From Nitrososphaeria archaeon (GTDB lineage: Archaea > Thermoproteota > Nitrososphaeria > Nitrososphaerales > JAAOZN01): a stretch of DNA of 64,000 nucleotides. Positions 1-64,000 of the stretch are shown piece after piece. Each line of letters starts with the position of its first letter. Position 1 is the first letter of the stretch. The stretch is from assembly GCA_029775855.1 (NCBI GenBank), contig JARVJZ010000004.1, positions 128,001 through 192,000 of the forward strand. Reading direction: 5' to 3'. Made by a program: the position numbers and the translations under genes. The notes under the pieces are model-generated. The model did not search any database. It saw nothing but the letters and a program-made list of their open reading frames with translations, and had not been told where the DNA came from.

Positions 1-223
1 TTCTTGAGTTTTCTATCATTTTCATTTCTTCTTGCAAAGTTCAGCTTATAAATCATTGCTTCATTTCCCTACTAGTATGGCTTAACAGGAGCCTATTTGG
101 ATGCAGTCCTTATCTTTTGTTGTTAAAGGACTAATCAAGGTATATATGGTGGACGTAGGTTTATATCTCACAAACTAAATTAGGTTATTACCTTTAGTTC
201 GACCATTCAAATTATGACTATGT

Positions 224-1285
224 TTACCTAAATAGTCTTGTATAGTAGTAGGTAGGATCGCCGAAAAAGAATTTTCTTAATATATCCTCCAAATATTGTT
301 CAAGTTCTACAATTCTTGGTTTACTTTGTTCTTTATAAACCTTATAACCATCATAGAAACACTCATGCTCTTTACAATTTTTTAATCCGCACAAAGCAAA
401 TTTCCAACGAAGTCTATCTTCGATGCCAAACATTGGAAATTTGTCACCAAATTTAATTTTATATTTTTCCACATGAAGACCATATATACTTTCAAATCGG
501 TCATCCCAGCAGTCAGGGTGATAGAATGGCTTGTTCGTTGCAGGATGATAGAAAGTTTTGATGTATTCCTTTCTCTTATAATTCCCGACAATTAGATTGG
601 TTACACCTATTCCAAAGCCAGCAACAGCTGTCCAATCAATGTTGGATATATGGGTGTGAACATACTCCATATTTTCACACGCTATCATATGCGCTTCATA
701 GAATTTCTTGGCTACGCTTGCGTGTGTTTGTGTGATAATTTTAAATTCTTCAGGGTTAGAGCCCTTAATCGAAATTTCGATAACAACTTTGAAAGGCTTA
801 TCTTTAAGAGGACTGAAGACAGCTTTTAATTCATCCTTATCGATGATGCCTAGAAGAATTCCGTTTGTTTGGATAAGTATAGAATTGTTAAACCTAGGCG
901 AGATATCCTCTGGAATTTTCATTAGAAAGTATACATAATGTTCTAGCGATTTTTTGTTTAGAAAAGGTTCTCCACCAAGAATTCTAAACCAGTTATAAGA
1001 GGATTTGTTGCCCGGAATTGGAATTCTACTCATGAATGTTAGAAATTCGTCAACTAATCTATCTAGAGACACGCAGATAACTTTTTTATTCTTTTTAGCC
1101 TTTTCATGCCAAGAGTAATTATAAGCGAAACAAGGGATGCAACGGAGATTACAAAAAGCAGACCTTATTACAACCTCACCTGGTGGAGTTGGTCCACACT
1201 CAGCGTTTGTGACAATTTTTCCGTTATCTACTTTAAATTTTAGTGTTTTAGTGATTTCTTCTCCAAATAGTGAGAATTGTTTCAT
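224..1285 (-). CDS. Radical SAM protein (MJ0804/COG5014-like, unknown substrate)
   Basis: CNLRCIPC (CxxxCxxC), ILGGEP, IQTNG and ISIKGSNPEEF motifs; visibly AT-richer than the downstream DNA. Confidence 0.8.
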   Translation of the reverse strand: MKQFSLFGEEITKTLKFKVDNGKIVTNAECGPTPPGEVVIRSAFCNLRCIPCFAYNYSWHEKAKKNKKVICVSLDRLVDEFLTFMSRIPIPGNKSSYNWFRILGGEPFLNKKSLEHYVYFLMKIPEDISPRFNNSILIQTNGILLGIIDKDELKAVFSPLKDKPFKVVIEISIKGSNPEEFKIITQTHASVAKKFYEAHMIACENMEYVHTHISNIDWTAVAGFGIGVTNLIVGNYKRKEYIKTFYHPATNKPFYHPDCWDDRFESIYGLHVEKYKIKFGDKFPMFGIEDRLRWKFALCGLKNCKEHECFYDGYKVYKEQSKPRIVELEQYLEDILRKFFFGDPTYYYTRLFR

Positions 1286-1453
1286 TGGGAAGTCTCTCCT
1301 CTAACTTCCGATAATTTATCTTACTAACTCATATTTAAAAGTGGTTTAAAGAATATTTCTATGCTTCTTTAGGCGCCTTCCTCTAGGTCATTCTCTTTAT
1401 ATTAATGTCACACCGTCCCTATCAACTACTACCTCAAGGTAATAAGACTAATC

Positions 1454-4400
1454 TTACTTGCCTTTGGTTATTCTTGACTTTTTTAGGAGTACTACTATTA
1501 TTGATACTGCTATGAGTAAAATAACTGAGACCAGTAAGGCTAGATTTAAGTTCTCTGGCGCTGAGACCGCAATTTGTGGAGTTGTAGAGGTAGGCGTTTC
1601 ACTTATTGCTTGGGAACTTTCGGTGAATACGCTTTTTTCTCTCTTGGTTTCTATAGTTGTTGTGGTTTCGGTCTTTTCGCTGGCTTGTGTTTTTATAACC
1701 TCTATAGAGCCGCTTGCCTTTAACTTTACGACCGCTAGAACGGGGTCTCCAGTACTCAGAGTAAGAACTATCTCCTTTTTGCCCTCATCGTAAACCCAGT
1801 TTCTTAGCAGTATATATTCTTCTTTCTGCGCAAGGTACTTGAAGATGCCTATTTCATCAGCTTTCTTAACGTCTAATTCACTTATTTTAACACTAACAGC
1901 TACAGATGCTTCATCTGCCTCGATTATATCTAGGAGTAAAAACTTGGCTTTTTCAGCTATTTCGATTACCTTTGACTCTTTGAATGGATTCTCTTGAAGT
2001 TGAGTTATCTGCACCACTATCTTACCCTTTGATTCGACTGTGACACCCAGATTTGAGTGAACTTGCCCTTGACCTACAACAGTTTCACTTTTAGATGTCA
2101 CGCTCCTGAGGGTCAAAACACCAGTAGTAGGCTTTGATAAGGCTACCCCAACAAGAGTAGCGCCGTCTAACCTTAACTCTCCAGATCTAACGACCTTCCC
2201 ATCTAATTCTGCTAAGAACCTAGGCTTCATAACTTCGTCAGACACTAGAACAAGAAAGTTTCTCACACCAGAAAGCTTAATCTTATCGTTTTCAACCTTT
2301 ATAGGCGCATCGGCCCAAACCTCCAACTTACCACCACTGCTATAGTATACTTCTCCACCTTTAGTATCTTCTAGTGAGATTACCGTGGCTGCTACAGTAT
2401 GTCCATCAGCATTCACCTGGAGTACTAAGTTTTCTTTGAGCAGATTTTGATCGACCTCAGCTTCGAAGCTGAATCGTTCTTGGCTTCTAGGCTTTACTTC
2501 TTTTTTATCGGATCTGATTTCGTTATGGCCGTTGGCTAATCCAATATAAACATTCGCTGGCTCATCTCCCAAGTTATGAACGGTAGCTTCGATGCGGGCT
2601 ACCCCTTCTTTTATGCTGATCTCAACATCTTCTTGTCTAAAAACTATCACTGCACGTAATTTCTCAGCATAGCTTCCTGGTTCAGCTCTGCTTACTATTT
2701 GTGCAGCGTCATGTAGCAGCCTAGCCATTTCATCTATGGTTAGTGAGATATAGTACGTGTCTTCGTATGAAAATCTTAATGATGGTGTTGAAACTATTAA
2801 GTTCAAAACGTCTAGGAGCTCTTGGCGAAGAGCCGAGAATAAAGTTAAGTTACCGGCTATTTCGTTTTGCAGCTCGGGTGTAAGAGCTTTTAAGGCTGCT
2901 CTCCTCAACATTAAGTCTGCTGAATTAACTACATCGATGATTAAGTTAAGGTCACTTATACTGTAGCTGACTTGTGATAAGGAAACTAAAAGCCTAGCTT
3001 TAACTTTATTTAATTGTGATGATAAGTCATTTAGGTCTTTGACGTCTTTGTTGTAGTCGGAAAAAAGAGTGGATGGGGAGCCAGTGTTTATCATAAATTT
3101 AGATGGGATGTAAGTCAAAGTTGATTCCAATGGTATAGGTCTAGGTGACTCAAATTGGTTGACAAATAGAGTAGTCTTAGGACTGGCTATACGTAATGTT
3201 ACTAGTGTTGATAGAATTGGTCCGAGAACTTGTGCTGTGTGTATAAGCGCGAAGACAAAAGCTTCAAATTTACTCTCTTGCCCGCCGACGAAAGCGTAGT
3301 ATAGGGTTGGGGTCCAAACCCCCTTTACCGCCATGTCAAACAAACTGCTTAAGATTAAAGCAAGGTAAAGCTTTGCTACTACATCTTTTAAGCCTACTTG
3401 CTTAGTTGTGGTGCCAGCCTTGAAGGTTAGAGGAATGTTCAAAGCCTTTAAGAGTTGGGGGCTTACGGATATGCTTGAACCCATCATCTTCTCGTGTATC
3501 CCATCAAGCCCTCTAGCTATTGACAGTAGGAGTGCTGCAATATTCTGCGCTTTGATTAACACGTCTGCTGTACCATAGAAGAGCTCTTCAGTGTAGCTGT
3601 AGAAGGATGCAGAGGATAATACGCCTTCACGTTCAACCCTACCACTCCACGTTTGAGAGGCTGGCTTTTTGCTTCGTAGAGAAGATAATGGTGAAGTTAG
3701 GCTTTCAAAATCGGCTAGCTCATTCGGATACTTTCCAAGGTTAGGCAGTGAAAGCAGGATTACGTTGTTGAGAGCAGGGATTAGAGGAGAAACTACAGAT
3801 AACACTGGCGTCCCTACAGGGAAATAGGTGTATTGGGAATCGAGCTCGTTCACTACTATTAACTGCATCATCACATTGTAGAGGTACATGAGAGTGTGTG
3901 CTATAAGTGTACTTAAAACTTGAAACATCAATTCAAAACTTAACTCACCTAAAAATTCTCCCATACCGATCAGCGAAGAGTAATAAAATCTTATTAATTT
4001 GAACGAAAAAGCTATAAAAGCAGTGGAGGCTTCTTTACTTCCAAGCATCTCATTAAGGGTTCTGGATATTAAGTCGTTTCCCAGTATATTCAGTAGTGAA
4101 AGTATAGTGCCTTCAGTTACTAGATACGCTATCTTCTTACTGCCTAATATGGTTGCTACTTCTTTTGGTGCGATGTTGGGATACTTCTTAGCGATCTGCG
4201 CAAAAATATTCTTCTGGTTCCAGAATTTAGTATAGCTGAAATATCCTTTAAAGGTCTCTAAGGTCATGGCTAGAGCGAGTATCTTAGAGGTTAGTAGAGT
4301 TGATAATTCAGCATAGAAATAGTTTCTAAGCATTAATCCTTGTAGGGCAACCAGTTTAGCTAGCTTATTCCAGTAGTTAGTTGGGACATCTATATCGGTA

Positions 4401-7400
4401 GGACTTAGCCTGAACTGTGGTAGACTAAGGTTCAGAGGATTATTGAAGACTTCCAGTTCAGTACCCCTAGTCTCTTCTGTGCCTATAGTTGGAAAGATTA
4501 CCCTTGGTCCTATGTACATTAGATCTTCTTGTCTTTTTAAGGTAGTTGCAAAAATTTCTTTAAGAATATTCTTTATGTCTGACTCGCCGCTGAAACGGTC
4601 TAAGGAATTTAAGAGATTTTGAGCAAATCGCAGCATCTGATTTACTATGGTATGGTCAGCAAGTACCATCTTGTAGTTTGGTTCTACAGCAAGTTTCTTT
4701 TGGTAATCAATATAGTATGTGAAAAGTGAGTATGGTAAGTAGAGTTTTACGTCGTAGACCGCAATTCCTTGAGTTTTTTCTTCTTTAGGTATTACAACTC
4801 TAACTCCCGCATCATTAACATTTAAAGTAGGGTATCCTTTAATACCATAAGAACCGAAATATATTGTATAAGATATTCGATAGACCGCATCTTCCTTAAT
4901 ATTCTCATCGTCGTCTAAGGAAACCAGAAGCGGCTTTGAACCCACGCTAAAGCTCTCTATTACTTTGTTAGTCTTGGTGTCGATCAAATTGATAGCTACA
5001 GGTTTGGGTAAGGGTCTCTCAAGCTTTCCGCTATAGATGCTTTCCCTTATAGAAGTGAGAATATTCCTCCTCCAAGGGTTATCTGGGTATCCTAGGTATA
5101 AGTCATACGCAGTGATACGTAAGTATTTTCCAAAGGTGTATATGTCGATCCAGCTCGTGGAATCAGCTCCTCTACTATCCTCCGCTTTTAACCTCAGATA
5201 TAGGAACTTGGGCACATCACCACGTAAGGTTTCATTTAGCTTGCTGTATGAGGGTATCTTAATCTTGAAGTAAGCATATCCAGTTTTATCAGCCTTGCTT
5301 TGCATTTTTGATAGTTGCAGTACAACAGTTTTATTTGTTAGTTCTAACCAACTTTCTAATTTGACTGTAACATCCTCAGAACCTTCACCATAACTTGCGG
5401 TGATAACCTCTACTTCTTCTCCGCTAAGCACTGAATACTTGTCTGGAATTATAAATAAGATCTTACTTTCTCTCTGATACACAGAGGCTTCGGCTTCTCC
5501 ATATGGGAACTCTAATATTGTGTTTACATAAACTTCACCCCCAGAAAACATTAGAGGTGTGTAGGTATTGTTTTGCCGTATTATTTGCCCCATCCAAGCG
5601 AAGATGGCATATTGTGTTTCGCCCTGTTCAACTTGGTTTATCGTATCTTTGTCGACGAATGCTCTATTTAGATATAACTCAGCGTATAACGGAAAAGTCC
5701 TAAATACACCTTTAACAGTAGCGTTGACATATCCTAGTGGCTCACTACTAATTTTGTAGGCCTCAGATTTTTGTTCATGGCTTACTCCGGTGAGATAACT
5801 TTGGTAGGTGGTGGAGCGATCTTCTGCAAACTGCATAAGGACATTAACAGACGGTGGCTTATTATACAGGTAGAGCAGAAGGTCTATCTTAGAACTTGAC
5901 TGGAAGACATCTGAGCTTCTACTTTCATCCCACACTATCTCGTCTTTAAAGAACGCTCTACGCTCTCTTAATGAGTAAAATTTATTATAGTCTATCTCCT
6001 TTGAAACTATCTGAGCTTCTGGTGGGAGTTCAACCTTTTCTTGGATAAAATAAGACTCCCCAGTATAAAGAACTTTTTGGTAACGCTTAAAGTGCATCTC
6101 ATGTGAATACATAATGCATTCTAATGATGTAGCTTCAATCGCATAACCAGGTGGAGCAGGGTTAGGCAACCATCCTCCAACCTTAACTAATCCGCTAACT
6201 CGTGTCTTGGCTTGGGCTTCCTCCACTTCAATACCTAGAGGATTCTTACTGTTCTTATAAAGAGATTGCGCGTGATTATAAAGAATTCCGACATTTAAAA
6301 GTAAAGCCCCATCATCTGCATAACCCGCCTTATTAACACTTAACCTTGTATAGGTAGTGTAGGAGCCGTCGAACTTCACCTGCGGAGTTTCAACGGTATC
6401 GGAGAACGTCTTAAGGTCGTAATGAACATGCTTGAGAAATGCTTGAAATCTTTCAGGCCCTACCTCAACTTCGAAATTAAAGGTTAGCTTAAACCTTTCT
6501 TTTGAATCCGATATGGTTAAGCTGACAATATCATTCCCTTTGTAGACCTCTGGATCAATTATGTAGAAGACTGCGGTGCTAAGGAAGAAACTTTTCATGT
6601 CATTGATAAGCAAGTCTATAGTTTGGTTATGCTTTGTAGTAGCTGCTCCTATAGGCTGGAAGATTCTGGTTTTATTCTTATTCCAAAAGACATGGTGTTT
6701 ATATTCACTAAGATACCGTTCCATCTCCTCCTCAGTCCACTTAACGTGGATTATAGCGCCTGAGGGGTTAGGGGCAACTATATGCTCGTAGTCGGCAGGC
6801 GCGGCTGGAATGAAGTAGCCTACCTTACCCTCTGTGCTCCATGAGACCGTTAAATGAGAATAATAAAGATCATCTACCGGTAAAGAGCCCAACAAACTCA
6901 TTAAATCGTTCGGAAAAGGAATACTCCTCCTTTCACCCTTCAATATACTCCTAACAACACTCAAGATGTTAACCTGTTTGAAACCTAAGGATAGGAGAAG
7001 GCTCTCACCCTTAGGTATCTTCACAGCCCCGCGGTTTGGTATCGTAAGATAAGTGTAAAGCGCTTCAGGGTATTCCTCGTAAACACTTTCAACTGGGAAT
7101 GAAATGTGATAAAACATCACATCGCCTTCTTGGTAAAGAGTGTACATGTTCGGTTTAAGAGAGTCTGGGATATAGCCTCCCCACAACAAGTATTGATCAA
7201 ACTTAATCTTATCTATGCGATAAGTTAGGTTATAGGGCTCACGACCTATCGTAATAGGTCCGACCTTTTTCCAGCCGGGGAAGGAGATGTTTAGCAAGAA
7301 GTAATCTTTGCCCTTGTAGAGATAATTTGTAATATAGTCTAGGTATGTAGGTCTACTTTCAGCCTTCCAAAACTCCAGTGCACCTAAAGGTTCACTAAAA

Positions 7401-7618
7401 CTTATTGGTGGGTCTATAACCTTGCCTAAGCTTTCGTAAGGCAAGCCTCTAAATACAAACATTCCGTTGATTATTAAGTTGTTTGAAAGCCAATTTCTTA
7501 ATTGAGTGTATGGGTCATCTAAGGCCACCGCTAGTGGTGAAGATAAATTTGATAAAGCCAACATAAATATGAGCGATGATGCAGCTAGTTTTAGCGTATG
7601 GTTCTTCATCTCACACAT
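1454..7618 (-). CDS. Very large (2054 aa) secreted, C-terminally membrane-anchored surface protein of unknown function
   Basis: N-terminal signal peptide; beta-rich regions including a CARDB/Ig-like segment (IEATVHNLGDEPANVYIGL); internal hydrophobic helical block; Ser/Thr linker, TM helix and basic tail. Confidence 0.75.
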   Translation of the reverse strand: MCEMKNHTLKLAASSLIFMLALSNLSSPLAVALDDPYTQLRNWLSNNLIINGMFVFRGLPYESLGKVIDPPISFSEPLGALEFWKAESRPTYLDYITNYLYKGKDYFLLNISFPGWKKVGPITIGREPYNLTYRIDKIKFDQYLLWGGYIPDSLKPNMYTLYQEGDVMFYHISFPVESVYEEYPEALYTYLTIPNRGAVKIPKGESLLLSLGFKQVNILSVVRSILKGERRSIPFPNDLMSLLGSLPVDDLYYSHLTVSWSTEGKVGYFIPAAPADYEHIVAPNPSGAIIHVKWTEEEMERYLSEYKHHVFWNKNKTRIFQPIGAATTKHNQTIDLLINDMKSFFLSTAVFYIIDPEVYKGNDIVSLTISDSKERFKLTFNFEVEVGPERFQAFLKHVHYDLKTFSDTVETPQVKFDGSYTTYTRLSVNKAGYADDGALLLNVGILYNHAQSLYKNSKNPLGIEVEEAQAKTRVSGLVKVGGWLPNPAPPGYAIEATSLECIMYSHEMHFKRYQKVLYTGESYFIQEKVELPPEAQIVSKEIDYNKFYSLRERRAFFKDEIVWDESRSSDVFQSSSKIDLLLYLYNKPPSVNVLMQFAEDRSTTYQSYLTGVSHEQKSEAYKISSEPLGYVNATVKGVFRTFPLYAELYLNRAFVDKDTINQVEQGETQYAIFAWMGQIIRQNNTYTPLMFSGGEVYVNTILEFPYGEAEASVYQRESKILFIIPDKYSVLSGEEVEVITASYGEGSEDVTVKLESWLELTNKTVVLQLSKMQSKADKTGYAYFKIKIPSYSKLNETLRGDVPKFLYLRLKAEDSRGADSTSWIDIYTFGKYLRITAYDLYLGYPDNPWRRNILTSIRESIYSGKLERPLPKPVAINLIDTKTNKVIESFSVGSKPLLVSLDDDENIKEDAVYRISYTIYFGSYGIKGYPTLNVNDAGVRVVIPKEEKTQGIAVYDVKLYLPYSLFTYYIDYQKKLAVEPNYKMVLADHTIVNQMLRFAQNLLNSLDRFSGESDIKNILKEIFATTLKRQEDLMYIGPRVIFPTIGTEETRGTELEVFNNPLNLSLPQFRLSPTDIDVPTNYWNKLAKLVALQGLMLRNYFYAELSTLLTSKILALAMTLETFKGYFSYTKFWNQKNIFAQIAKKYPNIAPKEVATILGSKKIAYLVTEGTILSLLNILGNDLISRTLNEMLGSKEASTAFIAFSFKLIRFYYSSLIGMGEFLGELSFELMFQVLSTLIAHTLMYLYNVMMQLIVVNELDSQYTYFPVGTPVLSVVSPLIPALNNVILLSLPNLGKYPNELADFESLTSPLSSLRSKKPASQTWSGRVEREGVLSSASFYSYTEELFYGTADVLIKAQNIAALLLSIARGLDGIHEKMMGSSISVSPQLLKALNIPLTFKAGTTTKQVGLKDVVAKLYLALILSSLFDMAVKGVWTPTLYYAFVGGQESKFEAFVFALIHTAQVLGPILSTLVTLRIASPKTTLFVNQFESPRPIPLESTLTYIPSKFMINTGSPSTLFSDYNKDVKDLNDLSSQLNKVKARLLVSLSQVSYSISDLNLIIDVVNSADLMLRRAALKALTPELQNEIAGNLTLFSALRQELLDVLNLIVSTPSLRFSYEDTYYISLTIDEMARLLHDAAQIVSRAEPGSYAEKLRAVIVFRQEDVEISIKEGVARIEATVHNLGDEPANVYIGLANGHNEIRSDKKEVKPRSQERFSFEAEVDQNLLKENLVLQVNADGHTVAATVISLEDTKGGEVYYSSGGKLEVWADAPIKVENDKIKLSGVRNFLVLVSDEVMKPRFLAELDGKVVRSGELRLDGATLVGVALSKPTTGVLTLRSVTSKSETVVGQGQVHSNLGVTVESKGKIVVQITQLQENPFKESKVIEIAEKAKFLLLDIIEADEASVAVSVKISELDVKKADEIGIFKYLAQKEEYILLRNWVYDEGKKEIVLTLSTGDPVLAVVKLKASGSIEVIKTQASEKTETTTTIETKREKSVFTESSQAISETPTSTTPQIAVSAPENLNLALLVSVILLIAVSIIVVLLKKSRITKGK

Positions 7619-7867
7619 CTACTAGTTTTAGCTAAATTATTTAAATTATTCGTGACAAGTTGCGGAGGGGGTTGAAAAGAATACTTACTTAACAGCGCTA
7701 TATCAGTCCTTATTTTGAATCTTGCCGATGCTCCCTGTCTCAGGCATTCAATTTCACCCCTATGCTTTATCCGCTGCTAGAGACCCGTTTTATATGATTA
7801 TGCATCCAAGAAAACATAGCTGAAAAAGGTAAACTTTAAAGAAAGGCTTATATAGTTTATTAACAGC

Positions 7868-9688
7868 ATGTGCATCAATTTGAGCGTCAAGCATCTTTTA
7901 TCAAGGAGGCAGACTCTTGCCGTCCTCCTTACAATTGCGATTATTGGAGGGTTACTTTTCATTCCTCAAGCATCCGCCATCAGGGTGGAGATAAGCGGTA
8001 TAACCAGCGGTGAAACTATAACGCTTGGTGTAGTTAAAGAACTTGAGTTTAGGATAGTTGTGGAAAGCGGCGAAGTGGTGCCTGTGCAAGAGATACGTGT
8101 AGTCATAGATGGTGTGCAATACACAGCTCCACCTACTGGTGGTGACCTAACACCAGCAAACAGCATCATACCAACAATCACACTAGTTACACCACCACCA
8201 GGCTACTTCTACTCAGCAAGCTACGGCTACGGATACGGATACCTCTACGGATACGGATATGCATTCGGATATGGATACAGAGCTCTCTACGGCTACGGTT
8301 ACGGATATGGTTTCACATCTGGCAGCCAGATAAGGTATTCAGCATCACTCTACACATCATATCTAAGTTTAGGCAGCCACACAATAAGGGTTGATGTAGC
8401 GACTGGTCTCCAGCCCTCAAACATATTCTCCTCACAGACCATATCGTTCACGTTAGTATCCCCGCCTACACCTACACAACCAGCACCATCAGCACCACCA
8501 ACAGCGTCTGATCTCGAAGCTATGTCTGCTGAGGAGAGGGCTGCACAACTTACACAGATGAATGCATCTGACGCAGCAAATAGAATTGAGCAGATGAGCG
8601 TAGACAAAGCTGTAGAAGCAATAAAGGCGATGAACGCTACAGACGCAGCAAGAATACTTAACCTCGTCAACACAACTAGAGCTGCTCAAATCCTAGCCAG
8701 ATTAACCGTTGAAGAAGCGGTTAGAATTACACTTAACCTCAACGTGGACAAAGCTGCAGACGTCGTTTTAACGATGGATGTAAGAGAAGCCGCGCCGGTA
8801 GTTGAGGGAATGACTAGGGAGAATCTGCATAGGGCTGCTCAAGTAGTAGATAATATGATTGCTAAGGATGCTGCAGGCGCAGCTAGAGTTATAGATGAAC
8901 TACCTCCAGACGTGGCAGCTGATCTACTACTCGAGATAGCTGGGTTGCCCTCAACACCTGAGAAGGCCGCTATGCTCATAGATGCGATGAGCTTAACGAA
9001 GGCTGTTGACGCCGTAAAGTCGATTATAGCATCCAACAAGATGCAGACACTCGCACAGATACTCAGCCACGTATCAACAAGCAGACTCAACGAAATATTC
9101 AAGCAGCTCTCATCTAGTGAGAGGCTCAGAACCCTACCATATCTCGACGCAGCGACACAAGCTAGGTTGAAACACGTAAAGGCGACCTTGACAGTAGAAA
9201 GGGTGGATGCACAGCCGGGCAGCTCAGTCAAAGTTAGGTTGGCCCTATCATCTACTCAACCCATACCTGAAGGCTCTGTATCATTCAGCATCCCAGCCGC
9301 TTTCAAGACAAAAGCTCTATCTGTTGAAGGGCTACCTGGAACATCTGCAAGAGAGGCTACTAGGCTCATAGTCACTAAGTTGGCTACTCAACCATCATAC
9401 GCAGCTGCTTCAGTCGCATTCGACTTGGTTGTGCCACTTAACGCCAGCGTCTCGGTTGGGCAGATTGTCACGGTAGTTGCGTCGGTGAACGTGCCAGACT
9501 TTGCTGTAAGCTTTGACACACCAACAGCGGTAAGTGTGACTGTGGTTAAACCTACGGTGCAGAGCATATTCAGCGCCTTAAACTCCTACTTCGATAAGAC
9601 AGTAAGCGTATACACTGAGGGAAGAGTGCCTGTGAAGCAAGACATATACAGCTTACTGGACTTCTACTTCAGAGGGAGAGTGGATTAA
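7868..9688 (+). CDS. Secreted multidomain protein: Tyr-Gly repeat, MgtE_N-like helical repeats, cohesin-like beta domain, C-terminal dockerin-like duplicated motif
   Basis: Signal peptide ending PQASA; GYGYGYG tract; ~12-aa periodic helical repeats (DAARILNLVNTTRAAQILARL); duplicated IFSALNSYF / IYSLLDFYF at the C-terminus. Confidence 0.65.
   Translation: MCINLSVKHLLSRRQTLAVLLTIAIIGGLLFIPQASAIRVEISGITSGETITLGVVKELEFRIVVESGEVVPVQEIRVVIDGVQYTAPPTGGDLTPANSIIPTITLVTPPPGYFYSASYGYGYGYLYGYGYAFGYGYRALYGYGYGYGFTSGSQIRYSASLYTSYLSLGSHTIRVDVATGLQPSNIFSSQTISFTLVSPPTPTQPAPSAPPTASDLEAMSAEERAAQLTQMNASDAANRIEQMSVDKAVEAIKAMNATDAARILNLVNTTRAAQILARLTVEEAVRITLNLNVDKAADVVLTMDVREAAPVVEGMTRENLHRAAQVVDNMIAKDAAGAARVIDELPPDVAADLLLEIAGLPSTPEKAAMLIDAMSLTKAVDAVKSIIASNKMQTLAQILSHVSTSRLNEIFKQLSSSERLRTLPYLDAATQARLKHVKATLTVERVDAQPGSSVKVRLALSSTQPIPEGSVSFSIPAAFKTKALSVEGLPGTSAREATRLIVTKLATQPSYAAASVAFDLVVPLNASVSVGQIVTVVASVNVPDFAVSFDTPTAVSVTVVKPTVQSIFSALNSYFDKTVSVYTEGRVPVKQDIYSLLDFYFRGRVD
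8222..8311 (+). repeat. Tyr-Gly coding repeat (YGYGYGYLYGYGYAFGYGYRALYGYGYGYG)
   Basis: Degenerate GGN-TAY hexamer array with synonymous variation. Confidence 0.85.
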
Positions 9689-9689
9689 G

Positions 9690-10616
9690 ATGAATAAGTT
9701 ATGCTTTAATAACTTGACTTCATATGGATGTGCGGGTAAAGCCTTGAAGATATACACCTATACAGCTTTAGCGATTCTTATACTTGCCTCAGTATTGACA
9801 TTCCTACCTAACGTATATTCAGCGCAAGCAACAGCTGCCTTCAATCTCTCAGATGGTTTGATTAAGGTTGAAGTCACAAGCCCGGTAGAAGTCTATCAAT
9901 TTCAACTCTCAATAACTCTACCTAGTGGTGCAACCATCAATGCTGCGCAAGCATCTACCACGGGCTTCATGGAGAATGCGGTCTTCCTGCAGGTGGGCAA
10001 TGAATATAGGTGGTTCAATCTTGACGCAAAACCATCGAAGGTAGGCTCATTAACCGTGCCAGCTTCTGGAGTAGGTGTAGACAACTTACCTCAGCTGCAG
10101 CTAGTAAGATTGGATCTGCTGGACGCGGGTGGAAATAAGATAGATCTTCAGCAGACATTACCGCTAAAGGCTACACTGGCACCGATTACAGTGACAACTA
10201 CGGTTAGGGAGACTATAACCACGACAACAACCGTAACCCAGACAACAACGCGCACAACCACAGTAACACAGCCTACAACAACCACACTCACATCAACCAT
10301 AACGCAGCCGACCACAATTACAACTACCTCTACAGTCACACAACCAACCACAGTCACAATAACGGTTACTTCAACAACAACTCAGCCAACAACAGTTACC
10401 GCGACATCTACAACTACAGCAACCGAAGTCAAAACCACAACTCAGACAACTACATCAACATCCACATACACAATAACTAGAACAGAGCTAGCAACTACAA
10501 CGGCCTACAAAGAGATAACCGTAGACACAACACCATACATAGCAGGCATCGTTATACTGATAATTATAATCATCATCCTAGCGATCCTAATGCTTAGACG
10601 CAAAGCAGCGGTCTAA
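9690..10616 (+). CDS. Membrane-anchored protein with cohesin-like N-terminal domain and Thr-rich stalk
   Basis: Signal peptide; beta-sandwich pattern (VYQFQLSITLP ... LVRLDLLDAGGNKI); ~110-aa Thr-rich QPTT repeats; C-terminal TM helix plus RRK; starts 1 nt after the upstream stop. Confidence 0.65.
   Translation: MNKLCFNNLTSYGCAGKALKIYTYTALAILILASVLTFLPNVYSAQATAAFNLSDGLIKVEVTSPVEVYQFQLSITLPSGATINAAQASTTGFMENAVFLQVGNEYRWFNLDAKPSKVGSLTVPASGVGVDNLPQLQLVRLDLLDAGGNKIDLQQTLPLKATLAPITVTTTVRETITTTTTVTQTTTRTTTVTQPTTTTLTSTITQPTTITTTSTVTQPTTVTITVTSTTTQPTTVTATSTTTATEVKTTTQTTTSTSTYTITRTELATTTAYKEITVDTTPYIAGIVILIIIIIILAILMLRRKAAV
10190..10530 (+). repeat. Thr-rich coding repeat (TQPTT units), probable glycosylated stalk
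   Basis: ACN-codon-rich low-complexity tract with four TQPTT units. Confidence 0.8.
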
Positions 10617-10644
10617 ACCCCAATTTTTTAAACTTAGATAAAAG

Positions 10645-10717
10645 TGCGGGATGCGGGATTCGAACCCGCGACCACCAGCTTGGGGGGCTGGTATCCTAAC
10701 CACTAGACCAATCCCGC
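10645..10717 (-). tRNA. tRNA-Gly(CCC), intronless, C at position 33
   Basis: Full cloverleaf; acceptor GCGGGAT/ATCCCGC with A73; anticodon arm CCAGC-CCCCCAA-GCTGG; T loop TTCGAAT; TTTAAA box ~26 nt upstream. Confidence 0.93.
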
Positions 10718-10754
10718 CACATTAACTTCCCCTTCAGCCTCCTTTAAACCGTTA

Positions 10755-10779
10755 CTCCCTTCTTTCTCAAGGAAGGGAG
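10755..10779. repeat. 11-bp inverted repeat between the divergent tRNA promoters
   Basis: CTCCCTTCTTT-CTC-AAGGAAGGGAG, with one G-T pair. Confidence 0.55.
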
Positions 10780-10833
10780 AAGATACTGAGAAGTAAAATC
10801 TTTAATCAAGCATTTCAGTAGCTAGAGTGAAGG

Positions 10834-10968
10834 GCCGCGGTCGCCTAGGCTAAACAAGGGGGAGACGCTAAATGCCCCAGCTCGGTAGGGCGCAGGCCTG
10901 GAGCCTTAGTCCAGCTTGTTAGCCTGTGACCCGCAAGGGTCTCGAGGGTTCAAATCCCTCCCGCGGCG
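10834..10968 (+). tRNA. tRNA-Ser(GGA) with a D-loop insert (10849-10880) and a 37/38 intron (10904-10920)
   Basis: Acceptor GCCGCGG/CCGCGGC with G73; long variable arm GACCC-GCAA-GGGTC; T arm GAGGG-TTCAAAT-CCCTC; removing both inserts gives a normal Ser cloverleaf with loop CTGGAGA. Confidence 0.88.
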
Positions 10969-11036
10969 CTCTCTATTAAGAAGCTGGTTAATATTAAAGA
11001 TATTTAACGATTTAGGGAACTTTACTACTTATTATA

Positions 11037-11072
11037 GTTAATTAATTAATTAATTAACAAAAAATTTATATT
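11037..11072 (+). promoter_or_regulatory. G(TTAA)5C perfect palindrome followed by an A-rich BRE and TATA box (TTTATATT) of the nuclease cassette
   Basis: 22-bp palindrome at 11037-11058; TATA at 11065-11072, ~25 nt before the ATG at 11097 (leaderless spacing). Confidence 0.6.
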
Positions 11073-11096
11073 TCAGATGCGCTCTTACTCAGTTCT

Positions 11097-11366
11097 ATGA
11101 ATTGGAAGGCGTCGAGTAAAGATTTCCGTGAAGAATTAGAAAGAATCTTCCAAGAAGGCGAGCGTAAAGGCTTACAATATGTAGATGTTATTTCAGGTGA
11201 GCTACATAGGAGAGTAGGTGGGTACCCCGGACGCAATCATAGAATGCCGCTCTGTTGTCACGTTATGCGAAGTATGATGCAAGAAGAAGATGAAGTGCTT
11301 GCTGAGCCGCCTAAAGGTAATGGGGCTACCCTAAAGATAAGGTATAGATTGCCAAGGAGGGTTTGA
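11097..11366 (+). CDS. Small conserved protein with GGYPGxNHRMPxCC motif (recalled as a nuclease-associated domain)
   Basis: ELHRRVGGYPGRNHRMPLCCHVM ... PPKGNGATLKIRYRLPR; first gene of a tight operon. Confidence 0.7.
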   Translation: MNWKASSKDFREELERIFQEGERKGLQYVDVISGELHRRVGGYPGRNHRMPLCCHVMRSMMQEEDEVLAEPPKGNGATLKIRYRLPRRV

Positions 11367-11367
11367 A

Positions 11368-11841
11368 GTGAGGATTCTTATAGTCGTACCTTGCGGGAAG
11401 AGTAAGATCTGGGATGTAGACCAGGACAGAGGGCCGACGAGGGCAGAGGAAGCATACACTGGAGGGCCGTTCAAGGTTAATCGGGCGTTTGCAAAGAGAT
11501 TCGCCGATAGATGGGTGATCCTTTCAGCTAAATACGGTTTCATAGACCCGTCTTTCACTATCCTCGAAAATTATAACGTGACATTTAAAGACCCTTCTAC
11601 TAACCCGATAAGTTTAGAACAGCTAAGAAGCCAGGTGGATGAGATGAAGCTGGATGCATACGATGTCGTGATAGCCTTAGGCGGCAGAGATTACACATCA
11701 ATAGTCAAGAGGTGTTTTGGCGATAAAAAGAAGGTGATATGCCCAGCTGAAGGGCTGCCGGTGGGTAAAGCTATGGGGTGCATCAGTAATCTTACAAATC
11801 TCGACAGAGAGGAGATGCTAAGGGAGATAGGTTTGTGTTAA
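11368..11841 (+). CDS. DUF6884-like protein
   Basis: IVVPCGKSK ... AEEAYTG ... WVILSAKYGFIDP ... ENYNVTF ... LGGRDY ... GLPVG pattern. Confidence 0.75.
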   Translation: MRILIVVPCGKSKIWDVDQDRGPTRAEEAYTGGPFKVNRAFAKRFADRWVILSAKYGFIDPSFTILENYNVTFKDPSTNPISLEQLRSQVDEMKLDAYDVVIALGGRDYTSIVKRCFGDKKKVICPAEGLPVGKAMGCISNLTNLDREEMLREIGLC

Positions 11842-12482
11842 TGTGGAGAAATTCTGTGGAAGAAATCTGTAGATGTGTACATGAACTTATCAGCTCACTG
11901 TCAGCGTACTCTAATCCCAGTCAAGTGTCTTTCACCAATGGCCTATACTTCTTTTACGAGAAGGGGGAAGTGTCCATTCATGCACCCAATGGTCGTGTTG
12001 TTAGAGTAGGTAATCACCCATATTCAAGCAATGGTTTAAAAAGGCGCTTGCAGCTCCACTACTCTGGAAACAAGAATAGCAGCGTGTTCCGCAAGTTCCT
12101 TGGAGGAGCTTTAATGCGTAGAGAAAACCCTGCACATCCATGTTTACCTCATTGGGAAAAGCAAGGCCAACCTACCTGCAAAGTATGCAGGAAGGTCGAA
12201 GAAGATGTTTCAAATCTTCTAAGAGCTAACTTCTACTTCCGATGTGTAAAGATCGAGGATAAAGGGACGCGTAATCTTCTTGAGAAAAAGCTGATAGCCA
12301 CAATCTCTTCATGTAAGATATGTAAGCCGTCTGGAAATTGGTTAGGGAGGTACGCATATTCAGATCTTGTTAGAAGTTCTGGTTTATGGAACTCTAATTA
12401 TGTTTATGATGGGGATTGGGTTATGTCAGCAGAAGATTTAAATTTGCTGCGTAATCTGATACAGTTAACGCGTGTAAGGTAA
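11835..12482 (+). CDS. Divergent GIY-YIG-type nuclease with Cys-rich (Zn) insertions
   Basis: GLYFF ... VRVG ... LKRRLQLH ... NKNSSVFRK ... LEKKLI ... SGLWN; CKVC and CKIC motifs. Confidence 0.65.
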   Translation: MLMWRNSVEEICRCVHELISSLSAYSNPSQVSFTNGLYFFYEKGEVSIHAPNGRVVRVGNHPYSSNGLKRRLQLHYSGNKNSSVFRKFLGGALMRRENPAHPCLPHWEKQGQPTCKVCRKVEEDVSNLLRANFYFRCVKIEDKGTRNLLEKKLIATISSCKICKPSGNWLGRYAYSDLVRSSGLWNSNYVYDGDWVMSAEDLNLLRNLIQLTRVR

Positions 12483-12634
12483 TGACAGCGCAGAGCCGTA
12501 TTGTTCTTTGCAGCTATTGTAAGAGAAGAAGGGCGGAATATGACATTGGCAGCGAGGTTTATCTATGCAAGGAATGTTACGAGGAGTGGCACTTTAACGC
12601 TTTTCAACAGATGAGTGAATTCAGCTTATTCTAA
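12482..12634 (+). CDS. 50-aa zinc-finger microprotein (not in the ORF track)
   Basis: TAATG stop/start overlap with the nuclease gene; MTAQSRIVLCSYCKRRRAEYDIGSEVYLCKECYEEWHFNAFQQMSEFSLF (CxxC-x15-CxxC). Confidence 0.6.
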   Translation: MTAQSRIVLCSYCKRRRAEYDIGSEVYLCKECYEEWHFNAFQQMSEFSLF

Positions 12635-13851
12635 CGATACACCGCTCTTTTTGAACGATCAACACCCACTGGAAGCAGAAGTATAACGCTTAAGACCATT
12701 GCCGCTGCTGAAAGTGTAAAGGCTGGGCTATAGCTACCCATAGACTCACGTAGAAAGCCCGCAACAATAGGAGATACTGTAGCACCGATACCGTAAAATA
12801 AGGTCCATAAGCCGATTACTGATCCAGACGACTTCTCCTCAAAATACTCTGAAGCGCAAGCTGCATATATAGGGAACATAGACGCATAAAAGATGCCGTA
12901 CATAATGGCTAAGAGCATCAGTAGATGGAGACTTGCTCCAATAGCAACCATGCTGTAGATTGACACTGCGACACCAAGGTTGCAGAGGGCTAAGCCTTGT
13001 ATTCGACCTATTTTGTCTGATAGATATGGGAGGATTAGACTTGCGGGGATGCCGCTGAAGGCAACGGCGCTAGCCAGTCCTGCCGAATAAGCATAATCTA
13101 TTGAGAGATCTATGTTAAAGTATGCTACCATAAAGGTCATCGTGGTGCTTGTAGCGAAGGCTATAGCAAAGTATGATGAGGCTATGAACCAGAACGTTCC
13201 TGATGATAAGATTATTTGAGTTGCTTCTTGTGTTCTAAATTCTCTTCGTCTATCCGTTGATTCTTTTTCTTTTAGGAGAAGCGCTGAGGCTGCAGCTAGT
13301 GTTAGGGTGAAGACGCCCATTAGATACCATCCATGCTGCCAACCATAGGTGTCTACAATTATTGGCAGCAGTAAACCCATCAAGCCGTATCCAACACCAT
13401 AGCCTGAATTCACTACTCCTATTGCTCTACCTCTCTTCTCAGCTTTAAACCACATAGTAACAAGCCTTATGATTGCAACCCATCCAGCGTGTGAACCAAC
13501 CCCGACGAGCGCGAATAAGAAGACTCCTAGAGACCACTCTTTAACAGAACCCATCATAAATGTGCCGAACCCCATCACCACACAGAGCAGCGGTATAACC
13601 TTCTTGCAGCCAACTCTATCAACCATGAAGCCTATCAGTGGCGCTGATAGCGTATATGAGAGGAAATAGGCGCTTGCTATAAACCCGCTCTGAACATCTG
13701 TCAAATTTAGAGAAGACTTCATCGGCGGTATTAGAATACCGTATCCAAACCTTATGCCATATGATGCGAGCACAAGAAGAAAACCTACACCAAGTATCAC
13801 ATAACCCCAGTAAAAGCGCTTGAGCATCCTCTTGTATGAGAATAGACCCAT
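12631..13851 (-). CDS. MFS transporter
   Basis: ~12 TM helices; GFMVDRVGCKK and YLSDKIGR motif-A loops. Confidence 0.9.
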   Translation of the reverse strand: MGLFSYKRMLKRFYWGYVILGVGFLLVLASYGIRFGYGILIPPMKSSLNLTDVQSGFIASAYFLSYTLSAPLIGFMVDRVGCKKVIPLLCVVMGFGTFMMGSVKEWSLGVFLFALVGVGSHAGWVAIIRLVTMWFKAEKRGRAIGVVNSGYGVGYGLMGLLLPIIVDTYGWQHGWYLMGVFTLTLAAASALLLKEKESTDRRREFRTQEATQIILSSGTFWFIASSYFAIAFATSTTMTFMVAYFNIDLSIDYAYSAGLASAVAFSGIPASLILPYLSDKIGRIQGLALCNLGVAVSIYSMVAIGASLHLLMLLAIMYGIFYASMFPIYAACASEYFEEKSSGSVIGLWTLFYGIGATVSPIVAGFLRESMGSYSPAFTLSAAAMVLSVILLLPVGVDRSKRAVYR

Positions 13852-13905
13852 TAGATTAAGTTTCTCTTTTTAATAAAAATATGAAGTGGGTAGGTTTTCT
13901 TTATG

Positions 13906-14679
13906 CTACCTACCCTTAAAGACAGGCTTCCTCTTTTCCAGAAACGCTCTCATAGCCTCCTTTTGATCCTCAGTTGTGAAGAGTGGAAGCTGCTCGAGCT
14001 GCTGGTAAAGTAGCCCATCGTCGATCTGCATCTCTCCACCAACATTGATGGTCATCTTGATGGCGCCGATTGCCTTTGTCGGCCCGTTTGCTAATTGATT
14101 GGCGATTCTAAATGCTTCTTCAAAGAGTTTATCTGCTGGAACGACCCAGTTGACTAATCCAAGCTTCTGAGCTTCCCAAGCTGATATTGGATCTGGGAAG
14201 AAGAGGAGCTGCTTGGCCTTTAATCTGCCAACCCATCTAACTAGAAGCTGGGAGATTCCTGCGCCTGGTGAGATTCCTACGCCTACCTCTGGGTTGGCTA
14301 ATCTTGCGTCATCAGCAGCAACGATGAGGTCAAAGCCGTTCAGCATATCCATTACGCAGAAGCCGTTGACCGCAGCTATAATCGGCTTCCTCAGCCTCAT
14401 CATATATTTGTAGAGCTCTATCATTTTGCCGTTAAACTTGAGCATGAATTCTGGGGTTGCATCTTTGAACTCCTGTAAGTCGCCACCAGCATTAAAGTTC
14501 CTACCAGCAGCTGTGAATAGTATGGCTCTTACACTATCGTCTTCACCGGCTCTGTGCATGGCATCCCAGAGCTCAGAGACCATCTGAGAGTTGACTGCAT
14601 TATTCACCTCAGGTCTATTCAAAGTGATTATAGCAACGCCGCCACGCTGCTCATACTTGATAGTCTTATACTCAGACAT
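13906..14679 (-). CDS. Enoyl-CoA hydratase/isomerase (crotonase family)
   Basis: ITLNRPE, FNAGGDL, KPIIAAVNG, PEVGVG, FLEKRKPVFKG. Confidence 0.92.
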   Translation of the reverse strand: MSEYKTIKYEQRGGVAIITLNRPEVNNAVNSQMVSELWDAMHRAGEDDSVRAILFTAAGRNFNAGGDLQEFKDATPEFMLKFNGKMIELYKYMMRLRKPIIAAVNGFCVMDMLNGFDLIVAADDARLANPEVGVGISPGAGISQLLVRWVGRLKAKQLLFFPDPISAWEAQKLGLVNWVVPADKLFEEAFRIANQLANGPTKAIGAIKMTINVGGEMQIDDGLLYQQLEQLPLFTTEDQKEAMRAFLEKRKPVFKGR

Positions 14680-14761
14680 AGCGCATCGTTAAGCATTTAT
14701 CAAAAGGGTCTTTTTAGCCTTTCGACTAAAAGGTTAAAGCATCTTATGTCTTTCAAAATCT

Positions 14762-15460
14762 ATGATGCAGAGGGCTAAGGTAGGTACATCTGGATACAGC
14801 TACTTTTGGAACTTAGGTGTGCCTACACCCTTTGAGTGGTATGTTAAACAAGGCTTTAACACAGTCGAGATCAATGCAAGCTTCTACCGTTTTCCCTCTC
14901 CAAGCTGGATCAAGGCTTGGAGTAAAGCGCCCTCAGGATTTGATTTCTCCGTTAAGGTGCATCGCTCTCTAACACACTACGCTAAGCTTTCAGAGAAAGC
15001 AGTAAAGCTTTGGTATATCTTCAAAGATCTGTTCAAACCTATTGGGGACAGAATTGCTTTCTGGCTCTTTCAGATGCCTCCAAGCTTTACACCAACAGAA
15101 AAGAACCTAAAACGCATTAAAGCCTTCTTCAACACGCTGCATCTAGGCTCATCAGCTGCTGTTGAATTTAGGGATCCCGCGTGGTGGAGCGTTAAAAATG
15201 ATTTAAAGGATTGTGAGGTTACTTTCTGCTCAGTAGATGCACCTTTTCTGCCGAGAGAAATAGTCTGTCTGAGTGATGCGCTCTATCTTAGGCTTCACGG
15301 TAGAGAAGAGTGGTACGCTTACACATATAGTAGGCGTGAACTTGAGGAGATTGCGAAGCGGGTTAAAGAAGCGCAAACAGAGAGAATATACATATATTTG
15401 AACAACGACTTTGGTATGCTAGAGAATGGCAAACTTCTACTGAAGCTTTTAGAAGAGTAG
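14762..15460 (+). CDS. DUF72 family protein
   Basis: VGTSGY, VEINASFY, FQMPPSF, EFRD, YLRLHG, YLNND. Confidence 0.92.
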   Translation: MMQRAKVGTSGYSYFWNLGVPTPFEWYVKQGFNTVEINASFYRFPSPSWIKAWSKAPSGFDFSVKVHRSLTHYAKLSEKAVKLWYIFKDLFKPIGDRIAFWLFQMPPSFTPTEKNLKRIKAFFNTLHLGSSAAVEFRDPAWWSVKNDLKDCEVTFCSVDAPFLPREIVCLSDALYLRLHGREEWYAYTYSRRELEEIAKRVKEAQTERIYIYLNNDFGMLENGKLLLKLLEE

Positions 15461-15505
15461 GGTTAACTTTATCTACAATAAATAAGGTAATCATGCTGTA
15501 TTACT

Positions 15506-16000
15506 TTGGCGCGCAGACGCATATTTCTACTCGTACTTCTCGCTCTGATAGGGGTTGCTGCATCAGGCTCAGCATCAGCTATGGGCAAAGAAGAAGCGAA
15601 TAAGATGCTAGAAGATGTGAAAAAGAGTGTACCCTCTTCGCCAAATATTATAGACATATTCACTAACAACCTTAGAGTAGCTCTGCTTATGCTAATACCA
15701 GGATTAGGGCTTATTCTAGCACCCTATGTGCTCTACAACACAGGATTGGTCTTCGCAGCCACAGGTGTAGTGAATGGTGTACCCGGTTTAATGCTTCTTT
15801 TGGCAACAGCTATTTTACCCTTTTTTTGGCTTGAGTTCGTAGCGTATGCCACATCCACCACGCAGAACCTATATCTGATATGGGCGATTAAGTCCAAGAC
15901 TCTTCGCTATGAGCTACGAAACCTTGGCTACAGCTTACTTATGATAGTACTCTTACTTCTGTTAGGCGCTTGGATAGAAACGCTCTTTCTATCTTCTTAA
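15506..16000 (+). CDS. SpoIIM/DUF95-like membrane protein
   Basis: IFTNNLRVAL, LYNTG, LPFFWLE, LGAWIET. Confidence 0.8.
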   Translation: MARRRIFLLVLLALIGVAASGSASAMGKEEANKMLEDVKKSVPSSPNIIDIFTNNLRVALLMLIPGLGLILAPYVLYNTGLVFAATGVVNGVPGLMLLLATAILPFFWLEFVAYATSTTQNLYLIWAIKSKTLRYELRNLGYSLLMIVLLLLLGAWIETLFLSS

Positions 16001-16001
16001 C

Positions 16002-17447
16002 CTACTTAATTTTCTGATTGAGTCTAATCTTATTGTTGAGTTTCTCAAGTAGCCAAGGCATATACTTCTTGACCAACATAAGCATCTCGTCATTTCCTAT
16101 CCTTGTAAGTCTACCTTCATCATACTTAGCTTGAATCTCTCTGTGGATCTCAGATACTCCAGGTGTTGACTTTGTAACCTTATTTTCTCCCGTGAGTCTA
16201 AAGTAGTGGTTTATCCAGAATACAACACCAGCTAACCCCGAATATTCAGAAACTGCTACACTTGGAGAGCGATCCAAGAGCTTCTCGGTGTCGAACGGCA
16301 GATACATTTCTATATTCTTTAATAATCCGTCTGCGTGTATTCCAGCCCAAGTTATGTTGAAGTTCTCGCCTACTATAGGGTAGTATGAAGGTATGCTGTA
16401 ACCCACTTCCTCTTCGTAATATTGGGCTATCTTGGTTATGACTTTAGTGTCCATCCCATCTAAGTCGCCTTTTATGGTTGCATACATGAAGACCATCGCT
16501 TCTAAGGGTACATTTCCAGCCCTTTCACCTATACCCAGCAAGGTGCAGTTTACTAGCGATGCACCATATAGCCAAGCTGATACAGAGTTAGCAACACCCA
16601 TGTGAAAATCGTTATGCCCATGAAACTCCAGACAATCAGATGGAACATCACATAAATTGTTGATTACCCAGATTAGCTTCGGCACGCTTCGTGGAAGCGC
16701 GCTCGAATCCCAAGGTAGTCCTATACCTAGTGTGTCGCATACCCTAACCTTAGCTGGTAACCCATATTTTCGCGAGAGTTTCATAAGTTTCTTTATGAAT
16801 GGTACTACCACACCAAAGATGTCAGCCCTTGTGCTGTCCTCTAAATGCACTCTTGGCACTATACCAAGCTTGAAGGTTTCTTCAGCAACCTCAAGATACT
16901 TTGATATAACCTTCTGCCTTCCTAACCCTTGAAACTTATAGAAGATATGGTAGTCGCTTACTGGTGTAACCATACCGCACTCCTCTACACCACTTTCTTT
17001 AACGAGCCTAAGGTCTTCGTACGTAGGTCTCATCCAACCAGCGATAATAGGATATTCATAGCCAAGATTTCTACAGGCCTCAACAGCTTCTCTATCCTTC
17101 TTAGAGTATAAGAAGAATTCTGATTGAAGAACCTTTCCCTTAGAGCCGCCTAACTCGTGTAATAGTGTATAAAGATCAACTATCTGCTTAACGGTATAGG
17201 GTTCACGCGCCTGCTGCCCGTCTCTAAATGTAGTGTCTGTTATCCAGATCTTGTCAGGTATCTTTATGGGTAAGAGAACACCGTCGAAGACAGTTAAAGG
17301 AGGCTTATCCCAAGGAAAGAACTCCTTGTAAAGCTTCGGCTGAGGCACTTCTACAACTTCGTAGTCAGGAAGGTCTATAGATTCCTTTCGAAGGTAGGAT
17401 AGGAATTCCTGTCTTTTTTCGTAATCAAGGTAGTTCCACTTGCTCAA
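16002..17447 (-). CDS. Re-citrate synthase-like DRE-TIM metallolyase
   Basis: IWITDTTFRDGQQAR, QSEFFLYSKKDREAV, HLEDSTRAD, LPRSVPK, EFHGHNDF, AGIHADG. Confidence 0.8.
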   Translation of the reverse strand: MSKWNYLDYEKRQEFLSYLRKESIDLPDYEVVEVPQPKLYKEFFPWDKPPLTVFDGVLLPIKIPDKIWITDTTFRDGQQAREPYTVKQIVDLYTLLHELGGSKGKVLQSEFFLYSKKDREAVEACRNLGYEYPIIAGWMRPTYEDLRLVKESGVEECGMVTPVSDYHIFYKFQGLGRQKVISKYLEVAEETFKLGIVPRVHLEDSTRADIFGVVVPFIKKLMKLSRKYGLPAKVRVCDTLGIGLPWDSSALPRSVPKLIWVINNLCDVPSDCLEFHGHNDFHMGVANSVSAWLYGASLVNCTLLGIGERAGNVPLEAMVFMYATIKGDLDGMDTKVITKIAQYYEEEVGYSIPSYYPIVGENFNITWAGIHADGLLKNIEMYLPFDTEKLLDRSPSVAVSEYSGLAGVVFWINHYFRLTGENKVTKSTPGVSEIHREIQAKYDEGRLTRIGNDEMLMLVKKYMPWLLEKLNNKIRLNQKIK

Positions 17448-17567
17448 GGTTCCTAACTATACCTATTGGATAGAGAGTATATTACCTTATCGCTTTTCTG
17501 GGCAAACTAGCAGCAAATCACCCTATCACTTAACATTTGTCGATTAAAGTGTGTTCTTGCTGGACGA

Positions 17568-18029
17568 TTAATGTTTAGATACATTTATAATTTCTGCACA
17601 AATAGTGCTTTGCAAATCGCTGACCTTTATCTTCATGACAGCGTTCGGTTCACCAGCAGCAGCCCAAACTTCGCTCCATCTGAAAAGGGATACATCAAGA
17701 TAGATCTTCACTTGAGGGTTATGTGGAAACGGTGGGACACCTCCTATCACATAGCCTGTGTTTGCCTGGATGTATTCTGGGTCTGCCATTTCAACTCTTT
17801 CATTTACGATGTTTGATAGGGTGTTTAAATCGACTTTTTTGTCGCCAGAGATTACTACGACGATAGGCCTAGAGCCTTTGAAGACTATGGATTTGGCTAT
17901 CTGTGCTACTGTGCAACCTAATGCTTCTGCCGCAAGCTTGGATGTCTTTGTGCTGGAGTCTAGAACTACAATTTCAGCATTTATACCTTTCTCATCGATA
18001 AAATGCTTAACCCGGTCTATCCCCTTCAA
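17568..18029 (-). CDS. YbaK/EbsC family aminoacyl-tRNA deacylase
   Basis: AAEALG, QIAKSIV, TGYVIGGVPPF, WAAAG. Confidence 0.9.
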   Translation of the reverse strand: MKGIDRVKHFIDEKGINAEIVVLDSSTKTSKLAAEALGCTVAQIAKSIVFKGSRPIVVVISGDKKVDLNTLSNIVNERVEMADPEYIQANTGYVIGGVPPFPHNPQVKIYLDVSLFRWSEVWAAAGEPNAVMKIKVSDLQSTICAEIINVSKH

Positions 18030-18039
18030 TTCTTCATCA

Positions 18040-18744
18040 TTATTTTAGACCTAAGTAGAGCTTGCCCAACTCTGGATGTGATAGGAGTTCTTGGCTTGAG
18101 CCTTTAAAAGCCACCCTTCCACTAACTAGCAGATACGCTTGTTCACCTAATTCAAGCGCCTTTTTGGCATTTTGCTCCACCAAGATTATTGTCATATCTC
18201 TATTCTCTCTTAGCTCAACTATCTTGTCTAGGACTTCAGCGGATATCTTTGGTGAAAGGTTTGCAGTCGGTTCGTCAAACAACATTATTTGTGGGTTTCT
18301 TATTAGAGCCATAGCCATAGCTAGCATCTGCTTCTCTCCACCACTTAGCGTGCTAGCTTTCCGATCTAGGTAGGTCTTTAATACGGGGAAGAAGTTGAGG
18401 CTTTCTTCTACTCTATCTTTTAGTTCTTCGCCGCATCTATAGCCAGCCATAAGCAGATTCTCTCTCACTTTTAGAGTGTTGAATACGTTGTTGGTCTGTG
18501 GCAGATATGCTACTCCTTTTTCAGCTATCTTATGTGGCGGTAATCCGTTCAACTCGTATCCATTATATTTGATTTCGCCTGAAAAGATGGTTGTTAATCC
18601 GAAGATGGTTTTTAGTAATGTGCTTTTCCCGCTACCATTTGGTCCAACGATGACGGATATGCTTCTTCTTTGCACATCTAAGTTGATGTCATAGAGAACT
18701 TGAAGCCGACCGTATCCGGCAGAGAGGTTTTTGATGCTCAACAT
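18040..18744 (-). CDS. livF: Branched-chain amino acid ABC transporter ATPase
   Basis: GPNGSGKST, LSGGEKQML, DEPT, VEQN. Confidence 0.9.
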   Translation of the reverse strand: MLSIKNLSAGYGRLQVLYDINLDVQRRSISVIVGPNGSGKSTLLKTIFGLTTIFSGEIKYNGYELNGLPPHKIAEKGVAYLPQTNNVFNTLKVRENLLMAGYRCGEELKDRVEESLNFFPVLKTYLDRKASTLSGGEKQMLAMAMALIRNPQIMLFDEPTANLSPKISAEVLDKIVELRENRDMTIILVEQNAKKALELGEQAYLLVSGRVAFKGSSQELLSHPELGKLYLGLK

Positions 18745-18746
18745 AC

Positions 18747-19505
18747 TTATCCACCTAGGTAGGCGCTTATGACTTGCGAGTCTCGCATCACCTTCTCTTT
18801 TTCCCCTTGCGTTATAAGTTTACCGTATGCTAGGACGTAGACGTAATCTACATACGGTAAGGCTAGATCAAGTCTATGTTCTATGATCAAGAATGTCAGC
18901 CCTAGCTTATCTCTTAGATTAAGTATGTATGTGAAAATCTCATGCGCTAAGGTTGGGTTTACACCAGATATGGGTTCATCTAGTAAGATCATCTTCGCAT
19001 CACTCATTAGGCTTCTCCCTATTTCAAGTAGCTTCATCTGCCCACCACTCAGCTTCGAAGCCCTAAGGTCCCAAAGGTGATCTATCTTTAGGAGCTGTAG
19101 TATCTTTAACGCTTTATCTAGATTCTCCTCTTCATCTTTGAGCCAAGAACCCGTGAAAGGCGCCTTTAGAAAGCTTTCACCTCTGTTTACCTTAGAGGCT
19201 ACGAGCAGATTCTCCAGCACAGTCAATCTTGTGAATAGGGATGGTATTTGGAAGGTTCTTACTAATCCGAGTTTGTATATTTGATGTGGTGGTAGGGCGG
19301 TTATGTCTCTGCCGTTGAAGTAGATCTTACCTTCATCAGGCGCATAGAAGCCAGAAACCACATTTATTAAAGTGGTCTTCCCGCTGCCGTTAGGCCCGAT
19401 CATCAACGCAACTTGCTTCTCATTTACCTTTACGTTCACACGGTCTAGTGCTTTGACTCCTCCGAAGCTCTTTGAGACTGATTGTATGTCGAGGAGAGTG
19501 TTCAT
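18747..19505 (-). CDS. livG: Branched-chain amino acid ABC transporter ATPase
   Basis: FGGVKAL, GPNGSGKTT, RTFQ, LDEP, IEH, VISAYLG. Confidence 0.9.
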   Translation of the reverse strand: MNTLLDIQSVSKSFGGVKALDRVNVKVNEKQVALMIGPNGSGKTTLINVVSGFYAPDEGKIYFNGRDITALPPHQIYKLGLVRTFQIPSLFTRLTVLENLLVASKVNRGESFLKAPFTGSWLKDEEENLDKALKILQLLKIDHLWDLRASKLSGGQMKLLEIGRSLMSDAKMILLDEPISGVNPTLAHEIFTYILNLRDKLGLTFLIIEHRLDLALPYVDYVYVLAYGKLITQGEKEKVMRDSQVISAYLGG

Positions 19506-19538
19506 GCCCCAAAAAATAGGGGATGGGTGTTCGATATT

Positions 19539-20906
19539 TTAGGTTGGCTGTAGCCATGTTATAGAGTCGGATGCAAAGTTGTAGACCGCTGCTTTAACCC
19601 AGTCGTAGGTGCCTTGAGGTGTCTTTGCTACGCCCCAGATGTCATAGTCTCCGCCAGCCCTATCTCCCGCCTCATTAAGCAGTGTCCAGCCGCTCGCGCC
19701 GAAGTAGTTTGCGCAGATAGAAGGATAGATTTGCTTGATGGCGGTTGCATCGTATACTCCTGTTACAGATATTGCGATGGCTAGTGTCCAAGCTATGTCA
19801 TATATGGTGTAGGAGTAAATTTCTGGGTCTTCACCTATCGCTGCTTTTACCTGTGACCTTAGCTTCTCGTATTTTGGTGATGAAGTCGCTGCGAAGATTG
19901 TGCTGTAGAGCTTAATCTTCTCAGCTATAGGACCTGCGTCTGAGACTACTCTGCTGTTTTGAGCTGTGCCATCGGTCCCATACCAAGTTACATTTACTAG
20001 GTTGGGATAGTCTTTTGCTTGGAGCAGTATTAGAGCCGCTTCGTCAAATGAAATGTCAAGGAGAGCAACCTTAGCAGCACCGTAGCTCTTTATCCAATCA
20101 CCTATCTTTGTGTTTGCGCTGCTTAGCTCTGCTGAGAAGTCCTTTGCATCAGGGTTGTATCTAATAGGCACAACTTCACCACCTACCTTGCTGAATTCCC
20201 TTGCAAAAGCGTCTTGAAGCCCATCACCCCAAGCGTCACCTCTATAGAGCACAACAACGTGACTTACGCCAGCGCTTGAGAGCAACTTTGAGAGAGCTTT
20301 ACCTTGGAAGTTATCATCAGGCACAAGTCTGAATACATAGTCATCAGGTATTGCTAGAGCTGGTGCAGTAGAAGATTGGCTTACAACCAAAATTCTGTTA
20401 GAGTCAGCATACCCCTTTATGTTTCTCAGCTCACCACTAGATAGAGGGCCGATAACAAGCTTTACACCCCTTGCTGCTAAGGACTGAAGCTTCTGTAGAG
20501 CTACTGCTGGTTGTGTTGCGGTATCTTCTTCGATGATCTTGAATGTCCAACTCTGCCCAGATAGTTTAAGCCAGTCGTTTATCTCTTTTTCAGCTATCTT
20601 TAGGGATGTTGACTCCCTTTTGCCGAAGCTTGCTAAGTCTCCGCTTAAACTCATTAAAGCTCCTACCGCAATTTCGCCGCTTAGCCTAGCGCCAGGCGCT
20701 GTTACAGTTGTTGTTACTGTTGTCGGAGCAGCTGTTACCGTTGTTGCTGTTGTCTGTGTTGTAGTTCTGACTTCGGTTACTGTGCTAATGACTGGTGGAG
20801 TGGATGAGCCTACAAGATATCCTCCAGCTGCGCCTATTATTAAGCCAACGATTAGTAATACAGCCGCTATTGCTGAAGAAACACCTAACCTTTTTCTGAT
20901 ACGCAT
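19539..20906 (-). CDS. Branched-chain amino acid ABC transporter substrate-binding protein (LivJ/K-like)
   Basis: Class III-like signal (KRLG/VS), Thr linker, LSGDL, IGPLSS, SSTAPAL, FRLVPDD. Confidence 0.88.
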   Translation of the reverse strand: MRIRKRLGVSSAIAAVLLIVGLIIGAAGGYLVGSSTPPVISTVTEVRTTTQTTATTVTAAPTTVTTTVTAPGARLSGEIAVGALMSLSGDLASFGKRESTSLKIAEKEINDWLKLSGQSWTFKIIEEDTATQPAVALQKLQSLAARGVKLVIGPLSSGELRNIKGYADSNRILVVSQSSTAPALAIPDDYVFRLVPDDNFQGKALSKLLSSAGVSHVVVLYRGDAWGDGLQDAFAREFSKVGGEVVPIRYNPDAKDFSAELSSANTKIGDWIKSYGAAKVALLDISFDEAALILLQAKDYPNLVNVTWYGTDGTAQNSRVVSDAGPIAEKIKLYSTIFAATSSPKYEKLRSQVKAAIGEDPEIYSYTIYDIAWTLAIAISVTGVYDATAIKQIYPSICANYFGASGWTLLNEAGDRAGGDYDIWGVAKTPQGTYDWVKAAVYNFASDSITWLQPT

Positions 20907-20991
20907 AAAGGTTGTATCTATGCGTTGGATTTATAAAGCTTATCTTCTAGATATCGATAAATGATTAAGAGATGGCTGGTGATGCTTTAGT

Positions 20992-21927
20992 TTGATTGAT
21001 CCTCTTCTTAGAAATGCAATAATCTTTGCTAATATGCTTACTTTGATGAGTATAGGTTTGACCCTAACTTATATGACGACAAAGGTTCCTAACTTTGCTC
21101 ACGGCACCTTAGTGACTGTAGGGATCTATGTGTCGATGACTGCAGGTCAGATCTTTAACTTGACGCCTTACCTTGCTCTTCCGTTCTCCTTTGTTTTAGG
21201 TGGTTTTACGGCAGTCGTCATCTACCTGCTAGTTTTGAGACCGCAGATGAAGCGTGGCGCTTCGATTGTGGGGCTTATGGTTGCCACATTAGCTATTGAT
21301 GTCTTCTTCATAGGTGTGCTCAACATATATGCAGATAGTGTGCAGCGTATCTCTAAGGTTGTGACACGCTACTTTATTTTGAGGAGATTTGACTTTACAT
21401 TTGCTGACCAGCCAGGTATCTTTTTTGTGCTTCCAAGTTTGGTTGTATGTTCGGTTGTGCTTCTTTATATTCTTCTCACACGCACAAAGTTTGGTATAGC
21501 TATGAGAGCGGTAGTTGAAGATGCGTCTCTTGCGGGGGTTCTTGGAATAAACGTGAATAAAGTGTATCTTGTTTCGTGGTTTATAGCAGGAGGGCTGGCT
21601 TCGCTTGCTGGTGCTCTTTTACCACTCTGGCTTCAAGGTTCAACTGACACAGGCACAAGGATGATAGTTAGTATCTTTTCTGCCAGCATATTAGGCGGGC
21701 TTCTTAACATATATGGCGCGGTCTTAGGTGGGCTGCTTGTCGGTTTGGTTGAGGTTCTTGGAACCAATCTACTTGCGCAAATATTTGGAGTCTGGATTAT
21801 ACCGTATAGACCAGCCCTACCTCTAGCAATTATGGTTGTTACTCTACTAGTAGCACCTATGGGTTTAGCTAGTATAAGAAGGTCAGAACTAAGAGCGGTA
21901 AAGAGGAGGGGAAGAAGTTGGCTCTAG
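20992..21927 (+). CDS. livH: Branched-chain amino acid ABC transporter permease
   Basis: GLTLTY, NFAHG, TKFGIAMRA, ILGG. Confidence 0.88.
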   Translation: MIDPLLRNAIIFANMLTLMSIGLTLTYMTTKVPNFAHGTLVTVGIYVSMTAGQIFNLTPYLALPFSFVLGGFTAVVIYLLVLRPQMKRGASIVGLMVATLAIDVFFIGVLNIYADSVQRISKVVTRYFILRRFDFTFADQPGIFFVLPSLVVCSVVLLYILLTRTKFGIAMRAVVEDASLAGVLGINVNKVYLVSWFIAGGLASLAGALLPLWLQGSTDTGTRMIVSIFSASILGGLLNIYGAVLGGLLVGLVEVLGTNLLAQIFGVWIIPYRPALPLAIMVVTLLVAPMGLASIRRSELRAVKRRGRSWL

Positions 21928-22991
21928 CGTTATTTGCACAGTTTATTGTGGATCTGCTGGCCTTCTTCGCTGTCTACATGATCCTATCTGTGAGTCTAAA
22001 TCTTGAATTTGGATATACAGGTGTCCCTAACTTCGGTAAGGTTCTTCTTGTAGCTGGAGGAGCGTATGTAGTAGCAGCATTCTCAGGTAGGTTCTCTCAG
22101 CTACTACTTAATGTAGCGGTAGATAAGGACTTTATCAAGGATAATGCTGCGGTTATGGCTGCGGTTAACTCGGCTTTCTCTCAAGACATCGTTGCAGCCC
22201 TCATAGTCTTCTTCGCTACAATAGTCCTAGCAGCTTTTGTGGGTGGGGCTTTAGGGTATTTGGCTTCATACCCTGCGGTTAGACTGAGAGAAGACTACCT
22301 TGGTATGACGCTCTTAGCCATAGGTGAAATATCACGGGTTATCGGTCAGAACTATGAGCCTATAGCTGGTGGAACATTGGGTGTGCAGGTGCCAGATCCC
22401 TTTGCTTGGGCTGGTGAGGTTAGGTTCTTAGCATTTACTTTGATCTTACTCGCCTTTGCGGGCTTGATCTATCTTTATGCTGAGAGGATAGCTCGTTCGC
22501 CTTTAGGTAGGCTGCTGCGCTCGATTAGAGATAATGAACTTTCTGCTGAGGCGCTAGGCAAAGATGCTACAAAAGTTAGGATAAAGATACTTATTGTAGG
22601 TTCTGCTATCGCTGGTGTAGCTGGTGCGCTCTATTCGTTCTATGCTGGAGGCGTGGTTGCTACAGCATTTAATAGAGTGGATTGGACTTTTTGGCCTTGG
22701 CTTATACTAATAATTGGTGGTGCTGCAAATAATGTGGGTGTAGCGTTTGGTTCATTCATCTTCATCACAGCGAGAAGGGTTATCGAGTTTTACAAAGATT
22801 CATTCACATTTTTACCCTTCGATGCGGTTTGGCTTGAATACCTTCTTCTCGGCTCAATCCTTATACTTGTGCTCATCTATAGACCTGAGGGGCTTATACC
22901 TGAGAAGGCTACACCAACTATCAGCAACAAGCGTCTTAAAGCCCTTATAAAGAAGGTTAAAGATGAAGCTGCTCACAAAGATAATGTTTAG
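21918..22991 (+). CDS. livM: Branched-chain amino acid ABC transporter permease
   Basis: SLNLEFGYTG, RLREDYL, SPLGRLLRSIRDNE, RPEGL. Confidence 0.88.
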   Translation: MALALFAQFIVDLLAFFAVYMILSVSLNLEFGYTGVPNFGKVLLVAGGAYVVAAFSGRFSQLLLNVAVDKDFIKDNAAVMAAVNSAFSQDIVAALIVFFATIVLAAFVGGALGYLASYPAVRLREDYLGMTLLAIGEISRVIGQNYEPIAGGTLGVQVPDPFAWAGEVRFLAFTLILLAFAGLIYLYAERIARSPLGRLLRSIRDNELSAEALGKDATKVRIKILIVGSAIAGVAGALYSFYAGGVVATAFNRVDWTFWPWLILIIGGAANNVGVAFGSFIFITARRVIEFYKDSFTFLPFDAVWLEYLLLGSILILVLIYRPEGLIPEKATPTISNKRLKALIKKVKDEAAHKDNV

Positions 22992-23024
22992 AAAGGTGGT
23001 CTAGATAGGTCTGTTGGTTGTGCA

Positions 23025-23573
23025 TTGGTTGTAGTTATTGCTGTAGTGGGTGGTAAAAAGTCTGGTAAGACTTGGACCATGGAGTATCTTATCTCTAGGC
23101 TCTCTGCCCTAAATTTTAAGGTGGCTGCTGTAAAACATATTCACGAAGAAGGAATTACAATAGACACCGCTGGCAAAGATACTTGGAGGTTCGCAAAGGC
23201 TGGTGCAAAAGTAGTCCTAAGTGCATCTCCAGATGAGTTAGCCTTGATCAAAAAGGCTAAGATGTATTACAGCAACTTGGATAACATTTTGGATTATTTA
23301 AAGGGTGAAGATTTGGACTTCATATTCGTCGAAGGATTTCATTCACTTGCAGCGAAAAGAATGGATGTATATAAGATCATAACCGCAAAAGATTTAGATG
23401 ATTTAAACAGACTTCTTGTAGGCACAGAGCCCCCTATACTTGCTGCAACAGGCGTAATAGGTCAGAGCGTAAGCCAAACTTCAGCATCCGACATACCGAT
23501 AATTAACCTTATGGTGAATGGAGAAGCACTAGTTGATATGGTTAGGCGGCTTGCTGTTAGAGGCAAACATTAA
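23025..23573 (+). CDS. mobB: Molybdopterin-guanine dinucleotide biosynthesis protein B
   Basis: VGGKKSGKT, VKH, GKDTWRF, VEGF. Confidence 0.88.
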   Translation: MVVVIAVVGGKKSGKTWTMEYLISRLSALNFKVAAVKHIHEEGITIDTAGKDTWRFAKAGAKVVLSASPDELALIKKAKMYYSNLDNILDYLKGEDLDFIFVEGFHSLAAKRMDVYKIITAKDLDDLNRLLVGTEPPILAATGVIGQSVSQTSASDIPIINLMVNGEALVDMVRRLAVRGKH

Positions 23574-24289
23574 GCTTTGAGCACTTCTACTCCACTTATA
23601 ACCTCTTCTTCGTTGGCCTCAATAACCTCCTCAGCGTTGTTGAACTTTGTTGACTGGGCGAGCTTAACTCTAACACTGCAGCCCTTATAAGTGAAGGTCG
23701 CTGTATCATCTATAGGCTCTACAGCACGAAACCTCTTATTTGTAGCACCCATAGGAGCTTGGATGCCGTCTGCTATACAACCTTTAGCAGATACTATAAC
23801 CTTAAGCTCTCTATCTCTTGGATAGCAACCTAGTTCACTTACCGCCCTGTAGAGCATTCTTACACCTATGGCAACACCAGCACATAGATCGCCGTGAAAG
23901 TGTTCAGCTTCCTTTAACATAGATTTAAGCATCACCGTCTTTGGTGTGCTGCTGAATTTAGTTGCGTCATTTGGCGTTGAAGCGCTATATATGCAATCAT
24001 CTGCTGTATGATATGGCTGGATATGTAATATATTGGTAGGCTTCTTTATATTATTTGTTCTAACTTTGATTTCTACACCCTCTTTGCTAATAACTTTAGC
24101 GACATAAGCTACCGTGCTCCTACTTCTTTTCGAGTAAGCTACGAGGATTATGTGTGAGAAGCCTTTAATCTTCTCGATTATTCCTTCGGGGTCTTCAAAC
24201 AACCTGATCTTAACTAGACCATTGAGAAACGATTGAGCGCCCTCTGTTAAAGGTTCTGCTTGTGCTATCCATTTAACCTTTAAATACAT
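23570..24289 (-). CDS. Degenerate TrmO/TsaA-like domain fused to an FmdE-like domain
   Basis: N-terminal IKGFSHIIL and ILHIQPY; C-terminal FHGDLCAG ... CIADGIQ. Confidence 0.65.
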   Translation of the reverse strand: MYLKVKWIAQAEPLTEGAQSFLNGLVKIRLFEDPEGIIEKIKGFSHIILVAYSKRSRSTVAYVAKVISKEGVEIKVRTNNIKKPTNILHIQPYHTADDCIYSASTPNDATKFSSTPKTVMLKSMLKEAEHFHGDLCAGVAIGVRMLYRAVSELGCYPRDRELKVIVSAKGCIADGIQAPMGATNKRFRAVEPIDDTATFTYKGCSVRVKLAQSTKFNNAEEVIEANEEEVISGVEVLKA

Positions 24290-24323
24290 AGTTGGTTACT
24301 TGCTCATCTTAGCTAAATAAAGG

Positions 24324-24890
24324 TTAAACAAATCGCTCTTCTTCACCGACGATCTTCGTGAAGTTGGAGAGTATCTTTGACCCATCTCTACTACATTCAG
24401 GGTGGAATTGAACGCCATAAAACATCAACTCTTCATGCCCAATTATTTCGTTTTCACAGTTTTCGGAATAACCTAACGTCTTGAAGCCATTTGGTAGGCG
24501 AGATATGTTGAAGATGTGCGATTCAAATACTTTAAGCCTTGAATACGGTTCGGTCAATATATTTGGCTTCCTCACATATACGGTTTGATAGCCATAGACT
24601 TTTTGACCTAACCTAGTGAGCGCCCCACCCATAGCTAGAGATAAGATTTCAGCGCCATAGCATATTCCTAGTAGCGGTTTATGCTTTACTAGAGCTTGTT
24701 TAATCACCTTTATGTTTGCTCGGTTGATTTCGTCTGAAGCTGATCTGCGTCCAGTTAAGATAATGCCTCTATAGTCATCTAGTTTGATTGGTTGGTCATA
24801 TCGGATTATTTGATATGCAGCTCTAAGCTTCTCCAAGCTATCCACCAACTCTGGGAGTGTTGTTGAGTCGTTGTCTAGTATGAGCAGCAT
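24324..24890 (-). CDS. Class I glutamine amidotransferase (GMP synthase subunit A-like)
   Basis: PLLGICYG, ESH, GVQFHPE triad. Confidence 0.88.
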   Translation of the reverse strand: MLLILDNDSTTLPELVDSLEKLRAAYQIIRYDQPIKLDDYRGIILTGRRSASDEINRANIKVIKQALVKHKPLLGICYGAEILSLAMGGALTRLGQKVYGYQTVYVRKPNILTEPYSRLKVFESHIFNISRLPNGFKTLGYSENCENEIIGHEELMFYGVQFHPECSRDGSKILSNFTKIVGEEERFV

Positions 24891-24947
24891 CCTTCAGCCT
24901 ATAACCAACACCCTTTATATTCATCTTCTCCCAGCTTAGTTAAGTAC

Positions 24948-25724
24948 TTGCTCAGTAAAGATGAGTTATTTGATGTTAGTGGTAGAGTTGCAGTAGTAAC
25001 TGGAGCAGCTGGCACATTAGGCTATGCTTTCGCAGAAGCTTTAGCTTCGAGAGGCGCAAAAGTCTTTTTAACAGATAGAAGAGCTGAAGACCTTAGGAAA
25101 GTAGCATTAGACCTCAGTGGTAAAGGCTTAAATGTTGATTGGCTTGAAGCCGATTTAACCAGAGAAGAAGATGTAGACCGAGCCTTTAACAAATGTGAAT
25201 CAACTCTGGGGCATCCAAATGTGCTTGTTAACAGCATCGGCGACTCGATTTACAAACCAACCTTAGACCTCTCTCTCGCAGAGTGGAACAGAGTAATCAA
25301 CGTGAACCTAACCGCAGCATTCCTATGCTCAAAAAGAGCGGCAAAAAGCATGATAGAAGCAAGCATAAGAGGAAAGATAATACACATAGCCTCAATCTAC
25401 GGACTACGAGCAGACCGCTTCCCTATAGCAGCCTACTACTCTTCTAAGGCTGGGCTTGTGAACTTGACCAAAGCACTTGCAGTCGAATGGGCAAGATATG
25501 GTATAAATGTGAATGCAATCGCACCATCATTTTTTGCTAGTAGATTGACTAAAGTTATTCTTGAAGACACTAAGAGTAGAGAGCATCTGCTCAACCATAC
25601 ACCACTAAGGAGACTTGCTGAGCCTCAAGATCTAGTAGGCGCATTAATCTTCTTGGCGTCTCCAGCATCAGACTACGTGACGGGGCAGGTTATCGTTGTT
25701 GATGGCGGTTGGTCTTCTTGGTAA
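24948..25724 (+). CDS. Short-chain dehydrogenase/reductase
   Basis: TGAAGTLG, YYSSK, VNAIAP, DGG. Confidence 0.92.
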   Translation: MLSKDELFDVSGRVAVVTGAAGTLGYAFAEALASRGAKVFLTDRRAEDLRKVALDLSGKGLNVDWLEADLTREEDVDRAFNKCESTLGHPNVLVNSIGDSIYKPTLDLSLAEWNRVINVNLTAAFLCSKRAAKSMIEASIRGKIIHIASIYGLRADRFPIAAYYSSKAGLVNLTKALAVEWARYGINVNAIAPSFFASRLTKVILEDTKSREHLLNHTPLRRLAEPQDLVGALIFLASPASDYVTGQVIVVDGGWSSW

Positions 25725-27884
25725 TCAGTCGCCACAGTAGTTGAATTCCGCTACTTCTCTAATCTTAGATGCTGTCTTATCTCCTATTCCCTCAACCGTC
25801 TTTAATTCATCTAAGCTTGCTGAGAAGACCCCCTTAACGTTCTTAAAGTGTTTGAGAAGCCTATCAGCCAAGATAGCATCAATACCCGGCACACCAGCAA
25901 CAACATACTTCTGAATCTCTGGTGTAGTTAATGGTTTTCTGCCCTCCCTAACTCTTACAGCCTTTCTTCCCTCCTCTTGCTCCCTTTTAGCTATATAGTA
26001 GATAATTACAGCTGTCTCTTCATCGTCTTCTGACGTATATATTGGGATGTAAAAGTCTGTTAATGCACTCGCGAGTGAAGAGTAGAAGGCTGGTAGCCCT
26101 ATGCTGGCGCCCTTCTTTCTACTGCCTTGCACGATGAGCAGCGGCTTTGGATACTTATTCTTCATTGCTACCAGTTGGCTGAAGAGCCTGTTATCCATAA
26201 GCGACTTGATGTAGTCTTCAACGGTCTTTCGTTCAACAACAATATCCTCACTCAAGACGAAGTCTCCTATGTCTAGTTGCTCAATGTGGACTTCTGCACC
26301 CATCCTCTCCAGACAATCTACGAGAGATCTTGACTCACGCGTGTCAACATATATTATTGGACCCTTTGTGGGTTTTAAGTATGTGTCTAGGATTTGAGCT
26401 TCTTTCTTAACCTTAAGCTCTTCAATCACTTGCTTTGCTTCCCTCAACCTTTTCTTAGCCAGCCAATAGTATGCTTCATCTCTTGTTCCTTTAACTAAGA
26501 ATGCCACTACTCTACCCGGCGCTCTTCTTCCTGTTCTTCCTCTTCGCTGAACAAAGCGTATCGCGCTAGGCACGTTGTCGTAAAAGACTACCAGCCTACA
26601 TTCAGCTATGTCTAGACCCTCTTCGCCAACTTGTGTTGATATAAGTATGTCAAATTCTCCTCTTCTCATCTCCTCAAGCACCGCTACTTGCTCCTTTTGT
26701 GTAAGACCGCCGCTTCCTCGCTTTCCCACTAAGATTCTTGCTCTTAGACGCTCTGAAGCCAGCTTCTTATAGATCTCTTGAACTGAGGCTCTGTAGCTAG
26801 TGAATACGATAGCCTTTTCTCCTGGAGGTAGGGTTTTAAGCACCTTGATCAGCTCCTCAAGCTTAGGGTGCTCGACCCCTAACTCGAGTGTACCCTTGGC
26901 TATTTCATATGCAGTCCTCAGATGCTCGTTTTGCAGAAGTTCTTTTAACCCTATGCCTTTACCTCTACTTAAGAGCCGCTCCATAAACTGAGTGAATGAT
27001 GCTACTGTCTGAGTCTCTATTAGCCCAAGCATCATGGTTAACCTAATTAGAGAGAAGAGCGCGCTCCGTGCAGCAGGATTTGCTGAATACTCCGGCTTAG
27101 CCCTCAACTCAATTAGATGCTTCATCTTAGGCTGAACACCTATTTCTCCTAAACCAAGTGCAGCAAGCCTACTCACATAGTCTTTTATTGCTTCAAGCAG
27201 TTCACTTCTTATTCTATTCAAGAGAGGGTTAAGTTGAACTTCAATCCATTCGATAGAGGTCTTTTGCACATACCGCGCTATCTGCTCACTATCTTCCCTC
27301 TTCGCCTCCACTCGATTTAGCTTGAGGTTCCTCAGAATCTCCTCTACCTTCTCTTTTTCTGCTGGTAGTGATGCTGTCATCCCAAGCCTCTTTACATTAG
27401 GGTTTTCACCCATTTTCATACTAACCAAAGTGTAAGCGTAGGCTCCAACAGACCTATGCGCTTCGTCAAATATTATGAGTGAAAACTGTTTGGGATCTAT
27501 CAGCCCACGCTCCAAATCAGCAGCCATTATTTGAGGGGTTGCGCAAACCACACGCTTAGACCAAGCAAGCACTCTATCATTTAACTTCATCTCACCAGTT
27601 ACAACAGAAATATCCTCTGAAGATATATCCAACATCCTAGAAAGGAAAGCCTCGTGCTGAGAAGCCAAGACCCTAGTTGGTGTAAGCAAGACGCACTTCT
27701 TATCAGGATACCTATAGAGCATCTCAGCAATTAGAAGGAGAGCTACAGCTGTCTTGCCTAATCCTGTGGGAAGCACGATGAGAAGGTCTTCTTCTAAGCA
27801 GAGTCTAAATAGGTCTAACTGATAATCTCTTTTCTCAAGCGTCTGGCTTTTTAGTAGAGGGTGGCTTACCCACTCCATAGGCAA
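25725..27884 (-). CDS. hef: Hef helicase/nuclease (DEAH helicase + ERCC4 + HhH)
   Basis: PTGLGKT, DEAH, TAS, QRRGRTGR; GDF, VERKT; C-terminal GIG HhH motif. Confidence 0.92.
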   Translation of the reverse strand: MPMEWVSHPLLKSQTLEKRDYQLDLFRLCLEEDLLIVLPTGLGKTAVALLLIAEMLYRYPDKKCVLLTPTRVLASQHEAFLSRMLDISSEDISVVTGEMKLNDRVLAWSKRVVCATPQIMAADLERGLIDPKQFSLIIFDEAHRSVGAYAYTLVSMKMGENPNVKRLGMTASLPAEKEKVEEILRNLKLNRVEAKREDSEQIARYVQKTSIEWIEVQLNPLLNRIRSELLEAIKDYVSRLAALGLGEIGVQPKMKHLIELRAKPEYSANPAARSALFSLIRLTMMLGLIETQTVASFTQFMERLLSRGKGIGLKELLQNEHLRTAYEIAKGTLELGVEHPKLEELIKVLKTLPPGEKAIVFTSYRASVQEIYKKLASERLRARILVGKRGSGGLTQKEQVAVLEEMRRGEFDILISTQVGEEGLDIAECRLVVFYDNVPSAIRFVQRRGRTGRRAPGRVVAFLVKGTRDEAYYWLAKKRLREAKQVIEELKVKKEAQILDTYLKPTKGPIIYVDTRESRSLVDCLERMGAEVHIEQLDIGDFVLSEDIVVERKTVEDYIKSLMDNRLFSQLVAMKNKYPKPLLIVQGSRKKGASIGLPAFYSSLASALTDFYIPIYTSEDDEETAVIIYYIAKREQEEGRKAVRVREGRKPLTTPEIQKYVVAGVPGIDAILADRLLKHFKNVKGVFSASLDELKTVEGIGDKTASKIREVAEFNYCGD

Positions 27885-27906
27885 GAGGAGGCTCCTTTAG
27901 CTTGCT

Positions 27907-28170
27907 TCAGCCAAACCGTCTTGTGAATTCTTCTCTGGGTATCGCAGGGAAGGTTTCGGTTGAGCATATATCTGATAAACCTACGACCACTTCGGTAACC
28001 TTTAGTTGGTCATCAGCCTCAACGTGCCAGATCACGTCGTATCTACCTAAAGTGAAGTACATGCCGTGTGGTTTGAAGCCTGGAGGTGGTTTTTCACATA
28101 GGTTGTTTAGGCGGCTTAGAGTTTCTCTCCCAACCTTGCTTCTAAACTTCATCACGATTATGAAGTCCAT
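27907..28170 (-). CDS. GYD-domain protein
   Basis: YFTLGRYDV, TETFPA. Confidence 0.8.
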   Translation of the reverse strand: MDFIIVMKFRSKVGRETLSRLNNLCEKPPPGFKPHGMYFTLGRYDVIWHVEADDQLKVTEVVVGLSDICSTETFPAIPREEFTRRFG

Positions 28171-28212
28171 ACTTACTGTTGCAGGGCTAGAACTATTTAT
28201 ATCTAATATGGG

Positions 28213-28725
28213 CTAAGCAAGGACTAGATTATACAGATATTCCCACCCTATGTGACCTACGTGAGCATAGATGAGGTTAAGAATTATCTTACCGGATATG
28301 GCTGCTAAAAGTGCCTTGAGCTTGGGATACCTCATTGCTCCTAATGGTATCCATATTAGGTCGTCTGGGGTCAGAGGTGTAGCTGCAAAAAGAAATATCA
28401 AGATTACCCCGTATTTGTCAAGTCTCTTTCTCCATTTATCTAACCCCTCCCTCCGCTTTGTTGAGAGGAGATACCTACCACCTAACCCAACATAGTAATG
28501 CAGAAACTGCCCTACGCCAGCACCTAGGCCTCCTAACACTCCTACAATTATAGGGTTAAGCGTCGCCCCTAGAAGCGCGATGACGACATAGGATGGGAAG
28601 ATAGATATGAAGAGGCTGCTTGAGCCTAATACACCAGCTACAAAGGCGCCCACATAGCCAAGATTTGACACAATCTTTAATATAAATGCTATATCAAGCA
28701 ACCTTGGTCTCTCATCTACTTTCAT
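28213..28725 (-). CDS. VTT/SNARE-associated (DedA-like) membrane protein
   Basis: GLGAGVGQ ... YYVG, FAATPLTPDD, GK. Confidence 0.82.
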   Translation of the reverse strand: MKVDERPRLLDIAFILKIVSNLGYVGAFVAGVLGSSSLFISIFPSYVVIALLGATLNPIIVGVLGGLGAGVGQFLHYYVGLGGRYLLSTKRREGLDKWRKRLDKYGVILIFLFAATPLTPDDLIWIPLGAMRYPKLKALLAAISGKIILNLIYAHVGHIGWEYLYNLVLA

Positions 28726-28728
28726 AAA

Positions 28729-29154
28729 TTAAACAGAATGCTCAAAATAGTCTACTTTTAGCTGTAGAATACCCCTTAAAGAAGCTAATTCCTCGCCAAT
28801 TTTCTTTATCTCGAAGCTAGAGCCTCTTACCACAATAACCGCCAAACACTTGATTTCATCGAGATGGATGTGTAGTGTTGAGGACACCAAATTTCTATAT
28901 TTGTGCTGTATGTCGGTTATCTTCTCATCCAGTCCACCTACTTCGTGGTTATAGATCAGCAATATGACCGCTGAACCTCTTGACTTAGGTTCCTGGCTCC
29001 ATTGAAATTCGCTTATGAAGTTTCTCATTGCGGCTTGTATGGCTCTTGAGCGTTCATTATACCCCATAGATGAGGAGACCTTATCAAAGAGGTCCAGTAG
29101 GGTTGGTGGTAAGGATATGCTAATTCTCTTGACATTCTCCTCTTTTTCTTTCAA
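28729..29154 (-). CDS. nikR: NikR-type ribbon-helix-helix regulator
   Basis: RISISLP, RSRAI, YNHE, IQH, HIHL ... C. Confidence 0.82.
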   Translation of the reverse strand: MKEKEENVKRISISLPPTLLDLFDKVSSSMGYNERSRAIQAAMRNFISEFQWSQEPKSRGSAVILLIYNHEVGGLDEKITDIQHKYRNLVSSTLHIHLDEIKCLAVIVVRGSSFEIKKIGEELASLRGILQLKVDYFEHSV

Positions 29155-29198
29155 CCTAGAATAGGCACCATAGACCTTATGTATAAACTTGATGGGAC

Positions 29199-29882
29199 TT
29201 ACTTGCGTCCTGCAACCAAGAGAAGTATGTCCGAGAGGTTATCTACCAGATAGTCTGGTTCAGCATCTAAGTCACTCTTAGAGCCGAAGAATGTGCTTTT
29301 TAAGGCCACAACCACTACCCCGGCCGCTCTACCAGCCTTAACATCTATGGGGCTATCTCCTACAAACATAGCACGACTTTCAGAAACAGCAAACCTTCCT
29401 AAAACCCATTTTATACCATCAGGATAAGGTTTCAACCTAAGCCCATCGTTTCTGGTTATAATAGCGTCAAAGAAGCCTTCTAAACCAAACTTCTTTATCA
29501 TAAACTCAGTAGCTTTCCTACCGTTATTAGTAACTAAAGCGAGCTTCAAACCGAGCTTTTTAAGAGCTTGTAGAACTTGTAATGTGTCTTCAAATAAGCG
29601 CGTCGTAAGAGCAGCTTCCATCTCATATTCGTCAATTACTTCGCTAACACGCCTCATGACTTCATCCAAGTCAAGCGAACCTAATCGCTTGACTTGGAAA
29701 ACAATTTCGTCAAATATATCTTGCGTGGATTTGCGTAGAGCTTCATCAGATAAAGATATTCCCATTTCAGCCAAGATCTTCAGAACACTTATCTTGGCTT
29801 CTTTGAAACGGTATCTGAACTCAACTAAAGTGCCATCAAGATCAAATATAACTAGATCTACTGAACGATTAACGATAACCAA
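29199..29882 (-). CDS. HAD family hydrolase
   Basis: FDLDGTL, VTNN, KPYP, VGDS. Confidence 0.9.
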   Translation of the reverse strand: MVIVNRSVDLVIFDLDGTLVEFRYRFKEAKISVLKILAEMGISLSDEALRKSTQDIFDEIVFQVKRLGSLDLDEVMRRVSEVIDEYEMEAALTTRLFEDTLQVLQALKKLGLKLALVTNNGRKATEFMIKKFGLEGFFDAIITRNDGLRLKPYPDGIKWVLGRFAVSESRAMFVGDSPIDVKAGRAAGVVVVALKSTFFGSKSDLDAEPDYLVDNLSDILLLVAGRK

Positions 29883-30339
29883 TTTGCATACCTAAATTTT
29901 TGGGTTCTAATTCAAGCGTGGAATAAGCTTTCCAGATAGCATCAATAGCATCCTTCTCTCCATAAGATTTATGGTGGAGGAGATGCCCGAGACAACCTTG
30001 CTTACAATCTGAGGAGCCAAATCCTTTAATCGGTTGAGCGCCCAATAGTAAGCAGATCCTCTTATTAACTTCACACTCCATTCTCTTCTTAGTAGGTGAG
30101 AAGACGGCTTCCAACACTACACCATCACCATCAAGCAGATAATCTATATGCCAAAATCGCTTTTTATTTGGAACCAGATGTCTCCCAATCCTCCTCTCTA
30201 GGCTCGCTGAACCTTCCCCAAATGCTGAACCTGTGTAGATGTAGTAGCCCTTTTCAATATAAAGCTGTAAGCCAGATCTGAGCCTAATCGGCTTATCCTT
30301 ACATAACTCTATAAATAGACTATACACACCCTTACTCAA
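29869..30339 (-). CDS. DUF123 (Uri/GIY-YIG superfamily) protein
   Basis: KGVYSL, YIYTGSA, WHIDYL, EC, FGSSDC. Confidence 0.88.
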   Translation of the reverse strand: MSKGVYSLFIELCKDKPIRLRSGLQLYIEKGYYIYTGSAFGEGSASLERRIGRHLVPNKKRFWHIDYLLDGDGVVLEAVFSPTKKRMECEVNKRICLLLGAQPIKGFGSSDCKQGCLGHLLHHKSYGEKDAIDAIWKAYSTLELEPKNLGMQIGYR

Positions 30340-30340
30340 A

Positions 30341-30472
30341 CTAGTCAGCTCGCCCCTTAGCGACCAAGATCAGAATTACAAGCCCAGCAAATCCCAATGC
30401 AACAATAAGTAAAGATATGGGAAACATCAGCTCAGAGCCTTTAACTGCAAGCATCAAAAACTCCTTTAGCAT
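30341..30472 (-). CDS. 43-aa single-TM microprotein (not in the ORF track; alternative start 30454)
   Basis: MLKEFLMLAVKGSELMFPISLLIVALGFAGLVILILVAKGRAD; stop 1 nt from the DUF123 start; GGAG precedes the second ATG. Confidence 0.55.
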   Translation of the reverse strand: MLKEFLMLAVKGSELMFPISLLIVALGFAGLVILILVAKGRAD

Positions 30473-30568
30473 CCCAAAAGATGTGATTAGACACCATCTT
30501 AAAGTTTAAGTTCGGTAATCAAAAGGGTTAAAAGTTAAGTATAGCCAGTTCGAATCCCATATTGAAGG

Positions 30569-31792
30569 TTGATTAGAGAAATGAACTTGGAACAAGGACC
30601 TTGGGTAGGCGACAAATGGTGGGTCAGCCACTTCAACTATGTAGAAGAGGTAAGAAAGAACTTCAACCTACCTAACAGAGTCGAAATATACGATGTGACT
30701 CTTAGAGACGGGGAGCAGACACCCGGAGTAGTCTTCAAAAAGGAAGAAAAACTGCACATAGCACAGCTCCTAGACGAAGCTGGTGTGCATAGAATCGAAG
30801 CCGGCATGCCAGTAGTCTCATCTGAAGACGCTGAGGCAGTCAAAGCCATAGCCCACGCCGGGCTTAAGGCAAAGATCTTTGGCTTCTGCCGTATGGTGAA
30901 GGGCGATATCGACGCTGCGATAAAAAGTGATGTTCAAGGAGTAATAATAGAGGGACCTGTCGGTGTGCCTAAGCTGAAGCAGTTCGGCTGGCCTTACGAT
31001 GAAGTCGTTAAGAAAGCTATAGAGGCTGTGGATTATGCTAAAGCGCACGGGCTGCAGACAGCATTCTTCTCTGTAGATATGACTAGAGCGGAACTCTCAT
31101 TCATAAAGAGGCTGTTGAGCGAAATAGGCACACAAACAAAGGTTGACTCCTTCATTGTTGTTGATACGTTTGGTTGCGCTTTACCCGAGGCTATGGCCTA
31201 CTTGGTTAGGGAGCTCAAGAAGGTGGTTAAGCAGCCGCTTGAAATGCACTGCCACAACGACTTTGGCTTGGGTACGGCTTGCACATTAGCTGGTATAGCT
31301 GCTGGAGCTGAGGTAGCGCATACGTCTGTTAACGGCATAGGTGAGAGAACTGGAAACGTCTCTTTTGAGGAAGTTGTTATGGGTTTGAAGTATCTTTATG
31401 GTGTCGATTTAGATATAAAGACTGAAAAGTTATATGAGTTATCTAAAGTCGTTGAACAATACTCAAGGTTCAAGGTTCCAGTTAATAAGCCGTTTGTAGG
31501 CGATCGAGCCTTTACCAGAGAAGCAGGAATATCAATCGCTGGTTGGGTTAAGTACTACCTCGGTTCAGAACCTATTCTCCCTGAGTTGGTAGGCAATAGA
31601 CACGGTGTAGTTATGGGGAAGAAGAGTGGTAGGCATTCGGTTGAGTGGAAACTGCAGCAGCTAGGTATGCACGCTCCTCCTGAAAAGATCCCACTGATAC
31701 TTGAGGAGCTTAAAAACGAGTCTGTAAGAAGAAAAGCAGCGATAGAGGATGAAGACTTCAAGAGCATAGTCGCCAAGGTGCTTTCGTCTTAA
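30569..31792 (+). CDS. LeuA/homocitrate/citramalate synthase family DRE-TIM enzyme (divergent)
   Basis: DVTLRDGEQTPG, HCHNDFG, GIGERTGN, GKKSG. Confidence 0.85.
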   Translation: MIREMNLEQGPWVGDKWWVSHFNYVEEVRKNFNLPNRVEIYDVTLRDGEQTPGVVFKKEEKLHIAQLLDEAGVHRIEAGMPVVSSEDAEAVKAIAHAGLKAKIFGFCRMVKGDIDAAIKSDVQGVIIEGPVGVPKLKQFGWPYDEVVKKAIEAVDYAKAHGLQTAFFSVDMTRAELSFIKRLLSEIGTQTKVDSFIVVDTFGCALPEAMAYLVRELKKVVKQPLEMHCHNDFGLGTACTLAGIAAGAEVAHTSVNGIGERTGNVSFEEVVMGLKYLYGVDLDIKTEKLYELSKVVEQYSRFKVPVNKPFVGDRAFTREAGISIAGWVKYYLGSEPILPELVGNRHGVVMGKKSGRHSVEWKLQQLGMHAPPEKIPLILEELKNESVRRKAAIEDEDFKSIVAKVLSS

Positions 31793-31889
31793 ATCGGAGT
31801 GTGAGTGGCTTTCTCAATAACCCCATCTCTTCAAAAAGTTTAACTAACAAGAGAAGAAAACACAGCTCAGCAGAAGAGAAGCGGCTAAA

Positions 31890-32561
31890 GTGAGCCATAT
31901 GCTAGCAATCTTTGACTTAGAGGGTGTTCTTGTCGACGGGGAATTCCTTCCAGAATTAGCCAAGCTTAAAGGTATAGAGGATAGGATCTGGGATATAACG
32001 CTGAAAGGGATAAGAGGGGAAATAAACTGGGAAGATGGTTTACGAATGAGAATAGAAGAGCTAAAGGGCGCAAGCTACAGCGACTGCGTAAACATATCTA
32101 ACAGCCTTAGGCTTATGCCGGGCGCTAAAGAAGTCTGTAAAGCACTAAGAGAGATGGGGTTTATGTTGGCATCAGTTTCAGGAGGATTCACTTTACTTGC
32201 TGAGCGTGTTCAAAAAGAACTCGGCTTGGACTATTTTTTCGCTAATGAGTTAGTGTTTGTAGCGGATAAATTAAATTCTGTAGTTATAAGAGTTAACTCA
32301 AATAAGGCAAACTCGATTCAAGGTTTGGTAAGGGCGTTAAAGGAGCCTAAGGAGCAGATAATAGCTGTGGTGGATGGGGCTAATGACCTTACACTCTTTG
32401 AACTAGCGGGGTTAAGAGTGGCGTTCTGCGCACAACCTGTAGTAGAATCTAATGCAGACGTGGTCATAAAAAATAAAGATTTGAGGCTTATCTTACCGCA
32501 TATCAGAAGATATATCAATAATTTAGAAAACAACGGCATCATAATCAAGAAATACAGATAA
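31890..32561 (+). CDS. serB: Phosphoserine phosphatase
   Basis: FDLEGVL, VSGGF, DGANDL. Confidence 0.85.
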   Translation: MSHMLAIFDLEGVLVDGEFLPELAKLKGIEDRIWDITLKGIRGEINWEDGLRMRIEELKGASYSDCVNISNSLRLMPGAKEVCKALREMGFMLASVSGGFTLLAERVQKELGLDYFFANELVFVADKLNSVVIRVNSNKANSIQGLVRALKEPKEQIIAVVDGANDLTLFELAGLRVAFCAQPVVESNADVVIKNKDLRLILPHIRRYINNLENNGIIIKKYR

Positions 32562-32672
32562 AATAGAGAGACTCACCTTGAAAAACCTAAACTATTTAGT
32601 GATCTTATTCGGTCTAAATTATGCTAAGCATATATCTTAGAAAAGGTTAATCACAGCTCGGAGGCGCCTAAC

Positions 32673-33242
32673 TTGCTGGAGGATGGAGGGTTGATAGAGA
32701 TACGCTGGCACGGGCGAGGTGGACAAGGTGCTGTCACGGCTGCTGAACTATTTGCACACGCGGCTATAAATCAAGGCTGGTACGCTCAAGCATCCCCTTC
32801 TTTTGGTCCAGAGAGGCGTGGTGCACCCGTGATGGCTTATAATAGATTAGACAATGTGCCCATAGGTATAAGGTCTGAAGTCTATGAGCCAGATGTTGTT
32901 GTAGTTATAGATCCAAGTCTTCTGAAGATGGTAAATGTGCTGGAGGGCCTTAAAGAAAATGGGACGCTTATAATAAATACAAGGAAGACGATAAATGATA
33001 TTAGAGGAGAATTGGGTTTAAACTACCGAATCGCAGTTATAGATGCCAAAAAAATAGCGCTTGAAACACTTGGGGTACCAATAGTCAACACAACGATGCT
33101 AGGAGCAGTTACTAGAGTAATCGGTCTAGTTGACTTAGAATTTATTTTAGACGCTGTAAAAGAACGATTCAGTGCAAAAGCCAGTGAAATGAATGCTAAA
33201 GCGGTAGCAAGAGGGTTCAACGAAGTTAAAATAGGTGAGTAG
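32673..33242 (+). CDS. porG: Pyruvate/2-ketoisovalerate:ferredoxin oxidoreductase gamma subunit
   Basis: EIRWHGRGGQGAVT, FGPERRGAPV, NTTMLGA. Confidence 0.9.
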   Translation: MLEDGGLIEIRWHGRGGQGAVTAAELFAHAAINQGWYAQASPSFGPERRGAPVMAYNRLDNVPIGIRSEVYEPDVVVVIDPSLLKMVNVLEGLKENGTLIINTRKTINDIRGELGLNYRIAVIDAKKIALETLGVPIVNTTMLGAVTRVIGLVDLEFILDAVKERFSAKASEMNAKAVARGFNEVKIGE

Positions 33243-33531
33243 ATTGACCACTGACAAACCTACAGTTAAAAACCTACCAATAGCAGGCATAATCTTCGTC
33301 CCAGGTTCAGCAAAAGAGTATAACACAGGCGCATTTAGAAGCCAGAAGCCAATCCTAGACGCTAAACTTTGTACTAAATGTGGAATGTGCTGGGTTTACT
33401 GCCCAGATGGAGCGGTCTTTGTCAACTCTGAAGGCATGTATGAAATCAACTTAAAGTATTGTAAGGGCTGTGGGATATGCTCTGAAGAATGCGCTAGAAA
33501 GGCCATTAAGATGGTTGATGAGGAGGAGTAA
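33235..33531 (+). CDS. porD: Pyruvate:ferredoxin oxidoreductase delta subunit (2x[4Fe-4S])
   Basis: CTKCGMCWVYCP and CKGCGICSEEC. Confidence 0.9.
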   Translation: MSRLTTDKPTVKNLPIAGIIFVPGSAKEYNTGAFRSQKPILDAKLCTKCGMCWVYCPDGAVFVNSEGMYEINLKYCKGCGICSEECARKAIKMVDEEE

Positions 33532-33533
33532 AG

Positions 33534-34715
33534 TTGGGTAAGCGGATCTCTATAGAATGCGCACACGCAGCATCCTTAGCCGTCAAGTTAGCTAATGTAG
33601 ATGTAATAGCAGCCTACCCTATAACACCGCAGACACATATCGTAGAGCGCTTAGCGGAATATGTGGCAAATGGAGAACTCGATGCAGAATACATAAATGT
33701 CGAATCAGAGCATTCAGCTATGAGCGCATGCATAGGTGCGAGTGCAGCTGGAGCTAGAGTCTACACGTCAACGGCTGGTCAAGGGTTAGCTCTTATGCAC
33801 GAAATGCTCTTCATTGCTGCTGGGAACAGGCTTCCTATAGTTATGGGTGTGGCAAATAGATCACTTTCACCAAACTTGAACATATGGGGTGACCAAAGCG
33901 ACATGATGGCTTCTAGAGACTGCGGATGGATCCAGATATATGCTGAAAACGCGCAGGAGGTCTTTGACCACACGCTTCAAGCCTTTAAGATTGCTGAAGA
34001 TGAGCGCGTTCTCTTACCTGTGGCTGTTTGCTTCGACGGTTTCCACGTCACACACGTTATAGAGCCTCTTATTACACTCGACCAAGAAGAGGTTGACCGC
34101 TTTCTACCCAAACATAGAAAGGCAGTATACAAGCTTACACCCGACCAGCCAAGCACGTGGGGTCCTGTTGCCGGGCCTGATATCCAGACGGAGTTGAAGG
34201 TTCAAAATGAATGGGCGCTGAATTCATCGAAGGATGTAATCTTAGAAGTTTGGCGTGAATTTGGCGATCTATTTGGGCGATACTATGCGCCCCTTGAGAC
34301 ATATAAAGTCGAGGATGCTGATGCCGTTATACTCATATTAGGGGGCTTTGCGGGAACGGGAAGAGTGGCTATAGATAAGATGAGGGAAGAGGGCAAGAAG
34401 ATAGGTTTAGTTAAACTTAGACTCTACAGACCATTCCCCATACAAGAAGTGAAAGATCTTTTGACTAGAGTTAAGGCTGTGGCTGTAGTGGATAGGGCAA
34501 TATCTGCAGGAGGATTAGGAGGCCCGGTCTACGGCGATATAAGAAACATACTATATGATGAAGAGCATCGACCGAAAGTTCTAAGTTTCATAGCAGGCTT
34601 AGGAGGACGGGACATAACGGTAAAGGACTTTAAGAGGATAGGTGAGAAGGTGCTAGACGTGGCAGCCAAAGGGCATAGTGAACATAAGGTTGACTTTATT
34701 CAGGTGAGGATATAA
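33534..34715 (+). CDS. porA: Pyruvate:ferredoxin oxidoreductase alpha subunit
   Basis: AYPITPQT, VESEHSA, YRPFP, GLGGRD. Confidence 0.9.
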   Translation: MGKRISIECAHAASLAVKLANVDVIAAYPITPQTHIVERLAEYVANGELDAEYINVESEHSAMSACIGASAAGARVYTSTAGQGLALMHEMLFIAAGNRLPIVMGVANRSLSPNLNIWGDQSDMMASRDCGWIQIYAENAQEVFDHTLQAFKIAEDERVLLPVAVCFDGFHVTHVIEPLITLDQEEVDRFLPKHRKAVYKLTPDQPSTWGPVAGPDIQTELKVQNEWALNSSKDVILEVWREFGDLFGRYYAPLETYKVEDADAVILILGGFAGTGRVAIDKMREEGKKIGLVKLRLYRPFPIQEVKDLLTRVKAVAVVDRAISAGGLGGPVYGDIRNILYDEEHRPKVLSFIAGLGGRDITVKDFKRIGEKVLDVAAKGHSEHKVDFIQVRI

Positions 34716-34716
34716 G

Positions 34717-35652
34717 ATGAGCGCACAAGCATTCAGAAGCATAAAAGATATTCCTCTTGAGGAATACTTTACACCAGGCCATAGAGCCTGCCAAGGATGC
34801 GGGGAAACCATAGCAGTTAGGCATATTTTGAAAGCAGCCGGACCTGATGTAATTGTGGTGAACGCTACTGGATGCCTTGAAGTAATTTCATCACCCTACC
34901 CCTACACAGCTTGGGCTGTGCCTTGGTATCACGTCGCTTTTGAAAATGCTGCCGCTGTAGCTTCTGGTATTGAGGCTGCTCTGAAGGTTTTAACGAGGAA
35001 GAATTTGATCTCTGGGAAGAAGATTCATGTGGTTTGCTTTGCTGGAGACGGGGGCACAGCAGACATAGGTTTTCAAGCGCTCTCTGGCGCCTTAGAGCGG
35101 GGGCACGACTTCCTTTACGTATGTTTAGATAACGAAGCATATATGAACACAGGCATCCAGAGGTCGAGCTCAACACCATACGGCGCTTGGACCACAACCT
35201 CTCCGCCTGGTAAAGTAAAACCAGCTGGTCAGATGACATATAAGAAGGATCTACCTTCAATATTCGCTGCACATGGAATACCTTACGTGGCAACAGCAAC
35301 AGTAGCCTATCCACTAGACCTCATTAATAAGGCTAAGAAGGGGCTTGAGGTTGAAGGGCCTGCTTATCTACATGTATACACTCCTTGCTCACCAGGATGG
35401 CGGATTCCAAGTGAAAAGGTGGTTCAAGTTAGTAGGCTTGGTGTTCAGACAGGTATGTTCCTCATCTACGAGGTTGAGAATGGGCAGTTGAGGTTGACGG
35501 TCAAGCCTTCGCGAAGGAAGCCTGTTACTGAGTATCTTAAGATGCAGGGTAGGTTTAGGCACCTCTCTGATGAAGATGTTGAGAGGATTCAGCGCCTCGT
35601 TGATGAGCGGTGTGCTAAGTTTGGGCTTCCTCCCTTAGAAGCTTCTACTTAG
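34717..35652 (+). CDS. porB: Pyruvate:ferredoxin oxidoreductase beta subunit
   Basis: GHRACQGC, GDGG, DNEAYMNTGIQRS TPP-binding motif, QGRFRHL. Confidence 0.9.
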   Translation: MSAQAFRSIKDIPLEEYFTPGHRACQGCGETIAVRHILKAAGPDVIVVNATGCLEVISSPYPYTAWAVPWYHVAFENAAAVASGIEAALKVLTRKNLISGKKIHVVCFAGDGGTADIGFQALSGALERGHDFLYVCLDNEAYMNTGIQRSSSTPYGAWTTTSPPGKVKPAGQMTYKKDLPSIFAAHGIPYVATATVAYPLDLINKAKKGLEVEGPAYLHVYTPCSPGWRIPSEKVVQVSRLGVQTGMFLIYEVENGQLRLTVKPSRRKPVTEYLKMQGRFRHLSDEDVERIQRLVDERCAKFGLPPLEAST

Positions 35653-36190
35653 CTGAGTTCCCGCTGATCCACTCTTTCTCAACCACGCCACTCTTTAATG
35701 CTGTGTATCTTGCCGCTACATATAGTAGTGAAGATAGTCTGTTAAGATATTTGACGGAAGAGAGTAGTCGTGAATCTGTTCTTGATAGCTTCACTATGAT
35801 GCGCTCAGCCCGCCTTACTACACTTCTCGCCAAGTATAGTGAGGCTACAGCTGGTGTTCCATTTGGAAGCACGAATCTACGGTAATCAGGTAGAGCTTTG
35901 GCAAGTATATTTAGATGCTCTTCCAGAACCTTCACCATACTTTCATTCACGCGGCTTTCTGAAATTGGGGAGATAACATCCAAGCCGATTAGGAAGAAGT
36001 CTTGCTGCACCGCTTCGAGTATGCTGTTTATTTCTGGTAGATTGACGAAGCTTCTAGACAAGCCTATCATAGAGTTTGCTTCATCGAGCTCGCCTAAAGC
36101 CTCTATTCTAATGTCATCTTTACCAACTCTAACGCCTTTTAGAAGGCTTGTCTCACCTTTATCTCCACTACCCGTATAGAACTTGGTCAT
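35645..36190 (-). CDS. pduO: PduO-type cob(I)alamin adenosyltransferase
   Basis: YTGSGDKGETSL, GELDEANS, RRAER, YLNRLS. Confidence 0.9.
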   Translation of the reverse strand: MTKFYTGSGDKGETSLLKGVRVGKDDIRIEALGELDEANSMIGLSRSFVNLPEINSILEAVQQDFFLIGLDVISPISESRVNESMVKVLEEHLNILAKALPDYRRFVLPNGTPAVASLYLARSVVRRAERIIVKLSRTDSRLLSSVKYLNRLSSLLYVAARYTALKSGVVEKEWISGNSAK

Positions 36191-36289
36191 ACAGCATCCT
36201 CATACTGTGATGGTTGATTAAAATCCTTACCTTCCTCTTATGTTACAATCAAAACACTTTTTAGTCTAATACGCTTAATATTAAGCGGC

Positions 36290-36568
36290 ATGACCCTAGG
36301 CTTTGTCATATTTTATAGAGTAAGGGAGCTAACGCCTAAGGAGCTAGAGGACTCAAAGAAGAAGTGGGAGGATTTCAAGCAGAAGAAGTGGCCTAAAGAT
36401 GTGAAGCTGGTAGGTGAATACGACCACGCATTCGGTATAGGGTACAACGGCTTCTTTGTGGTTGAGGCTGAGGATTACGATGCTTTCTTAAAGTTCTATG
36501 ACACCTTTAGGGATCACACTAGATGGTATGTGACTGAAACTAGAACGATAACTGGGGTTAAGCAGTAG
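36290..36568 (+). CDS. Small hypothetical protein, probable ferredoxin-like/GYD-related fold
   Basis: 92-aa ORF with alternating beta/alpha pattern; fills the gap and has its own promoter-like region. Confidence 0.6.
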   Translation: MTLGFVIFYRVRELTPKELEDSKKKWEDFKQKKWPKDVKLVGEYDHAFGIGYNGFFVVEAEDYDAFLKFYDTFRDHTRWYVTETRTITGVKQ

Positions 36569-36576
36569 GCGCCCCT

Positions 36577-36771
36577 TCAACTCCTTTTTTCTTTTTGTAA
36601 GACCCCTTTTAGCCACGCTTCTAAGGTGATCTCTGGGGGGCGCTCGTAAGTCTTTTCAAAACCGCATTTGTTGCATCTCACATATACTCTTACAACATTT
36701 CTTAATGGGTTTTGTGTTGTACTTACTTTGAGGCTACCACCGCATACTGGGCAATTTACCTCACTGCTCAT
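36577..36771 (-). CDS. Zinc-ribbon protein
   Basis: CPVCG ... CNKCG. Confidence 0.7.
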   Translation of the reverse strand: MSSEVNCPVCGGSLKVSTTQNPLRNVVRVYVRCNKCGFEKTYERPPEITLEAWLKGVLQKEKRS

Positions 36772-36805
36772 ACCTTAGGTTATTATGTGAACCCGTATAT
36801 GAAGA

Positions 36806-38005
36806 TTAATCGAAGCCTTTATGAGTTAAGTCTCTTAGCGCAGCTTCTGCTAAAGAGGGGTTTGAAGCGCTTACTATTAGAAGTTTGGTATCTTGTGTTA
36901 GCATCGCTAGATTTCTACCATCAATTCTTAATATTCGCCCATCTTTAGATAGTGCTCCACTCAGCTCACTGTAGAGCATCTGCTTTAATGTTTTGGCTTG
37001 CTCATCGGTTGATAAGTTGATCTGCCAGTAGAGTAGTAGGTCTTCTTCGTTTAGGTAGAGAGTTGAATTATCGCCAATCCACCAAGATGTAGCCTTGAGT
37101 GCTTCCTCGGAATCTAATGTGCGGGTTAGAAAGAGGTTAAAGAAGTAGGCGCCTAAAACATCTGGGTAGTAGATGCGCCAGCCAGAAGTGGGTGGAGAAG
37201 GATTATTTGGGTAAGCTGGTTTAAAGCCGCTTAGGTAGAGGTTTGGGTATAGTATTTCAGCTGTTGATGTAGGGGGTTCTACGTGAGCTTGATCTAAACC
37301 ACGCCAGCCTTCAGCGACATATATTTTATAAGCAAAGGTTAGACCATAGATATATGGAAATAAAGTTAATTGATCTACAAACCACTTATTTATACCGCTT
37401 TTGGGCGGCTTCGGCATAGGCATAGTTGAGGTAAGTCTACCCGTTTTATTTGATGTATATAGCTCTGCTACCAAGTCTGCTTCTCCTTCAATGAAGGCTG
37501 ACCAAGCTAGTTGTGAATCCATAGTTAGGAACTTGGAATGCTTTGCTCTGTTATATTGGAGAATATGTGTATATTCATGCGCTAGGATTCTGGGTGCATC
37601 ATCAGAGTGTGGATTGAAATATTCTCTGACTATATAGAGTGTGTAGGCTGAGGCTGCTGCTACCACGAGCCCAGCCCTCTCTTTCTTATATTCTTTGATG
37701 GAGAAGTTTTGTGGTACAAGTAGTAGAGATTTATACAGTGCTTCCCTCGCGGCATCCAATTCATCTACGCCGTCTGATGTATCTTTCTGGAAGAAGGATA
37801 TGTCAACTACTTTCAGATTTATGGGGTTTGTAGATGTTAGGTTGCGTAAGGATTCTGTATCAGCTTTAACTTTTTGGAATAGTCTTCTGACTTCCGCTTC
37901 GTATTCATCTTCTTCGCTGGCTCGGTTGAGGTATAGGGCTGAGGCTGTGATAAGAAGCGCAGCGAATATTATTGTTAGAAGCAGCTTTTTTGAAGCCGTT
38001 CTCAA
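36806..38005 (-). CDS. Membrane-anchored HExxH zinc metallopeptidase-like surface protein
   Basis: N-terminal TM; LAHEYTHILQ, FIEGEA, FPY, PPTSTAEI. Confidence 0.75.
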   Translation of the reverse strand: MRTASKKLLLTIIFAALLITASALYLNRASEEDEYEAEVRRLFQKVKADTESLRNLTSTNPINLKVVDISFFQKDTSDGVDELDAAREALYKSLLLVPQNFSIKEYKKERAGLVVAAASAYTLYIVREYFNPHSDDAPRILAHEYTHILQYNRAKHSKFLTMDSQLAWSAFIEGEADLVAELYTSNKTGRLTSTMPMPKPPKSGINKWFVDQLTLFPYIYGLTFAYKIYVAEGWRGLDQAHVEPPTSTAEILYPNLYLSGFKPAYPNNPSPPTSGWRIYYPDVLGAYFFNLFLTRTLDSEEALKATSWWIGDNSTLYLNEEDLLLYWQINLSTDEQAKTLKQMLYSELSGALSKDGRILRIDGRNLAMLTQDTKLLIVSASNPSLAEAALRDLTHKGFD

Positions 38006-38054
38006 CCGAACGATGGTTCGCTTTAAAGCATTTTAACTTTATCTGCTTAACTGG

Positions 38055-39122
38055 ATGCGTATGGAAAGCGTCGATATTGGGAGCCTACCTTTCCAAGGTG
38101 ACTATGAAAAGTTGAATAGAGGGGCTAGAGGTGAAGAACAACATTACTTTGAGAAGATAATAGTTGACTACTATGTTGGTAAAATAATGGCTGGGTTAGA
38201 TGTTGCGACCTACCCGCAGCTCAGAGACATGTGCGGCATGTTTCTTGATGAATTATCTGGTCTTGTTAAGGTTGAGGGGAAGTATGCTGCTCTGGACTCT
38301 CTTAAGCCTAGATGTAAAGGTATAGCTGAAGTCGATGTAATATTCAAGCATTCAAGGCGTATCTATGAGAAGGTCAACAAGCCGTTTAAGATGAGGGTTT
38401 GCCTGACAGGACCATATACACTTTCATCATTTCTAATCGAGTCAAATGTTGACCAAGTGTTAGATCTTGCTGAGGCTCTCTATCAGATAGCAGAAGGCTC
38501 TATTCACTCAAACAGCTATGGTTGCGTGGAGATGCTTGCTATAGAAGAGCCTCTTTTAGGGGTTGTAGACGACCCTAGGCTTGATTATGCTGGGGAGTGG
38601 AGTGAAGCCTTTTTGAGGGCTTGGGATAAAGTCTTCTACGCTGCCTCAAGTAAAGGTGTTTTATGCTCTATGCATTTACACAGCACATCGAACAAAATAT
38701 TCTGGGATGTAGATAGGCTCAACATAATCGAAGCAGAAGCGGATGACGATATATTTAGAGCAGAAAGAACGAGAAAACTACTTGAGCGGCTTGACAAGAA
38801 GCTGAAGGCAAGCATATGCATAACAGATGTAAACAGACTCGCTGAGAAAGCTGCAGAACATACACCACGCTACAGCACACTACCTGAGGAGCACCGGGTG
38901 GGTCAGCTATGGGCTGACATAAAGCGTGGAAAGGAGGATGCCACGATTCTTCTAGAGAGCGAAGAAGAGATTTCTGCAAGGCTCCAACAGACGATTAAAC
39001 TTGTAGGTCTGGAGAACATTCCTTACGCTGGTCCGGAATGCGGGTTAAAAGGTTTCTTAACTTTAGACAACGCGCTCCTCTACTTAAAGAGATGCAGCGA
39101 TGTGGTAAGGCGATTTGGTTAA
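38055..39122 (+). CDS. Core (single-barrel) methionine synthase-like protein
   Basis: DIGSLP, YPQLRDM, TGPYTL, EEP, HLH, GPECGL. Confidence 0.72.
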   Translation: MRMESVDIGSLPFQGDYEKLNRGARGEEQHYFEKIIVDYYVGKIMAGLDVATYPQLRDMCGMFLDELSGLVKVEGKYAALDSLKPRCKGIAEVDVIFKHSRRIYEKVNKPFKMRVCLTGPYTLSSFLIESNVDQVLDLAEALYQIAEGSIHSNSYGCVEMLAIEEPLLGVVDDPRLDYAGEWSEAFLRAWDKVFYAASSKGVLCSMHLHSTSNKIFWDVDRLNIIEAEADDDIFRAERTRKLLERLDKKLKASICITDVNRLAEKAAEHTPRYSTLPEEHRVGQLWADIKRGKEDATILLESEEEISARLQQTIKLVGLENIPYAGPECGLKGFLTLDNALLYLKRCSDVVRRFG

Positions 39123-40608
39123 GTATAGACTCAATCCAACAATCTACGAGGTTAACACGCTACTGTGGCTTAACCAGCTCAGAGAAGTTTACGGCTCAGA
39201 TCTAACCCTTTCTAGGGTGCCTTACGAGGAGTGGCTGCGACTTAAGAAGCAAGGTTTCGACTACATTTGGCTCATGGGTGTATGGAAAAGGAGTAGTAAA
39301 AGTAGGGAAATAGCGATGAATATAGATGCGCTAAAGGCTCAGTACTCCTTAGCCCTACCAGAGTGGAAGCCTGAGGATGTTGTCGGTTCACCATACGCTA
39401 TACAAACCTATGATGTTGACCCGTTGTTAGGTAGGCTAGAGGATCTGAAGGAAGTTAGGAAGATTTTGAACGAGTTAAACATAGGGCTTATACTTGATTA
39501 TGTGCCTAACCATGTTGCTATCGACCATCCTTGGGTCTTTAAGCATCCTGATTACTTCATATGCGTTGATGCAGCAGAAGCTGAGAGAAACCCACCTCAC
39601 TATACCGTTGTCGATTTAGGCTCTGAAAGAGTATTTATTGCACACGGCAGAGACCCCTATTTTCCACCTTGGACTGATACGGTTCAAATCAATATATTCT
39701 GCGCTGAGGCTAGAGAGGCACTTATTGAAGTTCTTGAGTTGATTTCAAGTCTTTGTGATGGTGTTAGATGTGATGTGGCTATGTTGCTGCTTAATGATGT
39801 CTTTGAAAGAACTTGGGGTCATCTGCTTAAGAAGCTCAGATTTTCAAGAAGCGGCGAAGAGTTTTGGAGAGAGGCTATATCTCGAGTGAAGACGCTAAAC
39901 CCAGACTTTAATATGATAGCTGAAGTCTATTGGGGTCTTCAAGATCGATTGCTAGACCTTGGCTTCGACTATGTGTATGATAAGGATCTTTATGACAGTT
40001 TATTTAATGAGCAACTTGAAGCCTTAAAGCGGTGCACCTCAATAAATGTCAGCAGACAGAGCAGATATGTTAGGTTCACAGAGAACCACGACGAGATAAG
40101 AGCGGTGAACGCCTTCGGGAGGGAGAGGTCTATGGCAGCTTCACTTATAACCTACACTACACCGTCTATGAGGCTGTTCCACCAAGGGCAGCTCGAAGGC
40201 AGACGCATAAAGGCACCACTTCAACTCCAAAGGATAAAGAGCGAGGATGTCGACGAAGAGATACAAAGATTCTACAACGATTTATTAAATTTGTTGAACA
40301 CCAATACACTACATAACGGAGACTGGCGCCTCTTAACTGTAGAGGGAGCTCAGACCGTCTTCGGCTGGATATGGGAATATGATTTAGAAAGTGTGTTGAT
40401 CTGCGTAAACTACTCGGGCAGAGAAGCTGAGTGTAGCGTTAAAGTCGATGGATTGACAAACATACCACTTAACATCACACCCTTTTTCAGAAAAGGTGCT
40501 ACACTTATCGATGCAGAGAAGGATTATGTTAGACTCAGATTTGAGCCTTACGGGTTTTGGCTAAGTCGGATGGTTTCTCACCCTCCTAATCAGCAGAATG
40601 AAGGGTAG
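39115..40608 (+). CDS. GH13 alpha-amylase family glycosidase
   Basis: LDYVPNH, GVRCDVA, AEVY, ENHDE. Confidence 0.88.
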   Translation: MVKYRLNPTIYEVNTLLWLNQLREVYGSDLTLSRVPYEEWLRLKKQGFDYIWLMGVWKRSSKSREIAMNIDALKAQYSLALPEWKPEDVVGSPYAIQTYDVDPLLGRLEDLKEVRKILNELNIGLILDYVPNHVAIDHPWVFKHPDYFICVDAAEAERNPPHYTVVDLGSERVFIAHGRDPYFPPWTDTVQINIFCAEAREALIEVLELISSLCDGVRCDVAMLLLNDVFERTWGHLLKKLRFSRSGEEFWREAISRVKTLNPDFNMIAEVYWGLQDRLLDLGFDYVYDKDLYDSLFNEQLEALKRCTSINVSRQSRYVRFTENHDEIRAVNAFGRERSMAASLITYTTPSMRLFHQGQLEGRRIKAPLQLQRIKSEDVDEEIQRFYNDLLNLLNTNTLHNGDWRLLTVEGAQTVFGWIWEYDLESVLICVNYSGREAECSVKVDGLTNIPLNITPFFRKGATLIDAEKDYVRLRFEPYGFWLSRMVSHPPNQQNEG

Positions 40609-41718
40609 AACAGAAGATAACTCAATCAAAATAGAGAAGGCTACAATATACACATACCCCAAATTATAGAGCCAACCTATCACACTACCGCCTACAAACC
40701 ACGAAAAGCCGAGCACAGCGTTAAGAGCACCGAATCCAAACCCTCTTTTTACTGCCGGAAGAATGCTGGCGGCGCCAGCCCTCAAAATAGTCTCGTGCAG
40801 ACCCATAACTACACCCCAAAGCAGCGAGGCGAGGACAATCAAAGCATAGCTCTGCGTAAAAGCAAACACAGAAATTAGGGCTGTAAACGCCGGTATGATA
40901 CTTAGCATAAGTAGCCCAAATCTGTCGAAGAATCGGCCTACACCAAGCGCTGCAACCGCATCAAAGACCATAGCCAAAGAGAACAGCAGAGGTATATCAG
41001 CGTCTGCAAAACCCAAAGTATTCATGTGATAAGCCATGAGTTGAAAAGGAGCAAACCCGGCGACACTCAACCCAACGAATAAAAGATACGCTTTAACCAA
41101 CCCCGTCTCGCTAACCTCTCCCAATCTAGAGCTCTTCTCCATCCTCTCTGGCTTAGGATACGCTTTAGCAACAAAAGCTAGTATGATTAGAGCAAGTAGT
41201 GCCGGTAAAGCCAAAAAAGCGAAACCTTCACGATACCCGCCACCTAAAAGAAAAACTGCCGCAACTAGAGTAGGCCCCAATACCGCCCCAACTTGATCTA
41301 AAGCTTCGTGTAAAGCATACCCCTTACCTAACCCTATATTTGAAGACGCATAAGAAATGATTACATCTCTAGCCGGAGTTCTGACAGCCTTACCTAAGCG
41401 CTCAGCAAAGATCAGCATAGCAGCCAATTCCCATCGACCAACAAAAGCTAGAAGAGGAACTGAAACAAGATTCACAAAATACCCTAGGAAGAGTATCGGC
41501 CAATAACTCTTAGATCTATCAATCAGCGCCCCTGAAGCTAAACGGAGACCATACCCTAGAAGTTCACTGAAGCCGCTTACAAACCCTACCGTAAGGGCGG
41601 AAGCGCCTAAGATAGCGAGGTAAGGTCCGACTATACTTCTAGCACCCTCATATGTGACATCAGCGAGGAGACTTACTAACCCTAAAAGCAGAATAAGGTT
41701 TAACGCTTGGCTACGCAC
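40561..41718 (-). CDS. MFS transporter (start moved to GTG 41718)
   Basis: GLVSLLADVTYEGARS, ERLGKAVRTPARD, ALDQVGA; the longer track start overlaps the divergent gene. Confidence 0.85.
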   Translation of the reverse strand: MRSQALNLILLLGLVSLLADVTYEGARSIVGPYLAILGASALTVGFVSGFSELLGYGLRLASGALIDRSKSYWPILFLGYFVNLVSVPLLAFVGRWELAAMLIFAERLGKAVRTPARDVIISYASSNIGLGKGYALHEALDQVGAVLGPTLVAAVFLLGGGYREGFAFLALPALLALIILAFVAKAYPKPERMEKSSRLGEVSETGLVKAYLLFVGLSVAGFAPFQLMAYHMNTLGFADADIPLLFSLAMVFDAVAALGVGRFFDRFGLLMLSIIPAFTALISVFAFTQSYALIVLASLLWGVVMGLHETILRAGAASILPAVKRGFGFGALNAVLGFSWFVGGSVIGWLYNLGYVYIVAFSILIELSSVLPFILLIRRVRNHPT

Positions 41719-41780
41719 ACCACACCAATATACTCTAAGGGGAAAAGGTTTTAGAATGTTACCCAACAAACGAATAGAAG

Positions 41781-42560
41781 ATGAGTTCTGAACCATTCTA
41801 CCATGTGAGGGTAAAGGAAGGCGAGGTGGGCAGACTCGCACTCTTACCCGGAGACCCAGCTAGGGTAAAATTGATAGGCGAACAACTTAAAGAACCAAAG
41901 ATAATAGCTTCACACAGAGAGTTCACAGTATTGAATGGGTATCTAGATGATGAATTAGTTACTGTATGCTCAACAGGCATAGGTGGGCCATCTGCTGCTA
42001 TAGCGGTTGAAGAGCTCTCTCGAGCCGGTGTAAAGACGATGATAAGAGTAGGCACCTGCGGCGCAATACAAAGAGAAGTGAAGATTGGTGATCTCGTAAT
42101 AGCAACTGCAGCGGTGAGACTCGATGGTACTTCAAAGCAGTATGTTGTGCCTGAATACCCAGCTGTAGCATCACCACAGATAGTCTACGCGCTATCTAAG
42201 GCTGCAAAAGAGCTTGGCTTCAGATTCCACATCGGCTTATGCGCTTCTACAGACGCATTCTATATAGGGCAGGGTAGACATGGCTTCCAAGGCTTTCGCA
42301 CAGCTGAAAGCAGAAGCATATCATATTTGATGCGTAGACTGAGGGTTCTTTGCTTCGAGATGGAGGCTTCAACTATATTCACCTTATCGACAATATATGG
42401 GCTGAGGGCTGGCGCAGTCTTTGTAGCCATACCAGCAAAAGCATCAGACCCAGATAGGTTGGGACACGAGCTAAGAGTCTCAAAGAGCGCAGTAGAAGCC
42501 CTAAGAATATTGATGAAGTGGGATAAAGAGGCAGAAGGAGGCATATGGCTGCCCAAGTAG
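41781..42560 (+). CDS. Nucleoside (uridine-type) phosphorylase
   Basis: LPGDPAR, STGIGGPSA, IRVGTCG, EME. Confidence 0.9.
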   Translation: MSSEPFYHVRVKEGEVGRLALLPGDPARVKLIGEQLKEPKIIASHREFTVLNGYLDDELVTVCSTGIGGPSAAIAVEELSRAGVKTMIRVGTCGAIQREVKIGDLVIATAAVRLDGTSKQYVVPEYPAVASPQIVYALSKAAKELGFRFHIGLCASTDAFYIGQGRHGFQGFRTAESRSISYLMRRLRVLCFEMEASTIFTLSTIYGLRAGAVFVAIPAKASDPDRLGHELRVSKSAVEALRILMKWDKEAEGGIWLPK

Positions 42561-43204
42561 GTAGAAGCACGCTAAAAAAGATCATAGCGGCGATAGACGA
42601 AGGTAAATTAAACTTAGATGAGTTTAGGAAGGCAGCTGCTCTTACAGAACCGTTATTCAAGGAAGGAAGCGCTCTGCTGTCATCAAATCAAATCGGCATC
42701 TGGAGTGATTATACAGTGACATTTAGAAGAGGAGACAAGATGAAGGCTGCACTACTACTCTGCAAAATGGGCGAACCCTTGAATGAGGTCGCCAAGATGC
42801 TAAAATGGTCTGAATTCGAAGACTTCGCAGCAACACTTCTGGAAGGCGAAGGCTACTCTGTTAGAAGGAGGGTTAGGTTAAAGAAGCCGAAGTGTGAAAT
42901 AGATATAGTTGCTGCTAAAGATGACTTAGCCTTAATCATAGACTGCAAACACTGGCGTAGATCCGGAGGAACCTCAACGATAAGTAAAGTGGTAGACGCC
43001 CAAATAAATAGGGCAAAAGCCCTTGCCGCAAATAAACCGAGCTTTATGAGCGGGTGTGATAAGTTTCTTACAGTCATTCTGACACTTTACAGCGAAAGTT
43101 TCACTATGCTAAAAGGCGTTCCTATCGTGCCTATTAACCTACTCTCAGACTTTATACTGAAGATAAGAGGCTACCTAAACGAAGTGAATATCATAAAAAA
43201 CTAA
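42545..43204 (+). CDS. PD-(D/E)xK restriction-endonuclease-like/NERD protein
   Basis: WSEFEDF, EIDIVA, IDCKHW, VPIVP. Confidence 0.78.
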   Translation: MAAQVGRSTLKKIIAAIDEGKLNLDEFRKAAALTEPLFKEGSALLSSNQIGIWSDYTVTFRRGDKMKAALLLCKMGEPLNEVAKMLKWSEFEDFAATLLEGEGYSVRRRVRLKKPKCEIDIVAAKDDLALIIDCKHWRRSGGTSTISKVVDAQINRAKALAANKPSFMSGCDKFLTVILTLYSESFTMLKGVPIVPINLLSDFILKIRGYLNEVNIIKN

Positions 43205-44328
43205 AGAAGGCTAGTTGGATCACATATAGGTAGAGCCATCGTAGACACATATTCATTAAGACGCTCAACAACAGCGCTCGGCTCAGCATCCTCAACTCTA
43301 AACTCTAGAAGCCTCTGAAGAGGTATGGGTGTAGATATAAGACCAGTCTTATAATGCATAGATAGAGGTGCTCTCACATCACCCATAGGTTTAAGAAGCG
43401 ACCAATCGACAAGAATCTGCTTCAACCTCTTCTCCTTATGCGCAACTTGTGATGTAGTAAACCCAGCTTCTAAATCAACCATATCTCTAAATCGGTCGAT
43501 AAACGATCTATCAGATCTAAGCCTCCGCTCAAGCTCAGCCTGAACCTTGACGGCTATTTTCCTATAGGCTTTAAAGACATCACCTCTATGTTTAAGTGAA
43601 GTGTTATCAAGCCTAGCCCAGATCTGAAACCCCCTTGAGCCACTAAACTTAACCATAACCGTGATACCATACTCTGTAAGCATTTCAGCCAGCCTATATG
43701 TGACCTCCTTCAGCAGCTGGAAACCGTCTTCAACTCTAAGAAGCTCTCCGCCAGCATCTAGATCTAGCACAAAAAAGTCTGGCTCACTGGAGTTTAAGGT
43801 GTGTATGTAGGGTATAAAGTCAACGCAGTGGTCATAAACCAACTCAATAAGCCTCTCCTTACTACCTATAGTCAAGAGCTGCGGCTTAGGCTTATACTTC
43901 GCATACCTCACAAATATCGCCTCAACTTCATTAAGCGGATCTTTCTTACCAGAAAAGACCTTAACCGCTGATACAGCTCTATCTTTAAGGAAGGGCATCA
44001 TATAATCTGCCACCCTTGGGTAGTAATCTTTAGCAACCCAAACCCTAAGGTAAGAGGTGTTTAAGAGTGCTCCTACACGCTCAGCACACCTCCGTACTAC
44101 ATCGTCAAGCAGATCAGTCTTAGCGAAGCCTTCAACACCCTTCACAACAAATCCACTTGCAACCATCTTACCTAAAGCCTTTTGAACCTCATCAACACCA
44201 ACCTTCCTCTGCTCAGCAGCCTCCACATCTCTAGCCACCTTAGAATACAAGTGTTCAAAATCAACAAACTTCCCAGGCTCCTTTATGGCTAATAGTAGAG
44301 CAAGCCTCTCTTCGACAGTAGCCCTCAC
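43201..44328 (-). CDS. Stand-alone LigD-type archaeo-eukaryotic primase-polymerase with N-terminal wHTH-like extension
   Basis: PDFFVLDLDA, KFSGSRGFQI, ILVDW, RAPLS, ISTPI. Confidence 0.78.
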   Translation of the reverse strand: MRATVEERLALLLAIKEPGKFVDFEHLYSKVARDVEAAEQRKVGVDEVQKALGKMVASGFVVKGVEGFAKTDLLDDVVRRCAERVGALLNTSYLRVWVAKDYYPRVADYMMPFLKDRAVSAVKVFSGKKDPLNEVEAIFVRYAKYKPKPQLLTIGSKERLIELVYDHCVDFIPYIHTLNSSEPDFFVLDLDAGGELLRVEDGFQLLKEVTYRLAEMLTEYGITVMVKFSGSRGFQIWARLDNTSLKHRGDVFKAYRKIAVKVQAELERRLRSDRSFIDRFRDMVDLEAGFTTSQVAHKEKRLKQILVDWSLLKPMGDVRAPLSMHYKTGLISTPIPLQRLLEFRVEDAEPSAVVERLNEYVSTMALPICDPTSLL

Positions 44329-44348
44329 ACCAACACACCCCTCTTTTC

Positions 44349-44410
44349 GGAGTCTCAGCCTAATGCCTTATCTTCACACATCAGATCAACTCTGAGCCAT
44401 CATCGACTCC
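44349..44410 (-). ncRNA. C/D box sRNA (dual guide)
   Basis: GGAGTC stem, box C ATGATGG, 12-nt guide CTCAGAGTTGAT, box D' CTGA, box C' GTGAAGA, 12-nt guide TAAGGCATTAGG, box D CTGA, GACTCC stem. Confidence 0.85.
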
Positions 44411-44495
44411 ACTACTATAAGAAAAAGGTTAGATATTAGCGTTAAACCAGCTACACAACCAAAACTCTTTAGAGCGTATCATCAGAGGCTAAGAT

Positions 44496-45656
44496 GTGCA
44501 AGAAAAGAAAGCGTTTCTTCTACCAGCCTTCGCCCTCGGGCACACAGCCCACCACCTATACACAGCCATAATACCGGCGCTTCTACCCATCTTTAAATCT
44601 ACATTCAACCTAACCTATGTTGAGACAGCACTACTGCCCACAGCGTTCCAAGTAGGCTTAACAGCCCAGATAATCGTAGGACTCTACTCAGACAAAACCA
44701 CAAAACGAAGCATAATAGTATCACTAGGACTCGCAGCAACAGCAGTCGCAATAGCGGCGCTAAGCCTAGCCAACGCATACCCCTCACTCCTAATAACATC
44801 CTTCCTAGCGGGTGTCGCAGCGAGCACATACCACCCAGCTGGCACAACACTTGTCACAGAACACTACCCACAAAAAATGGGTTTCGCACTAGGCATACAC
44901 GCAATAGGAGGCGGATTAGGAACATCACTAGGGCCAATAATGCTCGGCGCCTTAGCCGCAACCCTAACATGGCAAGAAGCCCTCTACATTATAACCCTAC
45001 CCGGCTTAATAACCTCCCTAATATACTCAAAGCTTGTAAAAGATGTCTGGACATTTAAGCCAGAATCACAAAAGCAGTCTAAAACGCAAGAAGATGTCAT
45101 GCGACGAATCGCACCTACACTAACTATCTTTCTAGCAGCCTACCTCATGGGGCAGTTCGCAGCCGAAACAATGGTAGATTTTATACCACTATACCTCACA
45201 GCAACCTTCCTAGTCGCAGCGCCTATAGCAGCCATACTACTAGGACTAATGCGCATACTAGGCGTAATAGGCGGACCAATAGGAGGGCTCATAGTAGACA
45301 AACTAGGCTCAAAACGCATCGTAAGCCTCAGCTTCTTAGGTCAAGCAGCCTGCATACTACTCCTACTCCAAATGGAACTAGGGGGAAACCTCTATCTGCT
45401 GCTAGCCTTAATGGGATTCTTCTTCGCCATCCAGATACCAGCAGGCAACGCATACCTCGCCAAACTCGTGCCAGAAAGAAGAAGAGGCACAGCATACGCA
45501 ATATTCTTCACCGCAAACGTAGCCTGGGCAGCGCTTGTCCCACCCATCTCAGGAGCAATCATAGAAGCCTATAACTTCCACACAGCATTCACAACAGCAG
45601 CACTAATCTGCGCAGCAGGAGCCACAATAATGCTTACTCTCAAAGAGCCTAAGTGA
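44496..45656 (+). CDS. MFS transporter (FSR-like)
   Basis: ~12 TM; GLYSDKT, YHPAG, GLIVDKLG. Confidence 0.88.
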   Translation: MQEKKAFLLPAFALGHTAHHLYTAIIPALLPIFKSTFNLTYVETALLPTAFQVGLTAQIIVGLYSDKTTKRSIIVSLGLAATAVAIAALSLANAYPSLLITSFLAGVAASTYHPAGTTLVTEHYPQKMGFALGIHAIGGGLGTSLGPIMLGALAATLTWQEALYIITLPGLITSLIYSKLVKDVWTFKPESQKQSKTQEDVMRRIAPTLTIFLAAYLMGQFAAETMVDFIPLYLTATFLVAAPIAAILLGLMRILGVIGGPIGGLIVDKLGSKRIVSLSFLGQAACILLLLQMELGGNLYLLLALMGFFFAIQIPAGNAYLAKLVPERRRGTAYAIFFTANVAWAALVPPISGAIIEAYNFHTAFTTAALICAAGATIMLTLKEPK

Positions 45657-45693
45657 AAAAGATTTAGGTATCAACCAAGCCAACCCACTTAGA

Positions 45694-45767
45694 GCCCCGG
45701 TAGCTTAGCCCAGCAAAGCGCCTGCCTCGTAAGCAGGAGATCGCGGGTGCAAATCCCGCTCGGGGCT
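45694..45767 (+). tRNA. tRNA-Thr(CGT) with A18 and G55
   Basis: GCCCCGG/TCGGGGC acceptor with T73; anticodon arm CCTGC-CTCGTAA-GCAGG; D loop AGCCCAGCA; T loop TGCAAAT. Confidence 0.9.
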
Positions 45768-45835
45768 TTTCTACTACAATAAATATTTTCAGGAAGAGAT
45801 ATTTACTTAAATAATCTGAGGGTTGGTTTGAAGGA

Positions 45836-48800
45836 ATGTCTCTGCTCGATAGATACGCAGCAAACACTGTTAAGCGTCCCAAAACACTTATAGCGGTAGC
45901 TGTGGTTATTATAATACTGCTAAGTTTTAATGCTCCACACCTGGATGAGTACATCCTGTATAGCATCGACCTGTTCATACCCACTACACTTGAAGCGAAG
46001 AGGACCCAAGAGATTATCAGTACAAAGATAGGTGTGGAACAAGCTGACGTGGAGTTTATTGTAGTAGAAGCAGATGGATCCAGACTTTTCTCAGAGGATG
46101 GACGGCTACTACTATCTAGGCTAACTAGGGGTTTAGAAGAGAGCAGTGGTGTGACTCTGAAGGGAGTTAGGGAGGTAGTAAGTATCACAAAGGTCTATGA
46201 CGAGGTGCTTAACGTATATTGGCTGAAGATGAATGAAACTTATCGCAATATAGAAGATTTTGTGAGAAGTAATCTAACCAAGCTCCATCTAGCATTTTAT
46301 GAAATGGTAGACAGCTTACACACACTACACACACAGCTTTACCACACTCTAAATAACCTAACCGCAGCATCCGAAATAGTATACGGAGTACCTGCACTAT
46401 ACCTCAAAGTTTGGAGTAATACAGTGGAACAAATGTTTAAAGCTAACCCTACACGCCCAATATCAACCAAGCTCGTTAACGAATTAGCGTTTAACACATC
46501 TTTAGCAATGCTACCAGCTGACGGTCGAGCTTTAACCGAAAGCTACCTTAAAGCATTCTACAGCGCTTGGTCCTCAAGCTTAAAGGAAGACTTTTTGAGT
46601 TTAAGCGACCTTACACCACAAAATCTTTATGGGAGAGCCCAAGAAGCCATAGACTCAACCGCCCCTCTTATATTTAATTCTGCTACTCTCGGCAAAGCTT
46701 CCCTGTTATTCACAAAAGTCCATAATATAATGAATCTAACAACGTGGTTAGATGCATCTCTAAGGCATGACTTGCTAAAGGATGTAACAATTACTCTAGT
46801 ATCTGAAGAGGCTGGTCTAGAACCTGAGAGCGTGAAGAAAGTTTTCAACTTAGGTGCTGAAATTTCAGAGCAAGAACTGAATAAATTAACCGTAGACTTG
46901 TTGAGCGAAAGGCAGGTTGCTAATAGGACTCTACTCGAGACATGCTTAGAGCTAGGTCGTAACCCAACCAGTGAAGAGATAGACGCTGTCGTAAAGAGCG
47001 TCACATCAAAGCTGTTTGAGGATATTAAAGCTCGTTTTCCAAAACCAAGTTTCCCAGAAAGCATCCCAAAAGATCTGTATAACAGATTTGTGAGCAGTGA
47101 TAATAAAACTACCATCATTATAGTAAGATTTAACCACAACCTAACCGAGTCAGAAAAGGAAGCCAACATTAAGAGCTTACATAACATAGTTGAAGAAGTG
47201 AAAGAGCCCAGCTTCACAATTCTACTTACAGGACCGATGAGCCTCTCTCACGACATCAAAAGCATAAACACTAGAGACATAGAGAATATAGATAAAGCGA
47301 CTATCATAGTTGTGTTTATACTCGGTGCTTTTGTGTTAACCTCGTTAGTAGTACCATCCATATCGCTGATAACCGTAGGCGCAGCGCTTTTTGCTGCCTT
47401 AGGCCTATTGACCCTCTTATCTTCAATAGGCTTCAAACCCTACTACCTGCTAAGAAGTATGATAAGCGTAGTCACGTTAGGTGCTGGCGTAGATTATGTG
47501 ATCTTTATGCTCTTTAGATACCTTGAGGAGCGAACTATTCAAAGTGATAATTCTGTAGCGGTTAAGAGGACGGCTTTACACGCTGGCGGCGCAGTAGTTC
47601 TAAGCGCATCGGCTGTCATCATCGGCTTCCTCAGCCTAACACTCTCAGAAATAGGCATCCTTCGAAGCATAGGCCTTGGTCTAGCGATAGGCATACTCAT
47701 AACCCTAGCAGCTGCTCTATTAATAATACCCTCAACGCTCTTTATAGTTAAAGAGAGGATTCTTTGGCCAAGGAAGAGGATCCCAACACACGCAGCCAGA
47801 ATAGTCCTCTTCAGGAGGATGGCACACTACTGTGTGTCAAAACCTAAAAAGATTCTGGCAATAGGGTTATTAATAACAGTAGCATTAGGCGTAATACTCT
47901 CCACAATAACCGTCACGTTTAACGACATAGAAATGTTGCCTCCCTTTGAATCTAAGGAAGGTGTGGAACACATTCTTAACGCATTCGGGGCGGCACCATT
48001 CTCACAAGCCCAAGTTGTAGTATTAAGTAAAGAGCCCCTCTTCTATGACACAATAATTAACGTTGGACTTTACCTAGCGTTAGACAGGCTCGGCCAAGAA
48101 GTATCTGCTGTAGATGGTGTAGTCGCTCACTACACGTTAGGCCCGACGAGACCAAATGGTACTTATATTTCGCCAGAAGAAGCTGATAAAAGCATCATTA
48201 AGCAGTTCATGGATAAAGAAGGTAAAATCTTCCTCATCACGACAAGCCTCAAACACTTTTACACAAGCGACGAAGCGTTTAGAACGATCAAATCTATTAG
48301 GGAAAAGGCTGCAGAGCTTGTTAGAGAAGAAAAAGCGTTGAGTGGGGCAGAGATTCTGGTCGGGGGTAGCGCTGCATTTTACTATGATATAATGAGCAAG
48401 ATAAACGCCGACTTCCTCTACTTTATAATCCCTGTGGCGTGTGTAAGTATCTTCTTAATACTTTTGATTGCATTAGGCTCCTTTATCATCCCGCTTCGGC
48501 TTCTTGCAACAACAGCGATGAGCGTAGTGTGGTCTCTTGCTCTTCTAGTTTTAGTATTCCAACATTGGTTAGGCTTCCAGATATACTGGCTTACACCATT
48601 CCTGACCTTTGCTCTACTTATGGGGCTAGGTATGGACTACGACATCTTCCTCATAACAAGAGTTAGAGAAGAAGCCCTTAAAGGTTTCAGTGACGAGCAA
48701 GCAGTCGTTAACGCCGTAGAGAAAACTGGTTTGGTGCTTACCGGCGCAGGCTTGATACTAGGCTCGGCTCTTGCCACACTTATGCTCAGCCCAAATATAG

Positions 48801-48943
48801 TTCTTAAGGAGATGGGGTTTGCTTTAAGCGCAGCAATCTTCATAGATACATTCTTCATGCGGCTCGTCTTTAACCCATCTATAATAGTGGTAGCTAAGAA
48901 ATGGAATTGGTGGCCAAGAAGGTTAGCGCAGAAAAACCAATGA
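45836..48943 (+). CDS. MMPL/RND family membrane transporter
   Basis: Two TM bundles with GAGVDY ... RYLEE and GLGMDY ... RVREE; large extracytoplasmic insert; WNWWP. Confidence 0.9.
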   Translation: MSLLDRYAANTVKRPKTLIAVAVVIIILLSFNAPHLDEYILYSIDLFIPTTLEAKRTQEIISTKIGVEQADVEFIVVEADGSRLFSEDGRLLLSRLTRGLEESSGVTLKGVREVVSITKVYDEVLNVYWLKMNETYRNIEDFVRSNLTKLHLAFYEMVDSLHTLHTQLYHTLNNLTAASEIVYGVPALYLKVWSNTVEQMFKANPTRPISTKLVNELAFNTSLAMLPADGRALTESYLKAFYSAWSSSLKEDFLSLSDLTPQNLYGRAQEAIDSTAPLIFNSATLGKASLLFTKVHNIMNLTTWLDASLRHDLLKDVTITLVSEEAGLEPESVKKVFNLGAEISEQELNKLTVDLLSERQVANRTLLETCLELGRNPTSEEIDAVVKSVTSKLFEDIKARFPKPSFPESIPKDLYNRFVSSDNKTTIIIVRFNHNLTESEKEANIKSLHNIVEEVKEPSFTILLTGPMSLSHDIKSINTRDIENIDKATIIVVFILGAFVLTSLVVPSISLITVGAALFAALGLLTLLSSIGFKPYYLLRSMISVVTLGAGVDYVIFMLFRYLEERTIQSDNSVAVKRTALHAGGAVVLSASAVIIGFLSLTLSEIGILRSIGLGLAIGILITLAAALLIIPSTLFIVKERILWPRKRIPTHAARIVLFRRMAHYCVSKPKKILAIGLLITVALGVILSTITVTFNDIEMLPPFESKEGVEHILNAFGAAPFSQAQVVVLSKEPLFYDTIINVGLYLALDRLGQEVSAVDGVVAHYTLGPTRPNGTYISPEEADKSIIKQFMDKEGKIFLITTSLKHFYTSDEAFRTIKSIREKAAELVREEKALSGAEILVGGSAAFYYDIMSKINADFLYFIIPVACVSIFLILLIALGSFIIPLRLLATTAMSVVWSLALLVLVFQHWLGFQIYWLTPFLTFALLMGLGMDYDIFLITRVREEALKGFSDEQAVVNAVEKTGLVLTGAGLILGSALATLMLSPNIVLKEMGFALSAAIFIDTFFMRLVFNPSIIVVAKKWNWWPRRLAQKNQ

Positions 48944-49142
48944 AAAAGCAAAAATCTTATCTCTTTAAAGTATGCTCAGTACGTCTATAATGCAATAAAA
49001 CTCTCGAAAAAGTGCTCTTAAATATAGCGCTTTTTAGCTTCTTTGGCAATCTTCAAAATAAAGTTATCTAGAAAACATACAAACGCCTTTGGATTGGAAG
49101 ATTTAAGAAACTTATTCTGCTCTCTATCCTTCCCCAACTTCT

Positions 49143-49211
49143 CTAAAGACATCCTTTATCTGTAAAGCTGCGAATACTACGCCTAGTCGCTATCGCCTCC
49201 AAAACACTCAA
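49143..49211 (-). pseudogene. Nitroreductase N-terminal relic
   Basis: TTG-initiated MSVLEAIATRRSIRSFTDK then an early stop; RRSIRxF is the FMN nitroreductase signature. Confidence 0.6.
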
Positions 49212-49396
49212 CACAACTATCCATTCGATGTTAAAGACACAAACTATTAATCATTTCAAATAGCAACTAAGGAAAACATTAAAGACTCGATATATCTAAA
49301 CAACATCAGCCGGATCGAGTCTGATTATTGTATGGATGTTATAATATTCGCCGAAAACTTTAGGAAGATGCTGAACAAAATTGATAAGGAGCGTAT

Positions 49397-49762
49397 TTGG
49401 TTAAAGAAGATGAAATTCTGGAAGAGCTAAAACGAATTCGTACGCTTATAGAACCTAAGCCCGCGCCACCTCCACCTAAAGGATTCTGGGCTGAATTTCT
49501 AGACTTTCTCTCAAAATACAAGGTTATGGGCATGGCTGTTGCCTTTATTCTTGGTTTATATCTCGGTGCGCTGGTCAAAGCGCTAGTCGATGACCTTATA
49601 ATGCCAATCGTGCAGTTCGCTGTCCCCAACGTTGCTTGGGAAGCAATAGAGATAGGTCCTTTCCGTGTAGGCCATTTTGCAGGAGCGGTCATCACATTCA
49701 TAATAATCGCGCTAGTTGTCTTCGTAATGGTGAAGATAACCAGAAGATTAGGAGTAGAATAA
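49397..49762 (+). CDS. mscL: Large-conductance mechanosensitive channel
   Basis: EFLDFL, MAVAFILG, LVDDLIMP, GHF ... ITFII. Confidence 0.9.
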   Translation: MVKEDEILEELKRIRTLIEPKPAPPPPKGFWAEFLDFLSKYKVMGMAVAFILGLYLGALVKALVDDLIMPIVQFAVPNVAWEAIEIGPFRVGHFAGAVITFIIIALVVFVMVKITRRLGVE

Positions 49763-50028
49763 GACTACACCAAAATACACCTCCACAGAGGAGAGCAAAT
49801 ATTACAGCCAGAGAATTAGCAAGCCTAACCTCGTGCATCTTGTGCTACCTTGTTGCCTGTTTTTCTCATAGGTTCTGCCTCGACATCGGCGTATAAGGGT
49901 GGTCTATTCCTGGTTTATCCATAAAAGCAATGGTCAATGGTAACTTGAGCTGATGTAGGCTCACATTGACTTACCGAGCTTTGGAAAGAGATTTTGAAGC
50001 CTACAAAGGAGACTATGTGAATTAATAG

Positions 50029-50120
50029 TGCGGTCGCCGGGATTTGAACCCGGGTCGCGAGCTTGGAGGGCTCGTGTCCTAGACCAGATTTTCCGCTTGT
50101 CTGCTCTGGACGACGACCGC
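50029..50120 (-). tRNA. tRNA-Gly(TCC) with a 17-nt D-loop intron at 15/16 (50089-50105) and C33
   Basis: GCGGTCG/CGACCGC acceptor with A73; anticodon arm CGAGC-CCTCCAA-GCTCG; intron AGCAGACAAGCGGAAAA in a relaxed BHB (GTCC/GGAA). Confidence 0.9.
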
Positions 50121-50160
50121 TACTAGATGGTTTGATGAAGGGTGATTAAAAGCGTATATG

Positions 50161-51027
50161 TTATTTGGAGAGGTATCTCCAAGAGAGAATTATTCCTAGG
50201 GTTGATAGCGTGGCTGCGAAGGCTGCTAGGTATGTGAAGCCGAAGCTTAGGTCACTCATGCCTGGAGATGCTAGTAGAAGTTGTCTGCATATGTCTGCTG
50301 CGTAGCTTATTGGGTTTATCTTCGCTATTGTCTGTAACCACGTTGGCATGTAGTTTACTGGGAACATAGCGTTGCTTGCGAAGAGAATGGGTAGATTTAG
50401 TAGATTCATGACTGCCATTTGAGCCTCCCAGCTTGTTGACCTTATGGCTAGGGTGACGAATAGTGAGGCGAAGCCTACTATGAGTAGAAGTAAAGCCAAG
50501 AAAGACCCAAGCAGACCAGCAGGGGTTATATGTGATATATCCATACCTAATAGCGCAGCGAGTAAGAGTACTATTGCTGCTTGAGCTAGAGCGCGAATCA
50601 CTGTTGATATAACTTTGGCCATAGGTATGGCGCCTCTTGCTACTGGCGTGCTGAGAACTTTATCTAGGAAGCCTAGTCTTCTATCCCAGACTATTGACAT
50701 GCCGCTGAACATAGCGGTGAATATTGAGATGAATGTGAGCATGCCTACTGCTAGGTATGAGAAGTAGTCTTGTGTGCCGAAGGTCTGGAGCATTATCTGC
50801 TTACCAATTTGGTTTACAACTTCCTTGGGTATGTTTAATCCGGGTATGTTGAAGGCGCTTCCTGTAAATAGAGCGGTTATGTTCATAGCTTTTCCGAAGA
50901 GTGCTAACCAGATGAATGGTTGGATAAGGGACATCAGAAATATGAATGGCACCTTATACCATTTTTTGAGGTCTCTGTTTGTTAGAGCCCATATGCCGTG
51001 TAGTGGGCTTGTGTTGACTTTGTCCAT
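50161..51027 (-). CDS. ABC-2 type permease (DrrB-like)
   Basis: QPFIWLALFG, DRRLGFL, FASNAMFP, INPISY. Confidence 0.9.
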   Translation of the reverse strand: MDKVNTSPLHGIWALTNRDLKKWYKVPFIFLMSLIQPFIWLALFGKAMNITALFTGSAFNIPGLNIPKEVVNQIGKQIMLQTFGTQDYFSYLAVGMLTFISIFTAMFSGMSIVWDRRLGFLDKVLSTPVARGAIPMAKVISTVIRALAQAAIVLLLAALLGMDISHITPAGLLGSFLALLLLIVGFASLFVTLAIRSTSWEAQMAVMNLLNLPILFASNAMFPVNYMPTWLQTIAKINPISYAADICRQLLLASPGMSDLSFGFTYLAAFAATLSTLGIILSWRYLSK

Positions 51028-51031
51028 TGGT

Positions 51032-52036
51032 TTAACCTCTTGCTTTGTGTAGTGTCCTTCTCAATGCCATCATTTCCTCCTCGCTTGCTTGCTCAGCTCT
51101 TAATGAGCGACCAGTGTATTCAAGGTAGACTTCGTCTAAGGTTGGTTTTATCATAGAGAGTTTTGATACGGTTAGGCCTCTGCTTCTCATTGCTTCGATT
51201 ACTGCTGGGGCAACTTCTTCACCTCTCTCGGCTTTTATGCGGTAGAGAGCATCCGCTTTCTTAACTTCTTTTACGCCCTTGATCTCTCTGATTAATGTTG
51301 TCAAGTCTAGTTTGTCTGTGTTTACGCTTATTTCTATGATGTCTCCACCTAGTCCAGATTTTAGTTCGTTTGGACTACCGATTTTAAGTATCTTCCCATG
51401 ATCTATGATGGCAACTCTGTCACATATAGCATCTGCTTCTTCCAAATAGTGTGTAGTCATAAAGATGGTCATACCATACTCTTCCTTCAATCTTTTAATG
51501 TAGTTCCAAACCGCTACCCTAGTCTGCACATCTAATCCTAATGTTGGTTCGTCTAGAAAGAGTAGTGTTGGTCTACTTATCAACCCACACGCCAATTCTA
51601 ACCTCCTTCTCATCCCTCCTGAATATGTTTCGACCTTACGTTTAGCAGCCTCTTTGAGTTCAACGAGTTCGAGTAGTTCCCACGCTCTCTGCTTTGCTGT
51701 GCTGCTTGGTATGCCGTAAAGGGCTGCGCATAGCAGTATGTTGTCCAGTCCTGTGAGGTCTTCGTCTGCGGTATATTCTTGGTGGACTACTCCTATGGAG
51801 CGTCTTACTTCAGCTGCTTCTCTTATGATGTCGTAGCCGCAGACCTTTGCTGTGCCTGAGGATGGTTTGAGGATGGTTGTAAGCATGTTTATCATTGTGC
51901 TCTTTCCCGCGCCATTTGGTCCTAGTAGCCCGAAGGTTTCTCCTTGTTCAATCTCTAGATTTACGTTATCTACTGCTTTTACTTTTTTGTTAAATATTTT
52001 TGTGAGGTTATGTGCTTCAACTACTTTAGGTGGCAT
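51032..52036 (-). CDS. DrrA-like ABC exporter ATPase
   Basis: GPNGAGKST, YSGGMRRR, LDEPTLGLD, TTHY, PTLDEVYL. Confidence 0.92.
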   Translation of the reverse strand: MPPKVVEAHNLTKIFNKKVKAVDNVNLEIEQGETFGLLGPNGAGKSTMINMLTTILKPSSGTAKVCGYDIIREAAEVRRSIGVVHQEYTADEDLTGLDNILLCAALYGIPSSTAKQRAWELLELVELKEAAKRKVETYSGGMRRRLELACGLISRPTLLFLDEPTLGLDVQTRVAVWNYIKRLKEEYGMTIFMTTHYLEEADAICDRVAIIDHGKILKIGSPNELKSGLGGDIIEISVNTDKLDLTTLIREIKGVKEVKKADALYRIKAERGEEVAPAVIEAMRSRGLTVSKLSMIKPTLDEVYLEYTGRSLRAEQASEEEMMALRRTLHKARG

Positions 52037-52614
52037 AGTTTAACATCCTCCTTATTTTTGAGTGTTTGTATCTTCTGCTTTACCCACTTTATTTCATCTT
52101 CTAGGTGCTTTGCGTATTCGGTTAAGATCTTTTGTGTGATTTCTGGGTTTAGCTTCTGAGTATTCTTATCTATTATTGCGTGTAGTATGTTGAAGTGTAG
52201 TTTAGAGCCTTCGGCTATGAATTTTGGTATATCTTCGGTGTCCAGCATATCTATAAGTAAGTTGCGGGATGCTGCAAGGCGTTGGCTCCCATTTATAAAG
52301 AGGGATTTAGCGGTTCTTAGGTGGTGCAGACCTTTTGGTGTTATGGTGTAGAGCCTTCTAATCTTCCTTCTAGCCTCTACTTCCTTAACTTCGATGAAGC
52401 CTTTTTCAAGCATCTTTTTGAATAAAGGGTAGAGTGAACCCGGGCTTGGTTGCCACTTGCCTTGTGTTTTATGTGTTATGTCTTTTAGGATTTCGTAGCC
52501 GTATGCTGGCTTAGAAGCTAGCTTGTGGAGTATGTAGTGCATCAGTAAGCCTATGGGCACACCTTGACGAGTTGAACATAGAAGCGGTTCTTTGGAAGAG
52601 ATTACTGTTTTCAA
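52021..52614 (-). CDS. PadR family transcriptional regulator (start uncertain)
   Basis: YGYEI, WQPSPGSLYP, YTITPKG. Confidence 0.88.
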   Translation of the reverse strand: MKTVISSKEPLLCSTRQGVPIGLLMHYILHKLASKPAYGYEILKDITHKTQGKWQPSPGSLYPLFKKMLEKGFIEVKEVEARRKIRRLYTITPKGLHHLRTAKSLFINGSQRLAASRNLLIDMLDTEDIPKFIAEGSKLHFNILHAIIDKNTQKLNPEITQKILTEYAKHLEDEIKWVKQKIQTLKNKEDVKLCHLK

Positions 52615-52648
52615 ACCCTTAACAATCTTCTCATTTGGGTGTAGATAA

Positions 52649-52668
52649 ATATATCGGATACGATATAT
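52649..52668. promoter_or_regulatory. Palindromic operator upstream of the padR-ABC operon
   Basis: ATATATCG-GATA-CGATATAT perfect 8-4-8 dyad abutting the TATA-like element. Confidence 0.72.
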
Positions 52669-52676
52669 GCAGCTGT

Positions 52677-54179
52677 TTAGTGAAGGTGTTTTAGTTTTCC
52701 TAATCCTGCTGGCTCCAAGTTGAAGATAATGGTCTTGAGCCTCGTCATCTCATCTATACTATATCCTATTCCCTCTCTACCTATGCCTGAATCCTTCCAG
52801 CCTCCAAATGGGAAGTAGCCTACACCATGCTTTGGTAGGTCATTAACGGTAATTTCACCAACCTCTAGTTTCTTGGCTACCTTCCACATTCTGTAGAAGC
52901 TGCTCGTGAATACGCATGAATCTAGACCGTAGCGTGATTTCTTAGCCAACTCAATTGCTTCGTCTTCATCTTTAACTACAACAATCGTAACTACGGGGCC
53001 AAAGGTTTCTTCGTAGACGATCTTTGAGTTAAGTGGGACGGAGTCTAGGATGGTTGGTTGGTAGTAGTGTCCATGGTATGCTCCACCAATTAGTAGTTTA
53101 GCGCCTTTCTGTATAGCATCTTCTACTAGTGAATGTATTCTTCTCACTGCTTCTTGGTTTATTAATGGGCCTACTTTCCAGTTTCTTACTTCTTCAAGCA
53201 CTTTAGTTATGAATTGGGTGTGAATATTGGTTTGGACTGCTATGAGGCTGATGGCATCGCACCTCTGGCCAGCATTCTTTAATGCGCCTTCAACGCATTT
53301 TTTGGCTGCTAAGTTTAGGTCTGCATCATCTAAGACGATGGCTAAGCCTTTCCCTCCTAGTTCTAAGTGTAGGTGTTTTAATGTGGCTAGGCTGGATATC
53401 TTTTTACCCACGGTTGTGCTGCCGGTGAAAGATATCATGTTAACTCGTTCATCTAGGATCATTCTCTCTCCTATATCTCCGCCTCCTGTTAAGGTGTTTA
53501 GCACACCTTTTGGCAGTTTTGCTTCCTCAAGCACCTTTGTGAATAGGAGTAGTGATAGGGGCGTTTCGCTTGAGCTCTTGGCTACTACAGCATTCCCAGA
53601 CAGTAGGGCGGGTATAATTTTAGCTGAGGCTATATAGAGTGGGTAGTTAAAAGGTGTTATTGCTGCTATAACGCCTAGAGGCTCTCTTATAACTAGTGCG
53701 ATCTTACCGCTTGTGCCTTCAGACCAGTCTCCTGGTATGTATTCGCCGAAGATCTTTCTGATTTCTTCCAGCGTTAGGTTTAGCCGCTCGATGGTTGCAT
53801 TCACCTCTCCTTCGGCATCTTCAGGTGTCTTTCCTACTTCTAATGTGAGTGTATTTATGAAGTCTTTTTTATGGCTTTTTAAGATATCTGCTGCGCGTTT
53901 GAATATCTCTATTCGGTCTATTCCTGGGATGTCTCTAATTTCTTGCTTATTGTTATGCGCTGAGGCTATTGCTCTGTCGACATCTTCTAGGCTTGCTTTA
54001 CTTGCATACGCTATTACCTTTCCGTTTATTGGTGTGTCTACTTTGATGTATTCTTTTGTGCTTGACTCTACCCATTCGCCGTTTATATAGAGTTTGAATA
54101 ATGGTAGGTCATCTTCGCTTCTTCTCCAGATGCCGTCAAATAGGGGAGAAAGCCTCAGCTCAACGTTATTTTGATGCAT
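52677..54179 (-). CDS. gapN: Non-phosphorylating glyceraldehyde-3-phosphate dehydrogenase-like aldehyde dehydrogenase
   Basis: GEYIPGDW, REPLGVIAAITPFNYPL, FTGS, LELGG, GQRCDA, EETFGP; resembles Thermoproteus GAPN. Confidence 0.75.
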   Translation of the reverse strand: MHQNNVELRLSPLFDGIWRRSEDDLPLFKLYINGEWVESSTKEYIKVDTPINGKVIAYASKASLEDVDRAIASAHNNKQEIRDIPGIDRIEIFKRAADILKSHKKDFINTLTLEVGKTPEDAEGEVNATIERLNLTLEEIRKIFGEYIPGDWSEGTSGKIALVIREPLGVIAAITPFNYPLYIASAKIIPALLSGNAVVAKSSSETPLSLLLFTKVLEEAKLPKGVLNTLTGGGDIGERMILDERVNMISFTGSTTVGKKISSLATLKHLHLELGGKGLAIVLDDADLNLAAKKCVEGALKNAGQRCDAISLIAVQTNIHTQFITKVLEEVRNWKVGPLINQEAVRRIHSLVEDAIQKGAKLLIGGAYHGHYYQPTILDSVPLNSKIVYEETFGPVVTIVVVKDEDEAIELAKKSRYGLDSCVFTSSFYRMWKVAKKLEVGEITVNDLPKHGVGYFPFGGWKDSGIGREGIGYSIDEMTRLKTIIFNLEPAGLGKLKHLH

Positions 54180-54236
54180 ATCATCTTTAAATACGGCTTA
54201 CAGACTTAAGAAGATTGCCGAAGATAAGGGGTTAGT

Positions 54237-54752
54237 ATGCATAGAGCATACTGCAAGTTTGTAAACTCTCCACTAGGTTCAGTTTCGCTTTTTGCTACAG
54301 ATAAAGGGTTGATTTTGGTAAAAATTGGGGCTGAACTCAACACCATTAGCGGCGGAACTTTAGCATCAGACATAAAATTTGCTGGTGAGAATGATGTGCT
54401 TAAGTTGGCTGAAGTTGAACTCAACGAATACTTTGAAGGGAGGCGTAAATACTTCACAGTTAACCTAGACATCTCTGGCTCCGAGTTTGATATGGATGTG
54501 TGGGATGCTGCTAAAAGCATACCATATGGTGAGACCAGAAGCTACTGCTGGCTATCTGAGCAGATAGGTCGACCTAAAGCATATAGGGCTGTAGGTGGGG
54601 CTTTAAGTAGAAACCCAACCCCTATCTTTATTCCATGCCATAGGGTTATCCGCTCTGACGGTGGTTTAGGCGGTTATAGCGCAGGTCTTCGGGTTAAGCG
54701 CCTTCTACTTAAGTTTGAGAAAGAAGGCAAATTAGATCCTAACGACCTCTAG
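54237..54752 (+). CDS. ogt: Methylated-DNA-protein-cysteine methyltransferase
   Basis: IPYGETRSY, RAVG, IPCHRV. Confidence 0.95.
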   Translation: MHRAYCKFVNSPLGSVSLFATDKGLILVKIGAELNTISGGTLASDIKFAGENDVLKLAEVELNEYFEGRRKYFTVNLDISGSEFDMDVWDAAKSIPYGETRSYCWLSEQIGRPKAYRAVGGALSRNPTPIFIPCHRVIRSDGGLGGYSAGLRVKRLLLKFEKEGKLDPNDL

Positions 54753-55565
54753 TCCTACTTCATCTATTATGCTGAGAAGATTCTGCTTCTCTGTTGACAA
54801 CCCCTTCCAATCTAAGATAGCATAATTGACATCTTCAACACACCTACTAACCATTAGCCTCACGGTATCGACAGTCAGCTCTTTAAGCATGTGTTTAGAG
54901 GCTACCGCACCCAATGCATATTCAGATTCAACTAAAAGCTGCGTAAACTTCGACGAGTAATGTGTGCCGCCAAACCCTAAACCGATTTTAGAAGCATATT
55001 CATTGTTGCAGAGAGCAGACCAAAGCGAGTCAGCAACAACAGAAGCAGCATGCGTATCAGCCCACTGAAGAGGCGTAGAACCCACTTCAACGAACATGCA
55101 AGGCTTCTTTAGGCTTGATGGGCCGTGATGCATAGGCTCTAAAACAACTTGGTATCCTTTAACCTCATTCCTCCTAAGCCATAGCTCTTTAATGTATCTC
55201 TTGAGTAGGCTCGGATAGGTTATAGAAGGCTCTTTAGGTTTGCCACCGTAACTTGCGTCTGCACCCAAGTTTCCTGGGAAGTGGGCTGTTAGACACGGTA
55301 TACCTTTCTCTGAGCTGTGGCGTGAAAGGAAGATGTATGCCTTGGGTTTAAATGCGTAATCTAAGTGGTCAGCATATATAATCTCCCTCTCTGTGTATAT
55401 GAGCTTGACGCCATCCTTATCAAAGACACTATACCCTTCAAAATGCTCAGATGACTCTCTGAAACCGTATTTGGATCTTAGCGAGGAAGCTATGTTACAT
55501 CCAGCCTTATCTTTAATTGAGGCTACAAGTATATACTCTGCACCCTCTGCATCCATCTCCCTCAC
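54732..55565 (-). CDS. dtdA: Archaeal D-aminoacyl-tRNA deacylase (DTD2)
   Basis: SRHSS, LTAHFPGN, EPMHHGP, FVEVGS, GGTHY. Confidence 0.9.
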   Translation of the reverse strand: MREMDAEGAEYILVASIKDKAGCNIASSLRSKYGFRESSEHFEGYSVFDKDGVKLIYTEREIIYADHLDYAFKPKAYIFLSRHSSEKGIPCLTAHFPGNLGADASYGGKPKEPSITYPSLLKRYIKELWLRRNEVKGYQVVLEPMHHGPSSLKKPCMFVEVGSTPLQWADTHAASVVADSLWSALCNNEYASKIGLGFGGTHYSSKFTQLLVESEYALGAVASKHMLKELTVDTVRLMVSRCVEDVNYAILDWKGLSTEKQNLLSIIDEVGLEVVRI

Positions 55566-55571
55566 ACCATT

Positions 55572-56555
55572 CTACTCTTTTGAACGCCAGAGTCTTCCAT
55601 AGGTTCCCTGCTTCATCACAACTCGATTGGTTTTGAAGGCGATCCCCTTCTCTTTTTCAACGATCTCCATAGACGATAGAAGCGCTTGAGCTATCGCAAC
55701 GATCTCACCTTTGAGCGTGTAGATCACCACAATATCTCCCGCAGCGATGTCACTTGACAATCTTACAATTCCTGGTATGGCGAGCTGTGCACCGTGACAT
55801 ATAGCATCTACCGCAGAGTCTCTGATGTATACCTCCTTCATCCAAGCTGTAGCGTATTCTACTGGGCGAACACAGCGCCTCATGTAGCTTTCGTCGCCAG
55901 CTGCTAACATTTCTTTTGCGTAGAGCAAGTCGTGTAATCTTACAAAGCCGTCTTGCTCTGAGATGTTGCAGACTTTTATCCTTCTTAACTCAACCATCGT
56001 AGCTCCGCAGCCGAGCACCTCACCTACATCGTAGATGAGCTTCCTAATGTATGTCCCGGCTTGGCACGAGACCTTAAGTAAAATCAGTTTACCAACTTGC
56101 TCTAAGAGTTCGATGCTATATATTCTTCTGACCCTTGTGATTCGCTTCACGGAAGACCTTTGAGGAGGCCTCTGATAAATATCGCCTACAAACTCTTGAA
56201 GAACCTTCCTAAGCCTCTCTTCACCCACTGGGTCGTGAAGCCTCGCGACAGCAACATACTCTTTAGGCCCTAGCAGTAAGGTTGATAGGGCTTTTGTTGC
56301 TTCCCCTATGCCCACGGGTAAGAGACCTGTCGCTGGCGGGTCTAATGTGCCGCTATGCCCAGCTTTTTTTACATTCAAGATTCTTCTAACATATGAAACT
56401 ACCTCATGGCTAGTTGGACCTTCTGGCTTATCCAATGGGATTATGCCATATTGGAGAAGGACATCAATTGGTCTTTTGTCAAAGGGATATCCGTAGGATG
56501 GGTTAGAGTCTTCTTGTGCGAGCTCTATGAGCGGAGCTTTCTGCTTCTCCAACAC
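55572..56555 (-). CDS. cbf5: H/ACA RNP pseudouridine synthase Cbf5
   Basis: DKPEGPTSHEV, GHSGTLDP, GTYIR, PUA domain. Confidence 0.95.
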   Translation of the reverse strand: MLEKQKAPLIELAQEDSNPSYGYPFDKRPIDVLLQYGIIPLDKPEGPTSHEVVSYVRRILNVKKAGHSGTLDPPATGLLPVGIGEATKALSTLLLGPKEYVAVARLHDPVGEERLRKVLQEFVGDIYQRPPQRSSVKRITRVRRIYSIELLEQVGKLILLKVSCQAGTYIRKLIYDVGEVLGCGATMVELRRIKVCNISEQDGFVRLHDLLYAKEMLAAGDESYMRRCVRPVEYATAWMKEVYIRDSAVDAICHGAQLAIPGIVRLSSDIAAGDIVVIYTLKGEIVAIAQALLSSMEIVEKEKGIAFKTNRVVMKQGTYGRLWRSKE

Positions 56556-56558
56556 ACC

Positions 56559-57113
56559 TCACACAAATTGTTTAACGAAGGTTGCAACAATTTCAACGAC
56601 TGCATCTCTACTAAGAATGTCTGTGTTTACTATGAGGTCGAAGACCGATAGATCCTCTCCGAACTTTATACCGTAGATCTTCAGATAGAGGTTTCTATTC
56701 TCCTCGTCACGCTTCTTAACAATAGTTAGAGCTTCTTCATAGCTTATCTTATCTCGCTCAACCATACGCTTAGCCCTCTTTTCAAGGCTCCCTCGAAGCC
56801 ATATCTTTACCCCTAAATCTGTAATCCAAGGCAGTGAGTAGCTAGTTACAACTACACCGCCGCGCTCCAATTCCGCTATAAGCATTTTATCTACTTCTTT
56901 ATCATACTCTGGGTTCGCAGCCCGCTCAGCTAGAAAACGCATTCCTTGAGCGGTATCCCACCAATCTCTTCCCTTAGGGGTATACCCTCTTTTCGCCGCC
57001 AGCTCTTTAAGGGCATCGCCACCACCATAAACTCTTAACCCAAACCTTTCAGCTAATGCTTCGGCTACCGTCGTCTTTCCAACCGCTGGAGGACCGGAGA
57101 TTATAAAACTCAT
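56559..57113 (-). CDS. cmk: Cytidylate kinase (archaeal type; start moved to ATG 57113)
   Basis: ISGPPAVGKTT P-loop; conserved position upstream of cbf5. Confidence 0.88.
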   Translation of the reverse strand: MSFIISGPPAVGKTTVAEALAERFGLRVYGGGDALKELAAKRGYTPKGRDWWDTAQGMRFLAERAANPEYDKEVDKMLIAELERGGVVVTSYSLPWITDLGVKIWLRGSLEKRAKRMVERDKISYEEALTIVKKRDEENRNLYLKIYGIKFGEDLSVFDLIVNTDILSRDAVVEIVATFVKQFV

Positions 57114-57131
57114 TTTAAGCATACATTGCAC

Positions 57132-57644
57132 CTAGTCTGTTAGGCTCACACCAAAGAGTTTTGTTATCATCCCGCTAAACGCGAACGATGAAATCATATA
57201 CCACCAAAATAGGTTCAGCTCAGGACCTATAGGGCCTCCGTTAGCCCCAAGTGGGATGGGGATGGGAACAGGTGAGACTGCTACTGTGCCTGGGCCGATT
57301 ATGCCGTTTACAAGCCACCATAAGAGCATTAGCGGGATGAAGAATAGGAAGGTGACTTTAAGGTTGTCAGTTGCAACCTTGGCTTGCAGCTTATCCATCT
57401 GCGGCTTCTTCTTCTTGAGCTTCTCCTCCTTTGCTTTATTCCTCGTCATAATCGCTTCTCTGAGCTCCTTTTGATATTCTTTAAGTTCTGCTTGTATGCG
57501 TTTCATCTGCTCCACGTTGGTCAGCAGCCTCCGCCCAACCGCGTAGAGTATATTCACCCCCAAAGCCATCGCGATAACAACTAAGGTTGAGTAAGGTATG
57601 TGTGTGAATGTGTCGCCAAGTATCTGAAGCATAGCCGCAAACAA
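57132..57644 (-). CDS. DUF106/EMC3/TMCO1 (Oxa1 superfamily) membrane protein
   Basis: TM, coiled coil, TM; WWYMISS; conserved position before cmk. Confidence 0.88.
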   Translation of the reverse strand: MFAAMLQILGDTFTHIPYSTLVVIAMALGVNILYAVGRRLLTNVEQMKRIQAELKEYQKELREAIMTRNKAKEEKLKKKKPQMDKLQAKVATDNLKVTFLFFIPLMLLWWLVNGIIGPGTVAVSPVPIPIPLGANGGPIGPELNLFWWYMISSFAFSGMITKLFGVSLTD

Positions 57645-57766
57645 CCCCTTTTCTCTTACACAAACTAACCAGCGAATGTAGGCTAATAAGGGTTACGCAA
57701 AGCAGTCTTGTAGGTAAGGTAAGTTATACAGCTTCGCATAGTGCTAACCATCTAGCTAATAGAAAG

Positions 57767-58024
57767 TCAGGTAGAAAACTTTTCCTTTAACTCCTCTACC
57801 TCAGCTTCTAAAATAGTTAAGCGCTGTATTCACATCTAACCGCTTCTCCAGACCCTCGAAGCTGCGTTCAAGAGCGTCCAGCCGCGCATCAACAGCCTTA
57901 AAGCGCTCATCGACGGTAGTTCTCAAACCGTATACGCTTGTTCTTAAATCATCGATTCTCTTATTTATCTCTATCAACTCCTCCTTCAATAAAGCAAGAT
58001 ATGTTGAAAATATCTCCCACTCAT
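57767..58024 (-). pseudogene. Frameshifted coiled-coil protein gene
   Basis: Heptad ORF (LIEINKRIDDL ... LEKRLDV) continues after one extra A near 57830 as IQRLTILEAEVEELKEKFST*; the nearest ATG (58024) is also out of frame. Confidence 0.55.
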
Positions 58025-58073
58025 AATCGTATGACCAACAAGCTTATTTCTCCAGCCTTACACTACTTGTTAA

Positions 58074-59663
58074 ATGCATCCTACTCAACCCCTATTGGCC
58101 TCTGAAGGGATTGTTGCCTCAGCACACCCCTTAGCTTCACTCGCTGGGATTCGCGTAATGCAAGAGGGTGGGAATGCGTTTGATGCTGCTATAGCGGTTA
58201 ACGCTGTGCTTAACGTCACTCAACCCCATATGTGCGGTATTGGTGGGGACATATTCTACCTTCTGTATTCTTCTGACGAGGGGTGTGTGCGCTTCCTTAA
58301 TGGTAGCGGTAGGGCTGCTAAAAGAGCAAATATAGAATACTTTCTTCAACGCGGGCTAAAGAAAATTCCTTCCTACGGGCAGCTGGCTTGCGTGACTGTG
58401 CCTGGATGCGTTAGCGGTTGGGAAGCATTAAACAAAAAGTATGGCTCAAAGGGGTTAGGTGAACTTCTACGCTTCGCCATAGAATACGCTCAAAAAGGAA
58501 TTCCAGTAAGTAGAAACTTGGCTAACACTATCACACAAATCTCCAAAAGCGAAGCTTCCAGTAGCTGGTTTAAAGTGTATACGCCGAACGGAAGGGCTCC
58601 TAGGGAAGGGGATATTTTGAAGCAAGAGGCTCTTAGTAGAAGTCTCAGAGTTGTTGCTGAAGGTGGTGCTGAAGCCTTTTACGCTATGTTGGCTGAAGAG
58701 ATCTCTGAGAATGAGCCTGAGATTCTGCTTACTGAAGAGGACTTTACTACGCATACATCGGATTGGGGTGAGCCGATTTCAACAGAGTATCGTGGATATG
58801 TTGTTTATGAGACGCCGCCTAACACGCAAGCCATCTCAACTCTAATTGCTTTAAATGTGTTAGAAGGCTTTGATCTAAGTGGAAAGGCTCATCATTCGGC
58901 TGAAACCATACACATCTTGGTCGAAGCCGTAAGGCTTGCATATGAAGATAGAGCCAGATACATAGCAGACCCAAGATTCATTGAAATTCCTGTAGATTAT
59001 CTACTTTCGAAAAAGCATGCATCTGATCTTAGGGGAAGAATATCTCTTAACCAAGCCTTACCCTATGCAGAAGAAGTTTGGACGAATGAAGGAGATACGA
59101 CCTACTTTGCTGTTGTAGATAAAGATAGGAACTGTGTCTCTTGTGTCCAAAGCCTATACCACCCCTTCGGCTCACGCGTAGTAGTTGGTAAAAGCGGTGT
59201 AGTATTGCATAACAGAGGCTCATACTTCACACTAGATCCTAAGCATCATAATAGGCTTGAACCTGGTAAGAGACCCTTCCACACGCTATGCGCATCTATC
59301 ACGTTTAAAGAAGAAGAGCCGCATATTATCTTAGGCTCTATGGGTGGAGATGGGCAACCGCAAACACATCTACAGATCCTATCCTCAATCATAGACTATG
59401 GGTTGAATATTCAAGAAGCTATCTATAAACCAAGATGGGTTCTCCCCGGCACCATATATGAGAAGCATAAGATTCTGCTTTTGGAAGGGAGGTTTTCAAG
59501 CAGCGTGGTCGATGGGCTTAAGGCATTAGAGCATAAGGTTAGTGTAATAGAGCCATTCTCATCTATGATGGGGCACGCTCAAGGTGTTGTGATTAGCAAC
59601 GGTGGTAAGGTAATACAAGGAGGCGCTGACCCACGAGGCGATGGGTTGGCGATAGGCTACTAA
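58074..59663 (+). CDS. ggt: Gamma-glutamyltransferase
   Basis: GGNAFDAA, GIGGD, DTTYF nucleophile, PGKRPFHT, ADPRGDG. Confidence 0.93.
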   Translation: MHPTQPLLASEGIVASAHPLASLAGIRVMQEGGNAFDAAIAVNAVLNVTQPHMCGIGGDIFYLLYSSDEGCVRFLNGSGRAAKRANIEYFLQRGLKKIPSYGQLACVTVPGCVSGWEALNKKYGSKGLGELLRFAIEYAQKGIPVSRNLANTITQISKSEASSSWFKVYTPNGRAPREGDILKQEALSRSLRVVAEGGAEAFYAMLAEEISENEPEILLTEEDFTTHTSDWGEPISTEYRGYVVYETPPNTQAISTLIALNVLEGFDLSGKAHHSAETIHILVEAVRLAYEDRARYIADPRFIEIPVDYLLSKKHASDLRGRISLNQALPYAEEVWTNEGDTTYFAVVDKDRNCVSCVQSLYHPFGSRVVVGKSGVVLHNRGSYFTLDPKHHNRLEPGKRPFHTLCASITFKEEEPHIILGSMGGDGQPQTHLQILSSIIDYGLNIQEAIYKPRWVLPGTIYEKHKILLLEGRFSSSVVDGLKALEHKVSVIEPFSSMMGHAQGVVISNGGKVIQGGADPRGDGLAIGY

Positions 59664-59674
59664 GGTAATGCAAG

Positions 59675-60340
59675 ATGCCTAACATCGCTGCAGTAGTCTT
59701 CGATTTCGACGGCACACTTGTAGATGAAAGCAAAATCTTTGAACAATCTCTGATATACGCTTGCAAGGCAGTTGGTTTTACACTGTTAGGCAAAGGTGAG
59801 ATTAAGCGCTTGGCTAAACAGCATCCAGACATCTATCTGCAGCGCGTAATACCTACTGACATAGCCGATAGAAATAAGCTTGTAGAGCGTTTTCTTAAAT
59901 CATTTACAGAAGCATATGAGCGCAATGGGCATAAGCAAGCTAAACTCGTTAAGCACGCTAAACCGCTGTTGAGAGCGTTAAAGATGAGTGGTGTAAAGGT
60001 TGGTTTGATAACCCGGAGGATAACCTTGTGGCGTGCTGTGCCGGAAATACTTCAGATGTTCTCAATATCTACATTGGTGGATAGGTTAGTAACTTGCAGG
60101 GAAGCAGAGAGCAAAGTGGAGCAGCTAAGGATATGTCTAAAAGATCTTCAAGTAAAGGCTTCAGCATCATCAGTGGTAGGGGATACTGCTGAAGACATCT
60201 ATGCTGGTAAAGCGGTTGGATGCTTAACCATAGCGTATACAAAGGGTTTCGGAAGCAAAATCGAGATTTTAAGAGCCGAACCAGACTACCTTGTCGCAGA
60301 CCTCATAGATGTGCTGCAAATACTTGCATCAATAAAGTAA
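59675..60340 (+). CDS. HAD family hydrolase
   Basis: FDFDGTL, VGDT, EPDY. Confidence 0.88.
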   Translation: MPNIAAVVFDFDGTLVDESKIFEQSLIYACKAVGFTLLGKGEIKRLAKQHPDIYLQRVIPTDIADRNKLVERFLKSFTEAYERNGHKQAKLVKHAKPLLRALKMSGVKVGLITRRITLWRAVPEILQMFSISTLVDRLVTCREAESKVEQLRICLKDLQVKASASSVVGDTAEDIYAGKAVGCLTIAYTKGFGSKIEILRAEPDYLVADLIDVLQILASIK

Positions 60341-60374
60341 AGCCTAACTTCAACTTCCTACCTAGCTCTGGTGG

Positions 60375-61022
60375 ATGAGGACAGCACGCTTATATTGGAT
60401 AGACCCATATATCAGCGACTTTAACGCTAAAGTCGAATACATAAACGGTAAAGAAGTTGTGTTAGATGGCACCTACTTCTACCCTCAAGGCGGAGGACAG
60501 ATCTATGATACTGGCACAATCTCAGAGATTAGAGTGGTAAAAGTTAGGAGAGAAGGCGACTTGATTATACACACACTCGAATCAGAACCAAACTTTCAAG
60601 TAGGCAGTGTAGTGGAGTGTAAGGTTGACTGGAGTAGAAGATATAAGATAATGAAACTACATTCATCAGCCCACCTACTTTACTACGCCATGCAAGAAGA
60701 ATTCGGCGAAGAATGCAGACCGGCAAGCCCAGGCTTGACGGATGATGTTAAATCGAGAGAAGACTACATCTTCAAAGAAAAGATAGACCTACAGAGGCTT
60801 CGACGCGTTGAGGAGAAGGTGAACACTCTGATAGCAGCCAACCTAAACATACACACTTGGAGTGAGGGGGAGACAAGATACTGGAAGATAGAACCCTATC
60901 CACCTATGCTGTGCGGAGGCACGCACCCAAAGAAGACTGGCGAAATAGGCGCAGTGAAAGTTAGCAGAGGAAAAAAGCCAGGGGCTGGAAAGGAGAGGAT
61001 AGAAGTAACCTTACTAGCGTAA
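60375..61022 (+). CDS. alaXM: Free-standing alanyl-tRNA editing protein AlaX-M
   Basis: FYPQGGGQ, HSSAH, CGGTH. Confidence 0.9.
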   Translation: MRTARLYWIDPYISDFNAKVEYINGKEVVLDGTYFYPQGGGQIYDTGTISEIRVVKVRREGDLIIHTLESEPNFQVGSVVECKVDWSRRYKIMKLHSSAHLLYYAMQEEFGEECRPASPGLTDDVKSREDYIFKEKIDLQRLRRVEEKVNTLIAANLNIHTWSEGETRYWKIEPYPPMLCGGTHPKKTGEIGAVKVSRGKKPGAGKERIEVTLLA

Positions 61023-61080
61023 AGATTACATTAAAGTTTATTTTCTTCACGGAAGTGGGTAGAGTGGAGCAACTCCAGAA

Positions 61081-61157
61081 GCCGCCGTAGCTCAGCGTGG
61101 TAGAGCAGCTGGCTGTTAACCAGTTGGTCGTCGGTTCAAGTCCGACCGGCGGCGCCA
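61081..61157 (+). tRNA. tRNA-Asn(GTT), intronless, CCA encoded
   Basis: Canonical cloverleaf, loop CTGTTAA, ends GGCG-CCA. Confidence 0.96.
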
Positions 61158-61225
61158 CCCTTTTTCAACTAGCTGTAAATTGCATCCTTAACCTTATATC
61201 TTACTGCTGTCTCGTCGCATATAGG

Positions 61226-61852
61226 ATGAATTCAGATGTGCTGTCGATCTTAACAAGCCGCTTCGAAGCGATTAAGAGTAGGGACGCTGAGAAGATCATG
61301 GGGTTGATAGAGCTGAGACGCTACACTAAGTTTGATGACTGGCCTCCTTTTAAGAGGATGAAGATGGATGGGTTTGAGGAGGAGAAAGCAGCTTTAAAGG
61401 TCTTGAAGGAGTATGTATATAAGATTGAGGAACCTATGATTGAAGTAAACGGAGACACAGCTTGGGCAACATTCTACTTGAGCTATGCTGGTGTTATTCG
61501 CGACATGGAATTCGCCATAAAATCAAGGGCAACAGTCATATTTGTGAAGACTCAAGGTGAGTGGAAGATCGTGCACGAGCACTACTCTAGGATTCCTGGT
61601 TTAGAGCCCACAGACTTGTTAAGAGGAGCTGAACAAATCAAGGTTGAGGAGGATCTGTTAGAGAAGAGGATTCTAGAGGCTTTGGCTGATGGTAGTGCTT
61701 TGACAGCTATAGAGATATCGGAGAGAATAGGCAAGGTTAGCGGGGAGAAGGTTGAGCCCTCTGAAGTTGCTAGAAAGTGCAGAGAACTTGTGGAGAGGAA
61801 AAAGCTTGAAAAAGAAGGTTTTCTGCAGCCTAAGTATAGGCTGAAGCGGTAA
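61226..61852 (+). CDS. SnoaL/NTF2-like domain fused to a C-terminal winged helix (start moved to ATG 61226)
   Basis: GDTAW, RATVIF, WKIVHEHYS; C-terminal ILEAL ... LTAIEISERIG ... KYRL; the track start lies inside tRNA-Asn. Confidence 0.75.
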   Translation: MNSDVLSILTSRFEAIKSRDAEKIMGLIELRRYTKFDDWPPFKRMKMDGFEEEKAALKVLKEYVYKIEEPMIEVNGDTAWATFYLSYAGVIRDMEFAIKSRATVIFVKTQGEWKIVHEHYSRIPGLEPTDLLRGAEQIKVEEDLLEKRILEALADGSALTAIEISERIGKVSGEKVEPSEVARKCRELVERKKLEKEGFLQPKYRLKR

Positions 61853-61867
61853 GGTGAGGAAGCAGAC

Positions 61868-62716
61868 TTGACTCCAAAGAGTGATGATGTAGCGGCTGCG
61901 TATAATATACCGCGCCCTAAAGAATATTTGATGAAGGCATCTAGAATAGTAGTCAAGGTCGGCACAAGCAACCTAACCGAAGAAGACTCAAAGATAAGTG
62001 AAGCGAAGATCAAAAGGCTTGTCGACACTATTATGGCTTTAAAGAGAGAAGGGCGTGAAGTCTTTTTAGTCACCTCAGGCGCTATAGCTTCAGGCTTAGG
62101 CGCATTAGGTTTAAAGGCACGCCCTAGGCAGATGCCTTTTCTACAAGCAGCTGCTTCTATAGGTCAGAGCATACTTATGAAGACTTATGCTGAACACTTT
62201 GCCAAGTATAATCAGATGGTAGCCCAACTTCTCCTAACAAAGGAGGACTTTATGGATGAGCATAGACATCAGAATCTCATGAATACTCTGGAGGCTCTAA
62301 TAACTTGGGGTGTGCTTCCGATAGTGAATGAAAATGATACTGTTGCTGTAGATGAAATTAGATTTGGAGATAACGATAACCTCGCCGCACTGCTAAGTAT
62401 AAGTGTTAAAGCAGACCTTCTTGTGCTGCTTTCAGACGTAGATGGTATATACACCAGCGACCCTAATTTAACATCTGCATCTAAACCCATACGCACTTTA
62501 ACCTCTGTGACACCCGAGTTGGAGGCTATGGCTGGAGGGGCGCATAGAGGTTCAGGTGGGCTGATAACCAAATTACAGGCAGCAAAGGTAACTCTACAAG
62601 CTGGTATACCTATGGCAATCGTAAACGGTGAAGAGCCTAACGCCATCCAAATGCTTCTTAGAGGCGAGATGATTGGTACATTATTTGTGCCTATGAGTCT
62701 GGTGAAGGTGAGTTGA
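61868..62716 (+). CDS. proB: Glutamate 5-kinase (no PUA domain)
   Basis: VVKVGT, VTSGAI, VNENDTV, FGDNDNL. Confidence 0.93.
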   Translation: MTPKSDDVAAAYNIPRPKEYLMKASRIVVKVGTSNLTEEDSKISEAKIKRLVDTIMALKREGREVFLVTSGAIASGLGALGLKARPRQMPFLQAAASIGQSILMKTYAEHFAKYNQMVAQLLLTKEDFMDEHRHQNLMNTLEALITWGVLPIVNENDTVAVDEIRFGDNDNLAALLSISVKADLLVLLSDVDGIYTSDPNLTSASKPIRTLTSVTPELEAMAGGAHRGSGGLITKLQAAKVTLQAGIPMAIVNGEEPNAIQMLLRGEMIGTLFVPMSLVKVS

Positions 62717-64000
62717 GCACCGTTAGAGAATTGGCGTTAGAGGCTAGAAGAGCGTTTTACGAGTTAGCGAAGCTGCCACGCTCCACTAAAGATAAGGCTC
62801 TAATGGAGATGGCTGATACGATATGGAGAGAGAAGGATAGGCTACTTGAGGCTGCTTTAACAGATGTTAAATCAGCTCAAGCAGAGGTCGAGGCTGGTAG
62901 GCTTACAAAGCCTGTCTTGGAGCGGCTTAAGCTAGATGAGGTAAAGCTGAAGGCTATAGTCGATATGGTTAAAAGCGTTGCTGCACTCGACGACCCAGTC
63001 GGTAAGACTCTTTACGCTGTTGAGTTAGATGACGGCTTTGAACTCTATAAAGTGACTTGCCCACTTGGCGTCATAGGTGTAGTCTTTGAGGCGAGACCGG
63101 ATGTGCTACCTCAGATTTCAAGTCTATGCCTAAAGTCTGGTAATGCGGTTATACTAAAAGGTGGGCGTGAAGCAGCGAATATAAACCGCGCGCTCTACAC
63201 AGTCATCAAAGAATCTACAGAGAGAGTAGGCATCCCAAGAGGTTGGATTCAACTCCTAGAAGCTAGAGAAGAAATCATGGAGCTTTTAAAGCAAGATGAT
63301 TTAGTTGATCTGATCGTGCCAAGAGGAAGTAATGAGTTCGTCAGATTCGTGCAGGAGAACACACGGATACCAGTCTTAGGGCACTCATCTGGTGTATGCC
63401 AGATATATGTGGATAAGGCTGCTGATATTACTAAGGCAGTTGAGGTGTGTTTCGATGCGAAAGTGCAGTATCCTGCGGTCTGTAATGCCGTTGAATGCAT
63501 ACTGGTGCATAAAGATGTTGCACACACATTCCTACCCAAGTTGGCTGAATGGTTCTCGAAGGCTGGTGTTGAGATGAGATGCTGCCCAAGGGCTAAGGAA
63601 GCTTTAAGCGGTTTTAATGTTAGAGATGCTACAGAAGAAGACTGGGGCCGTGAATACTTAGATTTGAAGGTCGCTTTAAGAGTAGTAGATTCTTTGGAGG
63701 AAGCAGTTGACTACATAAATAAATACGGCTCCAAACACACAGATGCTATAATAACTGAAGACCGCTCTGCAGCCTCAAGATTTATAGCTGGTGTGGACTC
63801 GTCAACGGTGATACACAACGCTTCAACGCGTTTCAGCGACGGCTACAGATTCGGCTTAGGCGCAGAAGTAGGAATAAGCACAAGCAAGATACACGCAAGA
63901 GGACCAGTAGGGCTAGAAGGGCTAGTAACATACAAATACATCCTATTAGGAGACGGGCAGAAAGTTTCAACATATATAGGTGCTAACGCAAAGAAGTTCA
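62713..64000 (+). CDS. proA: Gamma-glutamyl phosphate reductase, truncated by the window end (not in the ORF track)
   Basis: TTG start overlapping the proB stop; PLGVIGVVFEARP, LKSGNAVILKGG, VPRG, CNAVE, NASTRFSDG, HARGPVGLEGL. Confidence 0.93.
   Translation, partial: MSTVRELALEARRAFYELAKLPRSTKDKALMEMADTIWREKDRLLEAALTDVKSAQAEVEAGRLTKPVLERLKLDEVKLKAIVDMVKSVAALDDPVGKTLYAVELDDGFELYKVTCPLGVIGVVFEARPDVLPQISSLCLKSGNAVILKGGREAANINRALYTVIKESTERVGIPRGWIQLLEAREEIMELLKQDDLVDLIVPRGSNEFVRFVQENTRIPVLGHSSGVCQIYVDKAADITKAVEVCFDAKVQYPAVCNAVECILVHKDVAHTFLPKLAEWFSKAGVEMRCCPRAKEALSGFNVRDATEEDWGREYLDLKVALRVVDSLEEAVDYINKYGSKHTDAIITEDRSAASRFIAGVDSSTVIHNASTRFSDGYRFGLGAEVGISTSKIHARGPVGLEGLVTYKYILLGDGQKVSTYIGANAKKF

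Follow-up and report, generated by a model that had tools for sequence, protein, structure and literature searches.

A PDC-M57-type DUF6884–nuclease gene pair with an upstream HRMPxCC gene beside an archaeal tRNA-Ser: a candidate base-sensing restriction-type module

In a 64,000-nucleotide stretch of archaeal DNA (the window), four coupled plus-strand open reading frames, P1–P4, lie beside a tRNA-Ser gene, and three of them, P1, P2 and P3, are real genes that include both members of a catalogued candidate defence pair, PDC-M57 (Table 1). P2 matches PDC-M57A and carries a DUF6884 domain, and P3 matches PDC-M57B and is likely, on the basis of its predicted fold, a divergent GIY-YIG-type nuclease that would act as the effector. 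Our preferred reading, to which we give a probability of about 0.45, is that the cassette is a modification- or lesion-sensing restriction-type module: a horizontally acquired, accessory PDC-M57 copy extended upstream by a stand-alone HRMPxCC domain of predicted winged-helix-like fold. P2 would use a Cys-Lys pocket to scan DNA and flip out non-canonical bases, either hypermodified viral bases or lesions; P1 would act as a second, dimer-prone reader or adaptor of a kind that recurs beside many unrelated nucleases; and P3 would cut once foreign DNA is recognised, with P1–P3 read as a single operon from a TATA-like promoter just past tRNA-Ser.

Table 1. Features of the cassette and its surroundings, in positions of the window
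Feature	Position	Strand	Basis or remark
tRNA-Gly(CCC)	10644..10717	-	ARAGORN; Rfam tRNA 67.7 bits
tRNA-Ser(GGA), two introns	10835..10968	+	Manual reading; ARAGORN after intron removal
Variable segment relative to same-genus genome G003	10969..14761		Cassette, MFS transporter and enoyl-CoA hydratase
TATA-like box TTTATAT	11065..11071	+	Sequence pattern match
P1, 89 aa, HRMPxCC domain	11097..11366	+	ORF call; homologues; AF2 model
P2, 157 aa, GTG start, DUF6884	11368..11841	+	Pfam PF21818; PADLOC PDC-M57A
P3, 215 aa (GTG 11835) or 213 aa (ATG 11841)	11835..12482	+	PADLOC PDC-M57B; AF2
P4, 50 aa (50 codons), CxxC...CxxC ORF	12482..12634	+	ORF only
MFS transporter	12631..13851	-	Pfam; convergent to P4
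Enoyl-CoA hydratase	13906..14679	-	Pfam

The four frames are located as the first-pass annotation had described them. P1 and P2 are separated by a 1-nt gap, the overlap of P2 with P3 is 7 nt from the GTG start of P3 or 1 nt, within a TAATG, from its ATG start, and P3 and P4 meet in another TAATG overlap. The ATG start of P3 fits the 213-aa form (P0392), which shares a 210,287-base contig with the P2 of the window. The neighbouring tRNA-Ser, also named in that annotation, appears once a 17-nt intron is removed from the anticodon loop (10904–10920); from the raw DNA ARAGORN instead called a tRNA-Thr at 10874–10969, and Rfam detected no plus-strand tRNA at the site at E ≤ 0.1. With 10904–10920 excised, ARAGORN returned tRNA-Ser(GGA) in 99 of 500 splice candidates, and all the Ser(GGA) examples listed carried the same 17-nt intron; the other intron lies in the D-loop, with borders that are not fixed. 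Because manual reading places the tRNA end at 10968, the P1 ATG lies 128 nt 3′ of it, in agreement with the distance of about 130 nt first given. The tRNA-Gly(CCC) on the opposite strand is 80% identical in a genome of the same genus (G003) and forms a conserved pair with tRNA-Ser, serving only as context for the cassette. The promoter proposed for the cassette corresponds, by pattern match, to a TATA-like box that is preceded by an A run and lies ~26–32 nt 5′ of the P1 ATG, a spacing from which a leaderless or short-leader mRNA would result; just 5′ of this box is an AT-rich palindromic run, (TTAA)n, at 11032–11063. In the RNA data of one study, contigs from two libraries (X9 and X10) span only 11506–12394, parts of P2 and P3, and hint weakly that this region is transcribed; such contigs may be DNA carry-over and leave transcript ends invisible.

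Comparison with the same-genus genome G003 places the cassette within a larger variable segment. Similarity stops just after 10969, at the tRNA-Ser 3′ end, and the gene that follows tRNA-Ser in G003 has a 71%-identical counterpart at 14765–15454 of the window, which places the MFS transporter and enoyl-CoA hydratase genes inside the variable segment too. Housekeeping genes had been said to resume straight after the cassette; a conserved gene does follow, from 14765 onwards, beyond these two variable genes. We rejected a tRNA-integrated mobile element, having found no integrase among the neighbouring ORFs scanned and no direct repeat of the tRNA 3′ end or att site within 10600–16000, where only short, chance-like repeats occur; introns, inteins, transposases and target-site repeats are likewise absent at the locus. 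The cassette is accessory and not core, as P3 is present in 1 of 41 related genomes and the P1 domain in 2 of 401 genomes of the phylum. The sequencing runs in which the cassette occurs come from hot-spring metagenomes, and the P3 family is very rare on viral contigs, with 1 locus in that collection. A defence-island setting, suggested at first from the tRNA flank, does not apply in the source genome, where the neighbours are transporters and metabolic genes. The reported lack of a methyltransferase agrees with a scan of the 20 other ORFs that start before 26000 and encode 90 aa or more: none matches a methyltransferase family, and 4, including ORFs of 353 and 2054 aa, have no Pfam match at 1e-5. 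With presumed sensor and nuclease on separate modules and no methyltransferase among these 20 ORFs, the cassette has the make-up expected of type IV restriction, which would cut modified DNA only.

P2 is a DUF6884 protein, as first proposed (Pfam PF21818, E = 2.8e-15, 57.1 bits against a gathering cut-off of 30). It also matches the PADLOC profile PDC-M57A (PDLC04712; E = 2.7e-12, 45.2 bits, profile positions 1–134 of 138) and, weakly, the DpdC profile (E = 2e-4). The CxxxK and LSAxxG motifs of the family are present as C9-K13 and L52-S53-A54-x-x-G57, and C9, K13, S53 and G57 are invariant across 19 family sequences. The published description likens DUF6884 domains to YaaA and notes a positively charged cleft, and in an AF3 model a base is flipped into the CxxxK/LSAxxG site (PMC11701544); the superfamily also includes DpdC, which converts preQ0-DNA into ADG-DNA (PMC10164549). 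P2 is likely a base-flipping DNA reader or enzyme of the YaaA/DpdC superfamily. Its likeness to DpdC and YaaA (DUF328, PF03883) lies in the weak profile match and in the action of DpdC on a base within DNA. At 157 aa, however, P2 is half the length of those proteins (~300 aa), DpdA and DpdB were not found nearby, and DpdC is the modification arm of its system whereas the partner of P2 is a nuclease candidate.

P3 matches PDC-M57B (PDLC04713) with E = 7.1e-39 and 131.6 bits over positions 3–207 of 211, compared with up to 211 bits in more typical relatives, and also matches PDLC04714 (E = 4.1e-20). We collected 267 homologues, and all among the 120 listed carry the precomputed annotation PF26468. 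The AF2 model of P3 (pLDDT 95.9) fits the GIY-YIG core fold, with three strands packed against helices. In a fold search, 20 of 48,161 chains reached Z ≥ 2, and ranks 1–3, 5 and 6 are GIY-YIG nucleases at modest Z-scores of at most 5.6: T4 EndoII (5.6), the UvrC N-domain (5.3), I-TevI (5.2), Eco29kI (4.8) and PD-T4-3 (9u75; 3.8) all match, as does Hpy188I. Rank 4 is a plant glutaredoxin N-domain, which we take to be GIY-YIG-like. At the sequence level, the Pfam GIY_YIG_2 profile (PF20815) gives a sub-threshold match (14.8 bits against a cut-off of 22.4, E = 0.029), in line with the divergent GIY-YIG assignment made at the outset. The first motif, G36-L-Y38, fits GIY and is followed by an extra aromatic residue (G-L-Y-F-F-Y), and the second, V56-R57-V58-G59, has an invariant arginine where YIG usually has tyrosine. 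Among 45 sequences, conservation is complete or no lower than 90% at G36, Y38, Y41, R57, G59, R71, H75, E122 and E150; of these, R71, H75, E122 and E150 are candidates for the catalytic and metal-binding positions, which in GIY-YIG enzymes are Arg and Glu. More stringent comparisons gave no match: Foldseek against the PDB returned nothing for the P3 model at E ≤ 0.001, the P3 profile found nothing useful among sequences of solved structures, and hhalign of the P3 alignment against the fusion protein P0191 aligned 17 columns around the GIY motif with a probability of 0.4, which is not significant. The P3 cluster has 9 members in sibling genomes, and 5 of them were predicted only in N-terminally shortened form, which may reflect decay or artefacts of gene calling or assembly.

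The first-pass annotation could match the cassette to no named system. Because P2 and P3 match both PDC-M57 profiles, a named candidate exists, an assignment made from HMM profiles and adjacency instead of PADLOC's own cut-offs and system rules. The 145 PDC candidates were published as a computed list built from genes that lie inside BREX, DISARM and type I RM loci (Payne et al., bioRxiv 10.1101/2024.01.29.577857); no searchable paper that we found uses the name PDC-M57, and it is absent from the main text of 10.1101/2024.01.29.577857. The pairing itself recurs broadly. In 23 of 27 P3 loci, which come from many phyla of archaea and bacteria, the P3 homologue has a YaaA-superfamily partner next to it, no more than 1 kb away or fused to it, recognised by Pfam in 15 cases, tblastn in 1, the PADLOC DpdC profile in 1 and local jackhmmer only in 6. 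The matched ORF hits PDC-M57B in 26 of the 27 loci, the one left out (L019) having a match that runs off the contig end. Some partners are complete DpdC- or YaaA-like proteins (L017, E = 7e-28; L015, L022 and L039); those at L014 and L016 showed no similarity to the DpdC-like partner at L017. The window's adjacent, same-strand genes thus resemble PDC-M57 as seen in the 23 related loci, and differ in adding an upstream stand-alone HRMPxCC gene and an orphan zinc-ribbon ORF. Relatives often sit beside restriction or other defence genes, as the first reading had anticipated: 10 of 27 P3 loci have another PADLOC match at E ≤ 1e-5 within ~1.8 kb (type I or II restriction, Dnd-like or CARF), the other 17 have no other known defence gene nearby, and 17 of 36 P1 loci have a match at E ≤ 1e-8 within ~1.3 kb.

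P1 belongs to a large family that has no Pfam entry. P1 gave no match at E ≤ 1 in Pfam, NCBIfam, PADLOC or PHROG, yet it has 118 homologues of 48–156 aa, and the family comprises 991 representative clusters (50% identity) at E ≤ 1e-3. Its AF2 model (pLDDT 89.6) has the topology H-E-H-H-E-E and its best fold matches are winged-helix proteins at Z 5–6.4, from which we predict a stand-alone copy of a winged-helix-like domain; Foldseek against the PDB found no match to this model at E ≤ 0.001, and the profile reached nothing significant among solved-structure sequences. In one 45-sequence alignment, H37, G41, Y43, P44, G45, M50 and C54 are almost invariant in the turn between helices 2 and 3 and the start of helix 3, and this H/Y/C-rich turn is distinctive. 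JGI, NCBI and Atlas name such proteins HNH or McrA, a label that we rejected given the helix-strand-helix-helix-strand-strand topology, the lack of any Pfam match at E ≤ 1 and a best solved-structure hit of E = 0.1, to unrelated proteins. DUF6884-like and HRMPxCC domains were expected to co-occur or fuse with nucleases, and they do: 27 of 102 long P1-domain proteins carry DUF6884 or YaaA-like domains, and all three modules occur in one polypeptide in three orders (P1-P3-P2 in L020, P2-P3-P1 in P0145 and GIY_YIG_2-DUF6884-P1 in P0191). Other fusions join the domain to HEPN, TIR, NucS_C, DpnI_C (P0264) and a separate HTH_3, and tandem forms exist. The probable role of P1 is that of an adaptor or of a reader of DNA or a ligand.

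P1 accompanies the pair in a minority of loci, namely 1 of 27 P3 loci and 10 of 80 P1 loci. It stands without P2 or P3 in 70 of the 80 closest metagenome loci, and in 20 of the 23 loci that extend 1.5 kb or more to each side. Being found mostly without P2 or P3, P1 is not specific to PDC-M57, and its role may be regulatory. In that alternative, which concerns this one gene and is rather unlikely, P1 would be a small winged-helix transcription regulator that restrains nuclease operons, in the manner of RM controllers or BrxR-type proteins. P1 is the first gene of the operon, the palindromic (TTAA)n run lies just before the TATA-like box, stand-alone copies adjoin many different nucleases, and the matches to its predicted winged-helix topology include GntR and MarR regulators and BrxR (Z ~5). 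Against this role, the turn motif is near-invariant across contexts, unlike in operator-specific regulators, and fusions to effector or sensor domains are frequent, with a separate HTH_3 even among the partners; tandem copies also occur.

P4 probably lies outside the system and may not be a gene. The annotated zinc-finger microprotein stands as an ORF with a CxxC...CxxC pattern that occupies the space from P3 to the convergently oriented MFS gene, and possibly encodes a zinc-ribbon microprotein, judging from weak Pfam zinc-ribbon matches (E = 0.02–0.15). Support for it as a gene was sought and not found: a word search found no homologue, the exact sequence is absent among ~15 billion predicted proteins (a collection that contains P2 and close P1 and P3 forms from sibling genomes) and was never called as a gene, and none of 29 loci has a comparable two-CxxC ORF after the P3 homologue. 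Look-alikes in Atlas are unnamed clusters at 0.92–0.93, with no named family among them. Of the four-gene cassette first described, it is the P2–P3 core that is conserved.

Other functions for the pair fit less well than a modification- or lesion-sensing restriction-type module. A restriction-modification-like pair, in which P2 marks host DNA, P3 cuts unmarked DNA and P1 serves as controller or specificity factor, is unlikely. In RM systems a small controller-protein gene can precede the nuclease gene, as the small first gene does here, and the GIY-YIG type II enzymes Eco29kI and Hpy188I are among the structural matches of P3. C9 and K13 of P2 are invariant, the Pfam authors suggested an active site in DUF6884 (PMC11701544), and DpdC modifies DNA bases in an RM-like system (PMC10164549). 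DpdC, however, needs preQ0 inserted by DpdA/DpdB, and neither the cassette nor its scanned neighbours hold a TGT/DpdA-like or DpdB-like gene, nor does the cassette encode a cofactor-binding or methyltransferase-like domain; the one-polypeptide reader–nuclease fusions are typical of modification-dependent enzymes, although some RM enzymes share that build.

A DNA repair module is similarly improbable. P2 would find abasic, ribonucleotide or oxidised sites and P3 would nick beside them, like UvrC or T4 EndoII. Lesion binding is the only experimental hint for DUF6884: its member YfjM was identified as interacting with abasic and ribonucleotide lesions, and a link to oxidative stress is described for YaaA (PMC11701544). 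The best fold matches of P3 include the UvrC N-domain, ordinary genes surround the cassette in its source genome, and repair could be useful in the hot springs from which the cassette-bearing runs derive. Such a role sits poorly with the patchy presence in 1 of 41 relatives and the wide spread of the pair over phyla, with the origin of PDC-M57 in a catalogue of genes nested within BREX, DISARM and type I RM loci (10.1101/2024.01.29.577857), with the restriction and other defence genes that frequently neighbour relatives, and with the fusion of the P1 domain to HEPN, TIR and NucS-type effector domains.

Equally doubtful is a more elaborate version of the restriction-type reading, a P1–P2–P3 machine in which two unrelated readers, a DpdC-like base-flipping P2 and P1, license GIY-YIG cutting of viral DNA with hypermodified purines such as 7-deazaguanine derivatives and in which HRMPxCC is a probably metal-binding winged-helix domain not described before; if it were true, HRMPxCC would be a general, portable immune sensor used with HNH, UvrD-PD-(D/E)XK, GmrSD, HEPN and TIR effectors. 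A selfish cassette, in which a free-standing GIY-YIG homing- or addiction-type endonuclease travels with DNA-binding helpers and brings the host no benefit, is very improbable: I-TevI is among the fold matches, the small insertion that carries the cassette adjoins a tRNA 3′ end and some copies look decayed or split (L038, L035, and the shortened P3 calls in sibling genomes), but the locus has none of the intron, intein, integrase, transposase or target-site repeat features sought, the conserved partner is an enzyme-like base reader unlike the DNA-binding domains typical of homing endonucleases, and the P3 family occupies a single locus in the viral-contig collection.

For the preferred restriction-type module, sensing of modified or damaged bases followed by GIY-YIG cleavage is a reasonable inference, and known systems show comparable designs. 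CMoRE/PD-T4-3 is a GIY-YIG type IV enzyme that combines nuclease and a distinct sensing domain in a single protein and acts against 5hmC/5ghmC DNA (PMC12923530, PDB 9u75). The cassette resembles it in combining a GIY-YIG-type nuclease with a separate, presumed modification-sensing module, and P3 shares the extra aromatic residue after the GIY motif. CMoRE, however, carries its own C-terminal sensor in one polypeptide, whereas the presumed sensors of the cassette are separate proteins of unrelated folds, and there is no sequence-level match between CMoRE and P3. END nucleases join an inactivated EndoIII repair base-flipping domain, used as sensor, to a nuclease (PMC12191111, a preprint), an arrangement that P2 and P3 would parallel if a repair-type base flipper here senses non-canonical bases and is coupled to a nuclease. 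The folds differ, HhH/EndoIII and PLD in END against YaaA-like DUF6884 and GIY-YIG in the cassette, and END activity has been demonstrated experimentally whereas the cassette is a candidate. Winged-helix sensor domains of modification-dependent enzymes are also mentioned in PMC12191111, and P1 is reminiscent of the DpnI C-terminal domain (PF17726) in its predicted winged-helix-like fold and through its family member P0264, which is fused to DpnI_C; relative to readers of that type, P1 has its distinctive H/Y/C-rich turn, finds no solved structure by sequence or by significant profile match, and is a putative DNA binder.

PDC-M57 is one among many computed defence candidates, and these results identify a third module that travels with the PDC-M57 pair often enough to be fused with it in three orders. 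If P1 is merely a regulator, the cassette would be an ordinary variant of a listed candidate. If P1 senses modified or foreign DNA, it would represent a new reader domain for modification-dependent restriction and would offer a handle on the targets of DUF6884 proteins.

P2 and P3, the second and third of four coupled plus-strand ORFs encoding an HRMPxCC-domain protein (P1), a DUF6884 protein (P2), a GIY-YIG-type protein (P3) and a possible zinc-ribbon-like microprotein (P4), match both profiles of a candidate phage-defence system already catalogued in PADLOC. The ORFs lie close together: a single nucleotide separates P1 from P2, P3 and P4 overlap in a TAATG, and P2 and P3 overlap by 7 nt with GTG 11835 as the P3 start or in a TAATG with ATG 11841 as the start. 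The ATG start agrees with a 213-aa form (P0392) that shares its 210,287-base contig with the window's own P2. A TTTATAT box, a motif match only, lies 26-32 nt upstream of the P1 ATG. ARAGORN and Rfam place a minus-strand tRNA-Gly(CCC) ahead of a plus-strand intron-bearing tRNA, the latter not reported by the Rfam scan. ARAGORN typed this second gene as tRNA-Thr in raw DNA and manual reading gave tRNA-Ser(GGA); after in-silico removal of the candidate anticodon-loop intron, 99 of 500 splice candidates were typed by ARAGORN as tRNA-Ser(gga), and every example listed had this same 17-nt intron. Because the intron-removed sequence is called tRNA-Ser(gga), the first-pass annotation's placement of the cassette about 130 nt after a tRNA-Ser holds, and its description of the ORFs and junctions is largely borne out, with the exception that P4 is only an unproven ORF.

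Features of the cassette, its surroundings and the compared loci
Feature	Sequence	Position	Strand	Description
P1	window	11097-11366	+	89 aa ORF
P2	window	11368-11841	+	157 aa ORF
P3	window	11835-12482	+	215 aa ORF
P4	window	12482-12634	+	50 aa ORF
tRNA-Ser(GGA), manual reading	window	10835-10968	+	D-loop intron and 17-nt anticodon-loop intron
tRNA-Thr, ARAGORN on raw DNA	window	10874-10969
Segment removed in silico	window	10904-10920
TTTATAT box	window	11065-11071
Variable segment	window	10969-14761
DUF72 counterpart	window	14765-15454		71% identity to the G003 gene
ORF without Pfam family	window	1454-7618	-	2054 aa
Threonine-rich or repeat-rich ORF	window	7868-9688
Threonine-rich or repeat-rich ORF	window	9690-10616
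Hef-like protein	window	25725-27884	-	DEAD-box helicase, ERCC4 nuclease, HhH
Long ORF	L002 (G003, contig C37)	2-1336	-	> 445 aa, runs off locus
DUF6884/PDC-M57B pair	L038	3569-4613
DUF6884/PDC-M57B pair	L035	3771-4759
HNH_2/P1-like/UvrD-PD-(D/E)XK	L052	498-4635
HNH_2/P1-like/UvrD-PD-(D/E)XK	L068	2034-6148
HNH_2/P1-like/UvrD-PD-(D/E)XK	L122	1988-6192

P2 scores 57.1 bits against the DUF6884 cut-off of 30 in Pfam and carries CxxxK and LSAxxG, which the Pfam authors single out for this family (PMC11701544); the motif residues are invariant in 19 sequences. In PADLOC-DB, P2 matches PDC-M57A (E 2.7e-12) and P3 matches PDC-M57B (E 7.1e-39), the two halves of PDC-M57, where 'M' presumably stands for multi-gene. 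The first-pass interpretation was right in spirit but misses that the core of the system is already catalogued. PDC-M57 was not found by name in the searchable literature; the PADLOC candidates as a class come from genes located inside BREX, DISARM and type I RM loci, and their authors call them untested (10.1101/2024.01.29.577857).

The P2-P3 pairing was assessed across 27 loci that encode relatives of P3 and come from Bathyarchaeia, Thermoplasmata, Nitrososphaerales, Methanomassiliicoccales, Desulfurococcaceae, Acidobacteriota, Chloroflexota, Planctomycetota, Bacillota and others. The P3-relative ORF matches PDC-M57B in 26 of these, a count that leaves out L019, where the match extends past the end of its contig. 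A YaaA-superfamily partner is adjacent, within 1 kb or fused to the P3 relative in 23/27 loci: 15 by Pfam at E ≤ 1e-3, L021 by tblastn, L017 as a DpdC-like protein, and L018, L023, L027, L028, L035 and L038 only by local iterative search, with E-values relative to a small database; none was found in L014, L016, L026 and L029. The order of the genes differs between loci, and partners are ~135 aa or ~250 aa long. Another PADLOC family (E ≤ 1e-5) lies within ~1.8 kb in 10 of the 27 loci and not in the other 17, the neighbours comprising type I/II restriction, DndH/DndE-like, DpdB/DndB-like, CARF, PDC-S09 and Cas4-like genes. In L038 and L035 both genes of the pair are split or truncated beside type I or II restriction genes, and the copies seem to be decaying. 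In two RNA libraries from a single study, contigs that cover 11506-12394 and 11645-11954 at 95-99% identity bridge the P2/P3 junction and offer a weak hint of transcription, since DNA can occur in such libraries.

The assignment of P3 as a putative nuclease draws on its predicted structure and conserved residues. Pfam gives only a below-threshold match to GIY_YIG_2, and precomputed annotation places PF26468, a family that was not part of the Pfam copy scanned here, on the 120 listed among 267 P3 homologues. The AlphaFold model of P3, based on 45 sequences, has a pLDDT of 95.9; Foldseek returned no match to it at E ≤ 0.001, and exhaustive structural comparison gave only 20 chains with Z of at least 2, including T4 EndoII (Z 5.6, rmsd 3.4, 103 residues), the UvrC N-domain (Z 5.3), I-TevI (Z 5.2), a plant glutaredoxin N-domain that we take to be GIY-YIG-like (Z 5.1), Eco29kI (Z 4.8) and the 5hmC-specific defence enzyme PD-T4-3 (Z 3.8), with HIGLE, Slx1 and Hpy188I lower in the list. 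The list is specific to one fold, though the Z values are modest. Conserved P3 residues include G36, Y38, Y41, E45, R54, R57, G59, H61, R71, H75, E122, R146, E150, C160 and C163, and the second GIY-YIG motif has Arg where Tyr is usual. Profile comparisons gave no assignment of the catalytic residues to those of a solved enzyme, and we grade nuclease activity of P3 only as likely. Five of the nine members of a 90%-identity P3 cluster, from sibling genomes (P0393-P0397), have only gene calls that begin at an internal Met codon, of 122, 122, 122, 168 and 170 aa; the nuclease N-terminal half may be broken in those MAGs, and gene-calling or assembly artefacts are equally possible.

P1 has no match at E ≤ 1 in Pfam, NCBIfam, PADLOC or PHROGs, and its relatives comprise 118 similar-size homologues and 991 representative clusters at E ≤ 1e-3. 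Some sources name members of the family '5-methylcytosine-specific restriction protein A' or 'HNH endonuclease'; the HNH motif is absent and the model does not have an HNH fold. The P1 model (pLDDT 89.6) is ordered helix-strand-helix-helix-strand-strand and matches winged-helix proteins at middling Z of 5-6.4, among them RctB, GntR and MarR types, Z-alpha and BrxR. Conserved residues H37, G41, Y43, P44, G45, H48, R49, M50, P51, C53 and C54 cluster at a turn and at the N-terminal end of helix 3, a crowding that suggests a fixed ligand or metal site.

Fusions and neighbourhoods place this domain in many settings. DUF6884 or YaaA-like domains were present in 27 of the 102 longer family members scanned, DUF4145 in 5, and HEPN, NucS_C and HTH_3 in 2 each; TIR, DUF499, ASCH, DpnI_C and an EndoIII iron-sulfur motif occurred in single cases, and 55 members show no further domain. 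Local profiles divide the 147 top representatives into, among others, 33 stand-alone proteins, 26 P2-like fusions in either order, 3 tandem P1-P1 proteins and 2 with P3; a single protein combines all three modules in L020, P0145 and P0191, each time in a different order. The four-gene unit of the first-pass annotation is overstated: P2 and/or P3 lie nearby in only 10 of the 80 closest metagenome P1 loci (3/23 where at least 1.5 kb is present on both sides), and a P4 counterpart occurs in none of 29 loci. A PADLOC family (E ≤ 1e-8) lies within ~1.3 kb in 17 of 36 P1 loci with usable flanks, and neighbours include GmrSD-like HEC-05, BrxL, pVip and CARF. Because P2 and P3 are rare beside P1 and varied PADLOC families frequent, P1 is a domain of defence neighbourhoods with many different partners, which joins PDC-M57 in some cases and is not a fixed part of it. 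The most striking neighbourhood recurs in L052, L068 and L122 and partially in L059 and L085: it combines an HNH_2 protein of 311-328 aa, a P1-like gene of 85 aa that stands alone, and a UvrD-PD-(D/E)XK helicase-nuclease of 954-968 aa. This three-gene set looks like another unnamed nuclease-helicase defence candidate with the same small domain. In a viral-contig collection, the P1 domain occurs on 20 loci (L129-L148) and the P3 family on one only (L128). P4 has paired CxxC motifs and weak Pfam matches (E 0.02-0.15); a homologue search found none, and P4 was not among a ~15-billion-protein collection that holds its neighbours from several sibling MAGs. Its status as a gene is unproven, and it appears not to be part of the conserved system.

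The cassette is rare among relatives. P3 occurs in 1 of 41 genomes of relatives (1/29 among those at least 90% complete), the window's own genome, and in a sample of 401 genomes of the phylum the P1 domain occurs in 2; Nitrososphaerales MAGs are the named origin of identical or near-identical proteins, and sequencing runs with cassette DNA are hot-spring metagenomes. In G003, a same-genus genome, the tRNA-Gly/tRNA-Ser pair is 80% identical and the likeness ends at the tRNA-Ser 3' end; the counterpart of the next G003 gene (DUF72) starts only at 14765, therefore delimiting a variable segment that includes MFS transporter and enoyl-CoA hydratase genes besides the cassette. Searches around the cassette gave no integrase, no transposase and no second copy of the tRNA end. 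Since the remaining neighbourhood genes serve metabolism and transport, the locus is not a defence island. On the other side of the tRNA pair in G003, a long ORF has a motif read as SAM-methyltransferase-like and may be a restriction-modification gene; if so, this would suggest that the pair is a recurrent insertion spot. Elsewhere in the window, a 2054-aa ORF without a Pfam family at E ≤ 1e-5 is upstream of two threonine-rich or repeat-rich ORFs taken, by inspection only, as putative surface-type proteins, and the Hef-like protein is presumably an ordinary gene of archaeal DNA repair.

The best-supported reading is a putative split restriction unit that senses a modification or lesion. P2, as a YaaA/DpdC-type reader, would bind DNA and flip bases and would be coupled to the putative GIY-YIG nuclease P3, while P1 would serve as another reader, an adaptor or a regulator. 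YaaA-like DUF6884 proteins are proposed to bind DNA and flip bases (PMC11701544), the P2-related enzyme DpdC acts on 7-deazaguanine within DNA (PMC10164549), and separate catalytic and sensing domains are common in modification-dependent enzymes (PMC6765204). Precedents in which a sensing domain licenses a nuclease are CMoRE/PD-T4-3 (PMC12923530) and the END nucleases, whose sensor derives from a repair enzyme (PMC12191111). Rival readings are an RM-like pair, in which P2 would act as the modifier, a DNA repair module and a selfish nuclease cassette, all less well supported than the split restriction unit. The P2-P3 core is known as a catalogued PADLOC candidate and the variant with P1 is new, and the most useful new point is an unnamed HRMPxCC family linked to DUF6884, GIY-YIG and other defence nucleases.
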